Shown: piece after piece, positions 1 to 64,000 of the stretch
Layout of the letters: every line of letters begins with the position of its first letter
How positions within the stretch are numbered: position 1 is the stretch's first letter
Assembly: GCA_021850805.1 (NCBI GenBank)
Contig: JAJZKO010000001.1
Coordinates: 45,885-109,884 of the forward strand
DNA: 64,000 nt
Origin: Candidatus Micrarchaeota archaeon
GTDB taxonomy: Archaea > Micrarchaeota > Micrarchaeia > Micrarchaeales > CABMGC01
Direction: 5' to 3'
The notes under the pieces: generated by a model
Databases searched by the model: none
Seen by the model: the letters and a program-made list of their open reading frames with translations, nothing else
Told to the model about the DNA's origin: nothing
Translations under genes and position numbers: made by a program

Positions 1-648
1 AAGCAGCGAAGCGAAAACCCCATTCCTTGCAGCGTCGGCTGCCGTGCATCCTTTCCACATGCTTAGCTCGCCTGCCCTAGTCTGACGCATGCTTATGCTG
101 TTGTTTAAGGAAAGGCTTATCGCATTCACAAAGCCCTCTTTTTCAAGACCCATGAGCGAAGCAAGTCCAGCCGCAGATGATATTGATATGTAGGTCACAT
201 GATCCCAGCCCTTTGCACGTATTGAAAAAGAATCTGCAAAGGCGCATGCCACTTGATAGGATACGGCAATTGAGGCTATCGCATCCTTTTCAGAAAATCC
301 CATGGCGTCTGCGCAGCATAGTATTGGGGGTATGTTGTCTGAAGGATGCAGAGCTTCCTTGGACAGGTATGTATCGCTGTAATCAAGATATCTTGTCATT
401 GTTCCGTTTATGAATGTGGCAACATCTACTGATGCGGCCTCGCCGAAGAAGTATGTCCGCGAGTTGTATCTTCCTGAGCTTGGGAGTAGCGCTGCCCTTG
501 ATATGCTAACAGGCTTCTCCTTGGCCGCCCCGAACGATACAAATATTGAATCGATAATCCTCATCCTGATGAGCTCTTCGGTCTCCTTTTTCACCCCTGA
601 TTCGGAGACGTTTCTTGAATACTCATATAGCTTCTCTGCCAGGAACAT
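1..648 (-). CDS. MmgE/PrpD family protein (2-methylcitrate dehydratase-like), 3' end cut by window edge
   Basis: Not in the ORF track because it runs off the window. My reverse-strand translation from the ATG at 648 reads MFLAEKLYEYSRNVSESGVKKETEELIRMRIIDSIFVSFGAAKEK...RYLDYSDTYLSKEALHPSDNIPPIL... The HPSD motif and overall pattern are typical of PrpD/MmgE. It stays in frame to position 1. Confidence 0.75.
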   Translation of the reverse strand, partial: MFLAEKLYEYSRNVSESGVKKETEELIRMRIIDSIFVSFGAAKEKPVSISRAALLPSSGRYNSRTYFFGEAASVDVATFINGTMTRYLDYSDTYLSKEALHPSDNIPPILCCADAMGFSEKDAIASIAVSYQVACAFADSFSIRAKGWDHVTYISISSAAGLASLMGLEKEGFVNAISLSLNNSISMRQTRAGELSMWKGCTAADAARNGVFASLL

Positions 649-746
649 AACCAACCCTTACCTATGTACAATCTAAGGGATACAAAAGTATATATTTTAA
701 ATATGGTTGCATCTCTACTGCATGGTTTGCCAGAGGCATCTAGAAG

Positions 747-1514
747 ATGAGACATGATGATGAAGTGGTGTTTGGGAAGGAAGGTGGAATCGCAAGCATC
801 GCCATAAACAGGGCAGGAAGCATGAATGCGATCAGTTCTGATATCGCAGATGCGCTTGGGCGTTGTATCAAGGAAGTTGGAAAAGATCCAGTTATTAAGG
901 CAGTTGTAATCTCAGGCAGCGGAGGAAAAGCATTCTCTGCCGGGGCAGATATAAAATATATTTCCACTTTGAAGGGTGGAGCAGAGGCAAGAAAGTTTTC
1001 TGAAGAGATGCATGACCTGTTTGATAGGATAGAGTCCCTTGAGAAAGTAGTTATAGCGGCGATAGAAGGCTACTGCCTTGGCGGCGGATGCGAACTGGCA
1101 ATGGCGTGCGACATAAGGATAGCCGGGAATTCTGCGGTATTTGGGCAGCCGGAAGTTAAGCTTGGCTTGGTGCCCGGGGGCGGAGGGACTTACAGGCTCC
1201 AGCAGATTGTTGGAGTTGGAATGGCAAAGGAGCTGATATTCTCAGGGAGGAGCATAAGTGCAGAAGAAGCATTTAGGATAGGATTGGTTAACAGGGTGGT
1301 AAAAGCAGGCGCGGCGCTTGCAGAGGCGAAGATCCTTGCAGAGGAGATATGCCACAACAGCTCAAATGCGGTGCAGCTTTCGAAAAAGCTGATAAACACA
1401 GGGATTAGGAGCAATGGGGAGATGGAGAAGAGTTCGTTTGCTTCATGTTTCAATGGCGGTGATGCAAGAGAGGGCATAGATGCCTTCCTTAGCAAAAGGA
1501 GGCCTGATTTTTAA
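747..1514 (+). CDS. enoyl-CoA hydratase/isomerase (crotonase family)
   Basis: 255 aa. Crotonase signatures VISGSGGKAFSAGADI, GYCLGGGCELAMACDIRIA and GQPEVKLGLVPGGGGT. Confidence 0.9.
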   Translation: MRHDDEVVFGKEGGIASIAINRAGSMNAISSDIADALGRCIKEVGKDPVIKAVVISGSGGKAFSAGADIKYISTLKGGAEARKFSEEMHDLFDRIESLEKVVIAAIEGYCLGGGCELAMACDIRIAGNSAVFGQPEVKLGLVPGGGGTYRLQQIVGVGMAKELIFSGRSISAEEAFRIGLVNRVVKAGAALAEAKILAEEICHNSSNAVQLSKKLINTGIRSNGEMEKSSFASCFNGGDAREGIDAFLSKRRPDF

Positions 1515-1525
1515 GGGTAGGAACT

Positions 1526-2752
1526 ATGGAAGAGGTATTTATTGTTGATGCTGCAAGGAGCCCCATAGGCAAGTTCCTTGGGAAGCTTTCTGGAATAGGC
1601 GCCACTCACCTTGCTGCAGAAGTCCTGCAGGGGATGCTCAAGCGCACTCCGATAAATAAGGATGAGGTAGACGATCTTATACTCGGCAACGTCATCTCCT
1701 CAGGGCTCGGGCAGAACATAGCAAAGCAGGTAGTGGTATACGCTGGCCTCCCGAACAAGACTCCGGCTTATGCTGTGAACAAGGTATGTGCATCAAGCCT
1801 GAAGGCAGTCGCGCTGGGGAGCGAGGAGATATCCGCAGGCAATGCAGATGTTGTAATTGCAGGGGGCGCAGAGAGCATGAGCAACGCCCCTTTTGTCCTA
1901 AACGGAGTCAGGAAGTTCCACAAGTTCGGTAATCTGGAACTGGGAGATTTCCTGTCAAAAGCACATGAGGCAGGCGGCGATCCGGAGAGGATGACACTTG
2001 TTGATGAAATGCTCTATGAAGGACTTATAGACTGCTACAGTGGAAAGCACATGGGAAGCATAGCCGAGAGCATGGCTTCCGAATATGGAGTTACAAGAAA
2101 TGAAGAAGACGAATTTGCGCTTGAGAGCCACAGGAAAGCGGCTGCAGCAGAGGATTCTGGTAAGTTCTCACGCGAGATTATTCCAGTAGCTTCACCTGAT
2201 GGAAGCGTGGTAAGCGGAGATGAAGGGATACGCAGGGATACCAGCCTTGAGAGGCTATCGGCACTTAAACCGGTATTTGATAGCAAAGGTACGATAACAG
2301 CAGGCAACTCTTCGCAGCTTAGCGATGGGGCATCGTTCCTGATATTAGTCTCAGGTGGCAAGCTCAAGGAACTGGGATTGAAACCACTTGCACAGGTCAT
2401 TTCTTATTCTGCATCAGGCAGCGACCCTGATAAATATGGCATTGCGCCTGTTTCTTCTGCAAGAGATGCACTTGCAAAGGCAGGGTTAGGAACAGATGAC
2501 GTAGACCTGGTGGAACTTAACGAAGCCTTCTGCGTACAGGCACTTAGTGTAATAAAGTCCATTGGGATAGAGCGATCGAGGTTCAACGTAAACGGCGGGG
2601 CTACCGCCCTTGGGCATCCGCTTGGCGCTACTGGCGCGTGCATACTTTCTACACTTTTATATGCTTTGCATGATAGGAATAAGCAGATCGGTCTGGCAAC
2701 GCTCTGCCATGGGGGAGGCGGAGCAATGTCGGTAGTAGTAAGAAGAGGTTGA
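1526..2752 (+). CDS. acetyl-CoA C-acetyltransferase (thiolase)
   Basis: 408 aa. Active-site region NKVCASSLKA, C-terminal NVNGGATALGHPLGATG and LCHGGGGA. 11 nt downstream of the crotonase gene. Confidence 0.92.
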   Translation: MEEVFIVDAARSPIGKFLGKLSGIGATHLAAEVLQGMLKRTPINKDEVDDLILGNVISSGLGQNIAKQVVVYAGLPNKTPAYAVNKVCASSLKAVALGSEEISAGNADVVIAGGAESMSNAPFVLNGVRKFHKFGNLELGDFLSKAHEAGGDPERMTLVDEMLYEGLIDCYSGKHMGSIAESMASEYGVTRNEEDEFALESHRKAAAAEDSGKFSREIIPVASPDGSVVSGDEGIRRDTSLERLSALKPVFDSKGTITAGNSSQLSDGASFLILVSGGKLKELGLKPLAQVISYSASGSDPDKYGIAPVSSARDALAKAGLGTDDVDLVELNEAFCVQALSVIKSIGIERSRFNVNGGATALGHPLGATGACILSTLLYALHDRNKQIGLATLCHGGGGAMSVVVRRG

Positions 2753-2756
2753 ATAG

Positions 2757-3602
2757 ATGAACGTCGCAATAATAGGCGCAGGGACTATGGGCTCTGGAAT
2801 AGCGCAGGTAGTCCTTAAGGCAGGGCATGAACTTACGCTTGTAAGCGAGAGCGAGGAATCGGTATTCAGGGGTTCGGAGATGGTGCGTGCAGGCTTCGAG
2901 AAGGCCATTGCAAAGGGCAAGATGACGGCAGAAGAGCGGGATGGTGCTCTTAAGAGGATGAAAACAGCAGTAAGCATGGAGGGAGCCAAGGATGCGGAAC
3001 TCGTCATAGAAGCAGTGCCTGAGACATTAAAGACAAAGTCAGAGGTATTGGTGAATGCCGAGGGTTATCTTGGCGAGAATGCGCTTATAGCTACGAATAC
3101 GTCTTCCTTATCCATAAACAAACTTGCCTCTTACCTTGCTAAACCCGAAAGGTTTATAGGAATGCATTTCTTCAACCCGGCCCCGGTGATGAAGGTTGTG
3201 GAGGTTGTTACCGGAGACAAGACCTCGGAAGATACCAAGAAAAGAGCTAACGAATTCATCGACGGCCTCGGGAAGACTGCGGTAGACGTTAAGGACTCGC
3301 CGGGATTTATATCCAACCGGCTTCTCATGATTTACATAAATGAGGCGATAAACAGTTTTGCAGATGGTATTGCCACGAAGGAAGCGATAGATACTATAGC
3401 GAGGCTTGGCTTTAATCATCCTATGGGGCCTTTTGAGCTTGCCGATTTCATAGGCTTAGACGTATGCAAGGATATAATGGAGGCAATATATATGCAGAGC
3501 GGAGACAAGAGGTTTGAACCTTCCAGCCTTCTCGTAAGGCTTGTGAATGAGGGCAGGCGGGGCAGGAAAAACGGCCATGGATTTTACGACTACAAAGGGT
3601 AG
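2757..3602 (+). CDS. 3-hydroxyacyl/3-hydroxybutyryl-CoA dehydrogenase
   Basis: 281 aa. N-terminal Rossmann motif IIGAGTMGSGIAQV, then IATNTSSLSI, GMHFFNPAPVMKVVE and PGFISNRL. Third gene of the beta-oxidation-type operon. Confidence 0.92.
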   Translation: MNVAIIGAGTMGSGIAQVVLKAGHELTLVSESEESVFRGSEMVRAGFEKAIAKGKMTAEERDGALKRMKTAVSMEGAKDAELVIEAVPETLKTKSEVLVNAEGYLGENALIATNTSSLSINKLASYLAKPERFIGMHFFNPAPVMKVVEVVTGDKTSEDTKKRANEFIDGLGKTAVDVKDSPGFISNRLLMIYINEAINSFADGIATKEAIDTIARLGFNHPMGPFELADFIGLDVCKDIMEAIYMQSGDKRFEPSSLLVRLVNEGRRGRKNGHGFYDYKG

Positions 3603-3606
3603 ATGC

Positions 3607-4839
3607 TTAGTATTCTTGATCAGGAACTATGCGTATCTTCTTCCCGTAAAGGTCCATGAATGATTCCTCCACCTTGGCTTTGGAGGCTGTGGTTTCTTTC
3701 TCTACAGCTCTGAGTTTGTCTTCCATCTGTTCCTTTGATTCCTTTGACTTCTCGATGCTTCGCAGGCCTGCCTCGAGCTCTTCCTTAGTCTTCTCAAGAC
3801 TGTAAAGCTCCTGCTGCAGAGACCTTATGATATTCCTCCTGGAGGATATCTCATCCATCCTTTCAGCCATTCCGAAATCAATGACTCTGTCTATCGTATT
3901 TATTATATCTTCGGGATTCTTTATGTCTATCTTTGACTCAGAGATTGAACTTCTCATATCCTTCACAAGCCTTATGAAATTCTCTCTTGTGCCTTTCTCA
4001 CTTATGAGCCTCTCTGGATTGTCTATTATGGAGCTGAGCTTCTCCTTTTCCGCAGAGATATGGTCGTACTTCTTTGCTGACCTCTTGATCTGCGCAAGTG
4101 CTGCCTCTACCTCATTGTAGATACTAGATACGCGGGATGATTCCTCAGCGATCCTCTTCCTTAAGGAGTATACTTTTTCATGGAGTTTGGTGCCTTCTGC
4201 TCTGCCTGCACTGTTGTCGTGGCTTTCAGCAGCCATATCGCCAAGGGAAGATATGGATGCGCGGAGTTCTGAAGAAGTTGCATATAGTGACTCGAGTTCT
4301 GCTATGCTTGAATAAAGCCTCTGGAACCTTGAGTATTGCGGCTCATGGCGCTCTATTGCAAGGCCTGCCCTCTTTGAGACTTCTTCAAGAATGGAGTATG
4401 CCTTCTTGAAATCGCCAATGTTGTTGGAATAGCTATATATCACCTGCCTGAAGCTTCCGTTCGACTGCAGGATCTTCGAAAGTATCTTGTCTACCTTACC
4501 GCGCATATCCATCAGGCGCGCGTATGATGACTCTCCACTGTACTCGCATCCTGAGAGCGCAGAGATTATGCCAAGCATTGTCTTTGAGTATGCACTTTTC
4601 TGCGCCTTTATCGAGTTGATGTTGGGCATGTACATGTTCTCGGTGTTTGGCTCTATCGCAAGTGCCTCGAATTCGCTGCAGGCGCGTTCGAATATCGATA
4701 TTGATGTTGCGATTTCCGCTTTCGCGCGCTGCTCTGTGCGCGTTATCTCAGGCATACTCTGATCGAATGCATCTATGGAAAGCCTGCGGAGTTCGCCAAG
4801 ACGAACTTCTTCTTGAGATTTTGGTTTCCTGAAAAACAT
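3607..4839 (-). CDS. hypothetical coiled-coil protein
   Basis: 410 aa, E/K/S/R-rich with a heptad-like composition. No family recognised. It is the longest ORF in the region and fits between flanking genes. Confidence 0.55.
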   Translation of the reverse strand: MFFRKPKSQEEVRLGELRRLSIDAFDQSMPEITRTEQRAKAEIATSISIFERACSEFEALAIEPNTENMYMPNINSIKAQKSAYSKTMLGIISALSGCEYSGESSYARLMDMRGKVDKILSKILQSNGSFRQVIYSYSNNIGDFKKAYSILEEVSKRAGLAIERHEPQYSRFQRLYSSIAELESLYATSSELRASISSLGDMAAESHDNSAGRAEGTKLHEKVYSLRKRIAEESSRVSSIYNEVEAALAQIKRSAKKYDHISAEKEKLSSIIDNPERLISEKGTRENFIRLVKDMRSSISESKIDIKNPEDIINTIDRVIDFGMAERMDEISSRRNIIRSLQQELYSLEKTKEELEAGLRSIEKSKESKEQMEDKLRAVEKETTASKAKVEESFMDLYGKKIRIVPDQEY

Positions 4840-4981
4840 AAGGCATATCTCTACAGAAAAACGTATAATTTTACGCTTATGCTTATGGGTTACCGGCTCT
4901 CCTGCTGTTTCTGCGGCATCTTATATTTATATATTTTTACTTTTAGAGAATATTGCCGCTTCTTAGTCTTAGCTGGTTCTA

Positions 4982-6136
4982 ATGGGATTTGAGATACCTA
5001 ACATATACAGAAGCAGGTATTCAAGGTTCTTGATACTTGTTCCATTAGCCCTGCTCTTTGCAAGTTTATACTTTGCACGGGGAATAACTCTGGACTCGAC
5101 GCTGAGCGGCGGAGAGAGTATACTTATACAGGCCAACACCACCCTAAGCCCGCAGCAGCTTTCCGGAATGATAGCGAGCGCGCTACATACACCTGCTCCG
5201 TCTATAACCAAGGGCACTGGAACACTGCAGATAACTATAGCGTCCAACTCAAGCATCTCGCAGGCTTATACGGACCTTGCCTCATTCTATACTTACAGGA
5301 ACTACTACGACAGCTACAACCTGAATTATACCACCATAAAGATAGGCTTGGGAGAAGACCCTTCCAACTCCACCCTTGCCAAAGAGCTAAATTACACGGA
5401 AAGGAACATGAGCGAGTATATGAGTCTCATGAACAAATCCCTGGTAAGCGAGCTCTCCCTTCTCTCACCTTTCGTAGGAAGCGAGAGGTTCATACCAAAT
5501 GATACCTCAAATATGACAGCAGTAGCGAGCAGTGCTTACACGGACGCGGGCCTTGTTTATGAGAACCGTACCATATCTGCACTGCATAAGATAGTGCCTT
5601 TCACTAGTTATACATATCAGGAGATAACCGCCTCAGAGAGCAGCCAGTTCCTGGGGCAGCTTGAGGAGATAATGATAGTTGCATTCGTCCTTATCTCTAT
5701 AGCAGTATTCTTTATAGTCAGGTCTTTTGGGCCTTCCTTTGCGGTAATATTCGGGGCTGCGAACGACATCATAGTAGCACTCGGAGCAATGAGCCTCTTC
5801 GGGATTCCCCTTGGAACCGCAAGCATAGGCGGCCTCCTGATGCTCCTTGGTTATTCAATAGATACTGATGTGCTTACGGCAATACGCATACTTAAGAGGC
5901 ATGAAGGAACGCCTGAAGACAGGGCTTATGCATCTATGAAGACAGGAATAACGATGACTACTGCAGCCATAGTCTCCTTCGCGATACTTTTCGCAGTATC
6001 GGTTATACTCTACGTGCCTTCATATTACGAGATATCAGGGGCTGTGCTCTTCGGGCTTATAGGAGATATATTCACTACGTGGCTTGGCAACGCCTCGATA
6101 ATACTCTTCTACGCGCGGAGGAGGAGTGGTGGTTAG
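4982..6136 (+). CDS. secF: protein-export membrane protein SecF
   Basis: 384 aa. C-terminal SecD/F membrane domain (FGPSFAVIFGAANDIIVALGAMSLFGIPLGTASIGGLLMLLGYSIDTDVL). Long sequon-rich extracytoplasmic loop. Abuts secD. Confidence 0.8.
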   Translation: MGFEIPNIYRSRYSRFLILVPLALLFASLYFARGITLDSTLSGGESILIQANTTLSPQQLSGMIASALHTPAPSITKGTGTLQITIASNSSISQAYTDLASFYTYRNYYDSYNLNYTTIKIGLGEDPSNSTLAKELNYTERNMSEYMSLMNKSLVSELSLLSPFVGSERFIPNDTSNMTAVASSAYTDAGLVYENRTISALHKIVPFTSYTYQEITASESSQFLGQLEEIMIVAFVLISIAVFFIVRSFGPSFAVIFGAANDIIVALGAMSLFGIPLGTASIGGLLMLLGYSIDTDVLTAIRILKRHEGTPEDRAYASMKTGITMTTAAIVSFAILFAVSVILYVPSYYEISGAVLFGLIGDIFTTWLGNASIILFYARRRSGG

Positions 6137-7735
6137 ATGAACATAAAACCTTACGTAAAAAACAAGAACATGGTTGCTTTTATAGCCATACTGTTCATAC
6201 TTGCCGTGCTGGACATCCTAAATTACCATGCAATAATTACGCAGCATCTTGGTGTGTCATTCATAGGGGGCACACAGATACCGATAACCCTCGCGACAAA
6301 TGCCACCCCAAGTCAGATGAGCCAGATAATATCCACGCTTGATAAGAGGCTCTCTACCTTTGGGCTTAGCCAGCCCACGATATATGGCGTGGGCGACAGG
6401 GAAGTTCTTGTCACAATACACAATTCTAGCGCATCGCAGATCAGCAGCACGCTGAAAGTTATAGAGAGCCAGGGTGTCTTCCAGGGAGTCGTAAGCGGAA
6501 GGGTTGCTATAAACGGATCCTCGATACTGCCCGACAGCGTAGGTGCCGCAAACCCTGTTGTTAATGGCACTTCGGTTACATGGACCGTGAATTTTTACCT
6601 TACGGAACAGGCTTCGCGTTACTTCTCCAACATAGTATTCGGGCAGGCTAATAAGCCGCTCTTCCTTTTCCTTGACAGGCCATCCAACTCCATAGTGCTT
6701 ATTAATGCATCTATACTCGGAAATGGAGCGCAACTTGGCAGCGCGCTGAGCGAGGCTGAAGAGGTAGCCGCAATGGATAACGCCACCATACTGCAGAACG
6801 GCACCATGCCCGTAGAGGTTCTGAGCTCAAATGGAGGAAACTGGAATTCGGTAAAAGGTTTCTTCGATGCCAACAGGGGAAGGTACAGGAACGTCATACT
6901 TCAGAACAGTACACCAGCTGCGATATCATCGAACCTCACGAAGATGAATTACACGCTTGATTACGTACCGCTCTCCAGTATGGTACCGCAGTTCACCGCA
7001 TCCCCAACAGGTGCGCCGACTGTCAGCGCATGGCCTGCCATAGGTCTCCTTACAATGGCATTCCTTAATCCAAGCATAACAAATGGCACGTTCAGCCAGG
7101 CTTATGATATATCAGGAGGTGTGCCCGCCAACCTTACCCTAGTCCAGGGGGAGAACTATGCAGTCAACCAGACAAAGACAATAGAGAGCATACTAAGCGG
7201 AGGCGCACTGCCTGTGCAGGTTACGGTGGGCACGCCTGTTACTACTCCACCCACGCTTGGAAAGTACTTTGAGTATGTGAGCTTCGTAGCGCTTCTTCTG
7301 GTGGTAATAGCAGTGTCAGTAGTTATAGCTGTAAGATACAGGAAGGCTTTCCTCATCGTACCTATAATGATAACCACGATAGCCGAGCTTTTCATAATAC
7401 TTTCCATAATAGGGCTTATAGGAACAATAGACATACCGACAATAGCCGGCGCGATTGCTGTGATAGGGACAGGGGTTGATGCACAGATAATAATAACCGA
7501 TGAAGTGCTCTCGAAATCATCCTCGGGGGCGAACATGAGGCTCAAGCTTGGCAATGCGTTTTATATAGTCTGGGCAGATGCTATCCTTCTTACAATCGCG
7601 ATGTTCCCGCTCCTTGTCTCGTCGCTTACAAGCATAATAGGCTTTTCCGAATCGACTATAATAGGGGCACTCCTCGGCGCAATAATAACCAGGCCCACAT
7701 ACGGGGCGATAATAGCAAGGAAGTATGGCGGCTGA
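6137..7735 (+). CDS. secD: protein-export membrane protein SecD
   Basis: 532 aa. Large periplasmic-type loop followed by a SecD/F membrane domain (IPTIAGAIAVIGTGVDAQIIITDE). Starts 1 nt after secF. Confidence 0.8.
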   Translation: MNIKPYVKNKNMVAFIAILFILAVLDILNYHAIITQHLGVSFIGGTQIPITLATNATPSQMSQIISTLDKRLSTFGLSQPTIYGVGDREVLVTIHNSSASQISSTLKVIESQGVFQGVVSGRVAINGSSILPDSVGAANPVVNGTSVTWTVNFYLTEQASRYFSNIVFGQANKPLFLFLDRPSNSIVLINASILGNGAQLGSALSEAEEVAAMDNATILQNGTMPVEVLSSNGGNWNSVKGFFDANRGRYRNVILQNSTPAAISSNLTKMNYTLDYVPLSSMVPQFTASPTGAPTVSAWPAIGLLTMAFLNPSITNGTFSQAYDISGGVPANLTLVQGENYAVNQTKTIESILSGGALPVQVTVGTPVTTPPTLGKYFEYVSFVALLLVVIAVSVVIAVRYRKAFLIVPIMITTIAELFIILSIIGLIGTIDIPTIAGAIAVIGTGVDAQIIITDEVLSKSSSGANMRLKLGNAFYIVWADAILLTIAMFPLLVSSLTSIIGFSESTIIGALLGAIITRPTYGAIIARKYGG

Positions 7736-7828
7736 TTCCGAGGCATAAGCCCCTACGCTATTACTTTATTCAGGCAGGTTTTGCAAAGTTATTTATTATT
7801 TTAATCGGATGTACACATGAGAAGAGAA

Positions 7829-7994
7829 CATGCATCACAAGGTCTTGCTTTCACAGCGCAGTAAGGCACAGAGCGCCATGGAGTACCTGATGACCTATGG
7901 ATGGGCGATACTGATTATCGCAGTGGTTCTTGGCGCGCTCTTCGAGCTCGGCGTCTTCAGCGGAACTTTCTTCATGCCTCATGTGCAGCCTTAA
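7829..7994 (+). pseudogene. decayed class III signal peptide (pilin-like) gene remnant, paralog of the 36830..37723 gene
   Basis: 7878-7984 matches 36860-36966 with 6 mismatches in 107 nt, and encodes MEYLMTYGWAILIIAVVLGALFELGVFSGTFFMPHV. The upstream ATG at 7829 (MHHKVLLSQR..) is out of frame by one extra G near 7860. The body is missing, and the sequence jumps to gcagcctt(a/g)acgcattgtat, which equals the 3' end of the full-length gene at about 37712-37731. Confidence 0.6.
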
Positions 7995-8117
7995 CGCATT
8001 GTATTGTTACCATTTTTGCGCAGGTTTGGCTGCAAAATAGCTTTATGCAGAGAATAGGCAGTATTTTATATCATCTCCGTACAGGATATTTCTGTCGAAT
8101 CTAGATAAGGAGAGCTT

Positions 8118-8753
8118 ATGCGTTTCTGCCCTACATGCAGTAATTCTGAGAATGACGCCAGATTTTACGGCAACTACTGCGAGGCATGCATGGGCAAGAA
8201 GGTCCTTGTAAAGCTTGACGACAGCGTGAAGGCATCGATATGCGGCAAGTGCGGGCGAATAAAGGGAAGCGGATTTTTCCATAAGGCTGACGAGAAGGGA
8301 TTCGAGACCGTGCTTAACGAACGTTTCAGGGGCTATCGCGTGAAGGTACTTGGGTATTCAGGTTTGGAGGTCTCTGCTGAATTCACTGCAGATACTGGCA
8401 GTGGGGAGATAGTGGTGGATAAGGAGGTCAGGCTTGAACTCTCTAAAGTCACTTGCGAAAGATGCTATAGAAAATCTTGCGGGTATTATGAGGCTGTCAT
8501 GCAGCTGCGGGGCAGCGCAGAGAGAATAAGGAGATATGAGGATAAGATATGCAGGAAGGCACAGCGCGACGAGGAGTTTGTCACTAAAGTGGAGGAAAAT
8601 GATGGGGGGATAGATATATACCTTAGCAGCAAGAAGGTCGCTTCTGCCATACTATCCGAGATGGGCATAAAGCCAATACGCTCCTACACCCTAAGCGGAC
8701 TCAAGAACGGGAGGAAAATTTATAAGAATACATATGCAATACATCTCTGGTAA
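8118..8753 (+). CDS. NMD3 family protein (short archaeal form)
   Basis: 211 aa. Four CxxC pairs (CPTC..CEAC, CGKCG, CERC) and a GYYEAVMQLRG motif characteristic of the NMD3 N-terminal domain. Confidence 0.7.
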   Translation: MRFCPTCSNSENDARFYGNYCEACMGKKVLVKLDDSVKASICGKCGRIKGSGFFHKADEKGFETVLNERFRGYRVKVLGYSGLEVSAEFTADTGSGEIVVDKEVRLELSKVTCERCYRKSCGYYEAVMQLRGSAERIRRYEDKICRKAQRDEEFVTKVEENDGGIDIYLSSKKVASAILSEMGIKPIRSYTLSGLKNGRKIYKNTYAIHLW

Positions 8754-8758
8754 GTGGT

Positions 8759-10105
8759 TTGCAGGATGTTCCGCAGCAGAATTATTACAAAGGCAAAGTA
8801 AGCGCAAGGGCTGCTACAGCGGTAGGGTTGGGTGCCATAATAGGCGCAGGCATATTCGTTCTTAGCGGAACTGCGATAGCGATAGCAGGCGTATACGCGA
8901 TAGTATCATTTCTCATCGTAGGTCTCGTAGCTATAATAGTCGCAATGGAGCTTGGCGAGCTCGGTTCGATAATGCCCAGGCTTAAGGGAGGCGCTTACTC
9001 TTATGTATATGAGGCATTCGGAAGCGAATTGGGCTTCATATCTGGCATACTTCTTTACTTCAGCTTTGCGACAGGAGTATCCGCAGTTGCGCTTGGTTTC
9101 GGATCCTATCTTGCAAGCATATTTGGAATAACGATGCATGCGTTCGTCGTGGGGTTTGCGGCCATGCTTATAGTAGTGCTTTCCTTTGTGAATATGCGCG
9201 GGATACGCAAGGCGGCTAAGGCAGACCTTGGTTTGGTAATAGTAAAACTGTTTATACTCTTTATATTCGCAGCTGCGGCAGTGTTTATAGCCGCATCGTC
9301 CAAAGGTGGCATCTCTGCTGTTAACTTCTCGGCTACCGCGCAGCAGGCAACCATAGGTGCAGTATTCGCGGCGAGCGTCGCGGTACTCTTCGCGTACTCC
9401 GGCTTTCAGGCAATATCCACATTTACCTCCGAGATCGAGGGTGGGAGCAGGAAGGCAGCGATGGCCGTGATATACGCTGTGGCGATAAGCATAGTCGTCT
9501 ATCTTGCGGTAATAATAGCGCTCATCCTGCTTGTCCCGGCATCGCAGTATACAGTAGCTGCAGATCCGCTCTCCTTCGCCCTTACGCATTCGGGGGCTCC
9601 TGGATGGCTCTCGCTTCTTGTAGATATAGGGGCGCTTATAGCGACAACATCGGCGACCCTTGCGCTTATACTCAGCTCTTCAAGGGTGCTTTACCAGATA
9701 GGCGAAAACAAGCTTCTGCCGCACTTCTTCAGGAAGTATGACCGAAGGAAGGATGTCGCAGTTAACGGGATACTCCTTACAGCGCTGATCTCCCTCCTTA
9801 TGCTCGGTTCGGGGAACATATACATAATAGCGGCAATAAGCAACTTCGGGCTCATTTTCTCTTACATACTTGCAAGCTTCGCAGTATTCCATTTCAGGAG
9901 AATAAAGGCACAGGCAGAGTTCAGGACGCCCCTTTATCCTTATACGTCTATTGTGGCAGTGCTTCTGCTCTTTGCCATTATGGCAGGCATGCCCAGGGAA
10001 GCGCTCATATTCGGCACCCTCTCCGTATTGTTCCTGCTTATTTTTTATTACTTCATGCGTGAGCTTAAGGAGAAGAAAGTTGTCAGGATTTATCTCTTCA
10101 GATAA
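8759..10105 (+). CDS. amino acid permease (APC superfamily)
   Basis: 448 aa, about 12 TM segments. N-terminal GLGAIIGAGIFVLSG motif typical of APC transporters. TTG start in the track. Confidence 0.85.
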   Translation: MQDVPQQNYYKGKVSARAATAVGLGAIIGAGIFVLSGTAIAIAGVYAIVSFLIVGLVAIIVAMELGELGSIMPRLKGGAYSYVYEAFGSELGFISGILLYFSFATGVSAVALGFGSYLASIFGITMHAFVVGFAAMLIVVLSFVNMRGIRKAAKADLGLVIVKLFILFIFAAAAVFIAASSKGGISAVNFSATAQQATIGAVFAASVAVLFAYSGFQAISTFTSEIEGGSRKAAMAVIYAVAISIVVYLAVIIALILLVPASQYTVAADPLSFALTHSGAPGWLSLLVDIGALIATTSATLALILSSSRVLYQIGENKLLPHFFRKYDRRKDVAVNGILLTALISLLMLGSGNIYIIAAISNFGLIFSYILASFAVFHFRRIKAQAEFRTPLYPYTSIVAVLLLFAIMAGMPREALIFGTLSVLFLLIFYYFMRELKEKKVVRIYLFR

Positions 10106-10171
10106 ATTGTTTTACGTTTTTTAACGAAGTATTGCTAGAGACGTATATACCACGCATGAGATAAGTAAAGT

Positions 10172-11041
10172 ATGGCAACAAAGCTATCAAAAATGGCATC
10201 GCCGGAACTCAAGCAGGCGCTTGTCGAGCTTAGGCAGTGGATTAATGACCGCCAATTTGAGGACAATCTCAATGTGGAGCACCTTGGGGAACGTGCTGCA
10301 AAGATGGCATTTAGCATGGGTGAAAACAGGGAGATTGAGGTGCGGTCGCATAGGGTAAAAAATGCATGGACCTATGTCTCGACCTATAAAGATGCCGAGA
10401 CTGGAAAGAAGCGGAAGGCAGTGGTTGTTGAGGTCCTGACAGGAACACCGATGCAATCCTCAGGTGAGATAGATGCACTCCTGGCGCATGAAATTGCACA
10501 TGCCGTTGCAGAAGATTCAGAAAGGAGGAAGGGTTATAGGCGCGCCGGGGCTTTGATGAGCTCCGCTGCTGCAGTAACGGTAATGGCTGGGGAAGCATAT
10601 CTAGGGCGCCTCGGCATTCCTGGCGTATATGCGCATTATCTTGGTTCCGCGCAGGGAATGTCTTTTGAGGTCTTGCTCTCCGGGATAGGAACTTACAGCC
10701 TAACGCGAAAGGCATTGGGGGTAGTGCATCTCGCAAATATGCGCTCCGAAGAACTTAGGGCTGATGAAGCGTCTGTAAGAAAAGCAGGGGAAACGGATAC
10801 TGTTATGATGCTGCTTAGGATGGCGCCTCCTGATGCGGCACATGGGGTAATAAATGAGATACTCGATGAAGGGAGGGTAAAGAGCGAGGCCAGCATCATC
10901 GCAAGGGCAGCGGGATACGCCGTCTCATTGTATGGGAGGGCGATCGGATGGCTCAATACAGTGAACTACGGAACTCATCCGGATGTAAGAAAGAGGGTTA
11001 AGAATGCTCTTGAATATTCGAGGCTGGACGGCGGAGCATAG
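10172..11041 (+). CDS. M48-like zinc metalloprotease
   Basis: 289 aa. HEIAHAV (HExxH), a downstream EELRADEASV, and GTHPDVRKRV near the C-terminus. This matches the M48 (HtpX/Ste24) arrangement. Confidence 0.65.
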   Translation: MATKLSKMASPELKQALVELRQWINDRQFEDNLNVEHLGERAAKMAFSMGENREIEVRSHRVKNAWTYVSTYKDAETGKKRKAVVVEVLTGTPMQSSGEIDALLAHEIAHAVAEDSERRKGYRRAGALMSSAAAVTVMAGEAYLGRLGIPGVYAHYLGSAQGMSFEVLLSGIGTYSLTRKALGVVHLANMRSEELRADEASVRKAGETDTVMMLLRMAPPDAAHGVINEILDEGRVKSEASIIARAAGYAVSLYGRAIGWLNTVNYGTHPDVRKRVKNALEYSRLDGGA

Positions 11042-11067
11042 AGACGGAGGCAAATTCGGCCTGATTT

Positions 11068-12075
11068 TTAGATAACCATGAAGTCTATGACTATCTCCAC
11101 GGAAGATGGAGAGTAAGGCCTTACTATCCTTTTTGAGATAATCCTTGCTTTTCTTCCATGTTTCAGGCATGCCTTCCTTATCAGGTTTTCAGCACTTGCA
11201 TATGGATTGTCTCTTCCGGAGAACGCATAGTAGTGCACCGTGCAGTTCCTCTTCGCGCAGAGTATTGCGCTCCCTAGGAAATCTGCGGAATCTTTGGGAA
11301 GCGGCATCACTATCCTATCTGCATATCCTTCGTACTTCGGGGCTACCTTGGCCACATCGCCAAGGATCGGTACCACATTTTTGGCCTTGTTTTCTGATAT
11401 GTTCTTCAGCATGTATGAATAGGCGTGCCGGTTAAGCTCTATAGCCACTACTTCGGAACTTGGCGCATTCCTTGCCATCTCTATTGCAAAAGGTCCGACT
11501 CCTGCGAACATCACTATTACTTTTTCGTTTTTCCGTACCAGTTTAGATACCCTGTTTCGTTCGTAGGATAGCCTTGGTGAGAAGAATGCCTTATTCAGGT
11601 CTATGTTGAATATGCATCCATTCTCCCTGTATTTTGATATGTATGTCTTCTTCCCGGCAATGTATGAGTGCTTTCGTATCCGGTATGTGCCGCTTACCGC
11701 GCTAGCCCTGGAAAGAACGGTCTTTATCCTTTTGTTTTGCCTGAGTATCAGCCTCGCTGCCTCCTTCTCTATGCCGCTCTCCGCTTCTACCACTGCTATG
11801 CTGCCTATTATGTCGTACCTTATCGTAGAGCTGCCGAAGACGTCATGCATGCGCTGCGGACCATGGCTCTTTCTTGCCGGTCTCATGCTAGAGTGCCGCA
11901 GAGTGCCGATTGCGGAGAGCCTGGCCGTCTCCGCAGTCCCGATGTCTGGTAAGACCGGGAAGTATACGTATCCGCCCTTCGAGTATGGCTTATATAATGT
12001 ATTAAATATTTTGCGCTTTTTAAGATATTGCCTTGCTTTTTCGGCTTTTGCCTTTTCGACCTTCAGAAACAGCAT
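11068..12075 (-). CDS. tRNA (guanine37-N1)-methyltransferase Trm5/Taw22-like, class I SAM-dependent
   Basis: 335 aa. SAM-binding motif VIVMFAGVGPFAIEMAR and overall Trm5-like layout. Confidence 0.75.
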   Translation of the reverse strand: MLFLKVEKAKAEKARQYLKKRKIFNTLYKPYSKGGYVYFPVLPDIGTAETARLSAIGTLRHSSMRPARKSHGPQRMHDVFGSSTIRYDIIGSIAVVEAESGIEKEAARLILRQNKRIKTVLSRASAVSGTYRIRKHSYIAGKKTYISKYRENGCIFNIDLNKAFFSPRLSYERNRVSKLVRKNEKVIVMFAGVGPFAIEMARNAPSSEVVAIELNRHAYSYMLKNISENKAKNVVPILGDVAKVAPKYEGYADRIVMPLPKDSADFLGSAILCAKRNCTVHYYAFSGRDNPYASAENLIRKACLKHGRKARIISKRIVRPYSPSSVEIVIDFMVI

Positions 12076-12134
12076 AATGATAGATATGTTTAAAGGTTTT
12101 TAAATTAAATTGGATATATGTTTAGTGTATTAAT

Positions 12135-12584
12135 ATGTACTTCATAGTCAGGGTTACATCAAGCCAGGAGAAGATAACCGCGGATATATTGGAGAACAAG
12201 GCAACTAAAATGGAGAACCAGGGCATCTTTTCCATAATAATGCCAGAGGGAATGCGCGGATACATAGTCATAGAAGCGGAGAGCGAGCTGGCATGCAGGG
12301 AGCTTATAGCAAATGAGCCTCACGTGAAGGGCATGCTCAAGGATCCTCTTGCCGAGGCGGAACTTGAGAAGATGCTCGTAGTGAAGCAGGCATCTCAGGA
12401 GATGAAAGTGGGGGATATTGTGGAGTTCTTTGTCGGCCCGTTCAAGGGCTACAAGGCAAGGGTTATAAAGGTTGACCAGAGTAAAGAGGAGATTACCGTA
12501 GAGCTTATGGATGTTGCCGTTCCGATACCTGTAACAACCAAATCGGATATGGCAAAGATAATACAAAAGTCAGAGGCAAGCTGA
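12135..12584 (+). CDS. spt5: transcription elongation factor Spt5 (NusG)
   Basis: 149 aa. NGN domain start MYFIVRVTSSQE and KOW motif VGDIVEFFVGPFKGYKARV. Conserved position upstream of rpl11. Confidence 0.9.
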   Translation: MYFIVRVTSSQEKITADILENKATKMENQGIFSIIMPEGMRGYIVIEAESELACRELIANEPHVKGMLKDPLAEAELEKMLVVKQASQEMKVGDIVEFFVGPFKGYKARVIKVDQSKEEITVELMDVAVPIPVTTKSDMAKIIQKSEAS

Positions 12585-12588
12585 TAAC

Positions 12589-13056
12589 ATGACCGACGTA
12601 GTGATAAATGGACTTGTAGAGGGAGGAAAGGCCACCTCTGGTGCGCCTCTTGGGCCTGCACTAGGTCCGCTTGGCGTAAACATAAACAAGATTGTTGAGG
12701 AGATAAACAACAAGACAAGCGGATTCGCAGGCATAAAGATACCTGTAAAGGTGATAGTAAACAAGGAGACAAAGGAATTCAGGATAGAAGTCGGGTCACC
12801 TACAACCAGCGCGCTTATACTCAAGGAACTTGGCATACAGAAAGGGGCCAAGGCAAAGGAGGAAGTGGCTGGAAACATAACTATTGAGCAGGTAAAGAAG
12901 ATTGCAAAGGCCAAGGAACTCTCCATGTACGGAAACTCCGATGCATCGAGGGTAAAGCAGGTTCTTGGGACGTGCGTAAGCATGAACATAACCTGCGAAG
13001 GCGCAAGTGCCAAGGAGATGATAGCGAAGATCAACAGCGGAGAAGTAAAGGTCTGA
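12589..13056 (+). CDS. rpl11: 50S ribosomal protein L11 (uL11)
   Basis: 155 aa. GGKATSGAPLGPALGPLGVNI motif and typical length. Confidence 0.95.
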   Translation: MTDVVINGLVEGGKATSGAPLGPALGPLGVNINKIVEEINNKTSGFAGIKIPVKVIVNKETKEFRIEVGSPTTSALILKELGIQKGAKAKEEVAGNITIEQVKKIAKAKELSMYGNSDASRVKQVLGTCVSMNITCEGASAKEMIAKINSGEVKV

Positions 13057-13116
13057 TTCGCCTTCTGCTTATTTTCGGCTTTTTGCATTAAAGGACTGCA
13101 TGAAGCAGGTCTATTT

Positions 13117-13812
13117 ATGGCAGGCATTGTAGGAGAGAAGGACAGAATAAGCGCAGATATGCTTTATGGTATATTAAGGGGCCATTTCGGGTTCAGGCAT
13201 TGGTGGCCCGGGGATACAAAGGACGAGATAGCCATAGGCGCGATACTTACGCAGCAGACAACATGGAGGAATGTGGAGAGGGCAATAGATAACCTGAAGA
13301 AAGAAGGGCTCCTTTCAATAAATAGTATTGCCAGGTGCAAAAAGAGCAGGCTTGAGAGGCTTATAAGGAGCACAGGATATTACAGGCAGAAGAGCAGCAG
13401 GCTGATAGGCTTCTGCAAGACCATATCGGATTCCTACGGAGGATTTGAGGGGCTGGAGAAGCTTGGTGACAAGGAGATGAGGAGTGCGCTTCTTTCCATA
13501 AATGGCATAGGGCCTGAGACGGCAGACTCGATAATGCTTTACGCGGCAGGCAGGAAGACTTTTGTGGTGGATGCCTATACCAAAAGAATCTTTTCAAGGA
13601 TTTATGGAACGAAAATTGATATCTCCTATGAGGAGATGCAGAGACTGATAACGAACCTTATACCAAGAAGGCTCGCAGTCTACAAGGACTTCCATGCGCA
13701 GCTTGTAGAGCTGGGTAAGAACAACTGCAAGTCTGTTCCCATCTGTGGCGGATGCCCAGTCGCAAGCTATTGCATGCATGCGAAAAGAAACGCGGCCAAT
13801 GCAGGTATTTAA
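13117..13812 (+). CDS. endonuclease III-like HhH-GPD DNA glycosylase domain protein
   Basis: 231 aa. HhH motif LLSINGIGPETADSIMLYA, FVVDAYTKRIF, and a C-terminal Cys cluster CKSVPICGGCPVASYC (4Fe-4S type). Confidence 0.8.
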   Translation: MAGIVGEKDRISADMLYGILRGHFGFRHWWPGDTKDEIAIGAILTQQTTWRNVERAIDNLKKEGLLSINSIARCKKSRLERLIRSTGYYRQKSSRLIGFCKTISDSYGGFEGLEKLGDKEMRSALLSINGIGPETADSIMLYAAGRKTFVVDAYTKRIFSRIYGTKIDISYEEMQRLITNLIPRRLAVYKDFHAQLVELGKNNCKSVPICGGCPVASYCMHAKRNAANAGI

Positions 13813-13845
13813 TATTGCATTCATTAACCTTATTGAGGAGAAAGA

Positions 13846-14868
13846 ATGAACTTCAAGGATTATATAGAGCTCCACAGGGATGAGGTCTACAGGAAGATAT
13901 GCGAGTATATACCCATAAAGGAGCCCGAAGGGCATTACAGGATAGTGAGGGACTACAGCGACAGGCAGGGGAGCTACAGGAGACCGGGGCTTCTTATGCT
14001 CTCCGGGCAGCTCTTTGGGGCGAGGGAAGATGAACTCGTGCTTCCTGCCGCTGCGATGCAGCTCTCCGAAGACTGGATACTTGTACACGATGATATAGAG
14101 GACCATTCGGAGCTAAGGCGCGGCAAGCCTGCGCTCCACAAGCTTTACGGGCAGGAGCTGGCTATAAACGCAGGCGACGCAGCGCATATGGTCATGTGGA
14201 AGATGCTCAAGGACAATATCAGGAAGATGGGGATGAGAAGGGGAAGTGCATTCTTTGACAATTTCTACCGGATGCTCGAGTATACGGTAGAAGGGCAGTA
14301 TATAGAGGACAATTTCATCTACAATGTCAGGAGCCTTGCGGCAGCTGATGAGAAGCTATATTTCAGGATAATACAGGGCAAGACCTGCTACTATACGGTA
14401 TACGGGCCTATGCAGCTTGGAGCTATAGCCGCAGGCATGGGGAAGAGCGAGCTTGGCATGCTCAAGGAAATCGGGATGCCTGCAGGAATGGCTTTCCAGA
14501 TAGTTGATGACATTCTTGATATGAGGGCGGATGAGAAGGTCTTCGGAAAGCAGAGATACGGCGATCTCAGGGAGGGGAAGCTCACGCTGATAATGCTTGA
14601 CGCTTACAAGAGCGCCGATGCGGAAGAGAAGAAGGAGATGCAGAGGATTTATGGGAAGAGAAGGGAGGAGAAGAGCGAGGAGGAGATAATGTATCTTGCG
14701 GGCATTGCCGAGAAATACGGAAGCATCGAGAAAGCGCGTAAGAAAGCAGAGTGGTACGGCGCTGCTGCGAAGCAGGCGATAGAGAAGTATAGTGACCAGC
14801 TTCCTAAGAACGAGTTTCTTGATGTTATGCTTACTGCTATAGAGGAACTATACGTAAGGAAAAAATAA
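13846..14868 (+). CDS. polyprenyl (geranylgeranyl-type) diphosphate synthase
   Basis: 340 aa. First and second Asp-rich motifs LVHDDIED and FQIVDDILD. Confidence 0.9.
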   Translation: MNFKDYIELHRDEVYRKICEYIPIKEPEGHYRIVRDYSDRQGSYRRPGLLMLSGQLFGAREDELVLPAAAMQLSEDWILVHDDIEDHSELRRGKPALHKLYGQELAINAGDAAHMVMWKMLKDNIRKMGMRRGSAFFDNFYRMLEYTVEGQYIEDNFIYNVRSLAAADEKLYFRIIQGKTCYYTVYGPMQLGAIAAGMGKSELGMLKEIGMPAGMAFQIVDDILDMRADEKVFGKQRYGDLREGKLTLIMLDAYKSADAEEKKEMQRIYGKRREEKSEEEIMYLAGIAEKYGSIEKARKKAEWYGAAAKQAIEKYSDQLPKNEFLDVMLTAIEELYVRKK

Positions 14869-14870
14869 AT

Positions 14871-14985
14871 GCCAAACAGCAATATGCTTTCCCACCCGTT
14901 AGAGCAGTATTTCATATCGTAGACAGGCTTAGCTTCCGAGTTCGGAATGGGTTCGGGCGTTTCCCTGTCCCTATGGCCGTTTGAC
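14871..14985 (-). rRNA. rrf: 5S ribosomal RNA
   Basis: The reverse strand reads gtcaaacggccatagggacagggaaacgcccgaacccattccgaactcggaagctaagcctgtc...ctgtttggc. It has the conserved CCGAAC..GGAAG(C/U)UAAGCC core. The 5' gtcaaacgg pairs with the 3' ctgtttggc (helix I). Ends are uncertain by +/- a few nt. Confidence 0.85.
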
Positions 14986-15101
14986 ATATTTGTTTTACAG
15001 TTAAAGTTTTTAAGCTTATTGGAAAGCGCCTTCCGGATACGAGAACGGTGCTATGCCTGCGGTATTTATGATTTATTAGTTAGATTATTAACGGCGTATT
15101 T

Positions 15102-16292
15102 ATGGTCTCTGATTCAGGGGAAGTTGAGAAAAGTTTTAGGTTCCTGCTTTATTCGAGGGCGCTCAGAAGCATCGGGATAATATACATGACAATCACGATG
15201 CCGCTTTACCTTGCGGCAATGGGATTGAGCGTGGTAAGCATAGGGTTTGTCGTTGCTGGAGTAATGCTGTTTATGATTGTGGAGACCCTCGCCCTTGGTG
15301 CGCTGGGAGACAGGGCAGGATATAAGTACTCTTTGCTTATTAGTGAGATAATACCGGCATTCGGGGCGCTTGTAATTTTCTTCTCGCAAAACGTGCCGGT
15401 TATCATAGCCGCAGTGATAGTAGCCGGCATAGGTGGAGCAGCAGGGGGAATGCGAGGGGGATTCTCACCCGGATCTACTGCAATAGTTGCGAGCAATTAC
15501 CCAGATGAGCACAAAAGGGTGAATAAGCTTGGGCAGATTACATCTATAGCCTCTTTCTTCTCGATTTTCGGTGCTGCGCTTGTCTCCGCACATTTCTATC
15601 TCTCTTCGGAGCTGGGCACCCTGGCTGCTTACAGAGCAGGATTCTTAATATCAAGCTTGCTCCTCTTCCTCTCGTTTGCCTGCCTTCTCTTCATTAAGGA
15701 AGAAAAGCGGCCAAGGAAGAGTACGCGGATAATGAAGGGAAGCAGCTTCAGGTATATACTTAAGGTGATTGCTGCAAATTCCCTTGGAGGGATAGGCCTT
15801 GGCCTTGCGATACCTCTCCTTCCCCTCTGGCTGGAACTCTCTTACAAGGCGACAACGCTTGAGATAGGTATAATATTCGGATTCTCGTACCTTGTTACCG
15901 CGCTGGGTGCGTATTACGCTTCTTACATGCATGGAAGGTTCGATCCGTTGAGCATTGCCTCATTGACAAGGGTTCTTGGCGGTGCGTTGCTTATCGCAAT
16001 GGCATTATCTCCATTCCTTATCCTGGTTGCAGTAGTCTATCTCTTTAGGGCATTTTTTGCAGGTCTGGGAAATCCCACAAGGAATGCGGTGAATATGCGC
16101 GGCATAGATAGGGAGGACTACGGAACGGCAACGAGCTTTCAGGGCGTCTCGACAAGGATATCGCAGCTGAGTTCAGGAGCAAGTGGATACCTTATGGAGT
16201 ACTCCCTTCCTGCCCCGCTCTTTCTCGGAGGGGCATTCCAGATAGTCAGCGGCATAATGTACAGGTATCTTATAGGCAAGAAGAAGCAATGA
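15102..16292 (+). CDS. MFS transporter
   Basis: 396 aa, about 12 TM. GALGDRAGYK loop motif between TM2 and TM3. The true start may be the internal Met (MTITMPLYL). Confidence 0.8.
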   Translation: MVSDSGEVEKSFRFLLYSRALRSIGIIYMTITMPLYLAAMGLSVVSIGFVVAGVMLFMIVETLALGALGDRAGYKYSLLISEIIPAFGALVIFFSQNVPVIIAAVIVAGIGGAAGGMRGGFSPGSTAIVASNYPDEHKRVNKLGQITSIASFFSIFGAALVSAHFYLSSELGTLAAYRAGFLISSLLLFLSFACLLFIKEEKRPRKSTRIMKGSSFRYILKVIAANSLGGIGLGLAIPLLPLWLELSYKATTLEIGIIFGFSYLVTALGAYYASYMHGRFDPLSIASLTRVLGGALLIAMALSPFLILVAVVYLFRAFFAGLGNPTRNAVNMRGIDREDYGTATSFQGVSTRISQLSSGASGYLMEYSLPAPLFLGGAFQIVSGIMYRYLIGKKKQ

Positions 16293-16323
16293 GAAATTAC
16301 TACTTGTGTTGCAGTGCAGCGCT

Positions 16324-17037
16324 TTACCCCCACATCTCTGCTTTTATCATCTTATCGTTTACTCCCAAGGAGATTAGTGCTTCTTTTACGGCCTTTACGA
16401 AGCCAGGCGGCCCGCATATGTAGCTTATCCTCTCTTTGCAATCTGGGGCATATTTCAATATCATGTTTGCATCGACATGCCCTTTTTCGCCGGTCCAGCC
16501 ATCCCCATCCTGAGATCTTGTTACTGTAACAATAAGCTTGAACCCGGTATCCTGTGATACCTTCTCAAGCTGATCCTTTTCTATTATGTCATTAGCGTAT
16601 TTTGTACTATATATCAGAACCCCGTCTGCGGTGCTTCCTTTGCCGTGTATGCTCTCGAGCATGGAGAAAAACGGCGCGAGGCCCGTGCCACCTGCAAGGA
16701 ATAGGAATTTTGTCTGCTCGACAAAATCAAATTTAAACTGGCCGTACGGGCCAGATACATAATATATGTCGCCTATCTTTGCAGAGTCAAGCTTTGATGT
16801 GAATTTTCCATGGATCATCGAGATAAAAAACTGCAGCGAATCGGAAGGAGGCGGGTTTGCGATAGAGAATGCCCTGCCTATGCTCTCTCCTGTTGAAGAA
16901 TCCTTATGATACAGCATTGCGAACATGCCAGGTATAAAATCCATCGGAGAGCCGTCCTGGGACTTGAAGGTGAATGTGGTAACCTCAGGCGTAGTTTTCT
17001 TTATCGAAGATAGAATATACGGCTTGTTTATAATCAA
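16324..17037 (-). CDS. FNR/PyrK-like FAD- and NAD(P)-binding oxidoreductase
   Basis: 237 aa. RAFSIANPP (FAD-binding RxxS) and FLFLAGGTGLAPFFSML (NAD-binding) motifs. Confidence 0.8.
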   Translation of the reverse strand: MIINKPYILSSIKKTTPEVTTFTFKSQDGSPMDFIPGMFAMLYHKDSSTGESIGRAFSIANPPPSDSLQFFISMIHGKFTSKLDSAKIGDIYYVSGPYGQFKFDFVEQTKFLFLAGGTGLAPFFSMLESIHGKGSTADGVLIYSTKYANDIIEKDQLEKVSQDTGFKLIVTVTRSQDGDGWTGEKGHVDANMILKYAPDCKERISYICGPPGFVKAVKEALISLGVNDKMIKAEMWG

Positions 17038-17055
17038 CTCCTCACCTGGGCGGGC

Positions 17056-17391
17056 TTATTGTTTCTGTGAAGAGGTGCTGCTCTCCATTATTTTCTCGTA
17101 CTTCTCTATGCCTTTTATTATCTCTTTAAGTTTGGGACTTATATTGTACCCCAAATCATAGCCCCTCTCTGTGCGTATGTGCGTCGGCTGCAGGACATTA
17201 AGCTGCACAGACAGGGTTCTCAGGGTGATTATCAGAGTCTTACGTGTAAAACTCTTGCCAAGAGCGGCATAGAGCTCCCGCGTTGTCCTGGGAGACTTTA
17301 CCATAAGCATCTTGAGTACCGCATAGTTTGGTTTGCTCAGAACCTTCCTTATAAGCCATATTTCATCGTTACCTTTTTCACGTTTAGACAT
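17056..17391 (-). CDS. putative winged-helix DNA-binding protein
   Basis: 111 aa. The segment NYAVLKMLMVKSPRTTRELYAALGKSFTRKTLIITLRTL resembles an ArsR/MarR-type wHTH. Divergent from the pilus ATPase gene. Family not verified. Confidence 0.45.
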   Translation of the reverse strand: MSKREKGNDEIWLIRKVLSKPNYAVLKMLMVKSPRTTRELYAALGKSFTRKTLIITLRTLSVQLNVLQPTHIRTERGYDLGYNISPKLKEIIKGIEKYEKIMESSTSSQKQ

Positions 17392-17525
17392 GTTTACCCC
17401 AACAAAAGTGTATCATAACAGGTATATCCAGTTATGTTTGAATACTAATTATTAGAAAAGTATATATACTTTTATATCATATATCTTAGTATAAGATATT
17501 TTATTTTAATATAAGTATTGATATT
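17392..17525. promoter_or_regulatory. AT-rich divergent intergenic region (likely promoters of the wHTH gene and the pilus operon)
   Basis: 134 nt, strongly AT-rich, with several TATA-like runs (aaagtatatatactttta, tatatcatatatc, ttttattttaatataag). No experimental support. Confidence 0.35.
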
Positions 17526-19046
17526 ATGATAAAAATAAGCCTGAGGGATCTCATATTAGGCAGGGGAAGTGCGCACGAGGCTGCACAGGCACTGCGGCTT
17601 TCCTTCGATGCATTGCCTGCGGATTCTCAGAAAGTCGAGAAGAGCCTAGGAGGTCTTGTTGAGAAGGCTGTGCTTTCATGCAATGGGAGATACGTCTACC
17701 ACGTTGGTCCCCTCTCGGGGATCTCTGGAAGCGACGAAAAGGCGGCGGCGATGGTGAAGGGGGAGGTTCTTAGGGAAGTTTCCTCTTCGGGATTGGAGAT
17801 TGGGGATGCGTCAGAGATAAGCAGGGTTATTGGCATTTCAGGAAGGTTTCTCGGCGGCAGTATGACGGGACGTGAGACTATCGCGTACATGGTAGCGCAT
17901 GACATCGCAGGATATGGGCCATTGAGCATGCTGATGGAGGATAAGGAAGGGATAGAGGAGATAGAGGTAAACTCGCCATCATCGGTAATAAGCGTGGTCT
18001 CTGCTGAATTCGGCAGGTGCAGCACGAACCTGAGGTTCAGAGGCGAAGATGAATTTAGGGTTGCGGTTAACAAGATGGCATATAGTGCAGAGAAGTCAGT
18101 AGGGTTTGAGAACCCTGTAGTGGATCTGCAGCTGGGCAATGCGCGGGTACATGCCCAGATAAAACCATATGCTGCCAGCGGCGCAGCTGCATCCATAAGG
18201 ATGGGTGGATTTAAGAAGAGGGGCCTTGTCGCAATAATTAAGTCAGGGATGATAACTTGCGAGGCTGCTGCTTATGCGTGGATGCTGATTGATTCTGGGA
18301 TGTGCATGGTTATATGCGGCCCTCCTGCAAGCGGGAAAACCACGATGCTCTCCGCGCTTATGGAACTGGATATGCCTTATAGGAAAACAATAGTGGTTGA
18401 AGAGGAGATTAACGAGATACGCTTCGCCAGCCACGTAAATAACCTCGTCTCCCTGTACGGCTCACGATATGGAAGGGTTGGGGCAGGTGATCAGGTAGTA
18501 AATGCTCTGAGATTGCGGCCAGAGATGATAGTTGTGGGCGAGATGAGAGGCAGCGAGGCGAGGGAACTCTTCGCAGGTGGTAATATAGGGGTTCCGTTCC
18601 TCGCTACAATGCACAGCAATGCGGAACCTATTGCAGTTGTAAATAGGCTATTGAGCAGCCCGATGTCTGTCGAAGCAGGAAACATAAGCGCTCTTGACTC
18701 ATCCATCCATACAGCCCAGGATTTGAAGGGAACCCGCAGGGTCTGTGCAGTATTTGAGTATAGATGGCTAAGCAGGGCAGAGACGGATGACGGGGAGGAG
18801 CTTAGCTGCGGGGATTCTGTAGAATTCTCAGGCCTGTGGGAGGAGGGAAATATATCTAGGAAGATGCTTGGATCCTCAAAAGTGATCGATAAGTACTCTC
18901 GTTTTAAAGGCATATCGAAAAAGGCTTCGCTGCGAGAGTTTGAGAATCGCTCCGCATTTTTAGAGGGCTTAATATCGGAAAATATAGGGCAGAATGAGGC
19001 TGAAAAAAAACTATTTGATTATAAGATCCGGTCTGAGTTTGGCTGA
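17526..19046 (+). CDS. type IV pilus/archaellum-family secretion ATPase (PilB/FlaI/TadA superfamily)
   Basis: 506 aa. Walker A ICGPPASGKTTML, IVVEEEINE, RPEMIVVGEMRGSEA and ATMHS motifs. Confidence 0.85.
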   Translation: MIKISLRDLILGRGSAHEAAQALRLSFDALPADSQKVEKSLGGLVEKAVLSCNGRYVYHVGPLSGISGSDEKAAAMVKGEVLREVSSSGLEIGDASEISRVIGISGRFLGGSMTGRETIAYMVAHDIAGYGPLSMLMEDKEGIEEIEVNSPSSVISVVSAEFGRCSTNLRFRGEDEFRVAVNKMAYSAEKSVGFENPVVDLQLGNARVHAQIKPYAASGAAASIRMGGFKKRGLVAIIKSGMITCEAAAYAWMLIDSGMCMVICGPPASGKTTMLSALMELDMPYRKTIVVEEEINEIRFASHVNNLVSLYGSRYGRVGAGDQVVNALRLRPEMIVVGEMRGSEARELFAGGNIGVPFLATMHSNAEPIAVVNRLLSSPMSVEAGNISALDSSIHTAQDLKGTRRVCAVFEYRWLSRAETDDGEELSCGDSVEFSGLWEEGNISRKMLGSSKVIDKYSRFKGISKKASLREFENRSAFLEGLISENIGQNEAEKKLFDYKIRSEFG

Positions 19047-19051
19047 TTTGA

Positions 19052-19738
19052 ATGGATTCGCGTAAGATATATGCTGCAATGCCTTGGTTTTCCGCATGGG
19101 TGGTGTGGGGCACCCTCTTTGCCATAGTGGGCGGAGAACGCGGGCCGTTTGGATTGCTTACAGCATTTGCTATCTGCGCGCTTCCTTGCTGCGCCATAGC
19201 CCTGCTCTTCTCCATGAATAGGAGGATGCACAGGGGAAGCGAGTTTAAGGAGAGATTTTTATGGGCTGTGGATCTTGCGCTTGCATATTCGAAGGCGGGG
19301 ATTGGGATGTGCAATGCGCTTGCAATCTCAGGATTCGCTTCGCGGGACAGAAAGACAGCACAGGAACTCGAAAGGATCAGGATACGTCTACTATGTGGGG
19401 AGAATGCGGAGATAGGCGGGAGTAATAAGCGAATGCAACTTTCTGCAAACGATTCTGGCAGGGTCATATGGGATGCGGAGTCGCTTAAAGCTGCTGTTGC
19501 AGGTTATTATGCGCTTGAGATGGAGGGAGGGGCGAGGAAGTGGGATAATATCGTAAAGCTCTCCACACTCAGCATGTTCTTCTCCGCCGTAGGGCCAAGT
19601 TTTGTGATATTCGCTTTTGTAGGAGAGTCCATAGTGGGAGGGAGGGGCAGCATCTTGCCATTTGCGCTAGTAATGCTCGGCGTCATGCCTGTAGCGTATG
19701 CCTTGGTAAAGGCGAGGATGGAGAGGGTTTTTCTGTGA
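19052..19738 (+). CDS. membrane protein, possible half-size PilC/TadB/FlaJ-like platform subunit
   Basis: 228 aa. Topology is TM pair, helical cytoplasmic segment, TM pair. Lies directly after the ATPase. Assignment rests on position and topology only. Confidence 0.5.
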   Translation: MDSRKIYAAMPWFSAWVVWGTLFAIVGGERGPFGLLTAFAICALPCCAIALLFSMNRRMHRGSEFKERFLWAVDLALAYSKAGIGMCNALAISGFASRDRKTAQELERIRIRLLCGENAEIGGSNKRMQLSANDSGRVIWDAESLKAAVAGYYALEMEGGARKWDNIVKLSTLSMFFSAVGPSFVIFAFVGESIVGGRGSILPFALVMLGVMPVAYALVKARMERVFL

Positions 19739-20475
19739 AGAATATGAGAAGGGTGCTGTTTTACTGCTTTGCTGCCTTAGGAAGCGTCGCGGCGCTGCTT
19801 GCTATCGGAGCGTATGCATTTTTTATCGCTGTGCTCGGATCGGGGATGGTGTTTTATATGCGAAGGATGGATCGAGAAGACGCGCATGACAGAGACGATG
19901 CAATGAACCTTGCCTTTAGGATTGCTGCTTCAGGATCCTCGCTGCCTGCGATTAGGGAATGCGCGGCAAGGATTGAAGGAGCAGGGCTGAGGGGAAGAGC
20001 TCTGAGATGGTGCAATATGCTTATCTTTACTGGTGCGGCAGATAGCGAGATAACCGTGGACCCGCTTGCAAACTCTGTTTTTGAGCTCGCTGCCTTTGGC
20101 GCTTCGACAGGCAGGGATATATCCCATGCCATGGATCATCTTGGCATGCGGATCAGGAGGCGGATTGAGGCTGAACACGAATATGTAGCGAGGGCGGTGG
20201 GTATGGATAGGGTATCTATTGCGGGGCTTGGCTTCTTCCTTCCTGCATTTGGCGGCATAGCTTCAGGATTGATGCATTTTACCGGAAGCTCTTTTCATGG
20301 AGCAATGTTTGAGGCATCGATAGCCGGCTTTATCCTATGCTGCCTCTGTATAAATGCGCTCTTCTCGGTGAAAAGGGAGGACGCTGTTCAGAAGCTCGCA
20401 GGGATTGCCATAGCGTTTTCTTTCTCTGCGCTTGTTATGCTCTCAGTATCGAGATTGTTGGTAACATTTATGTGA
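19735..20475 (+). CDS. membrane protein, possible second half-size PilC/TadC/FlaJ-like platform subunit
   Basis: 246 aa with the same topology type as the preceding gene. 4-nt overlap with it. Confidence 0.5.
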   Translation: MKNMRRVLFYCFAALGSVAALLAIGAYAFFIAVLGSGMVFYMRRMDREDAHDRDDAMNLAFRIAASGSSLPAIRECAARIEGAGLRGRALRWCNMLIFTGAADSEITVDPLANSVFELAAFGASTGRDISHAMDHLGMRIRRRIEAEHEYVARAVGMDRVSIAGLGFFLPAFGGIASGLMHFTGSSFHGAMFEASIAGFILCCLCINALFSVKREDAVQKLAGIAIAFSFSALVMLSVSRLLVTFM

Positions 20476-20483
20476 GTGGTTTG

Positions 20484-20759
20484 ATGGATAGGAGCATTAA
20501 TTGCAAAATGCGAAGCATGGCGGGAAGACTGGTACCTACAGATGTAAGGGCTGCTTTTGTTCTGGTGCACAGATTGAAGGGGCAGGGATCTCTTGAGTAT
20601 ATAATGATGATATCGGCTGCGAGCATGGTGGTTCTCATAGCCCTCGCGATGATAATAAAGTTCAAGGGAGCAGTGAGCACAAGCACAATGGTAAACGGCA
20701 CCAACACTAGCGTTTACTCTGCAATAGCCGGGGACTTGTCCTCGCTCTCGAGGTCTTAG
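20484..20759 (+). CDS. pilin-like protein with class III signal peptide
   Basis: Contains HRLKGQGSLEYIMMISAASMVVLIALAMII (basic leader, G/Q-x-S-L-E, hydrophobic helix). An alternative GTG start at 20565 would give a short canonical leader. The track ORF start at 20337 overlaps the upstream gene. Confidence 0.6.
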   Translation: MDRSINCKMRSMAGRLVPTDVRAAFVLVHRLKGQGSLEYIMMISAASMVVLIALAMIIKFKGAVSTSTMVNGTNTSVYSAIAGDLSSLSRS

Positions 20760-20762
20760 CCC

Positions 20763-21125
20763 ATGAAAGCACAGATGTCACTTGAGTTTATGCTTTATGT
20801 GGCTTTGGGCGGGCTGGCGCTCTTAGCCGCACTCGGAATTGCAACAGGGAGGGAAGCAGGGTTGAATGTCAGCATACAGAGGTTCGAACTCTCTTCGCTG
20901 GTTGCAGAGATAAACGGGGATATTGCAGCAGGATCAGGGTTTGCCGAGGCATATGTGCCAGCATCTTTCTGCAATGCAAGTGCAGAAGGCGATGAACTCG
21001 TAACCGCGTATGGCTCCTTCGGCTTCCTGGAGAGGGTTGCCATCTACAGGCAGTCCCCGTGCGGAGGATACATGAATATCCCTATAATTTACACAGGCTT
21101 CGGAAACGCTACCCTGGTGATATGA
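20763..21125 (+). CDS. pilin-like protein with class III signal peptide
   Basis: 120 aa. N-terminus MKAQMSLEFMLYVALGGLALLAAL. Confidence 0.65.
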   Translation: MKAQMSLEFMLYVALGGLALLAALGIATGREAGLNVSIQRFELSSLVAEINGDIAAGSGFAEAYVPASFCNASAEGDELVTAYGSFGFLERVAIYRQSPCGGYMNIPIIYTGFGNATLVI

Positions 21126-21149
21126 ATTAGGCTTCAGATTAGCATTGAG

Positions 21150-21320
21150 ATGATGGTGCAGATGCTTATAGCACTCTCAGCGTCTGCCTTGGTAATTACG
21201 GCTGCACATGCAATTGCTGCAGGGCATTTGAATGCGGCCCTTGCAGGAACCTACGCGGATGCGTACAACGCATCAAGCTCTCTTGCTGCATCATGCAGCT
21301 GCATTGGGATGGGAGGATGA
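21150..21320 (+). CDS. small hydrophobic pilin-like ORF (start uncertain)
   Basis: Shorter than the 60-aa track cutoff. In frame immediately after the TGA of the previous gene: IRLQISIEMMVQMLIALSASALVITAAH... The first ATG is at 21150. ATGA overlap with the next gene. Confidence 0.3.
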   Translation: MMVQMLIALSASALVITAAHAIAAGHLNAALAGTYADAYNASSSLAASCSCIGMGG

Positions 21321-21640
21321 TACTCACTATTGACATGCTTATTGGTCTTGCGTTCGTGCTGCTTGCAGCTGCGCTCTTGCTCGGTTCTTACGCATTTGCA
21401 TCTGCACAGGTGTTGCGCCTAGCCGATTACTCGCTCGCTTATGAGCTCTTTGCAGCGCATTCGCAGGAAGCGGTGGCTGCAGTATATGCTGCAAATCTCA
21501 CATACCCTAGGGCAGAGAGCATCCTTTCTGCGTACGGATATAAACTTAGTAACCTTTCCAGGTATGATAAGTGCGGAATTGCCAGCCCTTGCAGGATAGT
21601 TGTAGTATCAGGCAGGGAGATGATTTTGGTGGGGCAATGA
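21317..21640 (+). CDS. pilin-like/membrane-anchored protein
   Basis: MILTIDMLIGLAFVLLAAALLL N-terminus (T-I-D-M-L, pilin-like). The track ORF starts at 21293. ATGA overlaps at both ends. Confidence 0.45.
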   Translation: MILTIDMLIGLAFVLLAAALLLGSYAFASAQVLRLADYSLAYELFAAHSQEAVAAVYAANLTYPRAESILSAYGYKLSNLSRYDKCGIASPCRIVVVSGREMILVGQ

Positions 21641-22908
21641 GATTTCAGGCAAGTTTGGAATTTCTGATAGTAGCATCTTCACTGGTTGCCCTCTGTGCTG
21701 CCGCACTTGTGTTTTACATGGGCAGCCCTGCGCTTGCAGCCATAAAGTCATTTGCATCTTATAATTCGCCAACCCAGCAGGCATACAATGGAGTATACTC
21801 ACCGGAAGGAATCCCTGAGGTGTCATGGTCCCTAGGAGGCGGTTTTGAAAAAGGCGTGGAAGGGACTTTTTACATCGTATTCTATGGCTGCGCGCAGGAA
21901 GGCGTGAAGTTGTATCTTAACTCAGGAAGCGGCAGCCTGGCGGATTCATCATACAGAATCAACTTCTCAGGGCCTTATATACTGCAGGGGCACTTTACCC
22001 CATATAATCAAGGCACGTTCGCCATCAATGCGACATATTCAATTCTGTGTGGCGGAAGTTCATATGGAAATTCCATGATAATACGAGGGTATGCCACAGG
22101 GTCTGGATACGGTGGTGGAGCGTCTTTCAGTGTGGTGGACCTGTCGCAGAATGTAAGTGCATATTATCCTGCGCCAAGCGCAGGCGGCGGCATGTATTAT
22201 ACGGCAGAAGGATCACATTGCACATACTATGATTTTTGGGACCAGGCCGAGAGCGTAGCCCAGCAGTGCGGAACGTCAGATGCGTGGGATTATATGGTCT
22301 TCTCGAATTACTGCTATGCGGACAAGGGAATAATAAGCAAGGTTTACTGTGCGCGGAAGTCAGGCGGGTACGGGATTGCGAGCAACTCAACAGCAATCAA
22401 CTACAGTTACAGGCTAAGCCTCTCGGTGGAGACGCAGCGTGGGGTTATAAACACCACAATTGCTTCAGGAGAGAAGAATGCGAGCGTATATCTGGGAGGC
22501 AGCATTGTCGGAAGTGCATATTCTAGTATGTCTTCGCCTCCGCCTGGGTTTTATGCGATTGCAGGAAATGGAGAGGAATACATCCTCAGTCAGACATCCT
22601 ACAGTTCGTTACTATACGCGGAGCGATACGCATCCGGCCTCCTTGCCTATTATAACTCTACGGAGGTGACATCAGGTGATAGTGCGCAGATACAGGAAGC
22701 GATAGGCAGCGAGGGGGATATGTACCAGAAAGCATTGTCCGGGCTTGGCGCTACAGGAAGATACTGCAGGATCGAAGGGAATATGAGCCTGTGCTATGGA
22801 ATAAAAAATGCCAGTTTCGCCATATACATCTCCCTTCCAGAAGGATTCGGGGGCATTAACGGCAGCTCTGCATATGACGGATCAGAAGTTTATGTAAATG
22901 AAGGGTAG
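21637..22908 (+). CDS. large pilin-like surface protein with class III signal peptide
   Basis: Internal start gives MRFQASLEFLIVASSLVALCAAALVFY. ATGA overlap with the upstream stop. The remaining 400 aa or so are G/S/Y-rich with N-x-S/T sequons. Confidence 0.65.
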   Translation: MRFQASLEFLIVASSLVALCAAALVFYMGSPALAAIKSFASYNSPTQQAYNGVYSPEGIPEVSWSLGGGFEKGVEGTFYIVFYGCAQEGVKLYLNSGSGSLADSSYRINFSGPYILQGHFTPYNQGTFAINATYSILCGGSSYGNSMIIRGYATGSGYGGGASFSVVDLSQNVSAYYPAPSAGGGMYYTAEGSHCTYYDFWDQAESVAQQCGTSDAWDYMVFSNYCYADKGIISKVYCARKSGGYGIASNSTAINYSYRLSLSVETQRGVINTTIASGEKNASVYLGGSIVGSAYSSMSSPPPGFYAIAGNGEEYILSQTSYSSLLYAERYASGLLAYYNSTEVTSGDSAQIQEAIGSEGDMYQKALSGLGATGRYCRIEGNMSLCYGIKNASFAIYISLPEGFGGINGSSAYDGSEVYVNEG

Positions 22909-22914
22909 GCTTTA

Positions 22915-23298
22915 ATGAAGGCGCAACTTGCAACTGCAGAGGCTCTCATTGCTCTCTCTGCCGTTATATTTTTTTCCGCATATGCCATGCGTGCTTATTC
23001 TTCGTATCTTACGGAGACGCGAAGTGATGTAGGCTCATTGTCTTATAATATGGCTTTCTACGACTTTGTACATATGGCATATTCCAATGCAACCACAGGT
23101 GAATGCGTGGATTCATACATATCCAATGGTTCAGGTTGCGTTGAGAAGATATATTCGGCTATGGAGAGCATATACGGAATAGAGAATGTTAGCCTCTTTG
23201 TAGCAGGAGGAGAGAAGAGCGGCGGTCACGCATTATACGTGAGGTGCTTCCCATACGGCGAAGGTGGAAAATACCTTCTTTGTCTGTCTGCAGGTTAG
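22915..23298 (+). CDS. pilin-like protein with class III signal peptide
   Basis: 127 aa. N-terminus MKAQLATAEALIALSAVIFFSAYAM. Confidence 0.6.
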   Translation: MKAQLATAEALIALSAVIFFSAYAMRAYSSYLTETRSDVGSLSYNMAFYDFVHMAYSNATTGECVDSYISNGSGCVEKIYSAMESIYGIENVSLFVAGGEKSGGHALYVRCFPYGEGGKYLLCLSAG

Positions 23299-23302
23299 TT
23301 CT

Positions 23303-23575
23303 ATGGGATTTTATGGCATAGTCTTACTGTCGTTTGTTGTGGCGGCGACGCTGCTTCTATCCTCGCTTAATTCAGACCTTGGTTACTCCTTAGGGACCGA
23401 ACTGCAGGGCTTCCGCATCTCAGGGTACATATCGACAGCCTCGGAGATGTATCTTGCACACGTATGCCTTGGAAATGGATGTGCATACCTGAATGCAACA
23501 TTCCTGCCGGAAGGCGTATACAGGATAGGGGACATGGTTTCCTCCTCTGGTGGCTATTGGTACAATTTCTCATAG
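23303..23575 (+). CDS. small N-terminally anchored protein, last gene of the pilus-like locus
   Basis: MGFYGIVLLSFVVAATLLLSSL from the internal ATG at 23303. The track start at 23264 overlaps the previous gene. Confidence 0.45.
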   Translation: MGFYGIVLLSFVVAATLLLSSLNSDLGYSLGTELQGFRISGYISTASEMYLAHVCLGNGCAYLNATFLPEGVYRIGDMVSSSGGYWYNFS

Positions 23576-24967
23576 GACAGCTGCCACGTGCGAGAAGAGA
23601 TATGAAGCCGCAGAGGAAGATACGGATATTATTGGGATTGGATAGATTCCGAACAGTATCGTTGCAACGAGGCATATGCATACCACCGCCTTTACCCTGG
23701 GAGGTATGTTGAACTGCCTCGCGCTCCTTCCTTTTGAGTACGAGGCTATGAGAAGCCTGAAGTAATAGTAGATGGATATTACGCTGTTTATTATTCCTAT
23801 TATGGCCAGCCAGTAAAGGCCAGAGTTTACGGCGCTCAGGAAGAGCAGGAACTTGCCTATGAATCCCATAGTAAATGGTATTCCTATGAATGAGAACATG
23901 AATATCGCAAGCGCGAACGCTGCAAGCCGATTCTCCGATGAGAGTCCAGCCATGTCAGATATCTTAGTTCGGCCGCGGCTCTCCATGAGTGCGAATATGG
24001 CGAATATGCCTATGAACGCAAAGGAATGCGCAAATATCTGGAAGAGGCTCGCCGTGATGCCCTGTGCAGAGTCTGCGGCTATGCCTATGAGTATGTACCC
24101 AGCCTGGGATATTGACGAGTATGCGAAGAGCCGCTTTATCCCTGATTGGGAGAGCGCGGGAAGGTTGCCGTAGAACATCGTTACTGTTGATAGCAGAGCC
24201 ACGGCTATGAAGAGCCCGCTGTATGCAAAGAATAAAAGCACCATTATCTGTATTAGTGCCGCGAAGCCCACTTTCTTGTTAATGCCGCCAAGCATGGCGG
24301 TTAGATATGGGCGCGAACCCTCGTAAACATCAGGTATGAGTATGTTAAAGGGGAAGATAGATGCGTCAAAGCTCAGGGAGGCTATGAAGATGAATGCGGC
24401 AAAGACCAGCGCGCCCTCCTGAAGCGCAGGCGAGAGGGCGAGTGAATTCGTTAGTACGTAATAAAGACCTGCGGCGAAGGCAAATACAGCTATTGATATT
24501 GAGGCCATTATGAAGAACTTCACTGCGGGTTCTATGCTTTTCCTCTCGAGAAGTATGGCAAATGTGGTAGGTATGCTGGTGAGCTCAAGGCCTATGAACA
24601 GACTTACAAGGGATGTGGAGGATGCAACGAGTATCATGCCGAGCAGAGCAAAATCTGACATGAGCGCGAAGTCAGCATAATTGGATGAGTATTCATATGC
24701 AAGGAGGTTTACCAGAAGCATGCCGAATGAGAAGAGGAAGAAGAGGAGCGTTGAGAACGCATTGAAGGATATCCCTACAAAGACATCCGGAATGGAACCT
24801 GCTATTATCAGGTATACAGAGAGAGTAACAAGCGCCAGGAGCATTATGGTATTGTAGATGAACTGCGTGCGCCTCCTTCCTGAGAGCCTTATGGCCAGCG
24901 CTCCGAAGAGGAGCAGCAATGATGCGCAGAGGAATGCAATGTCTGCGTAAGAGTATGTTATTGGCAT
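23570..24967 (-). CDS. nuoN: NADH-quinone oxidoreductase subunit N
   Basis: 465 aa polytopic antiporter-like subunit. LFIGLELTSIPT and LFAYSSISQAGYILIGI motifs fit NuoN better than NuoM. Last gene of the operon. Confidence 0.8.
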   Translation of the reverse strand: MPITYSYADIAFLCASLLLLFGALAIRLSGRRRTQFIYNTIMLLALVTLSVYLIIAGSIPDVFVGISFNAFSTLLFFLFSFGMLLVNLLAYEYSSNYADFALMSDFALLGMILVASSTSLVSLFIGLELTSIPTTFAILLERKSIEPAVKFFIMASISIAVFAFAAGLYYVLTNSLALSPALQEGALVFAAFIFIASLSFDASIFPFNILIPDVYEGSRPYLTAMLGGINKKVGFAALIQIMVLLFFAYSGLFIAVALLSTVTMFYGNLPALSQSGIKRLFAYSSISQAGYILIGIAADSAQGITASLFQIFAHSFAFIGIFAIFALMESRGRTKISDMAGLSSENRLAAFALAIFMFSFIGIPFTMGFIGKFLLFLSAVNSGLYWLAIIGIINSVISIYYYFRLLIASYSKGRSARQFNIPPRVKAVVCICLVATILFGIYPIPIISVSSSAASYLFSHVAAVL

Positions 24968-26764
24968 TTATATTACCAGATAAGCGTAAATGAACAGGAG
25001 CAGGAGTCCGACGCTGAATGCAAGGGCGTAGTTGTTTATATTTCCAGATGAAACTCTGCGCACAATGTTGCCAGTCTGTATCACGTCCCTGCCGAAGGTG
25101 TCTATTGAGTAATTCAGGTACGAATCGAATATATATGCCCCTGAACCTACGAGAGTCAGGAGTGATGCCGCGGCCTCGTAAAGCCTGTTGAATGCATACC
25201 TGGTGTATATAACCCCGTGAGGCAGAGTAGTTCCTGCAGGTGCCTTATGGCGCCAGTACAGCACATACGCCGCTCCTAAGCCTATTATTGCTATTGCGGT
25301 CTCTATGAGCGCGTCTGTAATGTGAATGCCCAATGCACCTGAACTGAAGTATTGCGGATAGCCTGAGAGATACGCAGGGCTCATGAGGAATATGGCGAAG
25401 CCTATTGAAGCAAGAGAGAGCAGTGCAAGGATTGCCATTGGATATGACATGCTCTTTGCAGTCGCCTTGTACTTTATCCCGGGCATCACACGGCCAGGGC
25501 TCTTTGAAGGGTATGCGAACCACCTGAATATGTAGAGGCTTGTGAGAAACGCTATGGCGGAAAAGAATATGTAGAATGGTGAAGTGTAGGATGATACGGA
25601 GTATCCTATAAATGTATTTACGAAGAATCCGGAGAACGGGAGTATGCCGGCAATGGATAGAACTGATACAGCTGTGGTAACATATACTATCCTATTTGAC
25701 TTCATCCCTGCGGAATCGTACAGGCTCTCGCTCTCGGACGCCTCCATTGCCGTTCCTGATCCGAAGAATACAAGGGCTTTGTAGAAGCTCTGGACGAAGA
25801 AGAAGAATATTGCGGCAAGGTATGCGCCTATGCCTACCAGGACAAGCATAAGGGACAGCTCCTGGACTGTTGAGTATGCTATTATTTTCTTTATATGCGT
25901 CTCCCTGAGCGCATTTAAAGTTGAGAGCACAGCAGTTATCAGTCCGAAGGCGAGTATAATCTCCTGCAGAGTGGGGCCGAAGGCAAGGAATATAGGAAGC
26001 AGGGATATGACAGCAAAGACGCCTGCCTTTACCATCGTGCTTGAATGCAGGAATGCGGATACCGGGGTGGGCCCTTCCATTGCATCCGCAAGCCATTCGT
26101 GGAAAGGAAACTGTGCGGATTTTGTAAATACTGCAACGAGAAGCAGGAGAGCGCCAGAATATTCTAGCACCGTAGGCGTGTACCCAGAAGCGCCAAGAGC
26201 GCTTATGATTGTTGAGAACTGGAGCGTATGGAAAGATACGAAGAATATCACTATTGCGGAGAATAGGGAGATGTCGCCTATGAAGACGATGCTCAGCGCT
26301 TTTCTTGCTGCGTGTGCTGCGGAGCGGCGCGAGTACCAGAATCCTATCAGCATGTAGCTCATAAGCGTAAGGAACTCCCACGCGATGAAGAAAGACACGA
26401 AGTTCGCGCTTATCGCGAAGAGAACCATGGCGGCTTCGAATATAAGCATTTCCGAATAGAAGCGCCTGTGCTCGCTCAGCTTATCCATGTAACCTGCAGA
26501 ATAAGCCATTATGAGCGGCCCTATTACCAGTACGGCCAGGAGGAGGACGAAATTAAGCGGCGCTATCTGGGTGGATATGCTCAGGGTTACCCCCTGCAGC
26601 GAGAGCCAAGTAAGACTTGATGCACTGTGTGATACGAAAGGAAGCAGGAGAAGCGAGATGATGCTGAGGGCAAAAGCAACATACTTGGCGTTCTTTGCGC
26701 CTGGCACTATCAGCGAGAGCAGGGCGCCGAGAAGCAGCGGGAGAAGGAGTATAAGGGCCAGCAT
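24968..26764 (-). CDS. nuoL: NADH-quinone oxidoreductase subunit L
   Basis: 598 aa. WEFLTLMSYMLIGFWYSR motif. Length and position match NuoL. Confidence 0.88.
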   Translation of the reverse strand: MLALILLLPLLLGALLSLIVPGAKNAKYVAFALSIISLLLLPFVSHSASSLTWLSLQGVTLSISTQIAPLNFVLLLAVLVIGPLIMAYSAGYMDKLSEHRRFYSEMLIFEAAMVLFAISANFVSFFIAWEFLTLMSYMLIGFWYSRRSAAHAARKALSIVFIGDISLFSAIVIFFVSFHTLQFSTIISALGASGYTPTVLEYSGALLLLVAVFTKSAQFPFHEWLADAMEGPTPVSAFLHSSTMVKAGVFAVISLLPIFLAFGPTLQEIILAFGLITAVLSTLNALRETHIKKIIAYSTVQELSLMLVLVGIGAYLAAIFFFFVQSFYKALVFFGSGTAMEASESESLYDSAGMKSNRIVYVTTAVSVLSIAGILPFSGFFVNTFIGYSVSSYTSPFYIFFSAIAFLTSLYIFRWFAYPSKSPGRVMPGIKYKATAKSMSYPMAILALLSLASIGFAIFLMSPAYLSGYPQYFSSGALGIHITDALIETAIAIIGLGAAYVLYWRHKAPAGTTLPHGVIYTRYAFNRLYEAAASLLTLVGSGAYIFDSYLNYSIDTFGRDVIQTGNIVRRVSSGNINNYALAFSVGLLLLFIYAYLVI

Positions 26765-26765
26765 G

Positions 26766-27080
26766 CTACCACTTAAGTTTTGAGAGCTTCCTTACGTCGA
26801 AGTCTATCCTGTTTGCCTTCATGTAGACATAGAATGTTATCAGGGTTATTATCTCCACTGCAGCTACAGCCCATATCCCGATGAGCATTACAACTGCAGC
26901 GGGATTTGGGGATTGATACAGGGAGAATCCGCCTATTACCAGGATTGTGTCTGCAACGAATATGAGTTCTATCCCAAGCATTATGGCTATGAAGTGCCTG
27001 TCGGAGAGCAGGCCTGCAAGGGCTATCCCCAATATCAGAACGGCACTCGCTACGATATATGTGGATAGTATCATTTTCAC
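26766..27080 (-). CDS. nuoK: NADH-quinone oxidoreductase subunit K
   Basis: 104 aa, 3 TM. IMLGIELIF and AVAAVEIITLI motifs. Confidence 0.85.
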   Translation of the reverse strand: MKMILSTYIVASAVLILGIALAGLLSDRHFIAIMLGIELIFVADTILVIGGFSLYQSPNPAAVVMLIGIWAVAAVEIITLITFYVYMKANRIDFDVRKLSKLKW

Positions 27081-27559
27081 ACCAGGCGTATCTGCTTCCG
27101 TATCAGGAGCACTGTGCCTATAGTAGAAGAGAATAGGAGAATGATTATAAGATAAAGCAGGAATGCGTATGTTCCAGAAAATGCTGACGCAGCTGCGCTT
27201 ACGAGATTCTGATTAGAAGCCAGATACACCTGCGGCATTCTCAGCACCATAAGCGATAAGGCAGAGGTTATTATTATTGCACCTGCGGCGAAGTATGGCA
27301 TCTTGGATAAGTTGGCAGCTTTCTGTTCTGGGGATACGGCAACGACCAGATAGGTCGAGAGTCCACCGACAAATACGAAGAGCTGGAGGAAGGCGGCGAG
27401 TACCTGGTTCAGGAGTACGAATATGAATGCGCTTGCTGCGAATGCTATTACGAGCATGAGAACAGCGTATAGTATCTTCCTCTGTACAAAGAGCATTACT
27501 GATGCTGCAGCAAGGATAAATGCGGTTACATCGAAGGCGTACTGCAATAGCATTCCCAC
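27077..27559 (-). CDS. nuoJ: NADH-quinone oxidoreductase subunit J
   Basis: 160 aa. AAFLQLFVFVGGLSTYLVV motif. Position between nuoI and nuoK. Confidence 0.8.
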   Translation of the reverse strand: MGMLLQYAFDVTAFILAAASVMLFVQRKILYAVLMLVIAFAASAFIFVLLNQVLAAFLQLFVFVGGLSTYLVVAVSPEQKAANLSKMPYFAAGAIIITSALSLMVLRMPQVYLASNQNLVSAAASAFSGTYAFLLYLIIILLFSSTIGTVLLIRKQIRLV

Positions 27560-27563
27560 AAAC

Positions 27564-27932
27564 CTACTCCAAATCCTCAGGCCTCTTCAGGAGGCTCCTC
27601 TTGTCGTATGCACCATAATCATAGTTCTTGCTTAGGGTAAGGCACTTCGGCGGGCAGACCTCCTCGCATAGGGCGCAGAAGAGGCACCTCTCTATCCCTA
27701 TCTGCGGCATCTTCTTCACGCCTTTGTCCGTTATGACCTCCACCATTGTTATAGTCTTGTTCGGGCATATCCTCTCGCATGCGAAGCAGCTTATGCATGT
27801 ATCCATGTCGAGGCGCAGCATGCCCCTGTAGTCGTCAGGCAGCGACTCGCGCTCCTCGGGAAATTCGGTTGTAAACCTTTTCTCGCCGAGGGCCTTTATA
27901 GATTTTGCTATTGGGCTTATCATTTCCTCCAC
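27564..27932 (-). CDS. nuoI: NADH-quinone oxidoreductase subunit I (2x[4Fe-4S])
   Basis: 122 aa. Two ferredoxin-type motifs, CISCFACERICP and CLFCALCEEVCP. Confidence 0.9.
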   Translation of the reverse strand: MEEMISPIAKSIKALGEKRFTTEFPEERESLPDDYRGMLRLDMDTCISCFACERICPNKTITMVEVITDKGVKKMPQIGIERCLFCALCEEVCPPKCLTLSKNYDYGAYDKRSLLKRPEDLE

Positions 27933-27945
27933 TTATTCCCATTTC

Positions 27946-28965
27946 TCAGGCAAATATTATATATGCAATCACAAGGTTTATCAGGGATAGAGGTAGAAGC
28001 CATTTCCACCCGAACTTAAGTATGCTGTCTATCCTCATCCTTACCGTAGTTGCCCTTATTATTATTATGAATATGCTTATTACCGATGCTTTTGCAAGAA
28101 GCCATACTATTGGAGGGAGGAGAGGGCCTTCCCACCCTCCGAAGAATAGTATTGTTATAAGAAGGCTGCCAAGAAGCATCCTCGAGTAATCCAAGAACAG
28201 GGAGAGGGCGTAGTATGGAGCGCTCATGTCAGTGAGCCATCCGGCTATGAGCTCTGAGTCAGCCTCCCTCAAGTCGAATGGGGGCCTCTCGAGTTCTGCA
28301 AGCATGGTTATGAACAGGACTGCAAGCCCAAGGGGCATGAATATTGCAAATATGCCATTTGACTGAGCGCTTATTATGGATGCTATGTTGTAGCCGTGTG
28401 CTGCGATTCCCACAGCAGCAACAGCGAGTATCATTGGTAGTTCATAGCTCAGCAGTATAAGAACGGATCTCTGCGCGCTTATGTCAGCAAATTTGTTGCT
28501 GGTGCTGAATGCGGTTATGAATAGCAGGATGGGGGTGAAGGACAGTATAACGAAGATTATAAGAATGCCGAAAGCGAAGTTGGTTGCCTGAAGGGATGGT
28601 GCGAACGGTAGCAGCAAGACAAGGAATATGGAGACAGAGACGAGCAGAGGCAGGCCTATTATGTATAGGGTACGCTCAGCCGAGTCTGGTATTATATCCT
28701 CTTTTGCAAGGAGCTTCACTAGATCTGCGAAATTCTGTAGGATGCCAAACTTGCCCACATACGTAGGCCCGTGCCTGTGCTGCACCTTGGCTATCATCTT
28801 CCTCTCGAGCCAGCCGAATATGTATCCGAAGATTGATATTATTATTGCAACTATTATGGCGAATGCTATTATTCCCCCTACAGAATAGACCGGATTGGGC
28901 GAATTTATGTAAGAGGTCACATTCAGCCCCATGCCAAAGGGGATCTGCAGGTTATTTGTCAACAC
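27946..28965 (-). CDS. nuoH: NADH-quinone oxidoreductase subunit H
   Basis: 339 aa polytopic. ERKMIAKVQHRHGP and LAELERPPFDLREADSELIAG motifs. Confidence 0.9.
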   Translation of the reverse strand: MLTNNLQIPFGMGLNVTSYINSPNPVYSVGGIIAFAIIVAIIISIFGYIFGWLERKMIAKVQHRHGPTYVGKFGILQNFADLVKLLAKEDIIPDSAERTLYIIGLPLLVSVSIFLVLLLPFAPSLQATNFAFGILIIFVILSFTPILLFITAFSTSNKFADISAQRSVLILLSYELPMILAVAAVGIAAHGYNIASIISAQSNGIFAIFMPLGLAVLFITMLAELERPPFDLREADSELIAGWLTDMSAPYYALSLFLDYSRMLLGSLLITILFFGGWEGPLLPPIVWLLAKASVISIFIIIIRATTVRMRIDSILKFGWKWLLPLSLINLVIAYIIFA

Positions 28966-30049
28966 AGCCCATCACCAGGTCGAGAGTTCCCATTATTCCG
29001 AACATATCTGCGGTGCGCTGCCCCTTCGCGAGGAAATTCAGGGCTGCCAGGTTTATGAAACTTGGAGACCTTATGGAGAGCCTGTAGGGCTTCTGCGCGT
29101 CGGCTACAAGATACATGATGCATTCTCCCCTAGGGAGCTCGCGGCTCACGATAGATATGCGGTTCTTTGCTGCGGGGAGTATCAGTTTTACAGGCATTCC
29201 GAGCGCATCTCCATCTGGGAGGGCTTTAATTGCTTCCCTTACTAGGCGTATGCTCTCCCTTATCTCCATCATCCTTACCTTATATCTGGCAAGATTATCT
29301 CCCGCCATCTGCACCTGCGTGGAGAAATGGAGTTTCTGGTATACGTAATAGGCCTTGTTCTTCCTCGCGTCAAAGTTCACCCCTGATGCGCGGAGCACGG
29401 GGCCGGTAACCCCAAGGTTCTTTGCATCGTCATATGAGAGTACGCCGACACCTTTCATTCTCTCCATGAATACAGGGTTCCTCTCCAGATACCTCTCGTA
29501 CTCTTTTACCCTCTTCTCCATGTAGTCCATAAGGCCCAGGGCATGATCAGCAAAGTCTGGCGGAAGGTCGCGCACCATTCCGCCTATCCTCATGTTTACA
29601 TAGAACATCCTCCCGCCTGCGGCTTCCTCAAGCAGATTCAGGACCATGTCCCTGTCCTGGAAGCCCCACATGAATGCGGTAAACATCTGCCCTATATCGT
29701 TGCACATTGTGCCTATCCAGAGCAGATGGCTTGCTATTCTCTGAAGCTCGAGAAGTATTACCCTTATGTACTGTGCGCGCTCCTTTACTTCTACCCCCAT
29801 TGCGGCTTCGACAGCGGCAACATAAACCTCATCGTATGACATTGGGGAGACGTAATCGAGCTTCTCCATGTAAGGAGGGTTCTGCATGAACATCCTGGTC
29901 TCTACAAGCTTCTCGACCCCGCGATGGAGGAATCCTATGTGCGGCTGGACATCGACTACAGTATCGCCATCTATATCTGCAACGAGGCGAAGAACTCCGT
30001 GGGTGCTTGGATGCACAGGGCCTATGTTTATCCTTGTTACCGCCATCAT
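28952..30049 (-). CDS. nuoD: NADH-quinone oxidoreductase subunit D
   Basis: 365 aa. NIGPVHPSTHGVLRL and PHIGFLHRGVEKL motifs. Confidence 0.93.
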   Translation of the reverse strand: MMAVTRINIGPVHPSTHGVLRLVADIDGDTVVDVQPHIGFLHRGVEKLVETRMFMQNPPYMEKLDYVSPMSYDEVYVAAVEAAMGVEVKERAQYIRVILLELQRIASHLLWIGTMCNDIGQMFTAFMWGFQDRDMVLNLLEEAAGGRMFYVNMRIGGMVRDLPPDFADHALGLMDYMEKRVKEYERYLERNPVFMERMKGVGVLSYDDAKNLGVTGPVLRASGVNFDARKNKAYYVYQKLHFSTQVQMAGDNLARYKVRMMEIRESIRLVREAIKALPDGDALGMPVKLILPAAKNRISIVSRELPRGECIMYLVADAQKPYRLSIRSPSFINLAALNFLAKGQRTADMFGIMGTLDLVMGCVDK

Positions 30050-30426
30050 TTAGCACCTTCTTCGTACGGCATGCCCCACTGGAAGGATTTCCTAAGCGGC
30101 GGTTGCTTGCCATCCCATTTCTCCAGAAGGAGCCTCTCCGCATTTCTCCCTACGATATTTATCCCGAACATTTCCGACATCTCGCGCTCGTACCAGTCAG
30201 CGGCGAGGAAGAGCTTCATTACGCTCGGAACCCATGCATCATCGGCTGGCATGGTGACCTCCACGATCTCTTCCTTGCCATCTTCTATGTTTTCAAGCAG
30301 GTATATTACGTCAAGGTGATCAGAGTAATCTACCGCGGTAATCTTCTCCAGATAATCAAATCCTGCTTTCTTCATCTCTGCAAGCTTTTCCTTAAGCAGT
30401 TCCCTCTCAATCTTCAATTTTTCCAC
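30046..30426 (-). CDS. nuoC: NADH-quinone oxidoreductase subunit C
   Basis: 126 aa (short). ADWYEREMSEMFGI motif. Confidence 0.8.
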   Translation of the reverse strand: MEKLKIERELLKEKLAEMKKAGFDYLEKITAVDYSDHLDVIYLLENIEDGKEEIVEVTMPADDAWVPSVMKLFLAADWYEREMSEMFGINIVGRNAERLLLEKWDGKQPPLRKSFQWGMPYEEGAK

Positions 30427-31003
30427 CTATTTTCTTCTGGAGCTTCATCAACGCATCGAATAAGTTTTCAGGCCGCGGAGGGCATCCTGCGACATAGACG
30501 TCTACCGGGAGTACCTGGTCTATTCCGCGTATTATGTTGTAGCTCTCAAACCATGGGCCGCCGCATGTCGCACACTCTCCGAACGATACTATATAACGCG
30601 GCCTAGCCATCTGCTCGTAGAGGCGCTTTATCTCAGGAATCATGGACTTGGTAACCCAGCCGGCTATTATCATAACATCGCACTGCCTTGGAGTGGACCT
30701 GAAGAGGAGGAACCCCTTCCTCTCCGCGTCAATCCTGGGCGATCCGAAACTCATCAGCTCTATGGCGCAGCATGCAAGCCCAAACTGGAGGGGCCATACG
30801 GAATTGGATCTTGACCAGTTTATCAGCCCTTTTGAGAATGCACCGGATATGTCAGAAAGCTTTGCGAAGATGGCATTTGGTTTTACTTCATAGTTTTTCA
30901 TCGACTGTGCTACAAGCTCGTTCATCTCGCTTCTCGCGTCGGTTACTCGATTCTCTTTTTCCCAGTCATCCATTGGAATCAGCCACAGCCAGTTTGGAGA
31001 CAA
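30407..31003 (-). CDS. nuoB: NADH-quinone oxidoreductase subunit B
   Basis: 198 aa. FGLACCAIE, GECATCGGPW and GCPPRPE motifs. The true start may be the internal Met (MDDWEK). Confidence 0.93.
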   Translation of the reverse strand: MSPNWLWLIPMDDWEKENRVTDARSEMNELVAQSMKNYEVKPNAIFAKLSDISGAFSKGLINWSRSNSVWPLQFGLACCAIELMSFGSPRIDAERKGFLLFRSTPRQCDVMIIAGWVTKSMIPEIKRLYEQMARPRYIVSFGECATCGGPWFESYNIIRGIDQVLPVDVYVAGCPPRPENLFDALMKLQKKIGGKIED

Positions 31004-31325
31004 AAAGCTCCATTACAAACCCGAAGACTGCAAGGGACAATACCACTGCTCCCGCTTCCCTTGCCAATTCGCCAGAGGATGCAGCCCATATGAGCACTAT
31101 TGCAACTATTATCTCATAGGCAAGAAACATTGAAAAGTAGTGGAAGTATTCGTTCATTATGCTTATCCTTGCGCCGGTGCTGTCTTCAGCGCTTTCGTAG
31201 TTTGAGTTCTCTACCGGGCCCCTTACACTCCTCTTCCTTATCATAATAGAGGTGAGTATCATAGAAAATGGCATAAACAGGGATAGGGCCATGAATATTA
31301 TTATTGCGATATATCCGGATGCCAT
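30966..31325 (-). CDS. nuoA: NADH-quinone oxidoreductase subunit A
   Basis: 119 aa, 3 TM. NSNYESAED resembles the YECG-type loop. First gene of the operon. Confidence 0.75.
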   Translation of the reverse strand: MASGYIAIIIFMALSLFMPFSMILTSIMIRKRSVRGPVENSNYESAEDSTGARISIMNEYFHYFSMFLAYEIIVAIVLIWAASSGELAREAGAVVLSLAVFGFVMELFVSKLAVADSNG

Positions 31326-31396
31326 GATAATTTATGAATGGATAGTTTAATATTAATTAGCAGATTATTTGATGCTGTTGAGTTTACGATGGTGTT

Positions 31397-31738
31397 TTGG
31401 TGGATATAGATAGGTTTGTTGAAGAGACGAGAAAGACATGGAATGCCGAATATGAAGGGGAGTTTGGCCATAAGGATGTAGAGCTGCTTTATGCTGCTGC
31501 GGCGCTTGGCGGCGAGGCTGGAGAGCTGCAGAACATGATAAAGAAGATCTTCAGGTACAAGTACTATACGAAAGGCCACAAGCCTGATGACTTATACAAA
31601 GACCTCCCGCAGGAGATAGCGGATGTCCTTTACTACCTATGCCGCATAGCCGATGTGCTTGAGATAGACATAAGCAAGGCTTTCGAGGAGAAGATGCGCG
31701 TAAACCGGGAGAGGTACGTATCCTCTGGAAAGGCCTGA
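31397..31738 (+). CDS. MazG-like nucleotide pyrophosphohydrolase
   Basis: 113 aa. GGEAGELQNMIKK and EIADVLYYLCRIADVLEIDISKAFEEKMRVNRERY, typical of the MazG fold. Confidence 0.8.
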   Translation: MVDIDRFVEETRKTWNAEYEGEFGHKDVELLYAAAALGGEAGELQNMIKKIFRYKYYTKGHKPDDLYKDLPQEIADVLYYLCRIADVLEIDISKAFEEKMRVNRERYVSSGKA

Positions 31739-31748
31739 TCTGCCAGGT

Positions 31749-33077
31749 TCAGACGCCGCGCAAGGATTTGTCCGCATTGCTTATTGCATCTTCCAGTATA
31801 TCGAGCCCTTTCCTTAGGCTCTCGAAGCTTATCTCAAGCGGAGGTATTATCCTTATCGATGATGCGCCTGCGGGAAGGAGCACCAAGTTATTGCTGAAGC
31901 ACTCTTTTAGGACCTTCTCCTGTTCCTCTTCGGCCGGTTCCTTTGACTTCTTGTCCTTCACCAGTTCCACCCCTATCATCATACCTATGCCCCTCACATC
32001 ACCCACTATCTCATACTCATCCTTCATCCTGTTTAGCCTTGAAAGCATCAGCCTTGATCTTGATTCTATGCCGCGCTCTATCCTGCGCCAGTTCCTTTTT
32101 GCGTAGGAAAGGGAAGCCCTGGCTGCAGCGACAGCTGCAAGGTTGCCCCCAAATGTGTTGGAGTGGGCGCCATAAGGTATATCCCCAAGCGCTCTTCTAG
32201 TCACCGTAACGCCCATCGGCAGCCCTCCGCCGACAGCCTTTGCCATTGAGTATATGTCAGGCTCAACGCCGAAGTTGCTTATCGCGGTGAACTTCCCCGT
32301 TCTGAAATAGCCCGCCTGCACCTCATCGTCTATCAGCACTATCCCGTTGTCATCTGCAAGCTTCCTGATCTCCTTTACAAAATCCTTTGGAGGAACTATG
32401 TATCCGCCTTCGCCCTGTATAGGCTCCATTATTATTGCGGCTATCTCGTCAGGAGGAACCTCCCTGCTTAATGGATACTTTTTTATATAGTCTACGCATG
32501 CCAGCCCGCATGAGGGATATTCCTTCCCGAACGGGCACCTGTAGCAGTATGCGTATGGGGCGTGGAACGATGCATTGAAGGGCCCGAAGCTGCGGCGCTG
32601 CACAGCCTTTGAGGATGTCAGGCCTAGAGAGCCCATGGTGCGCCCGTGGAAAGAGTTGTAAAACGCCATTATGTACTGCCGCTTTGTGAAGAGTTTGGAG
32701 AACTTTACCGCCGCTTCGTTCGCTTCCGTGCCGGAATTCGAGAAGAAAAACCTGCCGAAGCCTCTTGGCAAAAGCTTTAGCATCTCCTCTGCGAGTAGGA
32801 CCTGTTCTTCGGAATAGAAGTCAGTTGATGCGGCATGCGTAAGCTTGCTTACCTGGTCTTTTATGGCCTTGCGTATTTCTTTGTTTCCGCCCACGCCGAA
32901 ATTATAAACAGATATGAATGAGGAGAAGTCTATGAACTTATTGCCATCTATGTCATATATGAACTCGCCTTCGCCGTGTGACGGAACAAAACTGTATGCC
33001 TCTTTTGTCGAGGTTAGCATTATCTTCTTGTCCCTCGCTATTATCGACCTTATGCGCTGCGACTCCCTGAATGACAC
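31749..33077 (-). CDS. class III PLP-dependent aminotransferase (acetylornithine/4-aminobutyrate type)
   Basis: 442 aa. FSNSGTEANEAAVKF, LIDDEVQAGYFRTGKF and SMAKAVGGGLPMG (PLP lysine) motifs. Confidence 0.9.
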   Translation of the reverse strand: MSFRESQRIRSIIARDKKIMLTSTKEAYSFVPSHGEGEFIYDIDGNKFIDFSSFISVYNFGVGGNKEIRKAIKDQVSKLTHAASTDFYSEEQVLLAEEMLKLLPRGFGRFFFSNSGTEANEAAVKFSKLFTKRQYIMAFYNSFHGRTMGSLGLTSSKAVQRRSFGPFNASFHAPYAYCYRCPFGKEYPSCGLACVDYIKKYPLSREVPPDEIAAIIMEPIQGEGGYIVPPKDFVKEIRKLADDNGIVLIDDEVQAGYFRTGKFTAISNFGVEPDIYSMAKAVGGGLPMGVTVTRRALGDIPYGAHSNTFGGNLAAVAAARASLSYAKRNWRRIERGIESRSRLMLSRLNRMKDEYEIVGDVRGIGMMIGVELVKDKKSKEPAEEEQEKVLKECFSNNLVLLPAGASSIRIIPPLEISFESLRKGLDILEDAISNADKSLRGV

Positions 33078-33164
33078 ATTACCACCATATATGGTATTGA
33101 TTTGAATGTTTAAATAACAGAATGTATTAAGGGCAGTAAGTCAGGTATTAATCATCTGCGGCAG

Positions 33165-33788
33165 ATGATTGTTATGGAGCTTCGTGAGAGACTTGAAGAC
33201 GGGATAAACGTAGCGCTTCATCCGGAGAAGGCGACATCGGTAAAGAGGGGTGTTTTTGATGCGCTTGAGTTTTATTATTATGCAAGTGTGGTTCCCATGA
33301 TTGCAGGCGCAGCTGCCGTTGTCTTGCTTGGTGCTGCTATATTCGGGTTCTCTTACTTCTTCTTCAGCTCAATGCCTTTTTATAGCATCATTGCTGGAGC
33401 CGGGATCGCTGTTTTTGTACTTGCGCTCCTCGCTCTCTTTGTTGCCTACATGTGGATACTGGTACCTCTCTCCTTCTTCATTAATGCGGCAATCTTCCAG
33501 TTTTTCGGCAGATACGTATTCAGGCAGTTTAAAAGGGAGTATTCACGCACCTACTCCGCAGTAGTATATGGGAGCATGCCTCAGACCCTGCTCGTCTTCC
33601 TCCTTGGCGTTCCGTTCGTAAACCTTATAGTCTGGTTATGGGGCTTTGTCATATTGATAGTTGCACTCTCCAATCAGCAGAAAGTATCCAAGGCGAGGGC
33701 ATTCGCAGTTGTGATATGTTCTGGTGTGCTTCTGGTATTAATCGCATTGGTATTTGCTCATCTTCTGCATCCTGTAAGGCTGCATTAG
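33165..33788 (+). CDS. hypothetical polytopic membrane protein
   Basis: 207 aa with about 5 hydrophobic segments. No family recognised. Confidence 0.55.
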   Translation: MIVMELRERLEDGINVALHPEKATSVKRGVFDALEFYYYASVVPMIAGAAAVVLLGAAIFGFSYFFFSSMPFYSIIAGAGIAVFVLALLALFVAYMWILVPLSFFINAAIFQFFGRYVFRQFKREYSRTYSAVVYGSMPQTLLVFLLGVPFVNLIVWLWGFVILIVALSNQQKVSKARAFAVVICSGVLLVLIALVFAHLLHPVRLH

Positions 33789-33862
33789 AGTAGCCACCTT
33801 TGGAGTGGCTTGAGGAAGAGAATGGCCTGCCATAGTTTGGGAAGAATGACAGGCCCTAGTTT

Positions 33863-34420
33863 TTATACCCTCTGTGGGGGAGAGATGATCATTGTGTTAG
33901 TCGCCTTGCCAGCATCAAGTCTGTAGTAAACTTTGTGACCTAGTTGGAATCTTTCAAGCAACCCTGCTTTGTGCAGCCTGTTTAGCCTTGTGCATGCGGC
34001 GTTTGTGCCCCTGTATCCCATGAACTCTTTTACATCATCTGCCGAGACCATGTCGTTCGTCTGAACGAAATTTATGATCTTGGAGTCTATCTCCGAGATG
34101 GCTATCTCGCTTATCTGCCTGAACTCACCCTGCTGCCTTGGGGCTTGTGCATCGTTTCCGTTCATGCTCTTGAGCTGTTCGGCCTCTGCCTGCTGCATTT
34201 GCTTTATCTTTGAAGTAAGATCCTCAAGCATGGAGTTTGTCTTCTGCCGCTCCTCCATGAGATATTTGAACATTGCCATTATGTCATCGTCGGATATCTG
34301 CTTCCTTTCCTCCTTGACAGTGGTATCCTCGGTTTGCAGCTCACGGAGCTCCACCTGCAGTCTAAGGAGCTCTTCCTTTATCTGTTTTAACCTGTCTTCG
34401 TGAGACATACGCAACCCCAT
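33863..34420 (-). CDS. hypothetical coiled-coil protein with C-terminal wHTH-like domain
   Basis: 185 aa. N-terminal E/Q/K-rich coiled coil. C-terminal MVSADDVKEFMGYRGTNAACTRLNRLHKAGLLERFQLGHKVYYRL looks like a winged helix. Confidence 0.55.
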   Translation of the reverse strand: MGLRMSHEDRLKQIKEELLRLQVELRELQTEDTTVKEERKQISDDDIMAMFKYLMEERQKTNSMLEDLTSKIKQMQQAEAEQLKSMNGNDAQAPRQQGEFRQISEIAISEIDSKIINFVQTNDMVSADDVKEFMGYRGTNAACTRLNRLHKAGLLERFQLGHKVYYRLDAGKATNTMIISPPQRV

Positions 34421-34619
34421 CGTGATTCTTTCCCGGATAAATCATGAAACATTCATGACTGAATCATATCTATGAAGTATAAGGTATTTAAAGCTTAGTG
34501 ATAAGTTCCGCTATTTTAGCATCATGCGGAGTTTTTCAGGAATAGTTGATGTCTTCTACACTTACTATACTTAAAAATGCTTTTAAAGCCTTCGTTTAAT
34601 AATAGAGTGTTGTGCTTGC

Positions 34620-35132
34620 ATGCAACGGATACTTATACCTAGGCAGAGAGCCATGCTACTCGATAAGAAGAAGGTGGAAGAGCTCGAGGCTGCGCTCAGA
34701 TGCAGGATAGAGGTAGAGGACGGAAATGACATCCTTATTGACGGGGACGGATACTGGGAGTATGTTGCAAGGAATGTACTCATGGCCTATGGCCGCGGAT
34801 TCAGCATGGCAGAGGCGATGAAGCTCTTAACGGAGAGTTATTTTTTCAAGTACCTTAGCCTCAAAGATGCATTGTCCAATGATAAGCAGATGCGCAGGAT
34901 AAAGGCAAGGATAATAGGAAGCAATGGCAAGACAAAGAAGCGTATAGAGGAATTCAGCGGAGCTGTGCTCTCCGTATATGGAAACGGTGTTGGTATAATA
35001 GGAACTGAGGATGAAATAGAGATTGCCATGGCCGCATTGCGCATACTTGTAGGAGGGGGTATGCACAGCAACGCCTACAGGGCGATGGAACTTGAGAAAA
35101 AGAAGAAAACGTCTTCGCACTTTGGTGTATGA
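34620..35132 (+). CDS. KH-domain RNA-binding protein (Dim2/Pno1-like)
   Basis: 170 aa. KH GxxG loop in ARIIGSNGKTKKRIEEFSGA. Two KH-like halves. Confidence 0.75.
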   Translation: MQRILIPRQRAMLLDKKKVEELEAALRCRIEVEDGNDILIDGDGYWEYVARNVLMAYGRGFSMAEAMKLLTESYFFKYLSLKDALSNDKQMRRIKARIIGSNGKTKKRIEEFSGAVLSVYGNGVGIIGTEDEIEIAMAALRILVGGGMHSNAYRAMELEKKKKTSSHFGV

Positions 35133-35133
35133 A

Positions 35134-36747
35134 ATGAACGCCGATGAGATATTCAAGGAATTCAAGGAGCAGTCCGTATCGGAATTTTTCAGAAAGAACA
35201 GCCAGATGCTCGGGTACTCTGGCAAGGTGAGATCCCTTACTACGGCCGTTCATGAATATGTGACCAACTCCCTGGATGCATGCGAAGAGGCAGGAGTCCT
35301 TCCTGACATAATGGTAAAGGTAACACAGGTCGATGAGGCAAAGTATACAGTCACTGTGCGCGACAATGGGCCAGGCATACCGGAAAAGCTTGTAGGAAGC
35401 GCGCTCGCGAAGGTCCTTTCAGGGACAAAATTCCATAGGTATATACAGCAGAGGGGGCAGCAGGGAATAGGCGCTGCAGGATGTACCTTATTCTCTAGAA
35501 TGACCACTGGTAAGCCAATACACGTACACTCCGGAACTGAGAGGCAATCTTATACCTGCGATGTTACAATAGAGATAAAGACCAATAAGCCCATAGTCGA
35601 AAACCTCGAGAAGCTCAGCGATGGATTCAGGGGCTTGGAGATAACAGCAGAATTGGGTGAGGTAAAATATGAGAAGAGCGACCACGGAGTATATGAGTAC
35701 ATAAAGAGAACCGCGCTCTCGAACCCGCACATATCCATAACACTCGTAGAGCCTGATGGAAAAGAGGCATTCTTCCCAAGATCCTATGAGGAGATACCTA
35801 AGAGACCGAAACAGATAAAACCGCATCCGCTCGGGGTACAGGTTAATGACATAGTGGATTTCGCACATTTCAGCGTCGAGCGCACAGTTGCATCTTTTCT
35901 TAGCGAGACATTCGCCAGGGTTACCAGATCCAAGGTAGAGGAGCTTGGGCAGCTGGTTCCGGGGATAGACCTCAAGAAGAGCCCGAAGGATCTTTCATGG
36001 GCTGAGGCTGAAGAGATAGTGAAGGCGTTCGGAAAGATAAAGTGGATGGCTCCTGAATTGGATTCGCTCTCCACGATAGGAAGGGCGCAGATAGAAGCGA
36101 CCATAAAGAATATACTGAACCCCACCTTTGTAGCTGTTGTCGAACGGCGCCCGTCTGTTTTCAGGGGAGGAATACCCTTCGTGGTTGAGGCGGGAATAGC
36201 TTATGGAGGAGATGCTGGAAAAGCATCGGAGGAAGGGATGCACAGTTCTGTGATAAGGTTTGCCAACAAAGTGCCATTGCTCTTTGACGGATCGGCATGT
36301 GCAATTACCGAAGCAGTCAACACTATACAATGGAGAAGATATGGGATATCTGATTTTGAGGAGCAGCCCCTCAGTGTGATGGTGAACGTCTCAAGTGTAT
36401 ACATACCTTATTCAGGCGTGGGAAAGCAGGCAATATCGCATGAAGATGAGATAATAGGGGAGATACGCCTGGCTCTTATGGCTTGCGCTAAGGACATAGA
36501 GAGATATGTGCGCGGGGAAAGGGCCAAATCGCTACAGGAATCAAGGTACAATATGATAATGCGCTATGTAGGTCAGCTTGCTTCGGACATATCGGAAATG
36601 TCAGGCAAGGACAGAGGGGAGATAGAGATGTCGCTTAGGAGACTTATAGACACTAAGTACAGTAGGCTATTTGAGGCAAATGCGGAACAGGATGAAGCGG
36701 CAGACGGCAGTGAAGGCAGTGCCGCAGAAGAAGCGCAGGATGAGTAA
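35134..36747 (+). CDS. top6B: DNA topoisomerase VI subunit B
   Basis: Starts at the internal ATG (MNADEIFKEFKEQSVSEFFRKN) right after the KH gene stop. GHKL/Bergerat motifs HEYVTNSLDA, VRDNGPGIP and GQQGIGAAG. Confidence 0.92.
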   Translation: MNADEIFKEFKEQSVSEFFRKNSQMLGYSGKVRSLTTAVHEYVTNSLDACEEAGVLPDIMVKVTQVDEAKYTVTVRDNGPGIPEKLVGSALAKVLSGTKFHRYIQQRGQQGIGAAGCTLFSRMTTGKPIHVHSGTERQSYTCDVTIEIKTNKPIVENLEKLSDGFRGLEITAELGEVKYEKSDHGVYEYIKRTALSNPHISITLVEPDGKEAFFPRSYEEIPKRPKQIKPHPLGVQVNDIVDFAHFSVERTVASFLSETFARVTRSKVEELGQLVPGIDLKKSPKDLSWAEAEEIVKAFGKIKWMAPELDSLSTIGRAQIEATIKNILNPTFVAVVERRPSVFRGGIPFVVEAGIAYGGDAGKASEEGMHSSVIRFANKVPLLFDGSACAITEAVNTIQWRRYGISDFEEQPLSVMVNVSSVYIPYSGVGKQAISHEDEIIGEIRLALMACAKDIERYVRGERAKSLQESRYNMIMRYVGQLASDISEMSGKDRGEIEMSLRRLIDTKYSRLFEANAEQDEAADGSEGSAAEEAQDE

Positions 36748-36829
36748 AGCATTATCGTTGCCTAATTCAAGGAGCACAGGTGCATGAGATTACATTTATT
36801 AATTTGCAGAAGCATATTTTTTAGGTTGT

Positions 36830-37723
36830 ATGCAGGTGGGGATCCGTGCACAGTCGGCAATGGAGTACCTGATGACATACGGATGGGCGATACTGATTAT
36901 CGCGGTGGTTCTCGGCGCGCTCTTCGAGCTCGGCGTCTTCAGCGGAACATTCTTCATGCCCCATGTACCTCCAGGATCGTGCCATGTCTTCAGGCCTTAC
37001 GGGCCTGGGACCGTCGGCTCAATAAACCTGGAGGGAGAGTGCCAGGGCGCGCTGCCGCAGTATGTAGCTGAATTCAATGGGAAGAGCAGCAGCATCTCAA
37101 CGCCGTTAGTTTTTCCACCCGGATCTTCCGAAACAAATTTTACGCTAGCAGTATGGGTTTATACGACAGGGGTATGTAGTACGGGCAACTTTTATTGTGG
37201 GATAGTTGATGCGGATAATGGAGGCAATGGATGGGGACTTATGAGCGGTCAGACAACTTCAGATTTTTGGATCCTTAAGAGCTCTACGTCAGGAGTGCAG
37301 GATATGGAGTTTAGCATCTTGCACTCTTCTTGGACACAAGTTGTGGTTACGTATGAAGTAAAGAATGGGAATTACCTTGCCAGCGCATATGTTAATGGTG
37401 CTTTGGTTGATACAGCGACAAGATCGGCCGTATCTTTGCCTGAACCGTACCCGCTTCAGATAGGCATTGCAAGGGAATCCTCTGGCATGGTCTTCAATGG
37501 ATCAATTTCCAATGTGCAATTATACAACGCAACGCTCTCCTCAAATTCCGTATCTTCCTTGTATGGAGAGGGTATAGGCGGCGCGCCAATAAACCTGAAG
37601 AACCTTGTTGCGTGGTGGCCACTGAACGGGAACGCTAACGATTATTCTGGGAATAACAACGATGGGACTGCGGCAAATGTAGTATATACCACCAACTGGG
37701 AGAACGGGTATACGCAGCCTTGA
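36830..37723 (+). CDS. LamG/concanavalin-A-like lectin domain protein with class III signal peptide (pilin-like adhesin)
   Basis: 297 aa. MQVGIRAQSAMEYLMTYGWAILIIAVVLGALF leader. LamG-type body (NFTLAVWVY..., WTQVVVTYE..., YVNGALV..., FNGSISNVQLYN). Confidence 0.8.
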   Translation: MQVGIRAQSAMEYLMTYGWAILIIAVVLGALFELGVFSGTFFMPHVPPGSCHVFRPYGPGTVGSINLEGECQGALPQYVAEFNGKSSSISTPLVFPPGSSETNFTLAVWVYTTGVCSTGNFYCGIVDADNGGNGWGLMSGQTTSDFWILKSSTSGVQDMEFSILHSSWTQVVVTYEVKNGNYLASAYVNGALVDTATRSAVSLPEPYPLQIGIARESSGMVFNGSISNVQLYNATLSSNSVSSLYGEGIGGAPINLKNLVAWWPLNGNANDYSGNNNDGTAANVVYTTNWENGYTQP

Positions 37724-37821
37724 CGCATTGTATCGCTGCGCTATGTTGGGCAGATTCTTCGTGAAAAACATCTGAGACAAGGACTCCGATGGTGGTGCAT
37801 CAGAATTGATTAGTGGTTAGA

Positions 37822-40191
37822 CTACAATACCAGCTCATCGGTATTGCTCGTATCTACGAGTTTCACGTATGAGTAGGCTATCGCAGCCTTTATTATCTCG
37901 GCACTGCTGTCGTAAGACGAGTAAAGCTTCCCAAGGAACTCTTCCTTAGCTTCCTCATTGAGGAAAGCTATAATTGTCTTCTGCCTGCTGCTTACAGCGA
38001 AAGGCCTTATGTATGATTTTTCTGAATATATCACCACATTGTACTGCACACCTGACTTTATTATCACAATGTCGGCTTTGTCGCTCTGGTCGAGTTCAGT
38101 GAAGAGCATGGCCCCTGCCACGCAGAAGTCCCTCAGCTTCCTGAATACAACTAGATATTCAATATCGTGCCTTGACTTCTCTTCCCAAGATACAGGCGCG
38201 AAGTAATCGTCCATTCCGATGACAAGGCCTGCGCTCTGGAGGGACATAAGCACAGTATAGGCATTCTGCTGGGTTATCGATATCGGGACATTGTCGTGTC
38301 TTACCCCGTTGCTTATCCCATACCTGAATTCCTCAGGTGTAAGAGGCATATACTTCCAGCGGTATCTTGCGTTTACCGAATCGAAGACATTTACAAGAGT
38401 CTGTGGCTGCTCCTTTATCCTGGCCTTCTTGGATGCCGTGAAATCAGGTAGGTCTATGTAGTAGTCGTCAGGAAGCTCTGGTCTTATCATTAGGTTCAGG
38501 AACACTACAACTATTATTGCTATTCCGAATTCTATGTAAAGCGTATTTCCTCCTGAGGTTGGCGAGCTATACTGGCTTATGTAAGTATATGTCTTCCCCA
38601 TTACCTCAAATGCGAATGTCTGATTGCCATGGCTGAGTATGGTGCCCTTTGGAAGGTCGTATGTTATTGTGCCATTCCTTATAGTCCCGTTCTGCTCGAA
38701 GAGATTGTTTAGGGAAACGGAGTATGGTACATTGTTCAAGGTTATGTTGTTGCTCTGCGTGAAGAAGGAGAATGTGGCATTCTTGAAGTCTATTGCCACT
38801 GGCGTTATTGTCGTGTTGTCCAGATAGGTTATCCCTGTTGCGTAGAGGTTGTTGTTGCCGTCAAGGAGCTCAATGAAATAGTAGCCAGGTACGAAGTTGA
38901 ATGCCTGGTCGATGCTTACTGCAAATGGTTTGTTGAAATCACCCACAAGCCCCGTCGATATCGGATCCATGCTAGTATTCAGGAGAACAGCCCTGAATGT
39001 ATTGTATGTGCCTGTCAGGTTGTACACGCTCAGATCTATCGGTATCGTCTGTGTCTCGCCTACAGAGGAAGACATCCTTACTTCTCCGTTGAAAGAGAAA
39101 TTCATCCTGAAGGGGATATTAAGTTCTGCGTATGTGCCATTGTTGTAAAGTCGTGCGGTAAGAATTGCGTATGAATTGTTGAGTTCGGATGTGGTGTTGT
39201 TTCCCAAAGCCACCTGCTTTTGGCTTGTTACTATTAGGTCAAGCTTCCTGCTGTTGTTAAGTATTGTCAGGTTTGAGTAACCTACAGCTATCTGGTCCAG
39301 CCAGTATCTTGTGTCTATCACATTCGCAATGTCCATTGCCATAGAAGACTGATTTTTCCATGCGGTCGAAGGGTAGTTGCTGAATGCGATTAGCGTGCCG
39401 TTTAGGGAGTTTTGCGTTGCTATGTCTCCGTAGAAGTAGCCATCCTGAAAGCCGAAGAGCGGCGAGTTGAATATTATGCTGTTGATTGGCTGCGCAGATG
39501 CATTGACCGATGAGGTATTCAGCTTGGCTAAGAGTATATCTTTTGCGACGCTCTGGTTGTTTATTACAGCTATGCCCCCAAAGGTCACCGATTCGGTAAA
39601 GTTATTGCCCATATATATTATGCTGTCGCCCCTGGAGAGCATGTTGAGTATCGTAAAGTTATTGCTGGCTGTGCTTGGGGTAAGAGGAAGGGGAAGCAGC
39701 CCTGATGGTATTATAACGATGGAATTCTCTGGTATCTGCCTTACATCGTTTATGTTTATGTAGCTGAACATGCTTGAGTTGCGAAGCAGATCGTGCGCCC
39801 GCAGGTCTGCGCTTATCTGGGAGTAGAGCGTCTGCTCGTTGAAAAAGCATTTGTAGCAGTAATTCTCGATATTTATAAGGTATATGGACGGCTCCGGCGG
39901 CTTCGTATATTCTGCAAGAGTTATGTTTGCATTTGATGCGTTTGCGAATGAGTAGTTGATCAGTGCAAACCCGTCGATGTACTTTGCGTTGTTTGAGAAG
40001 GCATAGCCCCGCGAGGATATGCCAAGCGTAGGCAGGATGGTTATGTTGATGTTTGCCTTCTGCTGGTGAAAACTCTGTGATATCACATTAACTGTTGCAG
40101 ACAGATAGAATAGCATTACGGCTATGAAAATTACTGCTACAAGGGCAACTACAAGGATCAGCTTGTTGTTCTTCTTTTTTACGGCTGGCAT
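37822..40191 (-). CDS. large sequon-rich surface protein with a second TM and a cytoplasmic C-terminal domain
   Basis: 789 aa. N-terminal anchor KLILVVALVAVIFIAVMLFYL, then about 520 aa of N/S/T-rich ectodomain with more than 20 N-x-S/T sequons by eye. Then TM LYIEFGIAIIVVVFLNLMI and about 230 aa of soluble tail. No family recognised. Confidence 0.7.
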   Translation of the reverse strand: MPAVKKKNNKLILVVALVAVIFIAVMLFYLSATVNVISQSFHQQKANINITILPTLGISSRGYAFSNNAKYIDGFALINYSFANASNANITLAEYTKPPEPSIYLINIENYCYKCFFNEQTLYSQISADLRAHDLLRNSSMFSYININDVRQIPENSIVIIPSGLLPLPLTPSTASNNFTILNMLSRGDSIIYMGNNFTESVTFGGIAVINNQSVAKDILLAKLNTSSVNASAQPINSIIFNSPLFGFQDGYFYGDIATQNSLNGTLIAFSNYPSTAWKNQSSMAMDIANVIDTRYWLDQIAVGYSNLTILNNSRKLDLIVTSQKQVALGNNTTSELNNSYAILTARLYNNGTYAELNIPFRMNFSFNGEVRMSSSVGETQTIPIDLSVYNLTGTYNTFRAVLLNTSMDPISTGLVGDFNKPFAVSIDQAFNFVPGYYFIELLDGNNNLYATGITYLDNTTITPVAIDFKNATFSFFTQSNNITLNNVPYSVSLNNLFEQNGTIRNGTITYDLPKGTILSHGNQTFAFEVMGKTYTYISQYSSPTSGGNTLYIEFGIAIIVVVFLNLMIRPELPDDYYIDLPDFTASKKARIKEQPQTLVNVFDSVNARYRWKYMPLTPEEFRYGISNGVRHDNVPISITQQNAYTVLMSLQSAGLVIGMDDYFAPVSWEEKSRHDIEYLVVFRKLRDFCVAGAMLFTELDQSDKADIVIIKSGVQYNVVIYSEKSYIRPFAVSSRQKTIIAFLNEEAKEEFLGKLYSSYDSSAEIIKAAIAYSYVKLVDTSNTDELVL

Positions 40192-40201
40192 AATTTACAC
40201 T

Positions 40202-40363
40202 TCATGTTGCCCCTTTCTTTGAGAATTTCTTGTCTATCCAATTCTGCAGAGCACCGGATATTTTTTTGGATATGTCGTTCGTCTCCCCGGCCTTCTTTAT
40301 TATCCTGTATACCTTGACATACGCAAACTTCCTGTTTATCGTCACATAATATTTTCCAGGCAT
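40202..40363 (-). CDS. small basic ORF (53 aa), hypothetical
   Basis: Below the track cutoff. My translation is MPGKYYVTINRKFAYVKVYRIIKKAGETNDISKKISGALQNWIDKKFSKKGAT. It fills the gap between two operon genes on the same strand. Confidence 0.3.
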   Translation of the reverse strand: MPGKYYVTINRKFAYVKVYRIIKKAGETNDISKKISGALQNWIDKKFSKKGAT

Positions 40364-40370
40364 TTGCACT

Positions 40371-41105
40371 TCAACTCTTTAGCTCAAGGTACCCCATAGA
40401 GACCATCTTGTCCAGTATCTGCTCCACCCTTGATGGCGGAACCGTATATGCCTTTGAGAACTCGTTTATATCTATCGAACTGCCATGCACCTGTATCCAG
40501 TCCTGTATGGATGCCATTAGGGATTCGTCCGAGTATTTCTTGAGGCTGCTTAGCTGGTCCTTGAGCGCCTTGTTTTCCTCGTTTAGGGCTGCGCTCTGTA
40601 TTGTAAGGTTCCTGTTTGACGCGGAGAGCTCTATGTTCAGGCGCTTTATCTCCTTGTATTCGGATAGAAGCGCATCGTATTTGTTGAATATGGAACTATA
40701 GCTCTGCGAGAGAGAGGAAATCATGTTATCTATCACTGAATCAACATACTGGAAGAATGTTCCCTCCTGTATCTTAAAGTCGGAGTATATCATTGAAAGA
40801 AGCGAAGCCGTATTCTTTATCACAGTCGCCTTTCGCAGGTTCTCGCTGGTGTCCTGCGGGACTGAGAAGGTTATGCGCAGTTTGCCCTGCGATATCTTTA
40901 TGATATAGAATAGGTAAGGCTTCTTGTTTATGTTCCTGCTCTCGACATTGACTAGCGTTATCTCATTGCCGTCGAATGTTATTGAGTAGTATGGTATAGA
41001 CTTTATCTTTGGCAATATCGCATCTAGGCTTGTAGAAACAGTTCCGTCAAACTCAATCTCTTCCACGCGCGGTAGTGGAGGTGCTTCATCGGGCAAGTAT
41101 ACCAC
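40371..41105 (-). CDS. hypothetical protein (beta-rich N-domain, coiled coil, C-terminal wHTH-like end)
   Basis: 244 aa. Central coiled coil (LLSEYKEIKRLNIELSASNRNLTIQSAALNEENKALKDQLSSLKK). C-terminal VPPSRVEQILDKMVSMGYLELKS. Confidence 0.55.
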   Translation of the reverse strand: MVYLPDEAPPLPRVEEIEFDGTVSTSLDAILPKIKSIPYYSITFDGNEITLVNVESRNINKKPYLFYIIKISQGKLRITFSVPQDTSENLRKATVIKNTASLLSMIYSDFKIQEGTFFQYVDSVIDNMISSLSQSYSSIFNKYDALLSEYKEIKRLNIELSASNRNLTIQSAALNEENKALKDQLSSLKKYSDESLMASIQDWIQVHGSSIDINEFSKAYTVPPSRVEQILDKMVSMGYLELKS

Positions 41106-41123
41106 TATAACTTAACAATAGGT

Positions 41124-41549
41124 TTATTTATTATTTTGCAATTTGCCCCATTTCTGCGGCTTGGTGGATACTGACGCGCCAGTATCGATACCGTGCTGTA
41201 TTTCTAGCTCCAGGCGTGGTATGTAGCTCAGCAGTGAGAGGGCATAGAGGAAGACAAGTACGCCTATCGCAGCCAGGACTGACCCTACAGATGGGGTAGA
41301 GATTATAAGCAATATTGCGAAGATTAAGCCTATCCCTATATAGAGGCTGAGCCTTGAGGTGTATCTGCGCCTCTCCTTGGCGTATTTAGGATAGCATTCC
41401 TTGCACACCACCAGTTCATTGTTGCTTGCGTTCTTTGTTATGTTTGTCTTGAACCATCTTATTGCGAATATGACATGATCCTCGTGCACGGCTATGCCTT
41501 TCTTGGGCTTTCCGCATACAATGCACATCGATACTTTCTTGCCCTTCAT
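41124..41549 (-). CDS. zinc-ribbon membrane protein, hypothetical
   Basis: CIVCGKPKKG...CKECYPKY (CxxC...CxxC) followed by two TM helices. The start is moved to the internal ATG (MKGKKVSMCIVCG) to avoid overlap with the upstream gene. Confidence 0.55.
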   Translation of the reverse strand: MKGKKVSMCIVCGKPKKGIAVHEDHVIFAIRWFKTNITKNASNNELVVCKECYPKYAKERRRYTSRLSLYIGIGLIFAILLIISTPSVGSVLAAIGVLVFLYALSLLSYIPRLELEIQHGIDTGASVSTKPQKWGKLQNNK

Positions 41550-41553
41550 GTTC

Positions 41554-41853
41554 TCACATATCCACACTGAGTTCGACAACCTTGCCGAATGTCGATTTTA
41601 TTTTCTCTTCGTCCAGAGTATTGAATATGGAGGTTATCGATACGTCGTCTATTCCGATTCGCCTTAGGATATTTTCTATGTCCTTTCTCTTGGCGCCCGA
41701 TTTCTGGAGCATGCCTGCGAATGCAACGGCATTTACATGCCTGTGCATCCTGTTGAGTGAGGCGAATAAGGATTCAGCATTCTTCTCGCTGATGCCCGCT
41801 ACTGCCATTGCCCTCTTCAGGTTTATGCGCTTTATCGTGAATGTCGATGCCAA
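41554..41853 (-). CDS. hypothetical small helical protein
   Basis: 99 aa, basic and helical. Directly downstream of the VirB4-like ATPase gene. No family recognised. Confidence 0.5.
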   Translation of the reverse strand: MASTFTIKRINLKRAMAVAGISEKNAESLFASLNRMHRHVNAVAFAGMLQKSGAKRKDIENILRRIGIDDVSITSIFNTLDEEKIKSTFGKVVELSVDM

Positions 41854-41863
41854 CTAATGCCAC

Positions 41864-43366
41864 CTATTTTATTATAAGAGCCCTGCTTATTATTGTATCC
41901 GGGAGGCCTATGCTCCTCATGAATATCAGTATGGTCTCCTTGTTTACATTTTCTTTGAGGAAGATCTGCACGAGTGTGCGCATATCGACTATCCTATTCT
42001 TCGAGTCGAGCGCCGCGAATAACTTTGTGATGGTGTCTGAAGCTAGATTCATCTGGACGAACCTTGAGTTGAGGTCTATCTTCTCGAATGAGTAATCCCT
42101 CAGTATGCTCTTGTCGGCAAGCTCATTGTCATTGAGTATGTCGGCAACAGTCAGAGTATATACGTCAAGAGGTATCTCGCCGACTATCCTGTCTAGCACG
42201 AAGACGTTTGGGAATTGGACGGATGTCTGGAAGGACATGTCTATCGCAGCCTGGCCCACGCCGAACTTGCTTATCTCGGATCTCATGAAATTGGAGAAGT
42301 TGAGTGATCCCTGAAGATAGCTTATGAACTTCTCGAACCTTACACGCAGCATTATGGTAGTACCAACATTGGAGAATATCGTTTCATTGACATCGGTAGG
42401 GTTCTGCGATGCGACTATAAGCCCGAACTGGTATTTTCTCCCCTCCCTTATTATGGTTATGGCGTCGCTTCTTTCGTCGCTTGCTATCTTCCATGCCTCA
42501 TCAAGAACAACGAGCGCCTTTATGCCTTTTGATGCGCTCCATCCCTCTACGCGCATCTTCTCCTTCAGTGTCTGGAGTATGAAAAGGGCGGCCAATGCCC
42601 TGAACTTCTCGTCAGGAAGGCCTGAGAGGTCGAGGTCAACAAGACCTGAGCTCGAGAGCTTGCCTATGTCTATGGTGCTCTTTCTTGCGAAGTAGTCTTC
42701 ACCTTCCCTTGAGAACTGCCTTAGCCGGTATATGGCATTCTCAAGCTCCGCGGGATACTGGTATGTGCCCTCCTGAAGCTTCTCCTCAAGCAGTTTCGTC
42801 ACGTCCTTCAGCGTAGGAGCGTCCCTGTTTGGATCAGGAGTGGACGCCATGGCGAAGCCGAAATTCACATACGCCTGTTCTATAGCCTCTACAGTTAGCC
42901 TGCGCTGTTCTGGAAAGTCAGTTATGTCAGTAAGTATATCCAGGGCATTCGAGATCTGCTTCGCCCTGTCAAGTGGCTTCATGCCTGAGAGGTCGAGTAT
43001 GTTTATATAGTCCCCTTTGCCAAGGGATACCACCGTACCGCCGCTCTGCTTCACCCATCCCTTGTACTCCCCGGCCCAGTCTATGATTATCGCGTTGGTA
43101 TTCCATACGTAGCTGGCGCGCAGGAGGAATGTCTTCACAAAGAAGCTCTTACCCGATCCTGTTATCCCGACTACCGCTATATGAGGGTTCGTTACGTTTG
43201 CGTATGTCCAGGTGAACGGAACTCCGAATAGCTTGGTTATGCCTATGAATATCGAATCAGTAGGGTCATTCAGGAGGAACTCGTGCGGTGGTTCCGGAGG
43301 CCGGCTCAGGAATGCCCTCTTTGAGAGCTCATTTGACATCATATTCTGTATCTTCAGCAGCGTCAT
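41864..43366 (-). CDS. VirB4/TrbE/CedB-like ATPase (HerA-FtsK superfamily)
   Basis: 500 aa. Walker A VVGITGSGKSFF, IIIDWAGEY, Walker B ALVVLDEAWKIA, and REGRKYQFGLIVASQNPTDV. The DEAW plus (A/T)SQ-x-x-xD combination is typical of VirB4-type ATPases. Confidence 0.75.
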   Translation of the reverse strand: MTLLKIQNMMSNELSKRAFLSRPPEPPHEFLLNDPTDSIFIGITKLFGVPFTWTYANVTNPHIAVVGITGSGKSFFVKTFLLRASYVWNTNAIIIDWAGEYKGWVKQSGGTVVSLGKGDYINILDLSGMKPLDRAKQISNALDILTDITDFPEQRRLTVEAIEQAYVNFGFAMASTPDPNRDAPTLKDVTKLLEEKLQEGTYQYPAELENAIYRLRQFSREGEDYFARKSTIDIGKLSSSGLVDLDLSGLPDEKFRALAALFILQTLKEKMRVEGWSASKGIKALVVLDEAWKIASDERSDAITIIREGRKYQFGLIVASQNPTDVNETIFSNVGTTIMLRVRFEKFISYLQGSLNFSNFMRSEISKFGVGQAAIDMSFQTSVQFPNVFVLDRIVGEIPLDVYTLTVADILNDNELADKSILRDYSFEKIDLNSRFVQMNLASDTITKLFAALDSKNRIVDMRTLVQIFLKENVNKETILIFMRSIGLPDTIISRALIIK

Positions 43367-43404
43367 GCAGTCATGCCATTTTATTTATCATGTAACAAAT
43401 ATAA

Positions 43405-44238
43405 CTACTTCTGCTTCTGGAACATGGAATCGAAATCTTTTCCAGAAGGAAGGGAATAGTTCATTTTGTAGAGCATCTGCAGCTCCCTGCCCGATATCCT
43501 AGACATGCTAAGGTCGAATACATTCATAACCGTCTGGAGCTGGGCTATCTGGTTGCTCAGTAAATCGAGCGTCTCCTTCTCGCTTATCCCTACAGCAGTA
43601 GTCTCCACATACATGAGAGTGTTTATCGGCTTTTCCCCGTTCCCCAGGCGCTCTATTCGCATCTGGGTTATGTTTATCTTTCTCTGCAGCTCATTTATGG
43701 TCATAGTGCTTGGATTTGAGGAGTTCATCTCCCTTGCCAGCTGGAACTCTAGAAGACCACGCCTTGATTCTACTTCGTCCCTGTACGCCTGTATGTCTAG
43801 GGCTGTGCTTATTACATTGAATTTGAATGGGAAGTTTATGCTCATTATTGCTCTCTCCCACCTGTCCGTTGCGGTGGCAATCTCAGTCTCCTCGTTTGCA
43901 CCCTGATTCTGTGCGGTGAATACATACTTGTACAGATTTGCTGTTATGTAGCCTGTCGCGTAGTAAAGCCCATTTGTGTACTTGATTATGGCAGTCTCAT
44001 TCTTTGGTATTATGTAGCCTTTTCCGGGTATAACTGATATGCCGAATATTGTGGTGAAGAGAGGAAATGCTATGAAATCCGCATAGTTTATCATGAGTAT
44101 CGCAACTATTGCCAGTAGCGCGAATATAACCACAGGTACGACGAACGGGCCGAAGATGCTTGCGTTTGCATTTACAAGAACTAGGAACGCGACTAATATC
44201 GTAGTTGCAAGATACATCATTTCTTCCTGGTCTACCAT
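43405..44238 (-). CDS. membrane-anchored protein, paralog of 44250..45092
   Basis: 277 aa. N-terminal TM segments, then a soluble domain. Its C-terminal region aligns by eye with the neighbouring gene. Confidence 0.6.
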   Translation of the reverse strand: MVDQEEMMYLATTILVAFLVLVNANASIFGPFVVPVVIFALLAIVAILMINYADFIAFPLFTTIFGISVIPGKGYIIPKNETAIIKYTNGLYYATGYITANLYKYVFTAQNQGANEETEIATATDRWERAIMSINFPFKFNVISTALDIQAYRDEVESRRGLLEFQLAREMNSSNPSTMTINELQRKINITQMRIERLGNGEKPINTLMYVETTAVGISEKETLDLLSNQIAQLQTVMNVFDLSMSRISGRELQMLYKMNYSLPSGKDFDSMFQKQK

Positions 44239-44249
44239 ACAATCTCCAC

Positions 44250-45092
44250 CTACATGCCCTCTTCCATAGTCTTCTGCCTTATCCTCTCGCTTATCGTTGC
44301 CGTCGGTATCATATAATCAGGCTCTATAAGCGTGAGCAGCTCCGTTCCTGAGACTAGATCCGTGCTTATGCCCAGTATTGCGCTTATCCCTGATGCTATC
44401 TCCTCGGCATCCTGCACTGCAATGTTTACGGCCTCCTCTTCCGTGCCTCCGGATCCTGTTACCATGGCGTACGCAAGGAGTGCTTTTGACTGTGACCTAT
44501 TCACGTTGTCCAGTAGGTTTCGCCACATGGTAACTTCCCCTCTTATCCTCTCTGCCATGTTCCTCGGTGTTGTCTTGTCATTCTCGCTTGCCGTGTACTT
44601 TTCTTCTGCCTGGTTGAGCTTCATTGTTATCTTGTTTATGTACTCATCTTTGTTTATAACGTAAAGCTGCGAAGATATTTTTACCGGGGTTTTTGATATA
44701 GAGGCAATGCGCCCGAAAAGGGATGAGAACTCAACTTTCTCTTCGTTTGTCATCTCAGTTGCCGATCTGTAGACAGGTATCTTCACGAAGGCGCTCGCAT
44801 ATACTGTGGATCCGTCCCTTGATATTATTGCGTTGCCGGATGGCGCAAGGATGAAGGGGTCGTCGCTGTTCAGCACCACTGTTCTTCCCTTCATCTTGAA
44901 GAGTTTCATCATGAAATATGTGTAATACCTGGTTGAGAATGCCGCTATGTCGAGCAGCAGGGCAACCAGTGTGAGTGCGAACCTTATTGCAAAGCCAACA
45001 TTTACCTCGAGCGGTACGATTACCAAGACAAGTGATACCAGGAAAAAAGCCATGAATAATATGCTTTTGTTATCAAAAGGCAAGTGGACCAC
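44250..45092 (-). CDS. membrane-anchored protein, paralog of 43405..44238
   Basis: 280 aa. N-terminal TM hairpin (ILFMAFFLVSLVLVIVPL / FALTLVALLLDIAAF), then a soluble domain. First gene of the operon. Confidence 0.6.
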   Translation of the reverse strand: MVHLPFDNKSILFMAFFLVSLVLVIVPLEVNVGFAIRFALTLVALLLDIAAFSTRYYTYFMMKLFKMKGRTVVLNSDDPFILAPSGNAIISRDGSTVYASAFVKIPVYRSATEMTNEEKVEFSSLFGRIASISKTPVKISSQLYVINKDEYINKITMKLNQAEEKYTASENDKTTPRNMAERIRGEVTMWRNLLDNVNRSQSKALLAYAMVTGSGGTEEEAVNIAVQDAEEIASGISAILGISTDLVSGTELLTLIEPDYMIPTATISERIRQKTMEEGM

Positions 45093-45206
45093 TTTGTGTT
45101 TTGTTATATTCCTTACTCATTTAACAGCTTATAAATATTATGCTGGCATGCTTGGGAGGGCGTATTAGGCATTGTGTAATGTCTTGGTTAGTTATTTAAA
45201 TGAGAA
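45093..45206. promoter_or_regulatory. divergent intergenic region between the VirB4-like operon and the basic membrane protein gene
   Basis: 114 nt with AT-rich runs (cttataaatattatgc, gttatttaaatgag). Positional inference only. Confidence 0.3.
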
Positions 45207-46655
45207 ATGGGTATTATTATTGATATGATGCTGTATTTCGCGCTGCTTGCATACGCACTGCTCTCATTCGGTTACATACCGGCATTGATACCTATATTGG
45301 TAATTCTTGTTCTCCTTGTTGCGGCAGGAGCCACTATGAGAGGCTACAGCATATTCAATCTCTTTGGGATTGCGACCCTTGCCGGGATAGGGACAGGGTC
45401 AAAGGGATCTCTTAGGGGCAAGGGTGCATTTAGCGTGCTTATGGTATTCTTCCCGCAGAAGTTTACCGTAACTGGGGGTTTATGGAATCCTGGAAACACT
45501 TATAACAAGATGAGGGGTTTGAAGAATGGGAAGAATGCCGCCATAAAAGGGGCTATGGCAAGAGCGGGAGTTGCTACTGTAAGGCAGCCTAGCGCATATT
45601 CTAGAAAGAAGGCACAGTTCATGAATGTGTTCGGGGTTAGGCATGTAAGAGCAGCGGGAAAAGCTACTGGAAGGGCCACAGTAAATGCGAAGAATGTGCT
45701 TGCCGCTACAAAAGCAGGAAAGGCGGCCGGGTATGTAGGCAGCAAGGCTAAGGGCTTATCTGACAGATCAGGAGCGACAATGATAGGTAAGCATGTATTT
45801 AGAATGGGTACCGCCATTACGCCTGCGGGCTTGATATTTGCGAAGGTAAGAGGCAGGGGCGGCAAAGCAAATATGGTGAATAGACTTGCATCGCAGACAA
45901 AGGCACATGATGAGAGCATCAAGAGGCTGGAGCGCATAAGGGACCAGCTTCCAAAAGGCGATCCGTCCAGAAGGCACATAGAGAGTGCGATTTCAAGCAT
46001 AAAGAGCCTGAAGGAGACTGGGACGTATAGCCCGCAAATAGCAGAGAGAGTGAGCGCCATAGAGAAGGCGCATAACACGCGCACGGGAAATGTAGATTAC
46101 TTAAGGCACACTTGGACAGGGCATAAGTTTGATAAGATGCCTTCAGCGAGAGAGAATGGGGTTAAGAAGGGCACGACTATAAAGGTAAGGGTTCCGTTTA
46201 AGAGCGATAGGATTGACACTGGAATAACAAGGCCGGATGTGGCTCTAGACAGGAAGAGCTGGGTGCAGCGCAGAAGCGGCGAGGTATATGACAGGAGCAT
46301 AGCTAAGGATGCAGCAGCGGTTACAGTTTATGCAGAAGCACAGGCAAGGGAAAATCAGGTAGTCTCAAGGCTTAGGGCAGGTGGCATAAGTGAATCGCAG
46401 GCTAAGAAGGAGTTGGGCAGGATATACGATAATGTGAAAAAGGGAGTGCCTCTGGAAGGTGAGAATCTGTGGGGCAGGACAAAGAGGATTGTTTCCGATA
46501 CGGAGACTGTTAAAGGTGTAAGAGCAGCAGGCAGAGTGGTCAGATATGATATGGCAGCACCTGCAGCAAATAATATACCTGGAAGATTCAGGAGAAATTG
46601 GAAGACAGAGAATGATAGGGTGGAAGCCGCAAAAAGGAAGAAAGCTGGAAAATGA
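45207..46655 (+). CDS. membrane-anchored, highly basic (K/R/G/A-rich) protein, hypothetical
   Basis: 482 aa. 2-3 N-terminal TM helices, then a long K/R/G/A-rich low-complexity segment (RAAGKATGRATVNAKNVLAATKAGKAAGYVGSKAKG) and a basic C-terminal domain. Confidence 0.6.
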   Translation: MGIIIDMMLYFALLAYALLSFGYIPALIPILVILVLLVAAGATMRGYSIFNLFGIATLAGIGTGSKGSLRGKGAFSVLMVFFPQKFTVTGGLWNPGNTYNKMRGLKNGKNAAIKGAMARAGVATVRQPSAYSRKKAQFMNVFGVRHVRAAGKATGRATVNAKNVLAATKAGKAAGYVGSKAKGLSDRSGATMIGKHVFRMGTAITPAGLIFAKVRGRGGKANMVNRLASQTKAHDESIKRLERIRDQLPKGDPSRRHIESAISSIKSLKETGTYSPQIAERVSAIEKAHNTRTGNVDYLRHTWTGHKFDKMPSARENGVKKGTTIKVRVPFKSDRIDTGITRPDVALDRKSWVQRRSGEVYDRSIAKDAAAVTVYAEAQARENQVVSRLRAGGISESQAKKELGRIYDNVKKGVPLEGENLWGRTKRIVSDTETVKGVRAAGRVVRYDMAAPAANNIPGRFRRNWKTENDRVEAAKRKKAGK

Positions 46656-46802
46656 TACGGCAGTGACGCTGATACTAAAGAGAGTTTACGCGATAAATAG
46701 GATAGAGCAGATAGATTGAAGAAGAAACTGGATGGCGAAAGCAGTTAGAGTGCAATCTAGCGTACAAGAACTCAGATTTCAATGCCTTAGGAATGTGATT
46801 AG

Positions 46803-47462
46803 TTGGATGCGGTTTACGCAAAAGGCAGGAGAGGGTTCATCCCTGATGAGATATACAATAAGCAGGTTAGGCCCAATATGGTTATCTCATGCGGGGATGC
46901 GATAGTTATTACATACAACGGCATTTTGCTTGGAAAGAGGCTAAATCCGCCGATGCAAGGCGAGTACTGGTTCCCGGGAGGGAGGCTGCATAAGGGCGAG
47001 GGACTGGAGGAATCAATTATAAAAAATGTTAAAAGCGAGACAGGTTTGGCGGTTGAAGTTGTCAAAGGGATGTTTCCAGTAATTGGAGATACCATATTTG
47101 CAGTAGGCGAGGACAGGCATTCCCTAAATACGACCCTTATAGTAAGGCATGTTGGGGGTGTGCCAGATCTTAGAAAGGATATAGAAGCTCCGAGATTCAT
47201 AAACAGCATCGAGGCTGACCTTCACCCTTATGTAAAAGAGATCCTGAGAAGAAGCGGTGTCTTCCATCCGGATGTAAAAGAGGTTCTTTGGAGCGGCGGC
47301 AGCGAGGTGCTGCAGAACCACCAGATACCAGGGATAGTACGGTATGATGAGACTGATCCGAAAGTAGCTCTGATGCAGATTGCAAGGCTTAGGGAATCAT
47401 ACCCTGACGCTGCGCAGCATGAGCTTGATAGGTTAAAGATTGCTTCTGAACTGCGCGAATGA
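46803..47462 (+). CDS. NUDIX hydrolase
   Basis: 219 aa. Nudix box GGRLHKGEGLEESIIKNVKSETGL. TTG start in the track, and the true start may be an internal Met. Confidence 0.75.
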   Translation: MDAVYAKGRRGFIPDEIYNKQVRPNMVISCGDAIVITYNGILLGKRLNPPMQGEYWFPGGRLHKGEGLEESIIKNVKSETGLAVEVVKGMFPVIGDTIFAVGEDRHSLNTTLIVRHVGGVPDLRKDIEAPRFINSIEADLHPYVKEILRRSGVFHPDVKEVLWSGGSEVLQNHQIPGIVRYDETDPKVALMQIARLRESYPDAAQHELDRLKIASELRE

Positions 47463-47566
47463 TCCGCTCTGCAATTGGATATAGACTATGCATCCAAGTT
47501 CTCCTGTTTCCAATCAAGGTTTTGTGCTGCCTGTACTGGGTAGGTTTGCTTTACTGCGCCGTGCCG

Positions 47567-48790
47567 TTACGGAGAGAATATTGCCGGGCTTTCCTCATGT
47601 AATGTACCTTCCTGCTGTCCTCCTGCTTTCCTCGTGGCGGATCTGAGGGATGCGCTTATATCAAAGACATGCCGCACATACTCGCCCATAAATGCATCCG
47701 TGTCCACGCCAAGCTTATCCAGTTCCTGCATCAGCTCTGGATATTTGGATTTATACTCGCCGTTTACGAAAGCGATAAATTTCTCGTATGCACTTGGCTC
47801 TGATGTGCCTGTTCCATACTTACCAGGAACCTGCTCGTGGAGTTCGTGCAGCTCCATGAGCTTCTCGTGCAGCTCGTTGCTGTGGCTCCTTACCGCATTG
47901 CCAATGTTTATGGTGCTGACTTTTATCCTGCCACCAGTTGAGCTTGAGAGGTTATGGAAGAGCTGATTGGAATTTAGGAGCAGATCTTCTATAGCGGCAA
48001 GCTCCTCTTTAGGAAGCGCATTCTTAAACTTATCCGTAAATGTATGGACTACAGCGAATAGCAGCAGGTTGGATTCGTTTGCCTTGCTTATCGTATCTGA
48101 CATGCCAGGATCAGTAATCTTTATCCCTGCGTTTAGCTTGTTTTCAAGGTCTTTCACGCGCTTTGATACTTCTCCGTATAGCTCGTTGATTGTTTCGTGG
48201 TACTCTTTCTTAGCGGCTGAAAGCAGTGCGGCTCCGGCGGGTCCCGCTACTGATAATGTAGCCGGTTCATGTAAAACATCAGAAGTTACCCTAGGCATCT
48301 CAAGCGTAGGCTGATCAGTTGTCGCTGTGCCTGCAGGTGCCCTTGGCTGGGTTATCGATGCGGCATTGTCCCTCTGCTCGCTTATGTATGATCTGAGCAT
48401 CTCTTTTGCAGCCTCTATGCCCTCTCCCCGCGAGGACATCTTATTTGCGGCGCTATACGCATAGGCAAGGGTCTCGCGCGCCGCTATAAGATCAACAAGG
48501 GCGCCGCGCATACGTACAAAATCATTCTGAAGCAGCATTTCCTGTAGATGCTTTACCAGCCTTTCCTCGGTTTCCAGCTGTTTCTTGGTAGGCGCCCCTT
48601 TTGTAGATGCGTATGCGGCAGGGATATCTTCCCCTACCATCTTCTCAAGCTTCCTGAAACGCGCAAGCCTCTCTCTAAAGGCTTTGTTTTCGCCTATGTC
48701 CTTGAGGTCCTTGTCATTGATAAATCTTGACTCTGCTTTCAGCTCATTCTGGCTCTCAACCTTATTCTTCCCCACGCTGATAATTGCCAT
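47567..48790 (-). CDS. hypothetical acidic/helical protein with a 5' end (first 20 codons) inside an inverted repeat
   Basis: 407 aa, no family recognised. Codons 1-20 (MAIISVGKNKVESQNELKAE) lie in IR-L and are antisense to a copy of the C-terminal coding sequence of gene 49185..50285. The true start is uncertain; the next Met is about residue 51. Confidence 0.5.
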   Translation of the reverse strand: MAIISVGKNKVESQNELKAESRFINDKDLKDIGENKAFRERLARFRKLEKMVGEDIPAAYASTKGAPTKKQLETEERLVKHLQEMLLQNDFVRMRGALVDLIAARETLAYAYSAANKMSSRGEGIEAAKEMLRSYISEQRDNAASITQPRAPAGTATTDQPTLEMPRVTSDVLHEPATLSVAGPAGAALLSAAKKEYHETINELYGEVSKRVKDLENKLNAGIKITDPGMSDTISKANESNLLLFAVVHTFTDKFKNALPKEELAAIEDLLLNSNQLFHNLSSSTGGRIKVSTINIGNAVRSHSNELHEKLMELHELHEQVPGKYGTGTSEPSAYEKFIAFVNGEYKSKYPELMQELDKLGVDTDAFMGEYVRHVFDISASLRSATRKAGGQQEGTLHEESPAIFSP

Positions 48791-48962
48791 AACCTACTCG
48801 ACGATAGTCCAGATGGGCGAGATAATAGGTGGAATGGCAAGGACTTCAGGAAGGCTGAGGCTTGTAGTATAACCTAGATGCGACAAAACCCATAGAAGCT
48901 ATCTTTAAATATCAGAAAAAACAGAATAAATATTGCCTAAATTGGCTAAAGGTACCCTTATG
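48730..48962. repeat. inverted repeat, left arm (233 bp)
   Basis: I reverse-complemented this segment block by block. It is identical to 49095-49327 over all 233 nt. Confidence 0.97.
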
Positions 48963-49094
48963 AACTTCGCTTATATTATGCAACATCCGCTGCAACTCCA
49001 GCATGCGCTTCTCTGCCTGATTAAGTACAGAAGGTATGCTGTTTATTGCGTTGTTTTCTTTTCTTGCTACGCCAGTATGTGGTTTTGCGAATAC

Positions 49095-49327
49095 CATAAG
49101 GGTACCTTTAGCCAATTTAGGCAATATTTATTCTGTTTTTTCTGATATTTAAAGATAGCTTCTATGGGTTTTGTCGCATCTAGGTTATACTACAAGCCTC
49201 AGCCTTCCTGAAGTCCTTGCCATTCCACCTATTATCTCGCCCATCTGGACTATCGTCGAGTAGGTTATGGCAATTATCAGCGTGGGGAAGAATAAGGTTG
49301 AGAGCCAGAATGAGCTGAAAGCAGAGT
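49095..49327. repeat. inverted repeat, right arm (233 bp)
   Basis: Perfect reverse complement of 48730-48962. Contains the last 47 codons plus stop of gene 49185..50285 and 90 nt of its 3' flank. Confidence 0.97.
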
Positions 49328-50285
49328 TGGCCTCCTGGACGTCAAGCACGAGCGGAGAACTTGGGGAGATGGCGTTCTGCTGCGCGCCGTTGCCTGCGCT
49401 GTATTTGTTCACCGATGTGGTTATTGTGCTTAGTTGGCTTGTCAGAGAGGCCGAGGTGAAGTAGTATGCTATTGAAAAAAGGACAGGCATTATGAAATAG
49501 AAACCTATCGCAGCTGCCATCATCATTCCTCCGAAAGAGCGTGTTGGGAGGAGTGCCCTGAAGGCAATCCCTGGGATAAGGAAGACTGGTATTGCCGCAT
49601 ACATGAAGAATAAAATTATGTAGTATTGCACGTACAAGGATATCAGGGCATCTATCATTAGCCCTACCACAGTTGTCACAGGCCAGTAGAAGTTGACCAT
49701 TATCGGCACGGTGAGTATCTTTCCTATGTTGGTATAGCACTGCGGTTCAAGCGGGTCTAGTTCATTCGGAACGCAGACGGTAAGCCTGAAGCTCGCGTAG
49801 AATGCGTCTACTACAGCATCATTCAGCATAGGCACAACCAGATTCTGGGTGGCGTTTATTGTGGTGGATATGTAAGATAGGGATGCGTTATACGGGTCTA
49901 TTGGGCCTGTTATTGTTGCGGTAAATGCGCCGAAGAGGGTGGCTGCTATGAGAAGGAAGAATACTGCAATTATAGCAGTCGCTGTTGCCTCGTACATCTC
50001 ACCTATGGCGAATGTCCGCAGCCTCTCGTTCTTGAATATCATGGCTGTCATGAAAACTGCGGCAGCTATTGCAAAAGAGAGCATCATTACTACCAATACC
50101 ACTGGCGACCATTTGTTCCATGAGTTTATCACCTGCTGGTTTATGCTGCTGCAGTACCATGGAGCAGTTACCTTGACAAATCCGCTTGATGCGCAGTAGT
50201 TGAAGAGCGAAGCTGCATTTGAGGCTGATGCAGAGAGGAATATTCCGAATATTATGATCATTCCTAGTTTATTCATGGCAATCAT
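49185..50285 (-). CDS. polytopic membrane protein, paralog family member 6 of 6
   Basis: 366 aa. Signal-like N-terminus, ERLRTFAIGEMYEATATAII segment, and motif FRALLPTRSFGGMMMAAAIGFYFIMP. Confidence 0.7.
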   Translation of the reverse strand: MIAMNKLGMIIIFGIFLSASASNAASLFNYCASSGFVKVTAPWYCSSINQQVINSWNKWSPVVLVVMMLSFAIAAAVFMTAMIFKNERLRTFAIGEMYEATATAIIAVFFLLIAATLFGAFTATITGPIDPYNASLSYISTTINATQNLVVPMLNDAVVDAFYASFRLTVCVPNELDPLEPQCYTNIGKILTVPIMVNFYWPVTTVVGLMIDALISLYVQYYIILFFMYAAIPVFLIPGIAFRALLPTRSFGGMMMAAAIGFYFIMPVLFSIAYYFTSASLTSQLSTITTSVNKYSAGNGAQQNAISPSSPLVLDVQEANSAFSSFWLSTLFFPTLIIAITYSTIVQMGEIIGGMARTSGRLRLVV

Positions 50286-51326
50286 TCATATTATGCTTGT
50301 AAGTATTGACATAAAATCCATCCTCTCCCCTATCGCCTTTGAGAAGTCTATTATGAACGTGTCAACTATTATGAAGTTCATCAGCGGAATCAGTGTCAGA
50401 CCCATTATTATGAATCCGACATAGAGCAGTATGACATTTATAAATGCATATATTGGTGCAACGCCTACCACTAGTGTAAAGAGGAATGTGAGCAGCGTGC
50501 TCCAGCTTAGGAGAAGCGCGCCTATGTTGATGTTGCTCAGGGCAAATGTTATGAACCCGTACGAGACCGTGACTAATAGAGGGTAGACAATGCCTATGCC
50601 CAAACCGAACGCTATCATTGCACCGCCGAATGTCCTGCTTATCCCGAAAGCCCTGCCTATGAGGCCCACGGTCATGAAGATTGAGAATAATATAGGGGAT
50701 GCGGCAATCAGGAGAAGCTGCATCTGCTCCGCAAGGAAGAGTATGAAAGCAAGCTGCATGTAAGGAGAAATATAGTGGAATACAGGATATACCGATTCTA
50801 TCGGATTGAAACTGAAAGATATGCTGGAGAAGACGAATGGTATTGATACGTGTATCCCTGGGGAGAATGCAATTAGCAGTGCGAGGTAGTATATTACCTG
50901 GGCAAAGTTGGCAAAGTCTGAATTAAATTGGAATACGTTGCACAGCGCCAGACCGTAAAATGTATTTATCGATGCACCATATGGCGTGTTCGTAGCAGGC
51001 TGGCATGCAGGAGGGAGAAGGCCCACGCTTTTGTAGATTGCTGCAGGCTGCGCGGAGCATATGAATCCTGACACGAATACGAATACGAACACCAGTATTA
51101 TGGTGAAGAGGGAATCGTAGATCTTTGACCTAACCCATACCCTTATGTCGCTCCTTCCGGCAAGAGGCGCCAGCATGAATATTAGGATAAGGACTGTTAT
51201 CACTGCAAGAGATGCTATGATTATTATTGGGAACCAGAACAGGTAAGGGGTCGAGAAGAAACTAGTAGCATTGGCAAGGCAGCTTCCGAGGAGGACATAT
51301 ACGTATGCGAATTGGCCAAGCATCAT
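50286..51326 (-). CDS. polytopic membrane protein, paralog family member 5 of 6
   Basis: 346 aa. Motif GRAFGISRTFGGAMIAFGLGIGIVYP. Abuts the next gene with a 0-nt gap. Confidence 0.7.
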   Translation of the reverse strand: MMLGQFAYVYVLLGSCLANATSFFSTPYLFWFPIIIIASLAVITVLILIFMLAPLAGRSDIRVWVRSKIYDSLFTIILVFVFVFVSGFICSAQPAAIYKSVGLLPPACQPATNTPYGASINTFYGLALCNVFQFNSDFANFAQVIYYLALLIAFSPGIHVSIPFVFSSISFSFNPIESVYPVFHYISPYMQLAFILFLAEQMQLLLIAASPILFSIFMTVGLIGRAFGISRTFGGAMIAFGLGIGIVYPLLVTVSYGFITFALSNINIGALLLSWSTLLTFLFTLVVGVAPIYAFINVILLYVGFIIMGLTLIPLMNFIIVDTFIIDFSKAIGERMDFMSILTSII

Positions 51327-52525
51327 ATCATCTTGCTAAGGACTTTTGAGCTCTGCAGCGATGGAGCCCCGAGCAGATCCCCAAGTATCTCTAGTATATC
51401 GTAACATATTATAATTGCTATCACAAAGCCTATCGCCTGAAATCCGAGGAACGAAACCGCCTTTATGAACGTGCCTATCTCGTTCAGCAGCTGGCCGTTT
51501 AGGCTTACCAGATTAAGGGAGAGCACCGTAAATAGGAATTTGGCAATCTCTGCGAACGGATCTGATAGAAGAGCGGTTGATGAGCACGGGCCTACAGTCG
51601 CAGCGCCTCCTGTGGAGGTATTGCATATGGGTGAGTTAGGGCTGGAGAAAACTACGGATATGCCGTAGACTATCGCAGGAAATATTATGTAGAAGGATAT
51701 GAACAACGCCATTAGGGTTCCTCCTGCGGCTCTTGTCCATGGTATCGAGCGTAGGATTATCCCCAAATAAAGGAAAATGGGTATGAAGAAATATATGAAG
51801 AGAAGCAGTATTATCATAGATATCCCCATTACACCGACGGTAAGTAGTGCTGATTCCTGTATCCAGAGCGTGGTCTGGATCAACTTTGCCCCGCCGAATG
51901 GCACAAAGGTTATTCCGAAGTTATTTGGCATCAGGTTTATTACGACAGAAGATAGCGTATGGTAGTATACGAGATTCTCGACAACGCCGAGGTAATCGTT
52001 ATATAGCGCGTTGTACACGAAATTCGTATATATGTTTGTGCATGTGCTTGTGTATAGTGCGGTCATGGCGGAGAGTGGGCTGCCACTGGGAGCCGCGGCT
52101 CCGGACGACCCGAGGGTGGCTATATTGGCAATGAACGCCACGCCCGGGTATAGGGCTATTGGGCCTGCGAGTATCAGCACAATTGCTATAAGGTTGACGA
52201 GACCTTCAAGCATCTCGGATTTTGCAATTGTCTTAAGCTTTTCTATGCCGAATGCGAAGCCTATAGCGTATACGAGACCCACAACAATGAACACCATGAG
52301 TATGATCATTGCAGATACAAGCAGTATTGTGCTGTATGAACTTGCCTGTATAAGCGATTTGCTTATCAGGGTCGGACCCGTGTTGCCAAGGCCGTTGTAT
52401 CCCTGGAAGAGAGAACTGCATTTGAATAGATCCGGGAAGAATACGCTTGTTGATCCCGCGTGCGCCTGAAGCAGTATGGAGAAGAAGGTCAATAAAGCGG
52501 CAATCAAATGGTAATTTTTCATCAT
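51323..52525 (-). CDS. polytopic membrane protein, paralog family member 4 of 6
   Basis: 400 aa. Signal peptide-like MMKNYHLIAALLTFFSILLQAHA. Motif LRSIPWTRAAGGTLMALFISFYIIFP. 4-nt overlaps at both ends. Confidence 0.7.
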   Translation of the reverse strand: MMKNYHLIAALLTFFSILLQAHAGSTSVFFPDLFKCSSLFQGYNGLGNTGPTLISKSLIQASSYSTILLVSAMIILMVFIVVGLVYAIGFAFGIEKLKTIAKSEMLEGLVNLIAIVLILAGPIALYPGVAFIANIATLGSSGAAAPSGSPLSAMTALYTSTCTNIYTNFVYNALYNDYLGVVENLVYYHTLSSVVINLMPNNFGITFVPFGGAKLIQTTLWIQESALLTVGVMGISMIILLLFIYFFIPIFLYLGIILRSIPWTRAAGGTLMALFISFYIIFPAIVYGISVVFSSPNSPICNTSTGGAATVGPCSSTALLSDPFAEIAKFLFTVLSLNLVSLNGQLLNEIGTFIKAVSFLGFQAIGFVIAIIICYDILEILGDLLGAPSLQSSKVLSKMI

Positions 52526-54081
52526 ACGAACCTCGATAGACCTATGATATTTACGTCTCCTCCGAAGAGATAAGAGAGCCCCATAGTTGCGGATATGATA
52601 AGTATAAGGTTAAGGATGGGTATTATGACACCGCTAACGGCCTCTATGCCGTAAAGGTGTATCAGGCCGAATGTGGTGTAAGCCGCGTTTATCGGCCCTA
52701 CATTATGGAACTGAAGGGGTGTAGCGCCGACGGGAAGGCTATATCCTATGAATGCGCTTGAGAATAAAGTTGTCAGGAGGCCTATAAAACTGAATCCTGG
52801 AACGAGGAAATACACGGCATACTCCATCTCTGAAGGAAGGATATCCTGCGGATAGTAGAAATCCAGGTTTATTATGTCCTTTGCCTTGGGGAATACGTAA
52901 AAGTCTATCGGCCTCTTGTAATAGCATGTCGTCCCAGTCGATCCTGAAGATGGCGGGAAGGTTCCGGGGCATGCACTTATTGGACCTGAGATTGTAGGAG
53001 GTATCCCGTTCTGGAGCTTGTTTGCGCTGGTATAGCAGTATAGCGCACCACTGTCGCTGCCGCTCACAACCCTGCCGCATAGCGGGGTCATTGCCGGTAT
53101 AGTGCTTGAGCCTATCGGTGTAATGCTTGAGGTGTTGCTTAGCGAGGAATATTCAAACATGAATATTATTGGATATATTGTCATCGCCACTACGACCATC
53201 GCCATTATTGTGCCCCCTGCTCTTCTTGTGAGCATGTTAGAGCGGAGTATCATCCCTGCCGCAAGAAGGTAAGGCCAGAGAAAGAGCAGTATGAATACGA
53301 ATATCATCTGGGCAAAGAATATGTAGAATATGAAGGTGGATTCTATTGCTAGAGAGGGCATTACAGACCTGTTGAAGAAGTAGCCGTAAAAGTAATCATA
53401 TGATATTGTTATGCTCGAATATCCCTCAGCACTTGCTGCGCCGAGAAACGGTATGAAGCACGTTTCTGGGAAGCAGAATCCGTTGAATACATGGAAGTTT
53501 CTCAAGAAGAGTATGAACGTGTCGTACTTGTAGAAAGAGTTGAGGTTGGCAACCGTCTGGTTTGTCATGTTTGCGGATAGGACGTATACAGATCCAAGCC
53601 CGTAATCAAGCTTGCCGGTAAATGTCCTGGAATTTATCACTTGGGAGCAGACAAGGTTAGTTGGGGAAGGTATCGGGCCTGGGAAGTTATATTTGCTGTT
53701 TATGATGTTTACCTGCGATCCCGACAGTGTCTTGCATATCGATGAGGTTACTGTAGGGTTTATTATTGAGGTTGTCTGAAGCGTTGTGCCGAGAAGGCTG
53801 AATAGGTATAGTATCAGTATTGCAAATATTATCGTGGCTATCGCCTGGAAGAATTCGTTCTTCCCTGCAGATTTGGCCCTCTGGTTGTTTAGTATGGAGC
53901 CTATCATATAGTAGAGGCCTGATACGATTGTGCTAAGCAGGACAGCGACGCCGACTGCAGGAAGCCACGTGGTGAATGAGGAATATTGGGATATTCCCGC
54001 GGGGGCAGCGTATGTGGTAAGCGTATACATGGCTACCGCGATGAGGGCAAATGGCATTACCTTTGGTATCTTAGTCTTCAT
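52522..54081 (-). CDS. polytopic membrane protein, paralog family member 3 of 6
   Basis: 519 aa. Motif LRSNMLTRRAGGTIMAMVVVAMTIYP. Larger, Cys-containing extracytoplasmic insert. Confidence 0.7.
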   Translation of the reverse strand: MKTKIPKVMPFALIAVAMYTLTTYAAPAGISQYSSFTTWLPAVGVAVLLSTIVSGLYYMIGSILNNQRAKSAGKNEFFQAIATIIFAILILYLFSLLGTTLQTTSIINPTVTSSICKTLSGSQVNIINSKYNFPGPIPSPTNLVCSQVINSRTFTGKLDYGLGSVYVLSANMTNQTVANLNSFYKYDTFILFLRNFHVFNGFCFPETCFIPFLGAASAEGYSSITISYDYFYGYFFNRSVMPSLAIESTFIFYIFFAQMIFVFILLFLWPYLLAAGMILRSNMLTRRAGGTIMAMVVVAMTIYPIIFMFEYSSLSNTSSITPIGSSTIPAMTPLCGRVVSGSDSGALYCYTSANKLQNGIPPTISGPISACPGTFPPSSGSTGTTCYYKRPIDFYVFPKAKDIINLDFYYPQDILPSEMEYAVYFLVPGFSFIGLLTTLFSSAFIGYSLPVGATPLQFHNVGPINAAYTTFGLIHLYGIEAVSGVIIPILNLILIISATMGLSYLFGGDVNIIGLSRFV

Positions 54082-54082
54082 C

Positions 54083-55258
54083 TCATCCCCAGAACGGGCC
54101 TATGCCCATTATCCTTGATATTGAACCGAATCCATTGGAAAGACCCTGTGCGAACCCGACGGTTATTGCGATGTCAAGTGCAACTAGGACTATTCCCTGG
54201 AAAGCATATGCTGCTATCTTGTATCCGTAGCCTATCAGTACCCCATTGAGATTGAAAAGTATGCTTATGAGATTTGAGAACGTGCTTCCATAGCCCCCCA
54301 GCCCTGAAGATGCAAGGCTTATGAAAGACGAGTAAGGGAGCTGCGTTCCGGCAAATGTTGTAACGCCCGCAGGCGAAGAAGAGAAGAGGTTTGCAACAGG
54401 AAGGTTTGTCAGCTGTGGTGAGAGTACGTATGCTGGATAGGGGTTGCATATGCTTATCAGCGGAGTGCATGGGGTGTAAAGCCATGCCATTATGAATCCA
54501 TTCATTATTATGGTAAGCGGGAATATGAAGTAGAAGCTTATCGCTATGGCAATGAATGAGTTAGACGCCTCCTTCAGCCTTGGGCCTGCAAATGGTATGA
54601 ATCTTATCAGTATAGCAACAGGAACTATCAGGGTAAGGGCTATCGACTGCAGAATGTCTAGAAAGAGCATGAGCACATATAGTATCCCGAACGTAACAAC
54701 TATTATTCCGGCGTAAGCCGTATTTAGTACGCTGGAGAAAGCGAAGTATATGCCTATTACATTGTGCCCTAGATCGAAGCCAATGAAGTTCTGGATGATG
54801 GTTATAGGTATTGACGTTATGAGGTCCATTATATTGGCGGCTATTACCAGATTTACAGATTCGGCATAGAGTTCTGTCCATAAGGAGAGCGCTTTTGAGA
54901 ATAGGAGATTCTGTATCGTGTATTCTGCGTATTGCATGGGGTTTGCATAGTTAACTGTAGCTCCGGCTATATACGCGCCCAGGTTGCATGAGAAGGCGGC
55001 GAGGCCTATTATTCCAGCTATTATGAATAAGGTAAGTATTATCTCTGCTGCCTCGTATCTCGATATGCCCTTAAGCTTCTCCCTGTAAGTCACGGGAAGT
55101 ATGTTTGCGATGGTATATATCAGGATTGTGAGTATCATTGCGAATAAAGCAACTACCCCGCTCACGGATATCCATCCTGTGACATACTGCCCGCCAAATG
55201 CACAGGAATTAGTGTAAGGGGAAGCGGCTGCGAGTATTGGTGCAAGTAGCCATAGCAT
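54083..55258 (-). CDS. polytopic membrane protein, paralog family member 2 of 6 (divergent motif)
   Basis: 391 aa. Same architecture, but the motif region is degenerate: IRFIPFAGPRLKEASNSFIAIAISFYFIFP, with no GG. Confidence 0.65.
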   Translation of the reverse strand: MLWLLAPILAAASPYTNSCAFGGQYVTGWISVSGVVALFAMILTILIYTIANILPVTYREKLKGISRYEAAEIILTLFIIAGIIGLAAFSCNLGAYIAGATVNYANPMQYAEYTIQNLLFSKALSLWTELYAESVNLVIAANIMDLITSIPITIIQNFIGFDLGHNVIGIYFAFSSVLNTAYAGIIVVTFGILYVLMLFLDILQSIALTLIVPVAILIRFIPFAGPRLKEASNSFIAIAISFYFIFPLTIIMNGFIMAWLYTPCTPLISICNPYPAYVLSPQLTNLPVANLFSSSPAGVTTFAGTQLPYSSFISLASSGLGGYGSTFSNLISILFNLNGVLIGYGYKIAAYAFQGIVLVALDIAITVGFAQGLSNGFGSISRIMGIGPFWG

Positions 55259-55262
55259 GTGA

Positions 55263-56480
55263 TCACGCGAGTTTTAGTTTGCTCCCAAGGCTGAGCCTGA
55301 GGGTTCCTCCAAGCGATCTGGCTATGCTGTCCACTATCGGATATAGTATCATAAGATCTGCGGCAAATATGAAGAACTGTAGTATCATATAGAATCCATA
55401 ATTAAGTATGTAGTTGTAGAAATAGTACACCCCGTTGAATATGTTTGAGCCTATTCCTGCATATTGCGCAAGGTTGACTATGGGCCCTATTGTGAGCTTG
55501 AAGATTGTATCTATTATCTCTGCGCCAGTATCAAGAAAGAACCCGTTTCCGCTTGTGGGAAGCAGGTTGCCTGAAGATGGCCCTGGTGCAGGCGCCACAT
55601 AGACGTATGGGGATATGGCTTGGGTGAGGGGATAGTTGAAGAGCACAAGAATCGATGGGTATACAATCCCTGCGCCAATGCCTATTGCTATAAGGGTGCC
55701 TCCTATATTTCTCGAGAATGGGAATGCCCTGAAGACCAGTCCCAGAGGTATTATCATTGTCAGACTGGCTTCTATTATTGAGTATAGATTGTACATGAGG
55801 CCTACGGTAAGAAGAGAGGTTGGGAATAGTATGAACTTTATCATGTCGTTTAGCATGGACTCGTATTGTGCAAGTATGTGGTTCCCGCTTTCCAGCAGGT
55901 ATGTTGTGTATATTGGGGTTACAGAGAATCCACTGAGGAATGCGCCGACAAAGGGGATTGGTATTGGAACATACAGGCTTATGCTGAGGCCTTGATAGAG
56001 ACCTATTGCTATTCCAAGCGTAGATACACCATTCCATATATTCACAAGGTTTCCGCATACCGTGTTTAGGTATGTATAAGATTCGGAATAGAGCGTGCCG
56101 ATGTTGTTCACGTAGGACGCAGAAGGGGCTGCGGCGCCTGGAATTACAAACAATGCTATGCTGCTTATGAAGGTTATCGCAAGATATATGCCTGCGATAA
56201 GCATAGCGGATTTGGCTATCTCCCAGTACTCGTTCTGCAGCCAGTTCCTTATTCCTGCCGCTGGGAATATCTTGCTGAGCATGTAACCTACAGCAACTAC
56301 ATCGAAGGATAGGGAAAGCGCCAAGAGGGATACAGATATTGCCGCTGATGGCAGCCCTGCAAGCGGCTTGGTCACCTCCGCAGGGCAGAATGTAGATGAC
56401 GCAGCCGAGGATACGCCTACAAATAGTGCCAGTAGCAATGCGCTTAGCATAAGCGTACTCCTTTTACCGCGCATGCTCAT
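55263..56480 (-). CDS. polytopic membrane protein, paralog family member 1 of 6
   Basis: 405 aa. Signal-like MSMRGKRSTLMLSALLLALFVGVSSA. Motif FRAFPFSRNIGGTLIAIGIGAGIVYP. Confidence 0.7.
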   Translation of the reverse strand: MSMRGKRSTLMLSALLLALFVGVSSAASSTFCPAEVTKPLAGLPSAAISVSLLALSLSFDVVAVGYMLSKIFPAAGIRNWLQNEYWEIAKSAMLIAGIYLAITFISSIALFVIPGAAAPSASYVNNIGTLYSESYTYLNTVCGNLVNIWNGVSTLGIAIGLYQGLSISLYVPIPIPFVGAFLSGFSVTPIYTTYLLESGNHILAQYESMLNDMIKFILFPTSLLTVGLMYNLYSIIEASLTMIIPLGLVFRAFPFSRNIGGTLIAIGIGAGIVYPSILVLFNYPLTQAISPYVYVAPAPGPSSGNLLPTSGNGFFLDTGAEIIDTIFKLTIGPIVNLAQYAGIGSNIFNGVYYFYNYILNYGFYMILQFFIFAADLMILYPIVDSIARSLGGTLRLSLGSKLKLA

Positions 56481-56522
56481 ATATAGGTTGCTTGTTTTAT
56501 AAGGTTTATCTCATGCAGGAGG

Positions 56523-57251
56523 TTAATGCCTCAGCAGCGGGAAGCGCCTTATGTACGCTTCTGCGATGAATATGACAAAATAAGGGAGTATGAATACGGA
56601 GTTTATCACCAATGTCACATAGCTCCCTGCCACTCCGAACAGGCCTGAGGATACCAGATCAACAAAGGAAGTTGCAGCTGCGAAGAGCACAAGCCACAGG
56701 ACCACGTATTTAGGGGATGTTACTACAAGCCTTATGCTTCCCTTGAACGAGGCGAAGAACCCCTTGTTGTCTATAACCATCGCCGTAGGCATATAGAATA
56801 TCAGTAGGAATATGATAAGGTTCAACGCCTCAGCCCATATAACCGGGAAGGAGAAGAGGTATGAAGATATGTTTAGTATTATGACAATGAATGCGTAGAA
56901 AAGGAGGATTGAGAATACGCGGCTTATGTATTTCTCTATCTCGAGCATCACCCTCTTGCTTGTCGCCATGTGCGTCTTCTCCGACTTTACAATCAAGCTT
57001 ATGGCAACGAATGCAAAGCTTATGAAGAGCATGGATACGAAGGTTGATATGGTAACCACGGCCAATACCGTAGGGTTTGTATTGACAAATATGCTTGCAG
57101 TCCTCAGGAATATTGCACCTGTGCTTATATACGTAGGCAAAGGAGCGAGCAGCGGTATCAGGAATGCTATCAGGAAGGGTATCGAGAAGAGGATTATAAG
57201 ACGGATATTGTCCCGGTATATCCCGAGCGAGTCGGAAACCACGTTTGCCAT
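56523..57251 (-). CDS. hypothetical polytopic membrane protein
   Basis: 242 aa, about 6 TM. No family recognised. Same strand and chain as the paralog array. Confidence 0.6.
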   Translation of the reverse strand: MANVVSDSLGIYRDNIRLIILFSIPFLIAFLIPLLAPLPTYISTGAIFLRTASIFVNTNPTVLAVVTISTFVSMLFISFAFVAISLIVKSEKTHMATSKRVMLEIEKYISRVFSILLFYAFIVIILNISSYLFSFPVIWAEALNLIIFLLIFYMPTAMVIDNKGFFASFKGSIRLVVTSPKYVVLWLVLFAAATSFVDLVSSGLFGVAGSYVTLVINSVFILPYFVIFIAEAYIRRFPLLRH

Positions 57252-57274
57252 TTTATCTCTCTTCTGATATAGGT

Positions 57275-59185
57275 TCAGCTAAAATTATATATTTCTTTGG
57301 ATATATATACGTCGCTTGAATTGTAGATGTATGCGGAGGCCACGTATATTCTTGAGGTAGTGTTTATGCTGGCATTTATGCGCATTGTTCCTTTGCCTGC
57401 GGCGAGCCTTATAAGATTAGGATTTACTGCACACGGGTATCCGGTGCAGTTGAGTGCGTTGGGTAGTACTTTATCACCCCCTAGCCCGTATATCGTAGGC
57501 TTGGATAGAAGCGAGTTTGACTCTTCCTCTGTGGATACGATAAGATAGAGATCCCTAGGAGCCGTAGATAGATAGTTCAGATTAAAGGAGTAGACTGTAA
57601 GGTTGCCTCTCCTTGCAAGTGTCTGGTTGGTTACATTGATACTAAAATGTGATGCGAATGCGGAATGGTATGTTGCCGGAAGAAACGCGATAAGAAGCAC
57701 TATCAGTATAGCAGAGCAGAGGGCGACGCGGATATTTGTAAGGTGATTTCGTGATGACCCGATAAATTTTATGAAGTCGCTTTTCTTGTATGAAATTATT
57801 GCAACTACGGAAAATAGGCCGAATGTTGCAAAGTAAGTTGCTGATGAACGATCCATAAGCAGGAATGGGATCATGCTCAGGACCGGTATCAGAGCCTTTT
57901 CCCTAGTCACTATAAGGATAGCGACTGCCAGGAGTATTCCGAGAATAAATAACGAAGTATATGAGGGAAGGCTTATTGGATAATAATATGCTAGCGAGTA
58001 GCCGAGAAGGGCATATGAATCAGGGAATATGCCTCCGCTGACAGGATCGAATACAGAGTGCATGAATAAGGCGGGTGACAGAAGCATGAAGTACGAATTT
58101 AATATCAGGAACACTGCGCAGGTTCCTATTAGCGCAACTGCGCCTCTCCGCTTCCCATATTTCATGAATGAATAGATTATAAGGAGCAGGACGGGTATCC
58201 AAAGCTCCTCCTGGAGCGATGCTGCAAGGCCCAGAAGCACCCATGATCTTCTCCACCCTATCTTTGCATATGCCAGTATTATTATAGCAAGCATCAGCGA
58301 TGTGGTTGGTGATGCTACGGTAATGGTGCCTATGCTAAGGAAGATTATTAGCCATGGGATGGGCCTCGCCAGTACCTTTTCCCTGAGGACATATGCAACT
58401 GCAAACAATAGCAGAGCTACGAATACCATTGACTGCACTTGCAGGTCTATGGTGAATATGTTGCTTATTGTAGGCTTTGAGATGAAATAAAACGGGATTG
58501 AGGAAATTAGGTACAGGGCAGGATAGTTAAGGACGCCCACTATTGTATTACTTGCTGTGAAGGTTATGTCGGCTTTGTGACTAAGGGAGAAGAGGAGCTG
58601 GGATATTGACGATGAATATGGATTAAGGCCATGCAATGTTGCGTTTATTGAATAGAAAGTTATAAGCGGCTCGTCCGTAAGTGTGAAGCGCGTTACCACG
58701 ATCCCGTAATACGCTGCGATTATTGCTATGAATAGAATGGATGCCGCTACTATGATTGCTATCTCCTTTCTGCTGCGCCGCGTTGTCTTAAGGCATAGTT
58801 GGATTATCAATGCGGAGCATGCTAACAGCGGAAGAATTACAAGCGCCTGAAGGGTATAGACATATGTGATGGATATGAGGTTAATTGCATAGAATGAAGC
58901 CAGCTTTATATTCATGAATTCAGGATTAGAGAAGAATAGCAGTATGGAGATGGCGCATAGCGCATGCTCAAGCTTCCGCCTGGAGGTTGCTGCTCTGATT
59001 GGAAGGTGCTTATTGCTTATGTAGATTATAGAGTATGATAAGAATGCCAGTGCATATATTGAAAGACTAAGGGAAAACTCGCCAGTAAGAGACGAGATAA
59101 ATGTAAATATAAATAAAAAAAGGGAAATGAAGAATCCATTTCCCCTGAAGTATGCCCAAACCCCGCCTAAAGGATGCTTGGACAC
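57275..59185 (-). CDS. large polytopic membrane protein with C-terminal extracytoplasmic domain (possible GT-C-type glycosyltransferase-like)
   Basis: 636 aa. More than 12 hydrophobic segments, then about 130 aa of sequon-rich soluble C-terminal domain. The GT-C suggestion rests on architecture only. Confidence 0.6.
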   Translation of the reverse strand: MSKHPLGGVWAYFRGNGFFISLFLFIFTFISSLTGEFSLSLSIYALAFLSYSIIYISNKHLPIRAATSRRKLEHALCAISILLFFSNPEFMNIKLASFYAINLISITYVYTLQALVILPLLACSALIIQLCLKTTRRSRKEIAIIVAASILFIAIIAAYYGIVVTRFTLTDEPLITFYSINATLHGLNPYSSSISQLLFSLSHKADITFTASNTIVGVLNYPALYLISSIPFYFISKPTISNIFTIDLQVQSMVFVALLLFAVAYVLREKVLARPIPWLIIFLSIGTITVASPTTSLMLAIIILAYAKIGWRRSWVLLGLAASLQEELWIPVLLLIIYSFMKYGKRRGAVALIGTCAVFLILNSYFMLLSPALFMHSVFDPVSGGIFPDSYALLGYSLAYYYPISLPSYTSLFILGILLAVAILIVTREKALIPVLSMIPFLLMDRSSATYFATFGLFSVVAIISYKKSDFIKFIGSSRNHLTNIRVALCSAILIVLLIAFLPATYHSAFASHFSINVTNQTLARRGNLTVYSFNLNYLSTAPRDLYLIVSTEEESNSLLSKPTIYGLGGDKVLPNALNCTGYPCAVNPNLIRLAAGKGTMRINASINTTSRIYVASAYIYNSSDVYISKEIYNFS

Positions 59186-59210
59186 TTAAGCACTGATGGT
59201 TGTTGCCTTA

Positions 59211-59594
59211 TCAGCAGCTTGCAGGTAGTGTTATTGAACCTCCGCCAGCACCAGCTGTTCCGGAGAATCCTACTACCATATTGACAATGAATGGAGCTAT
59301 TATTACGAGCACCAGCCCGATTACTCCTCCTACTATCATTGCCATAGACCATCCCTGCGCTCCAGCTCTTACGTTTCCAGCTGCAGGCAACAGATGCGCT
59401 ACCGCATAGATGGCACCGCCAGCTATGAAGAGAGCTATAGCCAATACACCTACGACAGTTCGTATTGTATTTACTATGCCGCATATCTGCGAGGTTACTC
59501 CTGTAACTCCCGTTGCTGCTGATGCTATTATACTGGAAAATCCAAGAACCACTAATGCCATATACACTAGGTTCGTGAACTTCGATATGTTCAT
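59211..59594 (-). CDS. small two-helix membrane protein, VirB2/TrbC/CedA1-like pilin candidate
   Basis: Start moved to the internal ATG (MNISKFTNLVYMALVVLGFSSIIASA|ATG). The track start at 59675 overlaps the esterase gene. Signal peptide, then hydrophobic helix, basic loop (PAAGNVRAGAQG) and hydrophobic helix. A TATA-like taataatat lies about 20 nt upstream. Confidence 0.5.
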   Translation of the reverse strand: MNISKFTNLVYMALVVLGFSSIIASAATGVTGVTSQICGIVNTIRTVVGVLAIALFIAGGAIYAVAHLLPAAGNVRAGAQGWSMAMIVGGVIGLVLVIIAPFIVNMVVGFSGTAGAGGGSITLPASC

Positions 59595-59674
59595 ACAATC
59601 AACACGCATATTATTACATTGGCTATTTATAAGCTTTGCCCCATTTTGGGCTGCTATTATTAAATATTTGCCCA

Positions 59675-60721
59675 TTAGCCAAGCTTCTCTTGGAGGAAAG
59701 AGGCTGTGAGGTTCTCTATCTGCGGGATTGAGGGATTTATCGGATGCGGGCCTGCCTGGGAAAAGCTATGTCCAGAGTTATTAACTATTATCAATGTCGC
59801 ATTGTTTCCATGTTCTATAAGCGAGTTGTACAGTACATATGACTGATATGGAGGCACGGTGGTATCCTTATTGCCCTGGAATATCAGGAACGGGGGCTCG
59901 TTGGTACCTATGTAGTTTACCGGGCTTGCGAGCTCGAGCAGCGTGTAGTTGTCCATGAATACCTCATTCAGGTCCTGCTGCCTGTATTCGTTTATCTGCA
60001 CGCTTGTGGAGTTGTGGTATTCATACCACGTTAGATTGCTTGGACCAAAGTTATCTACTACAGCTTCTACACTGCTAGAGTAGTTTGCGTATGGGCCGTT
60101 AGACCATAGGCTGCTATTTGAAGTAAATGCGAGAAGCTGAACTAACTGGCCTCCTGCGCTGCTTCCTACAACTCCTATCTCGTTTGGGTTTATATTATAT
60201 CTCGCTGCGTTGGCCCTGAAGTATCTTACAGCACACTTGACGTCTATTATCTGGGCAGGGAATGGGTATTGCGGCGCAAGCCTGTAGTTTATCGCCGCTA
60301 CTATGAAATTATCCCTTAACAGCGCAGGTACTATGTAATAGCTGTTCTCAGGAAGGGAGGAGCCGTTTACAGTGTATTTTTCTATCTGGGCATAGGTCAA
60401 GTTGAATGCGGATCCTGCATGCCATCCGCCTCCGTGCACAACTATCACCAGAGGCAAAGTTTTGTTCCTGCTGGATGGCGGTAGATAGATATATGCAATG
60501 TCGGAACTGTTCCCTGATGGATTTCCGAACGGGCAGTAGTTTGCCTTGATCATCTGCGGACCGTAGAGCACCCCTACGCCAGACTGCCCCACGGCAGAAC
60601 CGGATTTGGCATGGCTGCCAATAACCAAATACGTGATGAGCATTATTACTATAGCGGTTATTATTGCTGCTATTGCGTATGCCGCTGCGCTGCTCCCTGA
60701 TGGAGTATGCACTTGTATCAT
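59675..60721 (-). CDS. membrane-anchored alpha/beta hydrolase (esterase/lipase, HGG type)
   Basis: 348 aa. N-terminal TM AAAYAIAAIITAIVIMLITYLVIG. Oxyanion VVHGGGWHAGS. Nucleophile elbow VVGSSAGGQL. Confidence 0.85.
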   Translation of the reverse strand: MIQVHTPSGSSAAAYAIAAIITAIVIMLITYLVIGSHAKSGSAVGQSGVGVLYGPQMIKANYCPFGNPSGNSSDIAYIYLPPSSRNKTLPLVIVVHGGGWHAGSAFNLTYAQIEKYTVNGSSLPENSYYIVPALLRDNFIVAAINYRLAPQYPFPAQIIDVKCAVRYFRANAARYNINPNEIGVVGSSAGGQLVQLLAFTSNSSLWSNGPYANYSSSVEAVVDNFGPSNLTWYEYHNSTSVQINEYRQQDLNEVFMDNYTLLELASPVNYIGTNEPPFLIFQGNKDTTVPPYQSYVLYNSLIEHGNNATLIIVNNSGHSFSQAGPHPINPSIPQIENLTASFLQEKLG

Positions 60722-60843
60722 CCTCTCCTAGAACCGCAGGTGCAGCCGCAATCGCAGCCATCCTTACATATGCATCCTGATGAGCAGCCGCACATGCACC
60801 TTCCTCCGCATTCGCATCCCGCGCCTGCGCCCTGATTAGCCAT
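60718..60843 (-). CDS. Cys-rich metallothionein-like peptide (41 aa)
   Basis: Below the track cutoff. My codon-by-codon translation is MANQGAGAGCECGGRCMCGCSSGCICKDGCDCGCTCGSRRG, with 11 Cys, all in C-x-C or C-x(3)-C spacing. Its TGA overlaps the esterase ATG (ATGA). Confidence 0.45.
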   Translation of the reverse strand: MANQGAGAGCECGGRCMCGCSSGCICKDGCDCGCTCGSRRG

Positions 60844-60903
60844 CTCATACCCACTTCCGCTGCGCGTGATATCCGTGCATCTTATCCCTATTATTAATCA
60901 ATC

Positions 60904-61362
60904 ATGGGATTTATATTTGGTTCTATGCATTTCGCTGCAAAATTTATTGTTATTGCAGTTTTGGCTGTGATATTGGTAGTTGCAGTTTATTACGCGTGGA
61001 ACGCGGAAAACCACGGCGCCTCTGTGAACTTTTCTTACGCACATATCAGCCTTGGGGACGGCAGAGTCAATGGGACTTACTGGATAGCAAATACGCTGGA
61101 TGCGCAGGAATACGGATACATGAATGCCTCCTCCCCTGAAGTATTGGGCAATGGAGAGAGGTGCAGCATTTGCACAGGTATGCTCTTTGAATTCGGGTAC
61201 AATCAGGTAATATGCATGTGGATGAAGAATACTAAGATGCACCTCCTGATCAGGTGGTTTTATCTTAACGGGAGCCTATCTTACGAACGCGTAGGGATAC
61301 CTTATAACACAACCCAATACTGCGCATATGCTGCTTATGTCGTTGAGACAGAGACATCATGA
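60904..61362 (+). CDS. hypothetical N-terminally anchored extracytoplasmic protein
   Basis: 152 aa. TM FAAKFIVIAVLAVILVVAVYYAW, then a soluble domain with sequons and Cys residues. No family recognised. Confidence 0.5.
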   Translation: MGFIFGSMHFAAKFIVIAVLAVILVVAVYYAWNAENHGASVNFSYAHISLGDGRVNGTYWIANTLDAQEYGYMNASSPEVLGNGERCSICTGMLFEFGYNQVICMWMKNTKMHLLIRWFYLNGSLSYERVGIPYNTTQYCAYAAYVVETETS

Positions 61363-61371
61363 GCGCCTGGC

Positions 61372-62958
61372 TTATTTGGGCTCTGGATAAAAGTCCATCC
61401 CGTAGATACCGTCTATATTTAATATCCGTGACTTACCTTTCCTTCCCTTCATTACTATAGTGTAAAAGGGAAGCGCAGCTTCCTTGGACCACATAACCCT
61501 AGAACCGGGAAAGAGCGAGGCTGCTATCTTCTCCATATATTTTGATCCGCCTTTTATGCGGTAATGCACAGAATTTGCGTCTGAAGCTTCTTCTGTTCTG
61601 CGCATATCTTCTGGTATCGAGAACCCGTGGGTGACGATTGGAGTGTAATACTTGCCTTCAAGCCTTACCTGCCCTTTCTTTTCGAGCTTTTTAAGAATGG
61701 TTCCTGCACTTATCAGATCCGTCTTCAGCTTTTTTGAGATGTATTCTGCGCTTGTACGGCCACTCTTCTGCACTTCTTCAAGTGCCTTTGCTTCTTCTCC
61801 TGAAAGCCTTGCACCCTTTATGCGCACGCATTCGACCTGCTGCCTTTGTTTAATCCTGAAGGCGAGTCCATCACCTATAAGAACCGTGCTGTCCTCATAT
61901 TCGCCTCGCTTCTTTGAAGGTATGAGTATTCTCATCATATATGCATCTATATATTCGGGGCTTACAGACTCTATCGCCTCTGTCTCGCTCCCGAAGAGCA
62001 TGAATTCCTTCCTTGACTTTTTTCTGGCTATGGATCGTGCGTCGATCTCGTTTACACACCTGGCCAGAGAGGACAGGCGGAGATTATGCTTAGCCTGTAT
62101 TTTTTGCTTCTGTGCAGGAGACGTTTCAGGATTCTTTCCTGCACCCCGTATGTCCTTTAGAAGTTCAGCCATGGGAATGTTCTTTCTTCCATAAGCCTGG
62201 GAGAGCGATGGAGTGCTTCCTGAATGCACCACTTCCCTGCGCTTCACCCTGAGAACCGCTTCTTCGGCTCCCTCAATGCCGAACGGAAGGAAACTGCCGG
62301 TCTGCAGCCTCGGGAGCATATCCAGCTGTTCCTGCCTGCTGAATAGTATCCTTATCGCCTGCACGTCGTTTTCGATGCTCAGCTTTCCTATGAATCCGTA
62401 GGAGCACTGAGCCAGGACATTCTTGCTTATGTTGGCAGGCCTCTGCGTTGCGACTAGAAGCCCTATGCCACGCTTCCTTCCCCTTACGCTGATTTCCTCT
62501 ATCATATTCCTCTTTTGCCTTACTACCTGTGGTGCAAACTTGTCAGCTTCCTCAATTACAACCAGAAACGGCCTTTTGATGCCCTCTTCCATTGAATACA
62601 GCTCAGAGAGCACGGACTGGACGCTCACGTCCTTGTCAAGGGTATCGGAGAGATCATAGATTACAGGTATTCCGTACTTCATGCTCTCTGCAAATACCGC
62701 TCCCATGCGTTCTGATGGTTTTATGTCTGCGGAAGGGTTGCTCTCCGAGATCCATATCGCATTGAATTTTGACTTTATTGATGCATACTCTCCTTCGGTG
62801 TCTATCACCATGAAAGGGAGGCCGAGTTTGCAGAGCTCCTCGACTATTACCCCAACTAGATATGATTTTCCGGAGCCGCTCTGTCCTATAACGCATCCGC
62901 GTCCTGTCATCACCTGCTGTGCGTCTATATTGAAATCTTCAGAGAGATTTATCTGCAA
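61372..62958 (-). CDS. DUF87/HerA-FtsK superfamily ATPase with C-terminal wHTH-like extension
   Basis: 528 aa. Walker A VIGQSGSGKSYL, MVIDTEGEY, Walker B FLVVIEEADKF, and GIGLLVATQRPANI. The C-terminal part includes EEVQKSGRTSAEYISKKLKTDLISAGTILKKLEKKGQV. Confidence 0.8.
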   Translation of the reverse strand: MQINLSEDFNIDAQQVMTGRGCVIGQSGSGKSYLVGVIVEELCKLGLPFMVIDTEGEYASIKSKFNAIWISESNPSADIKPSERMGAVFAESMKYGIPVIYDLSDTLDKDVSVQSVLSELYSMEEGIKRPFLVVIEEADKFAPQVVRQKRNMIEEISVRGRKRGIGLLVATQRPANISKNVLAQCSYGFIGKLSIENDVQAIRILFSRQEQLDMLPRLQTGSFLPFGIEGAEEAVLRVKRREVVHSGSTPSLSQAYGRKNIPMAELLKDIRGAGKNPETSPAQKQKIQAKHNLRLSSLARCVNEIDARSIARKKSRKEFMLFGSETEAIESVSPEYIDAYMMRILIPSKKRGEYEDSTVLIGDGLAFRIKQRQQVECVRIKGARLSGEEAKALEEVQKSGRTSAEYISKKLKTDLISAGTILKKLEKKGQVRLEGKYYTPIVTHGFSIPEDMRRTEEASDANSVHYRIKGGSKYMEKIAASLFPGSRVMWSKEAALPFYTIVMKGRKGKSRILNIDGIYGMDFYPEPK

Positions 62959-63149
62959 TTGCCCACCGCAAGGCGCTTTTTCCTAGCACCGTAACTTATT
63001 ACTTATGCCTTTATTTTATACCTTGCTGTGTGGTACTATCCTGCAGGCGCAGCGTACGCCTGCTTTAATGATATACTTGCGTAAACTGCACAGAAACAAA
63101 GATATAAATTAAATTTAGCGTTTACTTGATTACTAATTCTGGTGGTTTA

Positions 63150-63968
63150 ATGGTAGAGAATGTAGATGTTAATGGGGAAATGGTAGAGTACCGGAGCGGC
63201 GATCATAAGATAAAGGCTTACGTGGCATCGCCTAACTCTGAGACTGGCAAACTTCCTGCAGTTATTGTTGTGCATGAAATATTTGGGCTTGATGCCCATA
63301 TAGAGGATGTCGCAAGGAGATTTGCGGCAGAGGGCTATATCGCCGTGGCCCCGGATCTGTACAGCAAACCGGGAATGCCTGTGACTCCGCAGGAGATAGA
63401 GAAAGGCATGGGGTTTATGATGAGCCTGCCGCCATCTGAGATGAGAAATCATGAGTATGTCGCTGCCAGGATACAGGAGCTTCCGAAGGATGATGGGGAG
63501 GTCGTGGGAAAGGCGATAAGATGGCTCACCGGAAGGAACCTTGATGAGCATGTTCCTGACCTTAAAGCAGGATTTGAGTGGGTTGCCCGGAACAGGTCGG
63601 TTGATAAGAATAGGATATTCGCGATAGGATTCTGTATGGGAGGCACGCTGGTAGGTAAGCTTGCCGCTGAGGGCACGGAGCTTGCAGGGGCAAGCATATT
63701 CTATGGGGAGAATCCAGCTGCTGAGAAGATAGCCAGGATAAAGTGCCCTGTGCTAGGCATATACGGTGGGGAGGACCATAGGATAACTGACAAGGTGCCA
63801 GAGCTTGAGAAGCTTATGAAGGAGAATGGCAAGAGCTTCAGGTACAGGATTTTCCCTGGCGCGTATCATGCGTTCTTCAACGATACCAGGAAGATGTACA
63901 ACAAGGAAGCTGCCGCAGATGCCTGGAGAGAGGTTCTTGGCTTCTTTGGAAAAGAGGGAAATGAGTAG
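63150..63968 (+). CDS. dienelactone hydrolase family protein
   Basis: Internal ATG (MVENVDVNGEMVEY). Motifs PAVIVVHEIFGL, AIGFCMGG (nucleophile Cys) and FPGAYHAF. Confidence 0.88.
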   Translation: MVENVDVNGEMVEYRSGDHKIKAYVASPNSETGKLPAVIVVHEIFGLDAHIEDVARRFAAEGYIAVAPDLYSKPGMPVTPQEIEKGMGFMMSLPPSEMRNHEYVAARIQELPKDDGEVVGKAIRWLTGRNLDEHVPDLKAGFEWVARNRSVDKNRIFAIGFCMGGTLVGKLAAEGTELAGASIFYGENPAAEKIARIKCPVLGIYGGEDHRITDKVPELEKLMKENGKSFRYRIFPGAYHAFFNDTRKMYNKEAAADAWREVLGFFGKEGNE

Positions 63969-64000
63969 GTGCATGCATGCAGGAAAGGCTAGAGTGGAAA

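Follow-up and report, generated by a model that had tools for sequence, protein, structure and literature searches.

A perfect inverted repeat that disrupts a conserved gene of a Micrarchaeota-type archaeon, probably formed by a single switch-and-return template switch

Local template switches that leave inverted sequence behind have been described in several forms. In the four-point model of Loytynoja and Goldman (2017, PMC5453318), the derived sequence consists of a fragment F1, the reverse complement of a nearby fragment and a fragment F3; only a few identical bases are needed at the switch points, and events of type 3-2-1-4 make novel inverted repeats, perfect and with a non-inverted spacer, without a pre-existing repeat. 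Fold-back priming at an inverted microhomology beside a break, with subsequent capture at the other end, has also been documented (PMC11724301). In these events, inverted microhomology at the 3' end forms a looped hairpin and the same strand is copied backwards; once unwound and joined to the other end, the product leaves an inverted repeat of greater length. The yeast example had a 10-nt imperfect match and a 41-nt loop, and the insertions ranged from 2 to ~150 bp (mostly <14 bp), with capture by NHEJ at 0-5 bp of microhomology. Large fold-back inverted duplications (PMC3907307) can be grouped with these snap-back events, sharing the same hairpin-primed copying. The quasipalindrome model of Ripley (PMC7202029, PMC5453318) likewise turns a sequence into a perfect inverted repeat but needs a near-perfect inverted repeat to start from. 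In MMBIR/FoSTeS (PMC2621351), microhomology-primed switches of 3' ends to single-stranded templates close by yield inverted segments and deletions, usually on a kilobase to megabase scale and often with several switches. For archaea, alternative end joining or microhomology-mediated repair has been described in two genera only, Haloferax and Sulfolobus (PMC8708640).

Here, we describe a locus in a 64-kb stretch of DNA (the window, by which we mean the whole stretch analysed) in which an inverted copy of neighboring sequence lies inside a conserved gene for a 509-aa protein. We hold with considerable confidence that this arrangement is a single, very recent and private mutation that arose in the chromosome of a Micrarchaeota-type archaeon by a short-range template switch of the switch-and-return kind. 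The mutational class is already known; what is new is this instance, and no new kind of system is involved. Compared with the four-point template switches (PMC5453318), the anchors at the switch points are longer (8 and 11 nt), the event lies in a coding region of a DPANN-type archaeon, and the exact ancestral haplotype is at hand. The locus also has the pattern of a fold-back insertion, with 8 nt of inverted match around a loop of 132 nt, 11 nt of microhomology for the capture and a loss of 213 nt. Relative to the yeast events (PMC11724301), the match is shorter and the loop longer, and 214 nt were captured through the 11-nt microhomology together with a 213-nt deletion. Set against MMBIR/FoSTeS (PMC2621351), there is one 0.2-kb switch and return.

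The inverted repeat and its intact relatives

The window is archaeal chromosome, with genes for topoisomerase VI-B, Nuo/Mrp subunits, thiolase and SecD/F and a GC content of ~47%, and the host chromosome is of the Micrarchaeota type (DPANN). The repeat sits in a minus-strand cluster of mostly orphan genes. Within this cluster, the best matches of a HerA/FtsK-superfamily ATPase are CedD, CedB and VirB4/TraC, all below threshold; there is a second HerA-like ATPase and a weak TrbC/VirB2 hint. The parts of the repeat and its surroundings are as follows.

49185..50285, minus strand: 366-aa membrane-protein gene, intact, ending ...RLRLVV, the last of six paralogues (21-25% identity)
49095..49327, minus strand: right arm, the original (template) copy, collinear with and 100% identical to the intact loci L001 and L010
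49185-49327, minus strand: part of the right arm, last 143 nt of the 366-aa gene including its stop
Between the 366-aa and 509-aa genes, minus strand: part of the right arm, 87-nt intergenic region with the conserved putative promoter
49097-49095, minus strand: part of the right arm, native ATG of the 509-aa gene
48963..49094, minus strand: spacer of 132 nt, holding codons 2-45 of the 509-aa gene as native sequence, not inverted
48730..48962, plus strand: left arm, inverted duplicate of 49095-49327 (233/233 identical)
48741..48954, minus strand: net foreign tract, 214 nt in place of 213 native nt (codons 49-119)
48955..48962, minus strand: inner junction microhomology CATAAGGG, 8 nt (13/16 with flanks), from the junction alignment
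49095-49102: inverted partner of the inner microhomology, CCCTTATG
48730..48740, minus strand: outer junction microhomology GAAAGCAGAGT, 11 nt (17/21 with flanks), from the junction alignment
49317-49327: inverted partner of the outer microhomology

The repeat was detected as 48730-48970 / 49087-49327, with arms of 241 nt that are 99% complementary and 116 nt between them; the 3 mismatches all lie within the innermost 8 nt. Comparison with intact relatives refined the edges to a duplicated tract of 233 nt, 100% identical, at 48730-48962 / 49095-49327. The inverted repeat of the preliminary description is thus real, with its edges corrected to 233 perfect nt and a 132-nt spacer, and the layout of open reading frames given there holds (407 aa at 47567..48790(-), 366 aa at 49185..50285(-) and a mirror frame at 49267..49464(+)). 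Its view of the right arm as the original and the left arm as the inverted duplicate is also borne out. The right arm is collinear with every intact relative (the C-termini of the 366-aa paralogues align weakly, at 21-25% identity). By blastn, the left arm matches L001 10003->9771 and L010 5191->4959, on the opposite strand and at 100%; in the window it lies inside the 509-aa gene, and at this position it is absent in 29/29 related loci. The spacer encodes VFAKPHTGVARKENNAINSIPSVLNQAEKRMLELQRMLHNISEV, in agreement with the N-termini of orthologues, and an identical spacer haplotype occurs in 8 intact loci.

The ancestral state can be read directly from these relatives. L001, a 27-kb metagenome contig with the same synteny and an intact 509-aa gene, aligns to the window in three blocks.

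Block 1: window 50400->48955 (minus strand), L001 8698-10143, collinear
Block 2: window 48962->48730, L001 10003->9771, inverted, 233/233
Block 3: window 48740->47400, L001 10357-11697, collinear, 100%

A closer relative, L010, maps in the same three-block pattern, without a mismatch over the 5331 nt upstream and with 2 over the 3557 nt downstream, and by this alignment it is the exact ancestral haplotype, including the same spacer alleles. Joining L010[1..5331], the reverse complement of L010[4959..5183] and L010[5556..] in silico reproduces the window over 9102 nt, bar 2 SNPs; both SNPs lie outside the 509-aa gene, and the in-silico product yields the same 61-aa stub that is found in the window. 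The five differences between the window and L001 are all clustered in the spacer. We considered whether they might be scars of repair and rejected this, as 4 of the 5 are shared with other lineages and the 8 intact loci carry the same spacer; on these comparisons, they are standing variation or a recombination mosaic. A 23-nt target-site duplication at an insertion in L006 was likewise dismissed as BLAST over-extension, the flanks not being identical.

The rearranged allele is rare. Its junction strings (J1 GAAGTTCATAAGGGTACCTTTAGCC and J2 GAGCTGAAAGCAGAGTCAAGATT, also given as GTTCATAAGGGTACC and GAGCTGAAAGCAGAGTCAAG) replace the native strings GTTCATAAGGGAAGC and GCAAGGAAAGCAGAGTCAAG of the intact allele, and they are absent from the 29 fetched loci, from the GTDB species-representative genomes and from the JGI metagenome contigs. 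About 20 independent contigs encode identical flanking proteins, and the 509-aa gene is intact in all those listed; at least 24 public contigs encode a protein identical to the 366-aa product. Clustering at 90% protein identity groups ten variants with a length of 509-510 aa, spread over 19 contigs, with a sole 407-aa member, P0015 (NCBI only, on a contig of 130,006 nt); this one is identical to the window frame and therefore the window's own record.

As the allele is known from this single record, a library or assembly artifact has to be weighed, in which chimeric molecules were taken as the consensus and the organism carries an intact 509-aa gene. Chimeras produced by MDA (phi29) are typically inverted and joined at short microhomologies, a form that the present allele resembles, and its absence from ~20 near-identical contigs and two collections points in the same direction. 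However, two switches 214 nt apart that restore both collinearity and strand would be unusual for a random chimera. Any assembly k-mer is longer than the 8- and 11-nt microhomologies; the junctions can therefore not be an invention of the assembler, and both must be present in reads. Moreover, a repeat search of the full 64-kb window found no second inverted repeat of 40 nt or longer, and inverted chimeras are therefore not rife in the assembly; the contig also runs on, by 47 kb in one direction and by 15 kb in the other. We regard an artifact as unlikely.

The 509-aa gene and what remains of it

Homologues of the 407-aa frame are 502-511 aa long and align with it from its residue ~18 onward; they carry ~120 extra N-terminal residues, MVFAKPHTGVARKENNAIN...EVHKGS.... 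The outcome that the preliminary description had named as refuting its view, a conserved and different N-terminus in the orthologues, is thus what the comparison gave. All orthologues begin MVFAKPHTGV...EVHKGS..., and MAIISVGK is found in none of them, only in the window. Across five orthologues (69-91% identity), 81 of the first 125 residues are invariant, as are 40 of the 71 residues deleted in the window; judged from this alignment, the conserved N-terminus of the family is under constraint. The 509-aa family forms a single 50%-identity cluster among 1.8 billion representatives in a deep homology search, and the one relative of the 407-aa frame in a named genome is in a Candidatus Micrarchaeota MAG (66% identity). 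One further candidate match, P0006, is the translation of a tandem repeat and was discarded as a false positive. Pfam and NCBIfam scans gave no match for the 509-aa protein or the membrane paralogues. AlphaFold2 returned an all-helical model with pLDDT 44 for the intact 509-aa protein (5 sequences) and pLDDT 50.6 for the 366-aa paralogue, both too poor for a fold search.

In the window, the native ATG (49097, minus strand) and codons 1-48 are retained in the right-arm edge and the spacer, and the native promoter is retained as well. A small frame at 48912..49124(-) reads ...MVFAKPHTGVARKENNAINSIPSVLNQAEKRMLELQRMLHNISEVHKG, then TFSQFRQYLFCFF, then stop; the native N-terminus is encoded in this spacer frame, and therefore the real start at ATG 49097 still exists. 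The block that was lost is internal, codons 49-119 (71 codons), overwritten by 214 inverted nt, and because 214 nt took the place of 213, the frame is shifted by +1. Two products of the gene can be delimited.

48912..49097, minus strand: native-start product cut to 61 aa, 48 native residues, then TFSQFRQYLFCFF, then a stop
47567..48790, minus strand: 407-aa remnant frame, start MAIISVGKNKVESQNELKAE, 17 foreign residues MAIISVGKNKVESQNEL, then native residues 120-509

The preliminary description had derived the 5' end of the 407-aa frame from the left arm. This is correct for its ATG and the ~172 nt upstream, while the foreign residues number 17, not 20: K18-A19-E20 come from the 11-nt junction microhomology and equal native K120-A121-E122. 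Its suggestion that the native 5' end had been replaced is right in that the rearrangement altered the 5' part of the gene, but the promoter, ATG and codons 1-48 are still there. The alternative of a start near Met51 finds no support either, as the conserved protein starts ~120 residues further upstream. An intact orthologue has about 505 aa with the conserved ~120 N-terminal residues, whereas the window lacks residues 49-119 and has a broken frame. With an internal block lost and the frame shifted, the 407-aa frame is an out-of-frame remnant, rather than a gene that has evolved a start of its own, and the 509-aa gene of the window is most probably a loss-of-function allele.

With the TATA-like box and native ATG kept in the right arm, transcription would yield the 61-aa stub followed by the 407-aa remnant, which begins 119 nt downstream. 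The remnant could be translated as a second cistron, judging by an AGGT at -6 from its ATG at 48790. These features also permit a reading as gene fission, an updated form of the first option in the preliminary description, in which the allele is expressed and functional, giving a peptide of 61 aa and, from the adventitious ATG 48790, a protein of 407 aa with a de novo N-terminus. The peptide would keep the N-terminal motif that is most conserved, a transcript from the intact native promoter would hold both frames, and the remnant carries no further lesions, both differences from L010 being outside the gene. However, no further decay is expected of so recent an event, and, as the allele is private, selection cannot be demonstrated. 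The fission would also have cost 71 conserved codons, 40 of them invariant, and SD-like motifs in this genome mostly lie at -7 to -14 rather than -6. In addition, a perfect hairpin of ~233 bp was computed for transcripts spanning both arms (-497 kcal/mol); read-through transcripts from the upstream operon would be predicted to fold into it, burying the ATG of the remnant. We consider a functional fission distinctly improbable, and a disrupted gene remains our preferred reading.

The duplicated putative promoter

A sigma-70/terminator scan was set aside because the host is an archaeon. Upstream of the 509-aa gene, a TATA-like box was read by eye from the locus alignment; it is invariant in 9/9 aligned loci, down to an orthologue with 67% protein identity, and this conservation suggests that TTTAAATA acts as the promoter box of the gene. 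The left arm mirrors this conserved box together with the SD-like motif and the ATG.

49146..49153, minus strand: conserved TATA-like box TTTAAATA of the 509-aa gene, -56..-49 from the ATG
48904..48911, plus strand: mirror copy of the TATA box, pointing right to the spacer and the 366-aa gene
48960, plus strand: mirror ATG of a 61-aa frame ending at 49145 (within the frame 48933..49145)
49267..49464, plus strand: mirror frame, 65 aa, antisense to the 366-aa gene, with the same start MAIISVGKNKVESQNELKAE as the 407-aa frame

As the mirrored TATA box points rightwards, the two putative promoters, which are identical and ~240 nt apart, converge. A plus-strand transcript from the mirror promoter would be antisense to the 3' end of the 366-aa gene. 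For the antisense idea of the preliminary description, the mirrored promoter parts are a firmer basis than the one given there, as far as sequence can tell.

Such an arrangement invites the view that the repeat is maintained for a function, either as an invertible switch or as a convergent-promoter antisense regulator of the membrane-protein operon. It could be argued that a TATA box and ATG duplicated in opposite orientation suit a regulator, and that homologous recombination between perfect arms of 233 nt might, in principle, invert the spacer. Against this, the repeat is absent from all relatives examined (29 related loci), the spacer is in its native orientation, and a conserved reading frame was destroyed. 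Nor was a recombinase domain found in the neighboring genes scanned, or an Rfam match at 47000-51000. Without the repeat in relatives or a recombinase among those neighbors, the locus does not have the makeup of a programmed invertible element, and a maintained function seems to us very improbable indeed. A transposable element or MITE was also considered and rejected: the arm is local sequence without other copies in the window, and therefore not a mobile element, and the junctions carry microhomology only, with no target-site duplication.

The copying route and its meaning

The switch-and-return template switch that we favor can be described by four switch points in L010: point 3 at 4959, point 2 at 5191, point 1 at 5331 and point 4 at 5545. 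The derived sequence equals F1 + revcomp F2 + F3 of this ancestor. The order of points is 3-2-1-4 on the gene strand, which is type 1-4-3-2 on the other strand; an inverted repeat was created and the spacer stayed collinear with the ancestor. All four points lie within 600 nt, a distance compatible with one fork.

We propose that a growing 3' end, having copied the 509-aa gene as far as ...CATAAGGG (codon 48), would have paired with the inverted CCCTTATG 132 nt upstream, at the start codon of the same gene. Copying would then have run in reverse, first across the promoter region between the genes and next across the final 143 nt of the 366-aa gene, until the new strand returned to its original template via the 11-nt match GAAAGCAGAGT at codons 119-123. 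Such a path would leave 214 inverted nt for 213 native nt, a perfect 233-nt inverted repeat, a deletion of 71 codons and a +1 frame, and would turn the 509-aa gene into a 61-aa N-terminal stub and an out-of-frame 407-aa remnant. The inner anchor, CCCTTATG...CATAAGGG, is confined to the sublineage of the window and L001. As for the outer anchor of 11 nt, the fold-back product meets no match of 9 nt or more before it, and it is the joint longest match within a search space of 1 kb x 1 kb. Correction of an ancestral quasi-palindrome, as in the Ripley model, was rejected: the replaced and inserted tracts are 20-26% identical ungapped, 202 of 300 shuffles reach the same score or a better one, and the ancestral tracts are thus at chance similarity rather than near-perfect repeats.

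The enzymatic route may have been a template switch at a replication fork, or fold-back priming at a double-strand break with microhomology-mediated capture; the footprint fits a broken end and a stalled fork alike. The strand returned just 1 nt away from the position that mirror symmetry would give, while for the remaining available matches the offset ranges from -504 to +526 nt. Neither route predicts so symmetric a return, and part of the mechanism may therefore be missing. As the copied 214 nt nearly equal the skipped 213 nt and the return is 1 nt off the mirror position, one might envisage an error of the archaeal replisome, and not break repair, with a length-conserving switch, a split gene and convergent promoters. 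If so, the polymerase was on the wrong strand and copied it at a rate coupled to the advance of the fork; the outcome would be a peptide of 61 aa and a protein of 407 aa, the latter with 17 de novo residues at its N-terminus, and the convergent promoters could yield antisense RNA against the membrane-protein operon. Taken as a whole, we think this combination unlikely.

For annotation, the 407-aa "gene" is to be treated as the 509-aa gene in a disrupted allelic form; a single mutation brought about its apparent start, the mirror frames and the antisense pair as by-products. For mutation biology, the locus offers a clean natural example of a large (0.2-kb) switch-and-return event in a DPANN-type archaeon, with both junctions and the exact ancestral haplotype recoverable from public data. 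It indicates that a long perfect inverted repeat, together with new starts of open reading frames, can arise in one step without a pre-existing repeat.

Substitutions and tract lengths at the inverted repeat

Over approximately 3 kb, the window and L001, a metagenome contig with the intact 509-aa gene, differ at only five positions. All five lie inside 37 nt of the spacer between the repeat arms (window 49003-49039; L001 10059-10095), and in this patch L001 carries the alleles of the more distant locus L007. This pattern suggests that a short tract was exchanged between lineages by recombination (gene conversion).

The inserted tract in the window (214 nt; 48741-48954) and the deleted tract, as defined in the closest intact relative (213 nt; L010 5332-5544), are nearly equal in length, and the mirror position lies 1 nt from the return microhomology. 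This match is either a coincidence, at roughly 3 in 1000 as judged post hoc, or the product of a length-conserving mechanism.

Variation around the 509-aa gene and a distant repeat

In one relative, the same 87 nt that separate the 366-aa gene from the 509-aa gene are interrupted by an AT-rich insertion of ~364 nt (L006 1162-1525). There was no copy of the insertion in the window or the other loci, and a clean target-site duplication was not found at the insertion. Downstream of the 509-aa gene, L015 and the 81%-identity lineage (L002-L006) have a single gene of 507-517 aa on the opposite strand in place of the NUDIX and 482-aa genes, and this segment of the cluster is therefore variable. Elsewhere in the window, a direct repeat has copies 29 kb apart:

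7866-7984: copy of the 119-nt direct repeat (92% identity)
36848-36966: second copy, which overlaps the gene for a Laminin_G_3 (concanavalin-like) protein (36830-37723) at its start

The minus-strand gene cluster

37822-62958, minus strand: syntenic, lineage-restricted gene cluster, also in L001 and the related loci L002 and L009

Six of the proteins encoded here are polytopic membrane paralogues of 346-519 aa, with 21-25% identity and a common motif, R..P.TR..GG; the cluster also has orphans of 636, 242 and 789 aa. One ATPase is CedD/CedB/VirB4-like, by matches below threshold, and a second is HerA-like; there is also a weak hint of a TrbC/VirB2 pilin. Most members had no match in Pfam or NCBIfam, and the AF2 models were of poor quality. 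The cluster may encode a Ced/T4SS-like apparatus for DNA transfer or cell contact in Micrarchaeota.

Follow-up and report, generated by a model that had tools for sequence, protein, structure and literature searches.

A predicted VirB2-superfamily pilin heads a conserved, apparently T4SS-derived gene cluster in Micrarchaeota

A small membrane protein of 127 residues, encoded in a 64,000-nucleotide stretch of DNA from a Candidatus Micrarchaeota archaeon (this whole stretch is called the window in what follows), is identified here, on sequence evidence alone, as a pilin of the VirB2 superfamily, its assembly into pili and its cargo being inferred. The gene is best explained as encoding the pre-pilin of a chromosomal, T4SS-derived apparatus of the Ced/Ted type, without detectable relaxase and conserved across Micrarchaeota, an interpretation that is considered probable rather than secure. 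The apparatus, i.e. a VirB2-superfamily pilin placed in a chromosomal, relaxase-less system derived from a T4SS, is apparently undescribed. A full-text search returned no paper in which VirB2-like pilins are connected with Micrarchaeota or with DPANN archaea, and we know of no transfer machinery identified so far in Micrarchaeota. The features discussed are collected in table 1.

Table 1. Position and basis of the features of the pilin gene and of its cluster in the window.
Feature	Position	Strand	Size, basis and remarks
TATA-box-like element TTATAAAT, with a purine-rich BRE-like aaagc before it	59625..59632	-	about 34 nt upstream of ATG 59594; sequence reading; inferred promoter
Putative pre-pilin CDS, VirB2/TrbC/T4SS_pilin superfamily	59211..59594	-	127 aa + stop; translation, Pfam, BLASTP, family profile
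Signal peptide, residues 1-26	59517..59594	-	n-region MNISK, h-region, c-region A-S-A; predicted signal peptidase I cut ASA|ATG
Hydrophobic helix 1, residues about 32-68	59391..59501	-	AF2 helix and Kyte-Doolittle
Short loop LPAAGNVRAGAQG with Arg76 (codon 59367-59369)	59352..59390	-	family conservation
Hydrophobic helix 2, residues 82-110	59265..59351	-	AF2 and Kyte-Doolittle; conserved MxxGG and G93
Gly/Ala/Ser-rich tail, ending in Cys127 (codon 59214-59216)	59214..59264	-	family conservation
Polytopic membrane protein with C-terminal extracellular domain, accessory operon member	57275..59185	-	636 aa; straight after pilin in 26/43 loci
Polytopic membrane protein, constant pilin companion	56523..57251	-	242 aa; downstream of pilin in 40/43 loci, just upstream in the other 3
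Six tandem polytopic paralogs, candidate VirB6/CedA-like channel subunits	49185..56480	-	paralogy, synteny, N-terminal hairpin
Paralogs 1-3	55263-56480, 54083-55258, 52522-54081	-	405, 391 and 519 aa; paralogy
Paralogs 4-6	51323-52525, 50286-51326, 49185-50285	-	400, 346 and 366 aa; paralogy
Protein with N-terminal TM hairpin and soluble domain, between paralogs and ATPase	44250..45092	-	280 aa; synteny
Protein with N-terminal TM segments and soluble domain	43405..44238	-	277 aa; directly before ATPase
VirB4-clade ATPase, ATPase domain only	41864..43366	-	500 aa; Pfam, NCBIfam and PDB match; synteny
Three small conserved genes past the ATPase	40371..41853	-	99 aa (41554-41853), 151 aa (41124-41579), 244 aa coiled-coil (40371-41105)

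The coding sequence lies within a minus-strand ORF of 154 aa (59211..59675), in which an in-frame internal ATG at 59594 gives the 127-residue product. The pilin gene is taken to be real because it has 14 close homologues, because 340 proteins were retrieved at E<=1e-3 (161 at E<=1e-10) in a profile search of 1.84 billion representatives, and because 52 pilin loci were found in species-representative genomes; with the window protein matching the profile of its own family at E 7e-41, its conservation, as estimated from these searches, is far beyond chance. The internal ATG is read as the true start, and the 154-residue form as an artefact of ORF extension, because homologues at 41-54% identity start at the same Met, with MNISK-like N-termini, because the ORF upstream of the conserved Met cannot be extended in many genomes, and because a BRE/TATA-like element (aaaggTATTTAAA), present in most homologous loci about 35-55 nt upstream of that Met, has its window counterpart (aaagcTTATAAATA, 59625-59632) inside the 27-codon extension. 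The length of 127 residues from the internal ATG, as first proposed in the earlier note, is thus borne out by translation and by the starts of the homologues, which lack the 27-residue extension, and the alternative product of 154 residues from 59675 is refuted by the same N-termini and by the position of the promoter-like element. That the longer form is nevertheless the real product, or that the ORF is no gene at all, is hardly credible: an in-frame ATG is indeed present at 59675 and several gene callers select it, but that codon overlaps the stop codon of the upstream esterase gene, and conservation of the protein in 52 genomes adds to the evidence just given against either possibility.

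The protein has the layout that had been ascribed to it, namely a signal peptide, two hydrophobic helices joined by a basic loop, and a Gly/Ala tail with a Cys, as judged from sequence, hydropathy and the helices of an AF2 model. Along the chain, MNISKFTNLVYMALVVLGFSSIIASA|ATG... (the bar marks the predicted cut) is followed by the helix ICGIV...IYAV, the loop LLPAAGNVRAGAQG, the helix WSMAM...VVGF, the Gly/Ala tail and the terminal Cys. A Kyte-Doolittle scan places hydrophobic segments at residues 5-33, 36-73 and 79-116, and AF2, at low confidence (pLDDT 61.8), models helices at residues 3-23, 32-68 and 73-109. The VirB2-type layout of a cleavable-looking leader, two hydrophobic helices and a short basic loop is, therefore, met by the window protein, the cleavage of the leader itself being only predicted; in homologues, a Gly/Thr/Pro insert of variable length starts right after the predicted ASA|ATG cut. 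Conservation within the pilin family was counted over 106 family representatives. Position 76 of the loop is K or R in all of them (106/106), with P70, Q80 and G81 kept in 93/106, 87/106 and 88/106, respectively, and it is only from this K/R conservation that contact of the basic residue with lipid is inferred. As for the cysteines, Cys38 (codon 59481-59483), in the helix 1 region, is kept in 92/106 members and a C-terminal Cys in 102/106, exactly two Cys being found in 69/106; Cys38 and Cys127 flank the pilin hairpin. No TraF-like peptidase was identified, and the conserved Cys38...Cys127 pair is present instead, a disulfide between the two being inferred.

The VirB2/TrbC-type architecture claimed in the earlier note is supported by homology as well as by layout. 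The two best Pfam matches of the window protein are TrbC/VirB2 (PF04956; 18.7 bits, E 0.002, profile positions 8-98 of 98) and T4SS_pilin (PF18895; 15.5 bits, E 0.018), both below the gathering scores, which are 27.9 and 26.6 bits, respectively. Relatives exceed these scores, i.e. P0171 with both models (TrbC 34.6, T4SS_pilin 32.1), P0167 with TrbC (31.3), and P0166 (36.0) and P0169 (26.9) with T4SS_pilin, and in pairwise BLASTP the window protein aligns with P0171 at 31% over 102 aa (E 3e-20) and with P0167 at 30% over 111 aa (E 8e-18). Furthermore, each pilin model is matched by 26 of the 106 family representatives (E<0.01), the next commonest Pfam family being matched by 4/106, and precomputed Pfam matches and a UniRef 'TrbC/V...' name are found among the homologues. 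By these alignments, the 127-residue protein can be placed in a family with members that pass the Pfam cut-offs for TrbC/VirB2 and T4SS_pilin; the family appears to be confined to Micrarchaeota.

Comparison with solved structures was less informative. No pilin was matched among PDB chains when the protein, with phmmer, and two family profiles were searched against all of them, a low-power test because R388 TrwL and pKM101 TraM, which are genuine VirB2 homologues, find each other only at E 0.24; in hhalign, the pilin family aligned in register with the single TrwL sequence, at a probability of 5.8%. Foldseek of the AF2 pilin model against the PDB gave no match below E 1, TedC (8dft_A) being found at rank 16 with E 7.4 and TM 0.33. 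Similarity to CedA1 or TedC was, thus, not detected by these sequence, profile and fold searches of low power, and the specific CedA1/TedC-type likeness suggested at first has not been shown; the Foldseek comparison with VirB2/TrbC/TraA/CedA1/TedC, which had been proposed as a check, returned nothing significant and is uninformative with a model of low confidence. The lack of PDB or fold support, the scores of the window protein under the Pfam cut-offs and the proneness of two-helix hydrophobic proteins to spurious matches leave some room for VirB2 likeness by convergence, in which case an unrelated membrane complex (e.g. an envelope/S-layer biogenesis machine or a transporter) would be built from the 242-aa protein, the six paralogs and, as a small subunit, this protein, while the ATPase would be a HerA-type helicase with a separate role. 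Such convergence is improbable when a quarter of the members match each pilin model over nearly its full length, against 4/106 for the next family, and some members pass the cut-offs.

The genomic context speaks for homology to VirB2 as well. In 52 genomes the pilin gene heads a conserved operon, in which the 242-aa protein, the six polytopic paralogs (orthologous between genomes), two bitopic proteins and a VirB4/CedB/CedD-like ATPase accompany 1-3 pilins, the 636-aa protein being optional; 2-3 pilin genes are found in 14/52 loci, and the cluster is present in nearly all sampled Micrarchaeota genomes. Exactly one pilin gene and six paralogs lie within the window, where the genes from the pilin through the sixth paralog are closely spaced or overlapping. 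The pilin gene does stand at the head of the chain that leads into the six paralogs, as had been noted, but it is not adjacent to them, the genes of the 636-aa and 242-aa polytopic proteins intervening. In five genomes (L011, L012, L062, L065 and L066) a run of genes on one strand extends from the pilin to the VirB4-like ATPase, and this reach of the operon strengthens the reading of the protein as a VirB2-type pilin. In the window, the ATPase module is found about 4 kb from the pilin operon, the gap consisting of two plus-strand genes and an inverted repeat; despite this insertion, gene order and strand from pilin to ATPase are the same as in the syntenic genomes. Among the cluster genes scanned there was no match to a relaxase or coupling-protein (T4CP) family, and VirB3, B5 and B7-B11 were not detected in the Micrarchaeota cluster.

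The remaining members of the cluster are conserved to various extents. The 636-aa protein has no Pfam, NCBIfam or PDB match; its family has near-invariant D171-E172 and C580/C585. The idea that it is a GT-C glycosyltransferase was raised because a PMT_2 enzyme neighbours the pilin genes in Fermentimicrarchaeum; it is unsupported by Pfam on 30 orthologs and by hhalign against the Fermentimicrarchaeum PMT_2 (0.6%). The family of the 242-aa protein shows a mean column identity of 47%, with the Fermentimicrarchaeum ortholog found at an hhalign probability of 100%, and only weak GPDPase_memb matches, in 5/43. Neither protein matches a known T4SS family. Orthologs of the 280-aa protein come after the sixth paralog in L011, L012, L049, L053, L062 and L064; in L065 and L066 genes of 269-278 aa occupy its place, as judged from position and size only. 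The three small genes past the ATPase recur as orthologs, their order unchanged, in L011 and L012, and they have no informative family match. A HerA-like ATPase encoded upstream of the pilin, at 61372..62958, was excluded from the system because the upstream neighbours vary between genomes.

The six polytopic paralogs have one-to-one orthologs in other genomes, with their order kept, and an invariant R219/A237/P247 motif. Their N-terminal hairpin is, on profile comparison, pilin-like: hhalign aligned it with the pilin family at a probability of 87.8% (E 3.3e-6), whereas control polytopic families from the same operon reached only 0.1% against the pilin profile, a result that also weighs against convergence. 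For CedA/CedA1 and VirB6/VirB2 the N-terminus of the polytopic protein is reported to be likewise pilin-like (PMC9905601). Homology of the paralogs to VirB6 remains only indirect, through this hairpin: no TrbL/VirB6 Pfam match was found among 24 paralog members, hhalign gave no match between the paralog family and R388 TrwI (VirB6), the AF2 model of the 391-aa paralog is poor (pLDDT 57.6), with no informative fold match in Foldseek, and only 8 proteins were retrieved when homologues were finally searched for with the paralog profile. That no known T4SS family is matched by the paralogs, the 242-aa protein or the 636-aa protein is the further point that convergence has in its favour.

The 500-aa ATPase is without TM segment and without the VirB4 N-terminal domain. 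Its Pfam matches are DUF87 (6e-15), AAA_10 (5e-14) and P-loop_TraG (3.5e-11), and its NCBIfam matches CedD (3.4e-20), CD1110 VirB4-like (3.2e-17), CedB (4.1e-17) and TraC (2e-15), all of the latter below equivalog cut-offs, with scores far under that level for CedD (72.2 bits, cut-off 600) and CedB (62 bits, cut-off 700), so that the protein does not qualify as an equivalog of CedB, CedD or TedB. In the PDB it matches VirB4 (4ag5; 1.4e-8) over residues 57-328. It aligns over the whole ATPase domain to the VirB4/TraC/CedB/CedD models and only partly to HerA models, which, with its co-directionality with the operon in five genomes, argues against a separate HerA-type helicase.

The family can be set against known systems. 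With VirB2/TrbC/TrwL (PF04956, PF18895) it shares a cleavable signal (cleavage being predicted for the window protein), a pair of hydrophobic helices with a short basic loop between them, a length of about 100 aa after cleavage, near full-length matches to the Pfam models (sub-threshold for the window protein, above threshold for relatives) and one cluster with a VirB4-clade ATPase. It differs in that the gene lies in an archaeal (DPANN) chromosome rather than on a plasmid or ICE, no VirB3, B5, B7-B11, relaxase or coupling protein is detected in the cluster, a conserved Cys pair at the two outer ends takes the place of the known cyclisation or acetylation, and the N-terminal tail after the signal is variable and Gly/Thr/Pro-rich. 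The Ted system of Thermoproteales (TedC pilin, TedA, TedB) and the Ced system of Sulfolobales (CedA1, CedA/CedE, CedB/CedD) resemble the cluster in composition (PMC9905601, PMC11868833), being likewise chromosomal, relaxase-less T4SS derivatives with a VirB2-like pilin, one or more polytopic VirB6-like proteins and a VirB4-like ATPase. Such composition, with the six paralogs as candidate VirB6-like proteins and without a relaxase match among the cluster genes scanned, and a chromosomal, phylum-wide conservation are seen in Micrarchaeota; a function in DNA exchange is inferred. The leader of TedC, too, is of the signal-peptidase-I type, with a flexible N-terminal stretch after it, CedA/CedA1 provides a polytopic protein with a pilin-like N-terminus, and CedD and CedB are among the best NCBIfam matches of the Micrarchaeota ATPase. 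The differences from Ced/Ted are that no likeness of the pilin to CedA1 or TedC was detected in sequence, profile or fold, six polytopic paralogs in fixed order are found instead of one or two, the 242-aa protein, the two bitopic and the three small proteins are extra constant partners, the ATPase has neither TM segment nor N-terminal domain, and the Micrarchaeota host is an ultrasmall obligate symbiont, whereas those of Ced/Ted are free-living hyperthermophiles. The T4SS of Patescibacteria (CPR), relaxase-less as are Ced/Ted (PMC9905601, PMC12102498), is also encoded in the core chromosome of ultrasmall, host-dependent cells, with VirB2-like pilins found by the same two Pfam models, often in arrays of at least two genes (PMC12102498); however, it is a bacterial system of the monoderm MPF-FATA type with PrgI/VirB3, TrsD and a single VirB6, and the Micrarchaeota cluster shares none of its accessory families, having the six-paralog array instead. 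Tandem divergent polytopic VirB6-type paralogs occur in a reduced-genome, host-dependent organism also in the rvh T4SS of Rickettsiales (PMC2653234, PMC7648143), but as bona fide VirB6/TrbL-domain proteins in a full VirB/D4 system, whereas the Micrarchaeota paralogs have no TrbL match.

If the gene does encode a pre-pilin, Sec would insert the product into the membrane and signal peptidase I would cut after Ala26, leaving a hairpin of ~101 aa that has its HLLPAAGNVRAGAQGW loop on the cytoplasmic side and its two ends outside the cell. Cys38 and Cys127, at the open outer end of the hairpin, may then form a stapling disulfide, as a functional stand-in for the head-to-tail cyclisation of TrbC/VirB2. 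The VirB4-like ATPase, presumably docked at the membrane via the two bitopic proteins and a channel of the six VirB6-like paralogs, would pull out the pilin with membrane lipid and polymerize a tube, the lumen of which would be lined by the loop and K/R76; the tube, or a short stalk, might join the Micrarchaeon to another cell, DNA or other macromolecules being transferred. Filament formation, lipid binding, the disulfide, the cleavage site, the cargo and DNA exchange are all inferred.

An extended pilus may not be formed at all, the VirB2-superfamily protein being instead a short stalk or the channel lining of a T4SS-like translocon, as in monoderm-type envelopes, with the six paralogs and the ATPase moving substrates across the single membrane and the S-layer at cell-cell contacts. 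The same homology and operon evidence would account for it, archaea are without outer membrane, the attachment of Micrarchaeota to host cells is direct, and a membrane-anchored structure fits better than a homopolymeric filament because pilin domains also occur fused to large extracellular domains or as 4-7-fold tandem polyproteins. On the other hand, in its universal loop K/R and its conserved small size the protein agrees with pilins that form filaments, and 1-3 stand-alone pilin genes are found at the operon head behind a strong-looking promoter, the typical place of a major, abundantly made subunit. Monoderm bacterial T4SSs have no pili (PMC12102498), but CedA1 and TedC form long, lipid-containing pili in archaea that also lack an outer membrane (PMC9905601), and a protein that never forms an extended pilus is, on balance, somewhat unlikely, the pre-pilin of a Ced/Ted-type apparatus remaining the preferred explanation.

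The cluster, which resembles a pared-down type IV secretion or DNA-exchange machine, may be the route by which the tiny symbiotic Micrarchaeota exchange material with other cells. More specifically, and only as a tentative proposal, Micrarchaeota would possess an undescribed phylum-wide, chromosomal T4SS-derived machine, made of a VirB2-like pilin stapled by a disulfide, six VirB6-like paralogs in fixed order that together form a hetero-oligomeric channel, and a minimal VirB4-type ATPase, as a conduit for DNA, lipids or proteins with their hosts. If so, the conduit would correspond, on the archaeal side, to the T4SS without which Patescibacteria cannot grow as epibionts, a parallel to the T4SS of bacterial ultrasmall epibionts, and the machine would be a candidate for the envelope structures seen by cryo-tomography at Micrarchaeota-host contacts (PMC11329633). 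The T4SS/Ced/Ted lineage would reach a third archaeal group, and the conserved terminal Cys pair might be another solution to what cyclisation does in other pilins. To the question of how lipids, nucleotides and further building blocks pass from hosts to DPANN archaea, the locus brings testable candidates.

The pilin gene is part of a longer open reading frame (ORF) of 154 aa, in which translation from an internal ATG at 59594 yields a 127-aa product agreeing exactly with the sequence read in the earlier note. The protein starts with MNISK, followed by a hydrophobic stretch closing with A-S-A, a Gly/Thr-rich stretch, and the helices, loop and tail listed in the table; hydropathy analysis finds three hydrophobic segments, and the AF2 model, which is of low confidence (pLDDT 61.8), has helices at residues 3-23, 32-68 and 73-109. 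The 14 close homologues (identity down to 41%; those with names are Micrarchaeota) share this starting Met, have MNISK-like N-termini, and carry a Gly/Thr/Pro insert of variable length directly after the predicted cleavage site at ASA. In most homologous loci a BRE/TATA-like element (aaaggTATTTAAA) is found approximately 40-55 nt upstream of the conserved Met, and an in-frame start upstream of this Met is often absent; the window counterpart of the element falls within the 27-codon extension of the longer ORF, the ATG of which, at 59675, overlaps the stop codon of the esterase gene upstream of the pilin. On these grounds (the shared Met, the position of the promoter-like element and the overlap with the esterase stop), the 154-aa product was rejected; as judged from sequence, the gene is real and the 127-aa form is its predicted product. 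The GC content of the window is flat (45-50%). Just upstream of the esterase gene, and overlapping its start by 4 nt, lies a metallothionein-like, Cys-rich ORF.

Features of the pilin gene, its cluster and its neighbours in the window, with profile scores
Feature	Position	Strand	Details
Pilin gene, 127-aa form	59211-59594	minus	
154-aa ORF	59211..59675	minus	
BRE/TATA-like counterpart	59625-59632		aaagcTTATAAATA
Pilin helix		minus	ICGIV...IYAV (sequence)
Pilin loop between helices		minus	LLPAAGNVRAGAQG (sequence)
Pilin helix		minus	WSMAM...VVGF (sequence)
Pilin C-terminal tail		minus	Gly/Ala-rich, closes ...TLPASC (sequence)
Operon order		minus	pilin, 636-aa polytopic, 242-aa polytopic, six paralogs
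Six paralogs, in order	49185-56480	minus	405, 391, 519, 400, 346, 366 aa; polytopic
Inverted repeat	48730-48970 / 49087-49327		
407-aa ORF	47567..48790		
482-aa and NUDIX genes	45207-47462	plus	
ATPase module, bitopic pair	44250..45092, 43405..44238		same order and strand as elsewhere
ATPase module, ATPase	41864..43366		followed by three small conserved genes; NCBIfam: CedD E 3.4e-20, VirB4-like CD1110 E 3.2e-17, CedB E 4.1e-17, Mycoplasma ICE VirB4 E 8.9e-17, TraC E 2e-15
LamG-domain protein	36830-37723	plus	297 aa
Cys-rich ORF	60718-60843	minus	41 aa, 14 Cys (MANQGAGAGCECGGRCMCGCSSGCICKDGCDCGCTCGSRRG)
Second ATPase	61372-62958	minus	528 aa
Pilin relative P0171			Pfam: TrbC 34.6 (passes), T4SS_pilin 32.1 (passes)
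Pilin relative P0167			Pfam: TrbC 31.3 (passes), T4SS_pilin 21.0 (under cut-off)
Pilin relative P0166			Pfam: TrbC 25.0 (under cut-off), T4SS_pilin 36.0 (passes)
Pilin relative P0169			Pfam: TrbC 25.8 (under cut-off), T4SS_pilin 26.9 (passes)

The best Pfam match of the pilin is TrbC/VirB2 (PF04956; E 0.002, 18.7 bits, profile positions 8-98 of 98) and the second-best is T4SS_pilin (PF18895; E 0.018, 15.5 bits), both scores being under the gathering scores (27.9 and 26.6, respectively). A search of 1.84 billion representative proteins with a profile built from the close homologues gave a family of 340 proteins at E<=1e-3 (161 at E<=1e-10), the named relatives being essentially all Micrarchaeota. 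Over 106 family representatives of 100-200 aa, TrbC is matched by 26 (best E 1.3e-7) and T4SS_pilin also by 26 (best E 5.4e-6), and the next commonest Pfam family by only four. Since the window protein aligns to P0171 (31% identity over 102 residues, E 3e-20) and P0167 (30% identity over 111 residues, E 8e-18), which pass Pfam cut-offs, its homology to the VirB2/TrbC/T4SS_pilin superfamily is established transitively, by sequence comparison alone; together with the hydrophobic segments and the basic loop, this upholds the earlier reading of a VirB2/TrbC-type pilin. Two adjacent family genes are present in Ca. Fermentimicrarchaeum limneticum, the genome of which is complete, and UniRef labels one of them 'TrbC/V...'. 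Within its known superfamily the pilin is divergent, and automated annotation catches it in part.

Sequence and profile searches of all PDB chains with the pilin and its family returned no pilin, and the likeness to TedC suggested in the earlier note was not recovered by Foldseek: with the low-confidence AF2 model as query, the TedC pilus subunit (8dft_A) reached no better than E 7.4. Aligned by hhalign with the single sequence of TrwL, the VirB2 homologue of R388, the family is in register, with a probability of only 5.8%. These negative results carry little weight, because TrwL and pKM101 TraM, which are genuine VirB2 homologues, match each other only at E 0.24, and Ced and Ted components have no recognizable mutual sequence similarity (PMC9905601).

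Over the 106 family members used to count conservation, loop position 76 is invariably basic (K or R), and Y63 (102/106), G89 (98/106), G59 (97/106), P70 (93/106) and Q80 (87/106) are also conserved. A Cys immediately preceding helix 1 (Cys38) occurs in 92 members and a C-terminal Cys in 102, exactly two Cys being found in 69. If both termini are outside the cell, the two Cys would lie at the open end of the hairpin, and the pair may form a stapling disulfide, inferred in the absence of disulfide data, as a functional analogue of the head-to-tail cyclization of TrbC/VirB2.

The pilin had been described as heading a chain that continues into the six paralogs; it is indeed the first gene and on the same strand, but the genes for the 636-aa and 242-aa proteins stand in between. 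Between the pilin and the sixth paralog, consecutive genes are spaced by -4 to 42 nt, and the window contains one pilin gene and exactly six paralogs. A scan of species-representative genomes gave 52 loci, almost all labelled Micrarchaeota, 14 of which have two to three adjacent pilin genes. The 242-aa gene is downstream of the pilin in 40 of the 43 loci with enough downstream sequence and just upstream in the other three; the 636-aa gene directly follows the pilin in only 26 of the 43 and is, therefore, accessory. At least five paralogs are found in 29 of the 33 loci with at least 9 kb downstream, and between genomes they are one-to-one orthologous and in unchanged order. In the isolate clean1631 MAG, two loci (L013, DAHXMW010000003.1, and L014, DAHXMW010000023.1) carry a 100% identical pilin gene, the region being either duplicated or contributed by two strains in one bin.

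Homologues of the 280-aa and/or 277-aa bitopic proteins of the window are found past the sixth paralog in all six loci mapped by homology in this region (L011, L012, L049, L053, L062 and L064), and in L065 and L066 (Ca. F. limneticum and a relative) 269-278-aa genes occupy this place, as judged from position and size only. In the loci that extend still further (L011, L012, L062, L065 and L066), an approximately 500-aa DUF87/AAA_10/P-loop_TraG ATPase comes next, on a single strand throughout. In L011, L012, L065 and L066 the cluster runs without interruption along one strand; in the window, a lineage-specific stretch of approximately 4 kb separates the sixth paralog from the ATPase module, and contains the non-conserved 407-aa ORF and, on the plus strand, genes for a NUDIX hydrolase and a basic, Ala/Lys/Arg-rich 482-aa protein with an N-terminal transmembrane (TM) segment. 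At the edge of this stretch there is a 241-nt inverted repeat (99% complementary, 116-nt spacer); one arm spans the final 47 codons of the sixth paralog and 98 nt downstream, and the other overlaps the start annotated for the 407-aa ORF, so that the first residues of this ORF are read from the reverse complement of the 3' end of the sixth paralog. The repeat may have been left by a rearrangement or introduced during assembly.

The paralogs have in common an invariant R...R...A...P motif (RxFPFxRxxGGxxIAxxIxxYxIxP). No TrbL/VirB6 Pfam match was found in any paralog member scanned, hhalign gave nothing against R388 TrwI (VirB6), and Foldseek, run on a poor AF2 model of the 391-aa paralog, was uninformative. 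The N-terminal TM hairpin of the paralog family (residues 24-95 of the 391-aa protein) is matched by the pilin-family profile with an hhalign probability of 87.8% (E 3.3e-6), and orthologs of this region score up to 21 bits with the pilin profile; two other polytopic operon families, taken as controls, give 0.1%. Because the same relation of a pilin-like N-terminus has been reported for CedA and CedA1, and for VirB6 and VirB2, by Beltran et al. (PMC9905601), the six paralogs are candidate VirB6/CedA-like channel subunits, and their fixed order and one-to-one orthology suggest a hetero-oligomer. Tandem arrays of VirB6 paralogs have a precedent in Rickettsiales (PMC2653234).

The best NCBIfam models for the ATPase (table) cover the whole ATPase domain, with scores all far under the equivalog cut-offs; HerA models match only part of it, and residues 57-328 match the VirB4 C-terminal domain in the PDB (4ag5) at E 1.4e-8. 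By these matches, the protein consists of a VirB4-clade ATPase domain and lacks both a TM segment and the N-terminal domain of VirB4. The two proteins preceding it, each with a TM hairpin and a soluble domain, are inferred to anchor it to the membrane; their position is like that of VirB3, which precedes VirB4 in bacteria. Elsewhere in the window, a second, DUF87/HerA-like ATPase has a C-terminal winged-helix (TrmB/MarR-like) region and anti-phage-associated HerA models as best NCBIfam matches; in other genomes, no conserved link ties its neighbourhood to the pilin cluster.

Upstream of the pilin in L004, L008, L011 and L012 there is an adjoining, divergent archaeal type IV pilus assembly set (T2SSE ATPase, two T2SSF). 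Located within or beside the cluster is a gene for a LamG-domain protein (295/289 aa in L011/L012) whose signal peptide is of class III (type IV pilin-like). The arrangement brings to mind the Ced system, which depends on Ups pili. A PMT_2 (GT-C) glycosyltransferase gene, adjoining the 242-aa ortholog, is found just upstream of the pilin genes in L065 (2112-3626) and L066 (7544-9079), and the mature pilins could be glycosylated on their N-terminal tail, which is rich in Thr, Ser, Gly and Pro. A relation of this enzyme to the 636-aa protein of the window, which is encoded just downstream of the pilin, was not detectable (hhalign 0.6%).

Several relatives carry the pilin domain in larger proteins. 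In 'polypilins' P0015 (1071 aa), P0016 (632 aa) and P0020 (342 aa) there are seven, four and four tandem hairpins, each with its own Cys...Cys pair and basic loop, following, in P0015 and P0016, an extracellular domain of approximately 250-400 aa; they may be either membrane proteins with 8-14 TM segments or precursors from which several pilins are cut. In P0042, P0044, P0063, P0162 and some 35 others of more than 200 aa, long extracellular regions, Ser/Thr/Cys-rich or Ig-like, are attached to the domain on either the N- or the C-terminal side of the hairpin, suggesting pilin-anchored adhesins or tip proteins. Both the fusions to large surface domains and the tandem polyproteins fit the main rival to pilus formation, namely that the pilin remains part of a short membrane-proximal stalk or channel, with no long pilus.

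The closest known systems are Ted and Ced of Crenarchaeota and the relaxase-less T4SS of Patescibacteria, which has VirB2 arrays and is essential for epibiotic growth (PMC12102498). Ted and Ced share the three-part logic of the Micrarchaeota system, and TedC has a leader of the same kind; however, there is no detectable pilin similarity, and Ted and Ced have one or two polytopic proteins instead of six. No relaxase or coupling-protein match was found in the cluster genes scanned. A full-text literature search retrieved no paper linking Micrarchaeota or DPANN archaea to VirB2-like pilins or a Ced/Ted-like system; as for VirB4-like domains, only Nanohaloarchaeota SPEARE proteins are discussed (PMC10266531), and neither pili nor secretion comes up in the ARM-1 genome paper. 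Cryo-tomography of a Micrarchaeon-host pair revealed nanotubes and a barrel-like docking structure, for which the passages searched name no protein components (PMC11329633). The system headed by the pilin appears to be undescribed so far.

VirB2-type homology, the basic loop residue, the Cys pair and chromosomal, phylum-wide conservation can be taken as established, as can the operon links that join the pilin with a VirB4-clade ATPase and with polytopic proteins whose N-terminus is pilin-like. In the assembly route inferred for a pilus-forming subunit, the pre-pilin would be inserted by Sec and cut by signal peptidase I after Ala26, leaving an N-out/C-out hairpin with a cytoplasmic loop and, in the mature pilin, a Cys38-Cys127 disulfide; the ATPase would then drive pilin extraction and polymerization with lipid, K/R76 lining the lumen, and the resulting tube or stalk would be used in cell-to-cell transfer.

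What the first reader, a model, noticed from the sequence alone, without database searches (positions are those of the whole stretch)
60718..60843. An unannotated 41-aa C-x-C-rich metallothionein-like ORF is translationally coupled to a membrane-anchored esterase
The minus strand encodes MANQGAGAGCECGGRCMCGCSSGCICKDGCDCGCTCGSRRG.
- It has 11 Cys in 41 residues, arranged CEC, CMCGC, CIC and CDCGCTC. It has no aromatic residues and is Gly-rich. These are hallmarks of metallothioneins.
- Its TGA overlaps the ATG of the alpha/beta hydrolase gene (ATGA).
- A TATA-like ttaataata lies about 50 nt upstream, in a 60-nt divergent intergenic region.
- The ORF track reports only a 168-aa out-of-frame ORF here.

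Bona fide metallothioneins are rarely reported in archaea. A metal-buffering peptide would make sense in a metal-rich acidic habitat. Alternatively it could be a Cys-rich precursor peptide or a zinc-finger-like micro-protein.
Basis: seen in the sequence. Interest (0 to 1): 0.6.

Follow-up and report, generated by a model that had tools for sequence, protein, structure and literature searches.

The report
Conserved 11-cysteine mini-protein of Micrarchaeota
The 41-codon cysteine-rich ORF is a real gene, missed by annotation here, from a small undescribed protein family of Micrarchaeota (tiny symbiotic archaea); it looks like a metallothionein (a metal-binding cysteine-rich protein), and its link to the neighbouring esterase gene is a local accident.

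Summary
Window 60718..60843 (-) encodes MANQGAGAGCECGGRCMCGCSSGCICKDGCDCGCTCGSRRG. It has 11 Cys and 11 Gly in 41 residues, and its TGA overlaps the ATG of a membrane-anchored BD-FAE esterase.

It is a real gene.
- Two diverged copies of the same module (L002, L012) keep it intact. Against L002, 13 of 17 nucleotide differences are at third codon positions, and dN/dS is 0.066 versus 0.061 for the esterase core.
- I recovered 20 distinct family members, 41-60 aa long. All 11 Cys are invariant, as are E11, G13, G14, G19 and G33.
- The only named member is "hypothetical protein [Candidatus Micrarchaeota archaeon]". The window's own peptide is absent from a collection of about 15 billion predicted proteins.

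The esterase link exists only in the three close copies. Elsewhere the gene sits beside a parvulin-type prolyl isomerase, deoxyhypusine synthase, ribosomal protein genes or tyrosyl-tRNA synthetase, or inside a 2-oxoacid dehydrogenase operon. No neighbour is a metal-homeostasis gene.

There is no sequence homology to any Pfam metallothionein family or PDB chain, and AlphaFold gives a disordered model. The best reading is a cytosolic metal-thiolate cluster protein: a new metallothionein-type family in archaea. Metal binding is untested. No paper describing it was found.

The parts
60718..60843 (-). 41-codon CDS of the 11-Cys mini-protein (ATG 60843..60841, TGA 60720..60718)
   Evidence: Sequence and ORF. 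dN/dS against the L002 copy is 0.066, with 13 of 17 differences at codon position 3 (binomial P 3e-4). Across 14 gap-free members of the 20 distinct family members, variable columns per codon position are 15/15/35 of 39.
60889..60897 (-). TATA-like element 'ttaataata', 46-54 nt upstream of the ATG (candidate archaeal promoter; inferred)
   Evidence: Read. 'attaataata' is conserved at the same place in L002 and L012, although the rest of the spacer has diverged. No transcript data.
60844..60903 (.). 60-nt divergent intergenic spacer between the small gene and the DUF192/UPF0127-like gene (60904..61362 +)
   Evidence: The spacer is much less conserved between module copies (36/60 identical) than the small CDS (about 85%).
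60718..60721 (-). ATGA stop/start overlap (esterase ATG 60721..60719, small-gene TGA 60720..60718)
   Evidence: The sister copies have TAATG overlaps instead. Translational coupling is inferred from this geometry only.
60722..60729 (-). Shine-Dalgarno-like AGGAGAGG inside the last codons (S-R-R-G) of the small gene, abutting the esterase ATG
   Evidence: Read. L002 has AGGAGGG at the equivalent place. Function not tested.
59675..60721 (-). Downstream cistron: esterase/lipase of the BD-FAE alpha/beta-hydrolase family, with an N-terminal membrane anchor and many N-x-S/T sequons
   Evidence: Pfam PF20434 at E 3.8e-54. The N-terminal hydrophobic segment and the GSSAG motif are seen in the translation. 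Core omega is 0.061, against 0.46 for the N-terminal 59 residues.

Best explanation
The ORF is a translated gene for a cytosolic 41-residue protein. It belongs to a previously undescribed family, seen so far only in Candidatus Micrarchaeota (DPANN archaea) where a taxon label exists, and in unlabelled metagenome contigs.

The family signature is M-[APT]-N-Q-[GS]-x-G-x-G-C-E-C-G-G-x-C-x-C-G-C-x2-[GD]-C-x-C-[KRQE]-x2-C-x-C-G-C-[TS]-C. That is two CxCxxxCxCGC half-repeats plus one more Cys. Most members then carry a short acidic tail, which the window copy lacks.

The core is 27 residues with 11 invariant Cys, all in C-x-C spacing. There is no signal peptide and no predicted secondary structure. 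I infer that the protein folds only around a metal-thiolate cluster and acts as a metallothionein-type buffer or store for Zn(II) and/or Cu(I). By analogy with 11-Cys metallothionein domains, it would hold about 4 divalent ions or more Cu(I) ions.

Its varied, housekeeping-type neighbourhoods and strong purifying selection suggest a constitutive role rather than an inducible resistance role.

In the window lineage an esterase gene has come to lie directly behind it, replacing the acidic tail. The esterase now shares its promoter and probably reinitiates at the ATGA/TAATG overlap. This is operon capture, not a functional partnership.

Shown: gene reality, family, invariant Cys array, lineage-restricted esterase linkage. 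Inferred: metal binding, stoichiometry, cytosolic location, coupling mechanism.
For: Coding:
- Window against L002: dN/dS 0.066 and dS 0.74, matching neighbouring genes. All other frames give a ratio above 1 except the antisense frame.
- 13 of 17 differences are at codon position 3, P 3e-4.
- The small CDS is an island of conservation between diverged flanks.
- Across 14 gap-free members, variable columns per codon position are 15/15/35 of 39, and pooled pN/pS is 0.25.
- The start codon is always at M-x-N-Q, with an in-frame stop 0-20 codons upstream in most members.

Family:
- A full HMMER scan of 1.84 billion representative proteins gave 4 hits, E 5e-9 to 4e-4.
- The metagenome scan gave 9 more loci.
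- A profile search gave 8 protein clusters, E down to 5e-16.
- All 11 Cys plus E11, G13, G14, G19 and G33 are invariant.
- Taxon: the window matches a Ca. Micrarchaeota MAG. P0123 is an NCBI 'hypothetical protein [Candidatus Micrarchaeota archaeon]'.

Metallothionein-like:
- 27% Cys against 0.91% in the window's long ORFs.
- Only C-x-C motifs, and no aromatic residue or His in the window copy.
- The AlphaFold2 model has no secondary structure, pLDDT 51. This is as expected for an apo-thionein, but it is weak evidence.

Esterase link is local:
- The esterase is the neighbour only in window/L001, L002 and L012.
- Other contexts are listed.
Against: - There is no experimental or expression evidence of any kind.
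- No sequence similarity to known metallothioneins. Pfam gave none for the window peptide, and one member hit Metallothio_5 at E 1.3. NCBIfam gave none. The best PDB hit was E 1.8, to a conotoxin. hhalign to human MT2A gave 9% probability.
- No metal-homeostasis gene neighbours any of the roughly 10 distinct contexts.
- Non-Cys residues (N3, Q4, E11, G13, G14, T35) are conserved more tightly than is usual for metallothioneins. This could point to a specific partner or a different cofactor.
- Some members carry one aromatic residue in the core (Y, F or W).
- Several contexts are thiol-redox flavoured. One member sits between E2 and E3 of a 2-oxoacid dehydrogenase operon near AhpC/thioredoxin-like genes. 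Another lies near MsrA and a gene that reads like MsrB. Others lie near a Pyr_redox_2 flavoprotein gene.
Confidence: 0.6

Rival explanations
1. It is a real conserved protein, but its job is thiol redox chemistry rather than metal storage. For example, it could be a polythiol/disulfide buffer or electron relay, or a substrate of a flavoprotein disulfide reductase, in organisms with reduced thiol metabolism. It could also be a small Fe-S or persulfide carrier.
For: - In L027-L029 the gene sits between E2 and E3 (a Pyr_redox_2 flavoprotein) of a 2-oxoacid dehydrogenase operon. AhpC/thioredoxin-like genes lie upstream and NAD kinase downstream.
- L009 and, by its matching gene order, L019 have a Pyr_redox_2 gene plus NAD kinase within about 3 kb.
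- L018 has MsrA (Pfam PMSR, E 2.8e-62) within about 1 kb, and a neighbouring gene that reads like MsrB by eye only.
- Non-Cys residues are unusually conserved.
Against: - These neighbourhoods cover only 3 of about 10 contexts and may reflect residual synteny among related genomes.
- C-x-C spacing is poor for reversible intramolecular disulfides and is not a known Fe-S motif (established knowledge, not tested here).
- 11 Cys in 27 residues without secondary structure is the classic metal-thiolate cluster architecture.
Confidence: 0.15
2. It is a small zinc-stabilised structural subunit or adaptor of a housekeeping complex, such as the translation apparatus. Metal would serve only to fold it, as in small Cys-rich ribosomal proteins or archaeal zinc-finger micro-proteins.
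For: - Neighbours are often translation or protein-folding genes. These include the rpL1-L10-P1 cluster (L008, L022-L026), deoxyhypusine synthase (L013, L014), Tyr/Trp-tRNA synthetase (L030-L032), parvulin PPIase (L010, L015, L016) and LonB (L017).
- Non-Cys positions and the N-terminus are strongly conserved.
Against: - Reduced DPANN genomes are dominated by such genes, so the adjacency is weak evidence.
- Known structural zinc modules use 4 ligands in CxxC pairs, not 11 Cys in C-x-C arrays.
- The variable, dispensable C-terminal tail (absent in the window clade) and the lack of any predicted fold argue against a docking module.
Confidence: 0.15
3. It is not a functional protein. It could be a chance ORF, the antisense 42-aa P/Q/H-rich ORF (60707..60835 +) could be the real gene, it could be a Cys-codon leader peptide or uORF that merely regulates the esterase, or it could be an RNA element.
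For: - The antisense frame is open in the window and in L002 and shows omega 0.17 in that pair.
- The ORF overlaps the esterase start, as regulatory uORFs do.
- Gene callers skipped it.
Against: - The antisense frame has stop codons in 9 of 14 family members, and its pooled pN/pS is 0.50 against 0.25 for the Cys frame.
- The amino-acid sequence is conserved in 17 members that have no esterase downstream.
- No Rfam match and no tandem repeat.
- Downstream genes are not cysteine-biosynthetic.
Confidence: 0.04
4. It is a precursor of a ribosomally synthesised, post-translationally modified or secreted Cys-rich peptide.
For: Small size and high Cys content. There is a short conserved N-terminal segment, MANQG.
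Against: - No radical-SAM enzyme, cyclodehydratase, lanthionine synthetase, protease or dedicated exporter is consistently adjacent. An ABC transporter lies near only L009 and L019.
- There is no signal peptide.
- The whole core is under purifying selection and the contexts are housekeeping ones.
Confidence: 0.04

Closest known systems
Metallothioneins as an operational class, especially all-C-x-C types (fungal Cu-thioneins of the Neurospora type, the Cys-rich domains of plant type 1/2 metallothioneins) and the 11-Cys alpha-domain of vertebrate metallothionein (comparison from established knowledge, sequences recalled from memory)
   Same: Under 10 kDa, about 27% Cys, C-x-C motifs separated by Gly/Ser/Lys, and essentially no aromatic residue or His. 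No predicted secondary structure. The 11 Cys equal the ligand count of an M(II)4Cys11 cluster. There are local motif echoes such as AGxxCxCxGxCxC and GCxCK.
   Different: No detectable homology: hhalign 9% probability to human MT2A, no significant Pfam metallothionein hit and no PDB sequence hit. It is archaeal and restricted to one lineage. It has no CC or CxxC motifs. Non-Cys positions are unusually invariant. Contexts are housekeeping ones rather than metal-regulated operons. Metal binding is unproven.
Bacterial metallothioneins SmtA/BmtA (Pfam PF02069) and mycobacterial MymT
   Same: They are small prokaryotic cytosolic Cys-rich proteins, proposed or shown to buffer Zn or Cu.
   Different: SmtA-type proteins use His plus Cys around a zinc-finger-like fold and usually sit next to an SmtB/ArsR repressor gene. 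Here there is no His, no Pfam or NCBIfam match, and no ArsR/SmtB-type neighbour in any locus.
Archaeal zinc-finger micro-proteins (haloarchaeal CPxCG-type small proteins)
   Same: They are archaeal proteins of under 70 aa, often missed by annotation, and rich in Cys.
   Different: Those carry two CxxC-type pairs (4 ligands, one Zn) and a defined fold. This family has 11 Cys in C-x-C spacing and no CxxC pair.
Overlapping stop/start (ATGA, TAATG) gene pairs translated by termination-reinitiation in prokaryotic operons
   Same: The same 4-nt and 5-nt overlap geometry links the small gene and the esterase in all three module copies.
   Different: Coupling was not measured. The partner gene is not conserved across the family, so the pairing is structural rather than functional.

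Membership tests
Metallothionein (operational class definition) | Low molecular mass (under about 10 kDa) | tested here: met
   The window protein is 41 aa and family members are 41-60 aa from the conserved Met.
Metallothionein (operational class definition) | High Cys content (about 15-30%) arranged in C-x-C, C-x-x-C or CC motifs | tested here: met
   11 of 41 residues (27%), all in C-x-C arrays, invariant in 20 members.
Metallothionein (operational class definition) | Few or no aromatic residues and His | tested here: met
   None in the window copy. Some homologues have a single Y, F or W in the core, or Y in the tail.
Metallothionein (operational class definition) | High metal content bound in metal-thiolate clusters with characteristic spectroscopy | not testable with these tools
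   Needs expression with ICP-MS, ESI-MS, UV and CD. The AlphaFold2 model is disordered (pLDDT 51), which is compatible but not evidence.
Any curated metallothionein sequence family (Pfam Metallothio_* families, SmtA PF02069; NCBIfam) | Significant match to the family HMM | tested here: not met
   No Pfam or NCBIfam hit for the window peptide even at E up to 10. Among 16 members, only one hit Metallothio_5, at E 1.3. The PDB profile search found no metallothionein.
Micrarchaeota 11-Cys mini-protein family (defined here) | M-x-N-Q start and an invariant C-E-C-G-G-x-C-x-C-G-C ... C-x-C-x3-C-x-C-G-C-[TS]-C array | tested here: met
   The window peptide matches all invariant columns. phmmer E 5e-9 to 4e-4 to P0121-P0124. 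Profile E down to 5e-16.
Amino-acid-rich leader peptide / regulatory uORF | The peptide sequence is itself unconstrained, and it always precedes the regulated (biosynthetic) gene | tested here: not met
   There is strong purifying selection on the peptide. Downstream genes differ among members and are unrelated to Cys metabolism.
RiPP precursor peptide | Conserved adjacency to modifying enzymes, protease or exporter | tested here: not met
   No such genes are consistently adjacent across about 10 contexts.
BD-FAE esterase/lipase (downstream gene) | Match to PF20434 above the gathering score, plus a G-x-S-x-G nucleophile motif | tested here: met
   183.9 bits against a cutoff of 26.8, E 3.8e-54. 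The GSSAG motif is in the translation.

The most novel reading that the evidence does not exclude
This is the first metallothionein-type protein family of Archaea. It would be an independently evolved, internally duplicated 11-Cys metal-thiolate cluster protein, kept under strong purifying selection as a constitutive Zn/Cu buffer in the reduced genomes of Micrarchaeota, and largely invisible to annotation because gene callers skip it or call it 'hypothetical'.
Probability: 0.5. Interest if true: 0.7.

Novelty: new variant of a known kind. Interest (0 to 1): 0.6.

Why it matters
- Metallothioneins are documented in eukaryotes and in a few bacterial groups. The library held no paper with the phrase 'archaeal metallothionein', and none of the top-ranked papers of a DPANN/Micrarchaeota search mentioned metallothionein. 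A conserved archaeal family would fill a gap in how archaea buffer soft metals.
- It would add an independent origin to a famously polyphyletic protein class.
- It would give a very small, sequence-defined scaffold of 27 core residues for bioinorganic study.
- It is also a concrete example of a conserved small gene lost to annotation. In L012 the neighbouring esterase call was wrongly extended across it.
- If the metal-binding inference fails, a strictly conserved 11-Cys protein retained in minimal symbiont genomes is still an unexplained and testable object.

Tried and rejected
- **Word-index protein search with the single peptide:** nothing found. The exhaustive HMMER scan and a profile search were needed.
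- **Viral contigs:** 155 pattern matches, none a relative.
- **Curated families and structures:** Pfam and NCBIfam gave nothing for the peptide. The PDB sequence profile gave only noise. hhalign against human MT2A gave 9% probability.
- **Structure:** AlphaFold2 with a 9-sequence alignment gave pLDDT 51 and no secondary structure, so I did not run a fold search, which would be meaningless.
- **Antisense 42-aa ORF:** rejected, because it has stops in 9 of 14 members.
- **168-aa out-of-frame ORF:** rejected. Its frame has omega 1.5 and it runs out of frame through the esterase.
- **RNA element or tandem repeat:** no Rfam match and no TRF hit.
- **Functional coupling to the esterase:** rejected as a family property.
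- **Metal-gene neighbourhood:** looked for and not found.
- **Another Cys-rich reading frame at about window 21184 (+):** it has no start codon and I judged it to be chance.
- **Literature:** searches for an explicit statement on metallothioneins in archaea gave no useful passage.
Full report
**1. Observation**

Window 60718..60843 on the minus strand reads ATG...TGA and translates to MANQGAGAGCECGGRCMCGCSSGCICKDGCDCGCTCGSRRG.
- It has 11 Cys and 11 Gly in 41 residues and no aromatic residue or His.
- The Cys form the array C-E-C, C-M-C-G-C, C-I-C, C-D-C-G-C-T-C.
- Its TGA (60720..60718) shares three bases with the ATG (60721..60719) of a 348-aa ORF.
- That ORF matches Pfam BD-FAE (PF20434) at E 3.8e-54. 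It has an N-terminal hydrophobic anchor, a GSSAG motif and many N-x-S/T sequons.
- 'ttaataata' lies at 60897..60889, inside the 60-nt spacer that separates the small ORF from a divergently oriented DUF192/UPF0127-like gene (60904..61362 +).
- A 168-aa GTG ORF (60348..60854 -) overlaps out of frame.

The ORF is a compositional outlier. Among 391 ATG-ORFs of at least 30 aa in six frames of the window it has 26.8% Cys, and the next has 15.6%. The long ORFs average 0.91% Cys. It is not a tandem repeat and matches no Rfam family.

**2. Source and sister copies**

The esterase finds a 100%-identical locus (L001). It also finds an 86%-identical second locus (L002) on another contig of the same MAG, labelled Candidatus Micrarchaeota archaeon. 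A third copy, 84% identical (L012), comes from an ENA metagenome.

All three share a module of about 5.7 kb:
- a DUF87/HerA-like ATPase;
- a DUF192-like gene;
- the small ORF;
- the esterase;
- a TrbC/VirB2-like pilin;
- a 636-aa membrane protein.

The small ORF is intact in all three copies. L002 reads MANQGAGAGCECGGRCLCGCSSGCVCKNGCDCGCTCGSRRE and L012 ends in ...GSRRR. All Cys are kept, and the stop overlaps the esterase ATG as TAATG.

The alignment of the window with L002 shows the small CDS as an island of about 85% identity. The spacer (36/60 identical) and the esterase N-terminus (29-33/60 identical) on either side are much more diverged.

**3. It is coding, in this frame**

| Comparison | Result |
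|---|---|
| Window vs L002, position of differences | 13 of 17 at codon position 3 (binomial P 3e-4) |
| Window vs L002, small ORF | dN/dS 0.066, dS 0.74 |
| Esterase core, same pair | dN/dS 0.061 |
| HerA-like ATPase, same pair | dN/dS 0.09 |
| Two other sense frames and two antisense frames | ratios of 1.5 and above, or no synonymous change at all |
| Antisense frame holding the 42-aa P/Q/H-rich ORF (60707..60835 +) | 0.17 |

The antisense ORF was the one serious rival frame. Across 14 gap-free family members, variable columns per codon position are 15/15/35 of 39, and pooled pN/pS is 0.25 in the Cys frame. The antisense frame has stop codons in 9 of 14 members, which eliminates it.

**4. 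A family**

- The word-index search with the single peptide found nothing.
- An exhaustive phmmer scan of 1.84 billion representative proteins found four proteins of 48-76 aa, E 4.9e-9 to 4.4e-4 and 67-75% identity.
- A degenerate-pattern scan of metagenome contigs added nine loci.
- A profile search added four more protein clusters, with E down to 4.9e-16.

In total there are 20 distinct sequences.
- Invariant: M1, all 11 Cys, E11, G13, G14, G19 and G33. N3, Q4, G7 and G9 are nearly invariant.
- The core is an internal duplication, CxCxxxCxCGC twice, followed by [TS]-C.
- The start codon is fixed at M-[APT]-N-Q. In-frame stops lie 0-20 codons upstream in most loci.
- Most members carry a 5-20-residue, mostly acidic C-terminal tail. 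The three esterase-linked copies end right after R-R, where the esterase begins.
- The most divergent member (L020) has a basic N-terminus and one spacer that is two residues longer, but still 11 Cys.
- Locus G+C ranges from 44% to 57%, so the carriers are not one species.
- The only source name is 'hypothetical protein [Candidatus Micrarchaeota archaeon]' (MDE1833680.1).
- The exact peptides of the window, L002 and L012 are not in the ~15-billion-protein collection. In L012 the esterase call was extended upstream through the small gene in the wrong frame.

**5. Context**

The esterase is downstream only in the three module copies. Other contexts are:

| Loci | Neighbouring genes |
|---|---|
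| L010, L015, L016 | parvulin PPIase starting at the next base |
| L013, L014 | deoxyhypusine synthase, then an ornithine/arginine decarboxylase-like gene |
| L008, L022-L026 | HD hydrolase, small gene, MscL, rpL1-L10-P1 |
| L009, L018, L019 | convergent Amidohydro_2-type gene (Pfam in L009; L018 and L019 by sequence likeness); L009 and L019 also have an upstream ABC transporter and a Pyr_redox_2/NAD-kinase pair; L018 has MsrA and a gene that reads like MsrB nearby |
| L027-L029 | small gene sits between E2 and E3 of a 2-oxoacid dehydrogenase operon; AhpC/thioredoxin-like genes upstream |
| L030-L032 | Tyr/Trp-tRNA synthetase, plus a convergent DUF87 ATPase that is 39% identical to the window's ATPase |
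| L017 | LonB |
| L011 | methyltransferase |

No metal transporter, metallochaperone or ArsR/SmtB-type regulator was seen anywhere. The gene therefore behaves like a constitutive, chromosomal, lineage-specific housekeeping gene. The coupling to the esterase is best explained as operon capture: the esterase has no spacer or promoter of its own. An SD-like AGGAGAGG lies in the last codons of the small gene, and L002 has AGGAGGG there.

**6. What it does (inference)**

The core is 27 residues with 11 invariant Cys, all in C-x-C spacing. There is no signal peptide and no hydrophobic core. AlphaFold2 gives pLDDT 51 with no secondary structure. Such a sequence cannot fold on its own.

The established precedent for this architecture is the metal-thiolate cluster of metallothioneins. 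Eleven thiolates equal the ligand set of an M(II)4Cys11 cluster, as in the vertebrate alpha-domain. All-C-x-C arrays are typical of fungal Cu-thioneins and plant type 1/2 domains (established knowledge, from memory). I therefore favour a Zn(II)/Cu(I)-binding, metallothionein-type protein, with confidence of about 0.6.

It is not a member of any known metallothionein sequence family:
- Pfam and NCBIfam gave nothing for the peptide, and a single member hit Metallothio_5 at E 1.3.
- The PDB profile search found only a conotoxin and teneurin, at E 1.8.
- hhalign against human MT2A gave 9% probability.

Two features are atypical for metallothioneins: the tight conservation of non-Cys residues and the housekeeping or redox-flavoured neighbourhoods. 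They keep two rivals alive, a thiol-redox role and a zinc-folded subunit of a larger complex. Leader-peptide, RiPP-precursor, RNA-element and chance-ORF readings are rejected for the reasons given in the rivals section.

**7. Known or new**

- The phrase 'archaeal metallothionein' occurs in no paper of the library.
- Two papers hold both 'metallothionein' and 'Micrarchaeota', each term only once and in unrelated contexts.
- None of the 12 top-ranked papers of the combined DPANN/ARMAN/metallothionein search mentions metallothionein.
- A 2012 study states that Thermococcus gammatolerans encodes no metallothionein orthologues (PMC3407056).
- A 2026 preprint on Cys-rich repeats mentions Micrarchaeota only as a taxon among BLAST hits of larger repeat proteins.

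I could not find an explicit review statement on metallothioneins in archaea, so 'first' remains a cautious claim. I rate the finding as a new variant of a known kind. It is a new, independently evolved family with metallothionein-class sequence features, in a domain of life where none has been characterised, and its biochemical function is still to be shown.

**8. Verdict**

The gene is real and metallothionein-like. The esterase coupling is real but incidental. The habitat argument and metal binding are untested.
- Interest is 0.6.

Noticed in passing
window 57275..62958 (also L002 1678..7354, L012 569..4783): A module of about 5.7 kb occurs in three diverged copies at about 76-86% amino-acid identity (the DUF192-like gene is lower, 68-76%). 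It comprises a DUF87/HerA-like ATPase with a C-terminal winged-helix domain, a DUF192-like gene, the small Cys gene, the esterase, a TrbC/VirB2-like pilin and a 636-aa polytopic membrane protein. A pilin plus a HerA-like ATPase is reminiscent of archaeal Ced/Ted-type conjugation-like machinery. The pilin Pfam hit is weak (E 2e-3).
   Followed up: partly
window 59211..59675 (-): The pilin-like gene is 99-100% identical in protein between module copies, with dS 0.115. Its neighbours have dS of about 0.9. This suggests gene conversion or recent replacement of this one gene.
   Followed up: partly
window 49185..59185 (-): Nine consecutive same-strand ORFs of 242-636 aa (the last is the 636-aa membrane protein of the module) gave no Pfam hit at E <= 1e-3. 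This is a 10-kb block of unknown function directly downstream of the pilin-like gene.
   Followed up: partly
L027 4760..7535 (also L028, L029): In one lineage the small Cys gene is inserted between the E2 and E3 genes of a 2-oxoacid dehydrogenase operon. AhpC/thioredoxin-like genes lie upstream, and a hydrolase, NAD kinase and an FAD/NAD oxidoreductase lie downstream.
   Followed up: no
L030 2973..4691 (also L031, L032): A homologue of the window's DUF87 ATPase (39% identity, E 3e-113) lies convergent to the small Cys gene and overlaps it by 12 nt. This ATPase-small gene adjacency therefore recurs in a distant lineage, in a different orientation.
   Followed up: partly
window 60545..60721 (-), esterase N-terminus: The esterase membrane-anchor region (residues 1-59) is far more diverged between copies (omega 0.46) than the catalytic core (omega 0.06). 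The first 29 residues do not align in the protein comparison. In L012 the public gene call is wrongly extended 5' over the small gene.
   Followed up: yes
window 63126..63968 (+): A dienelactone-hydrolase-family gene (PF01738, E 1e-53) lies just beyond the module. It is a second alpha/beta hydrolase within 3 kb of the esterase.
   Followed up: no
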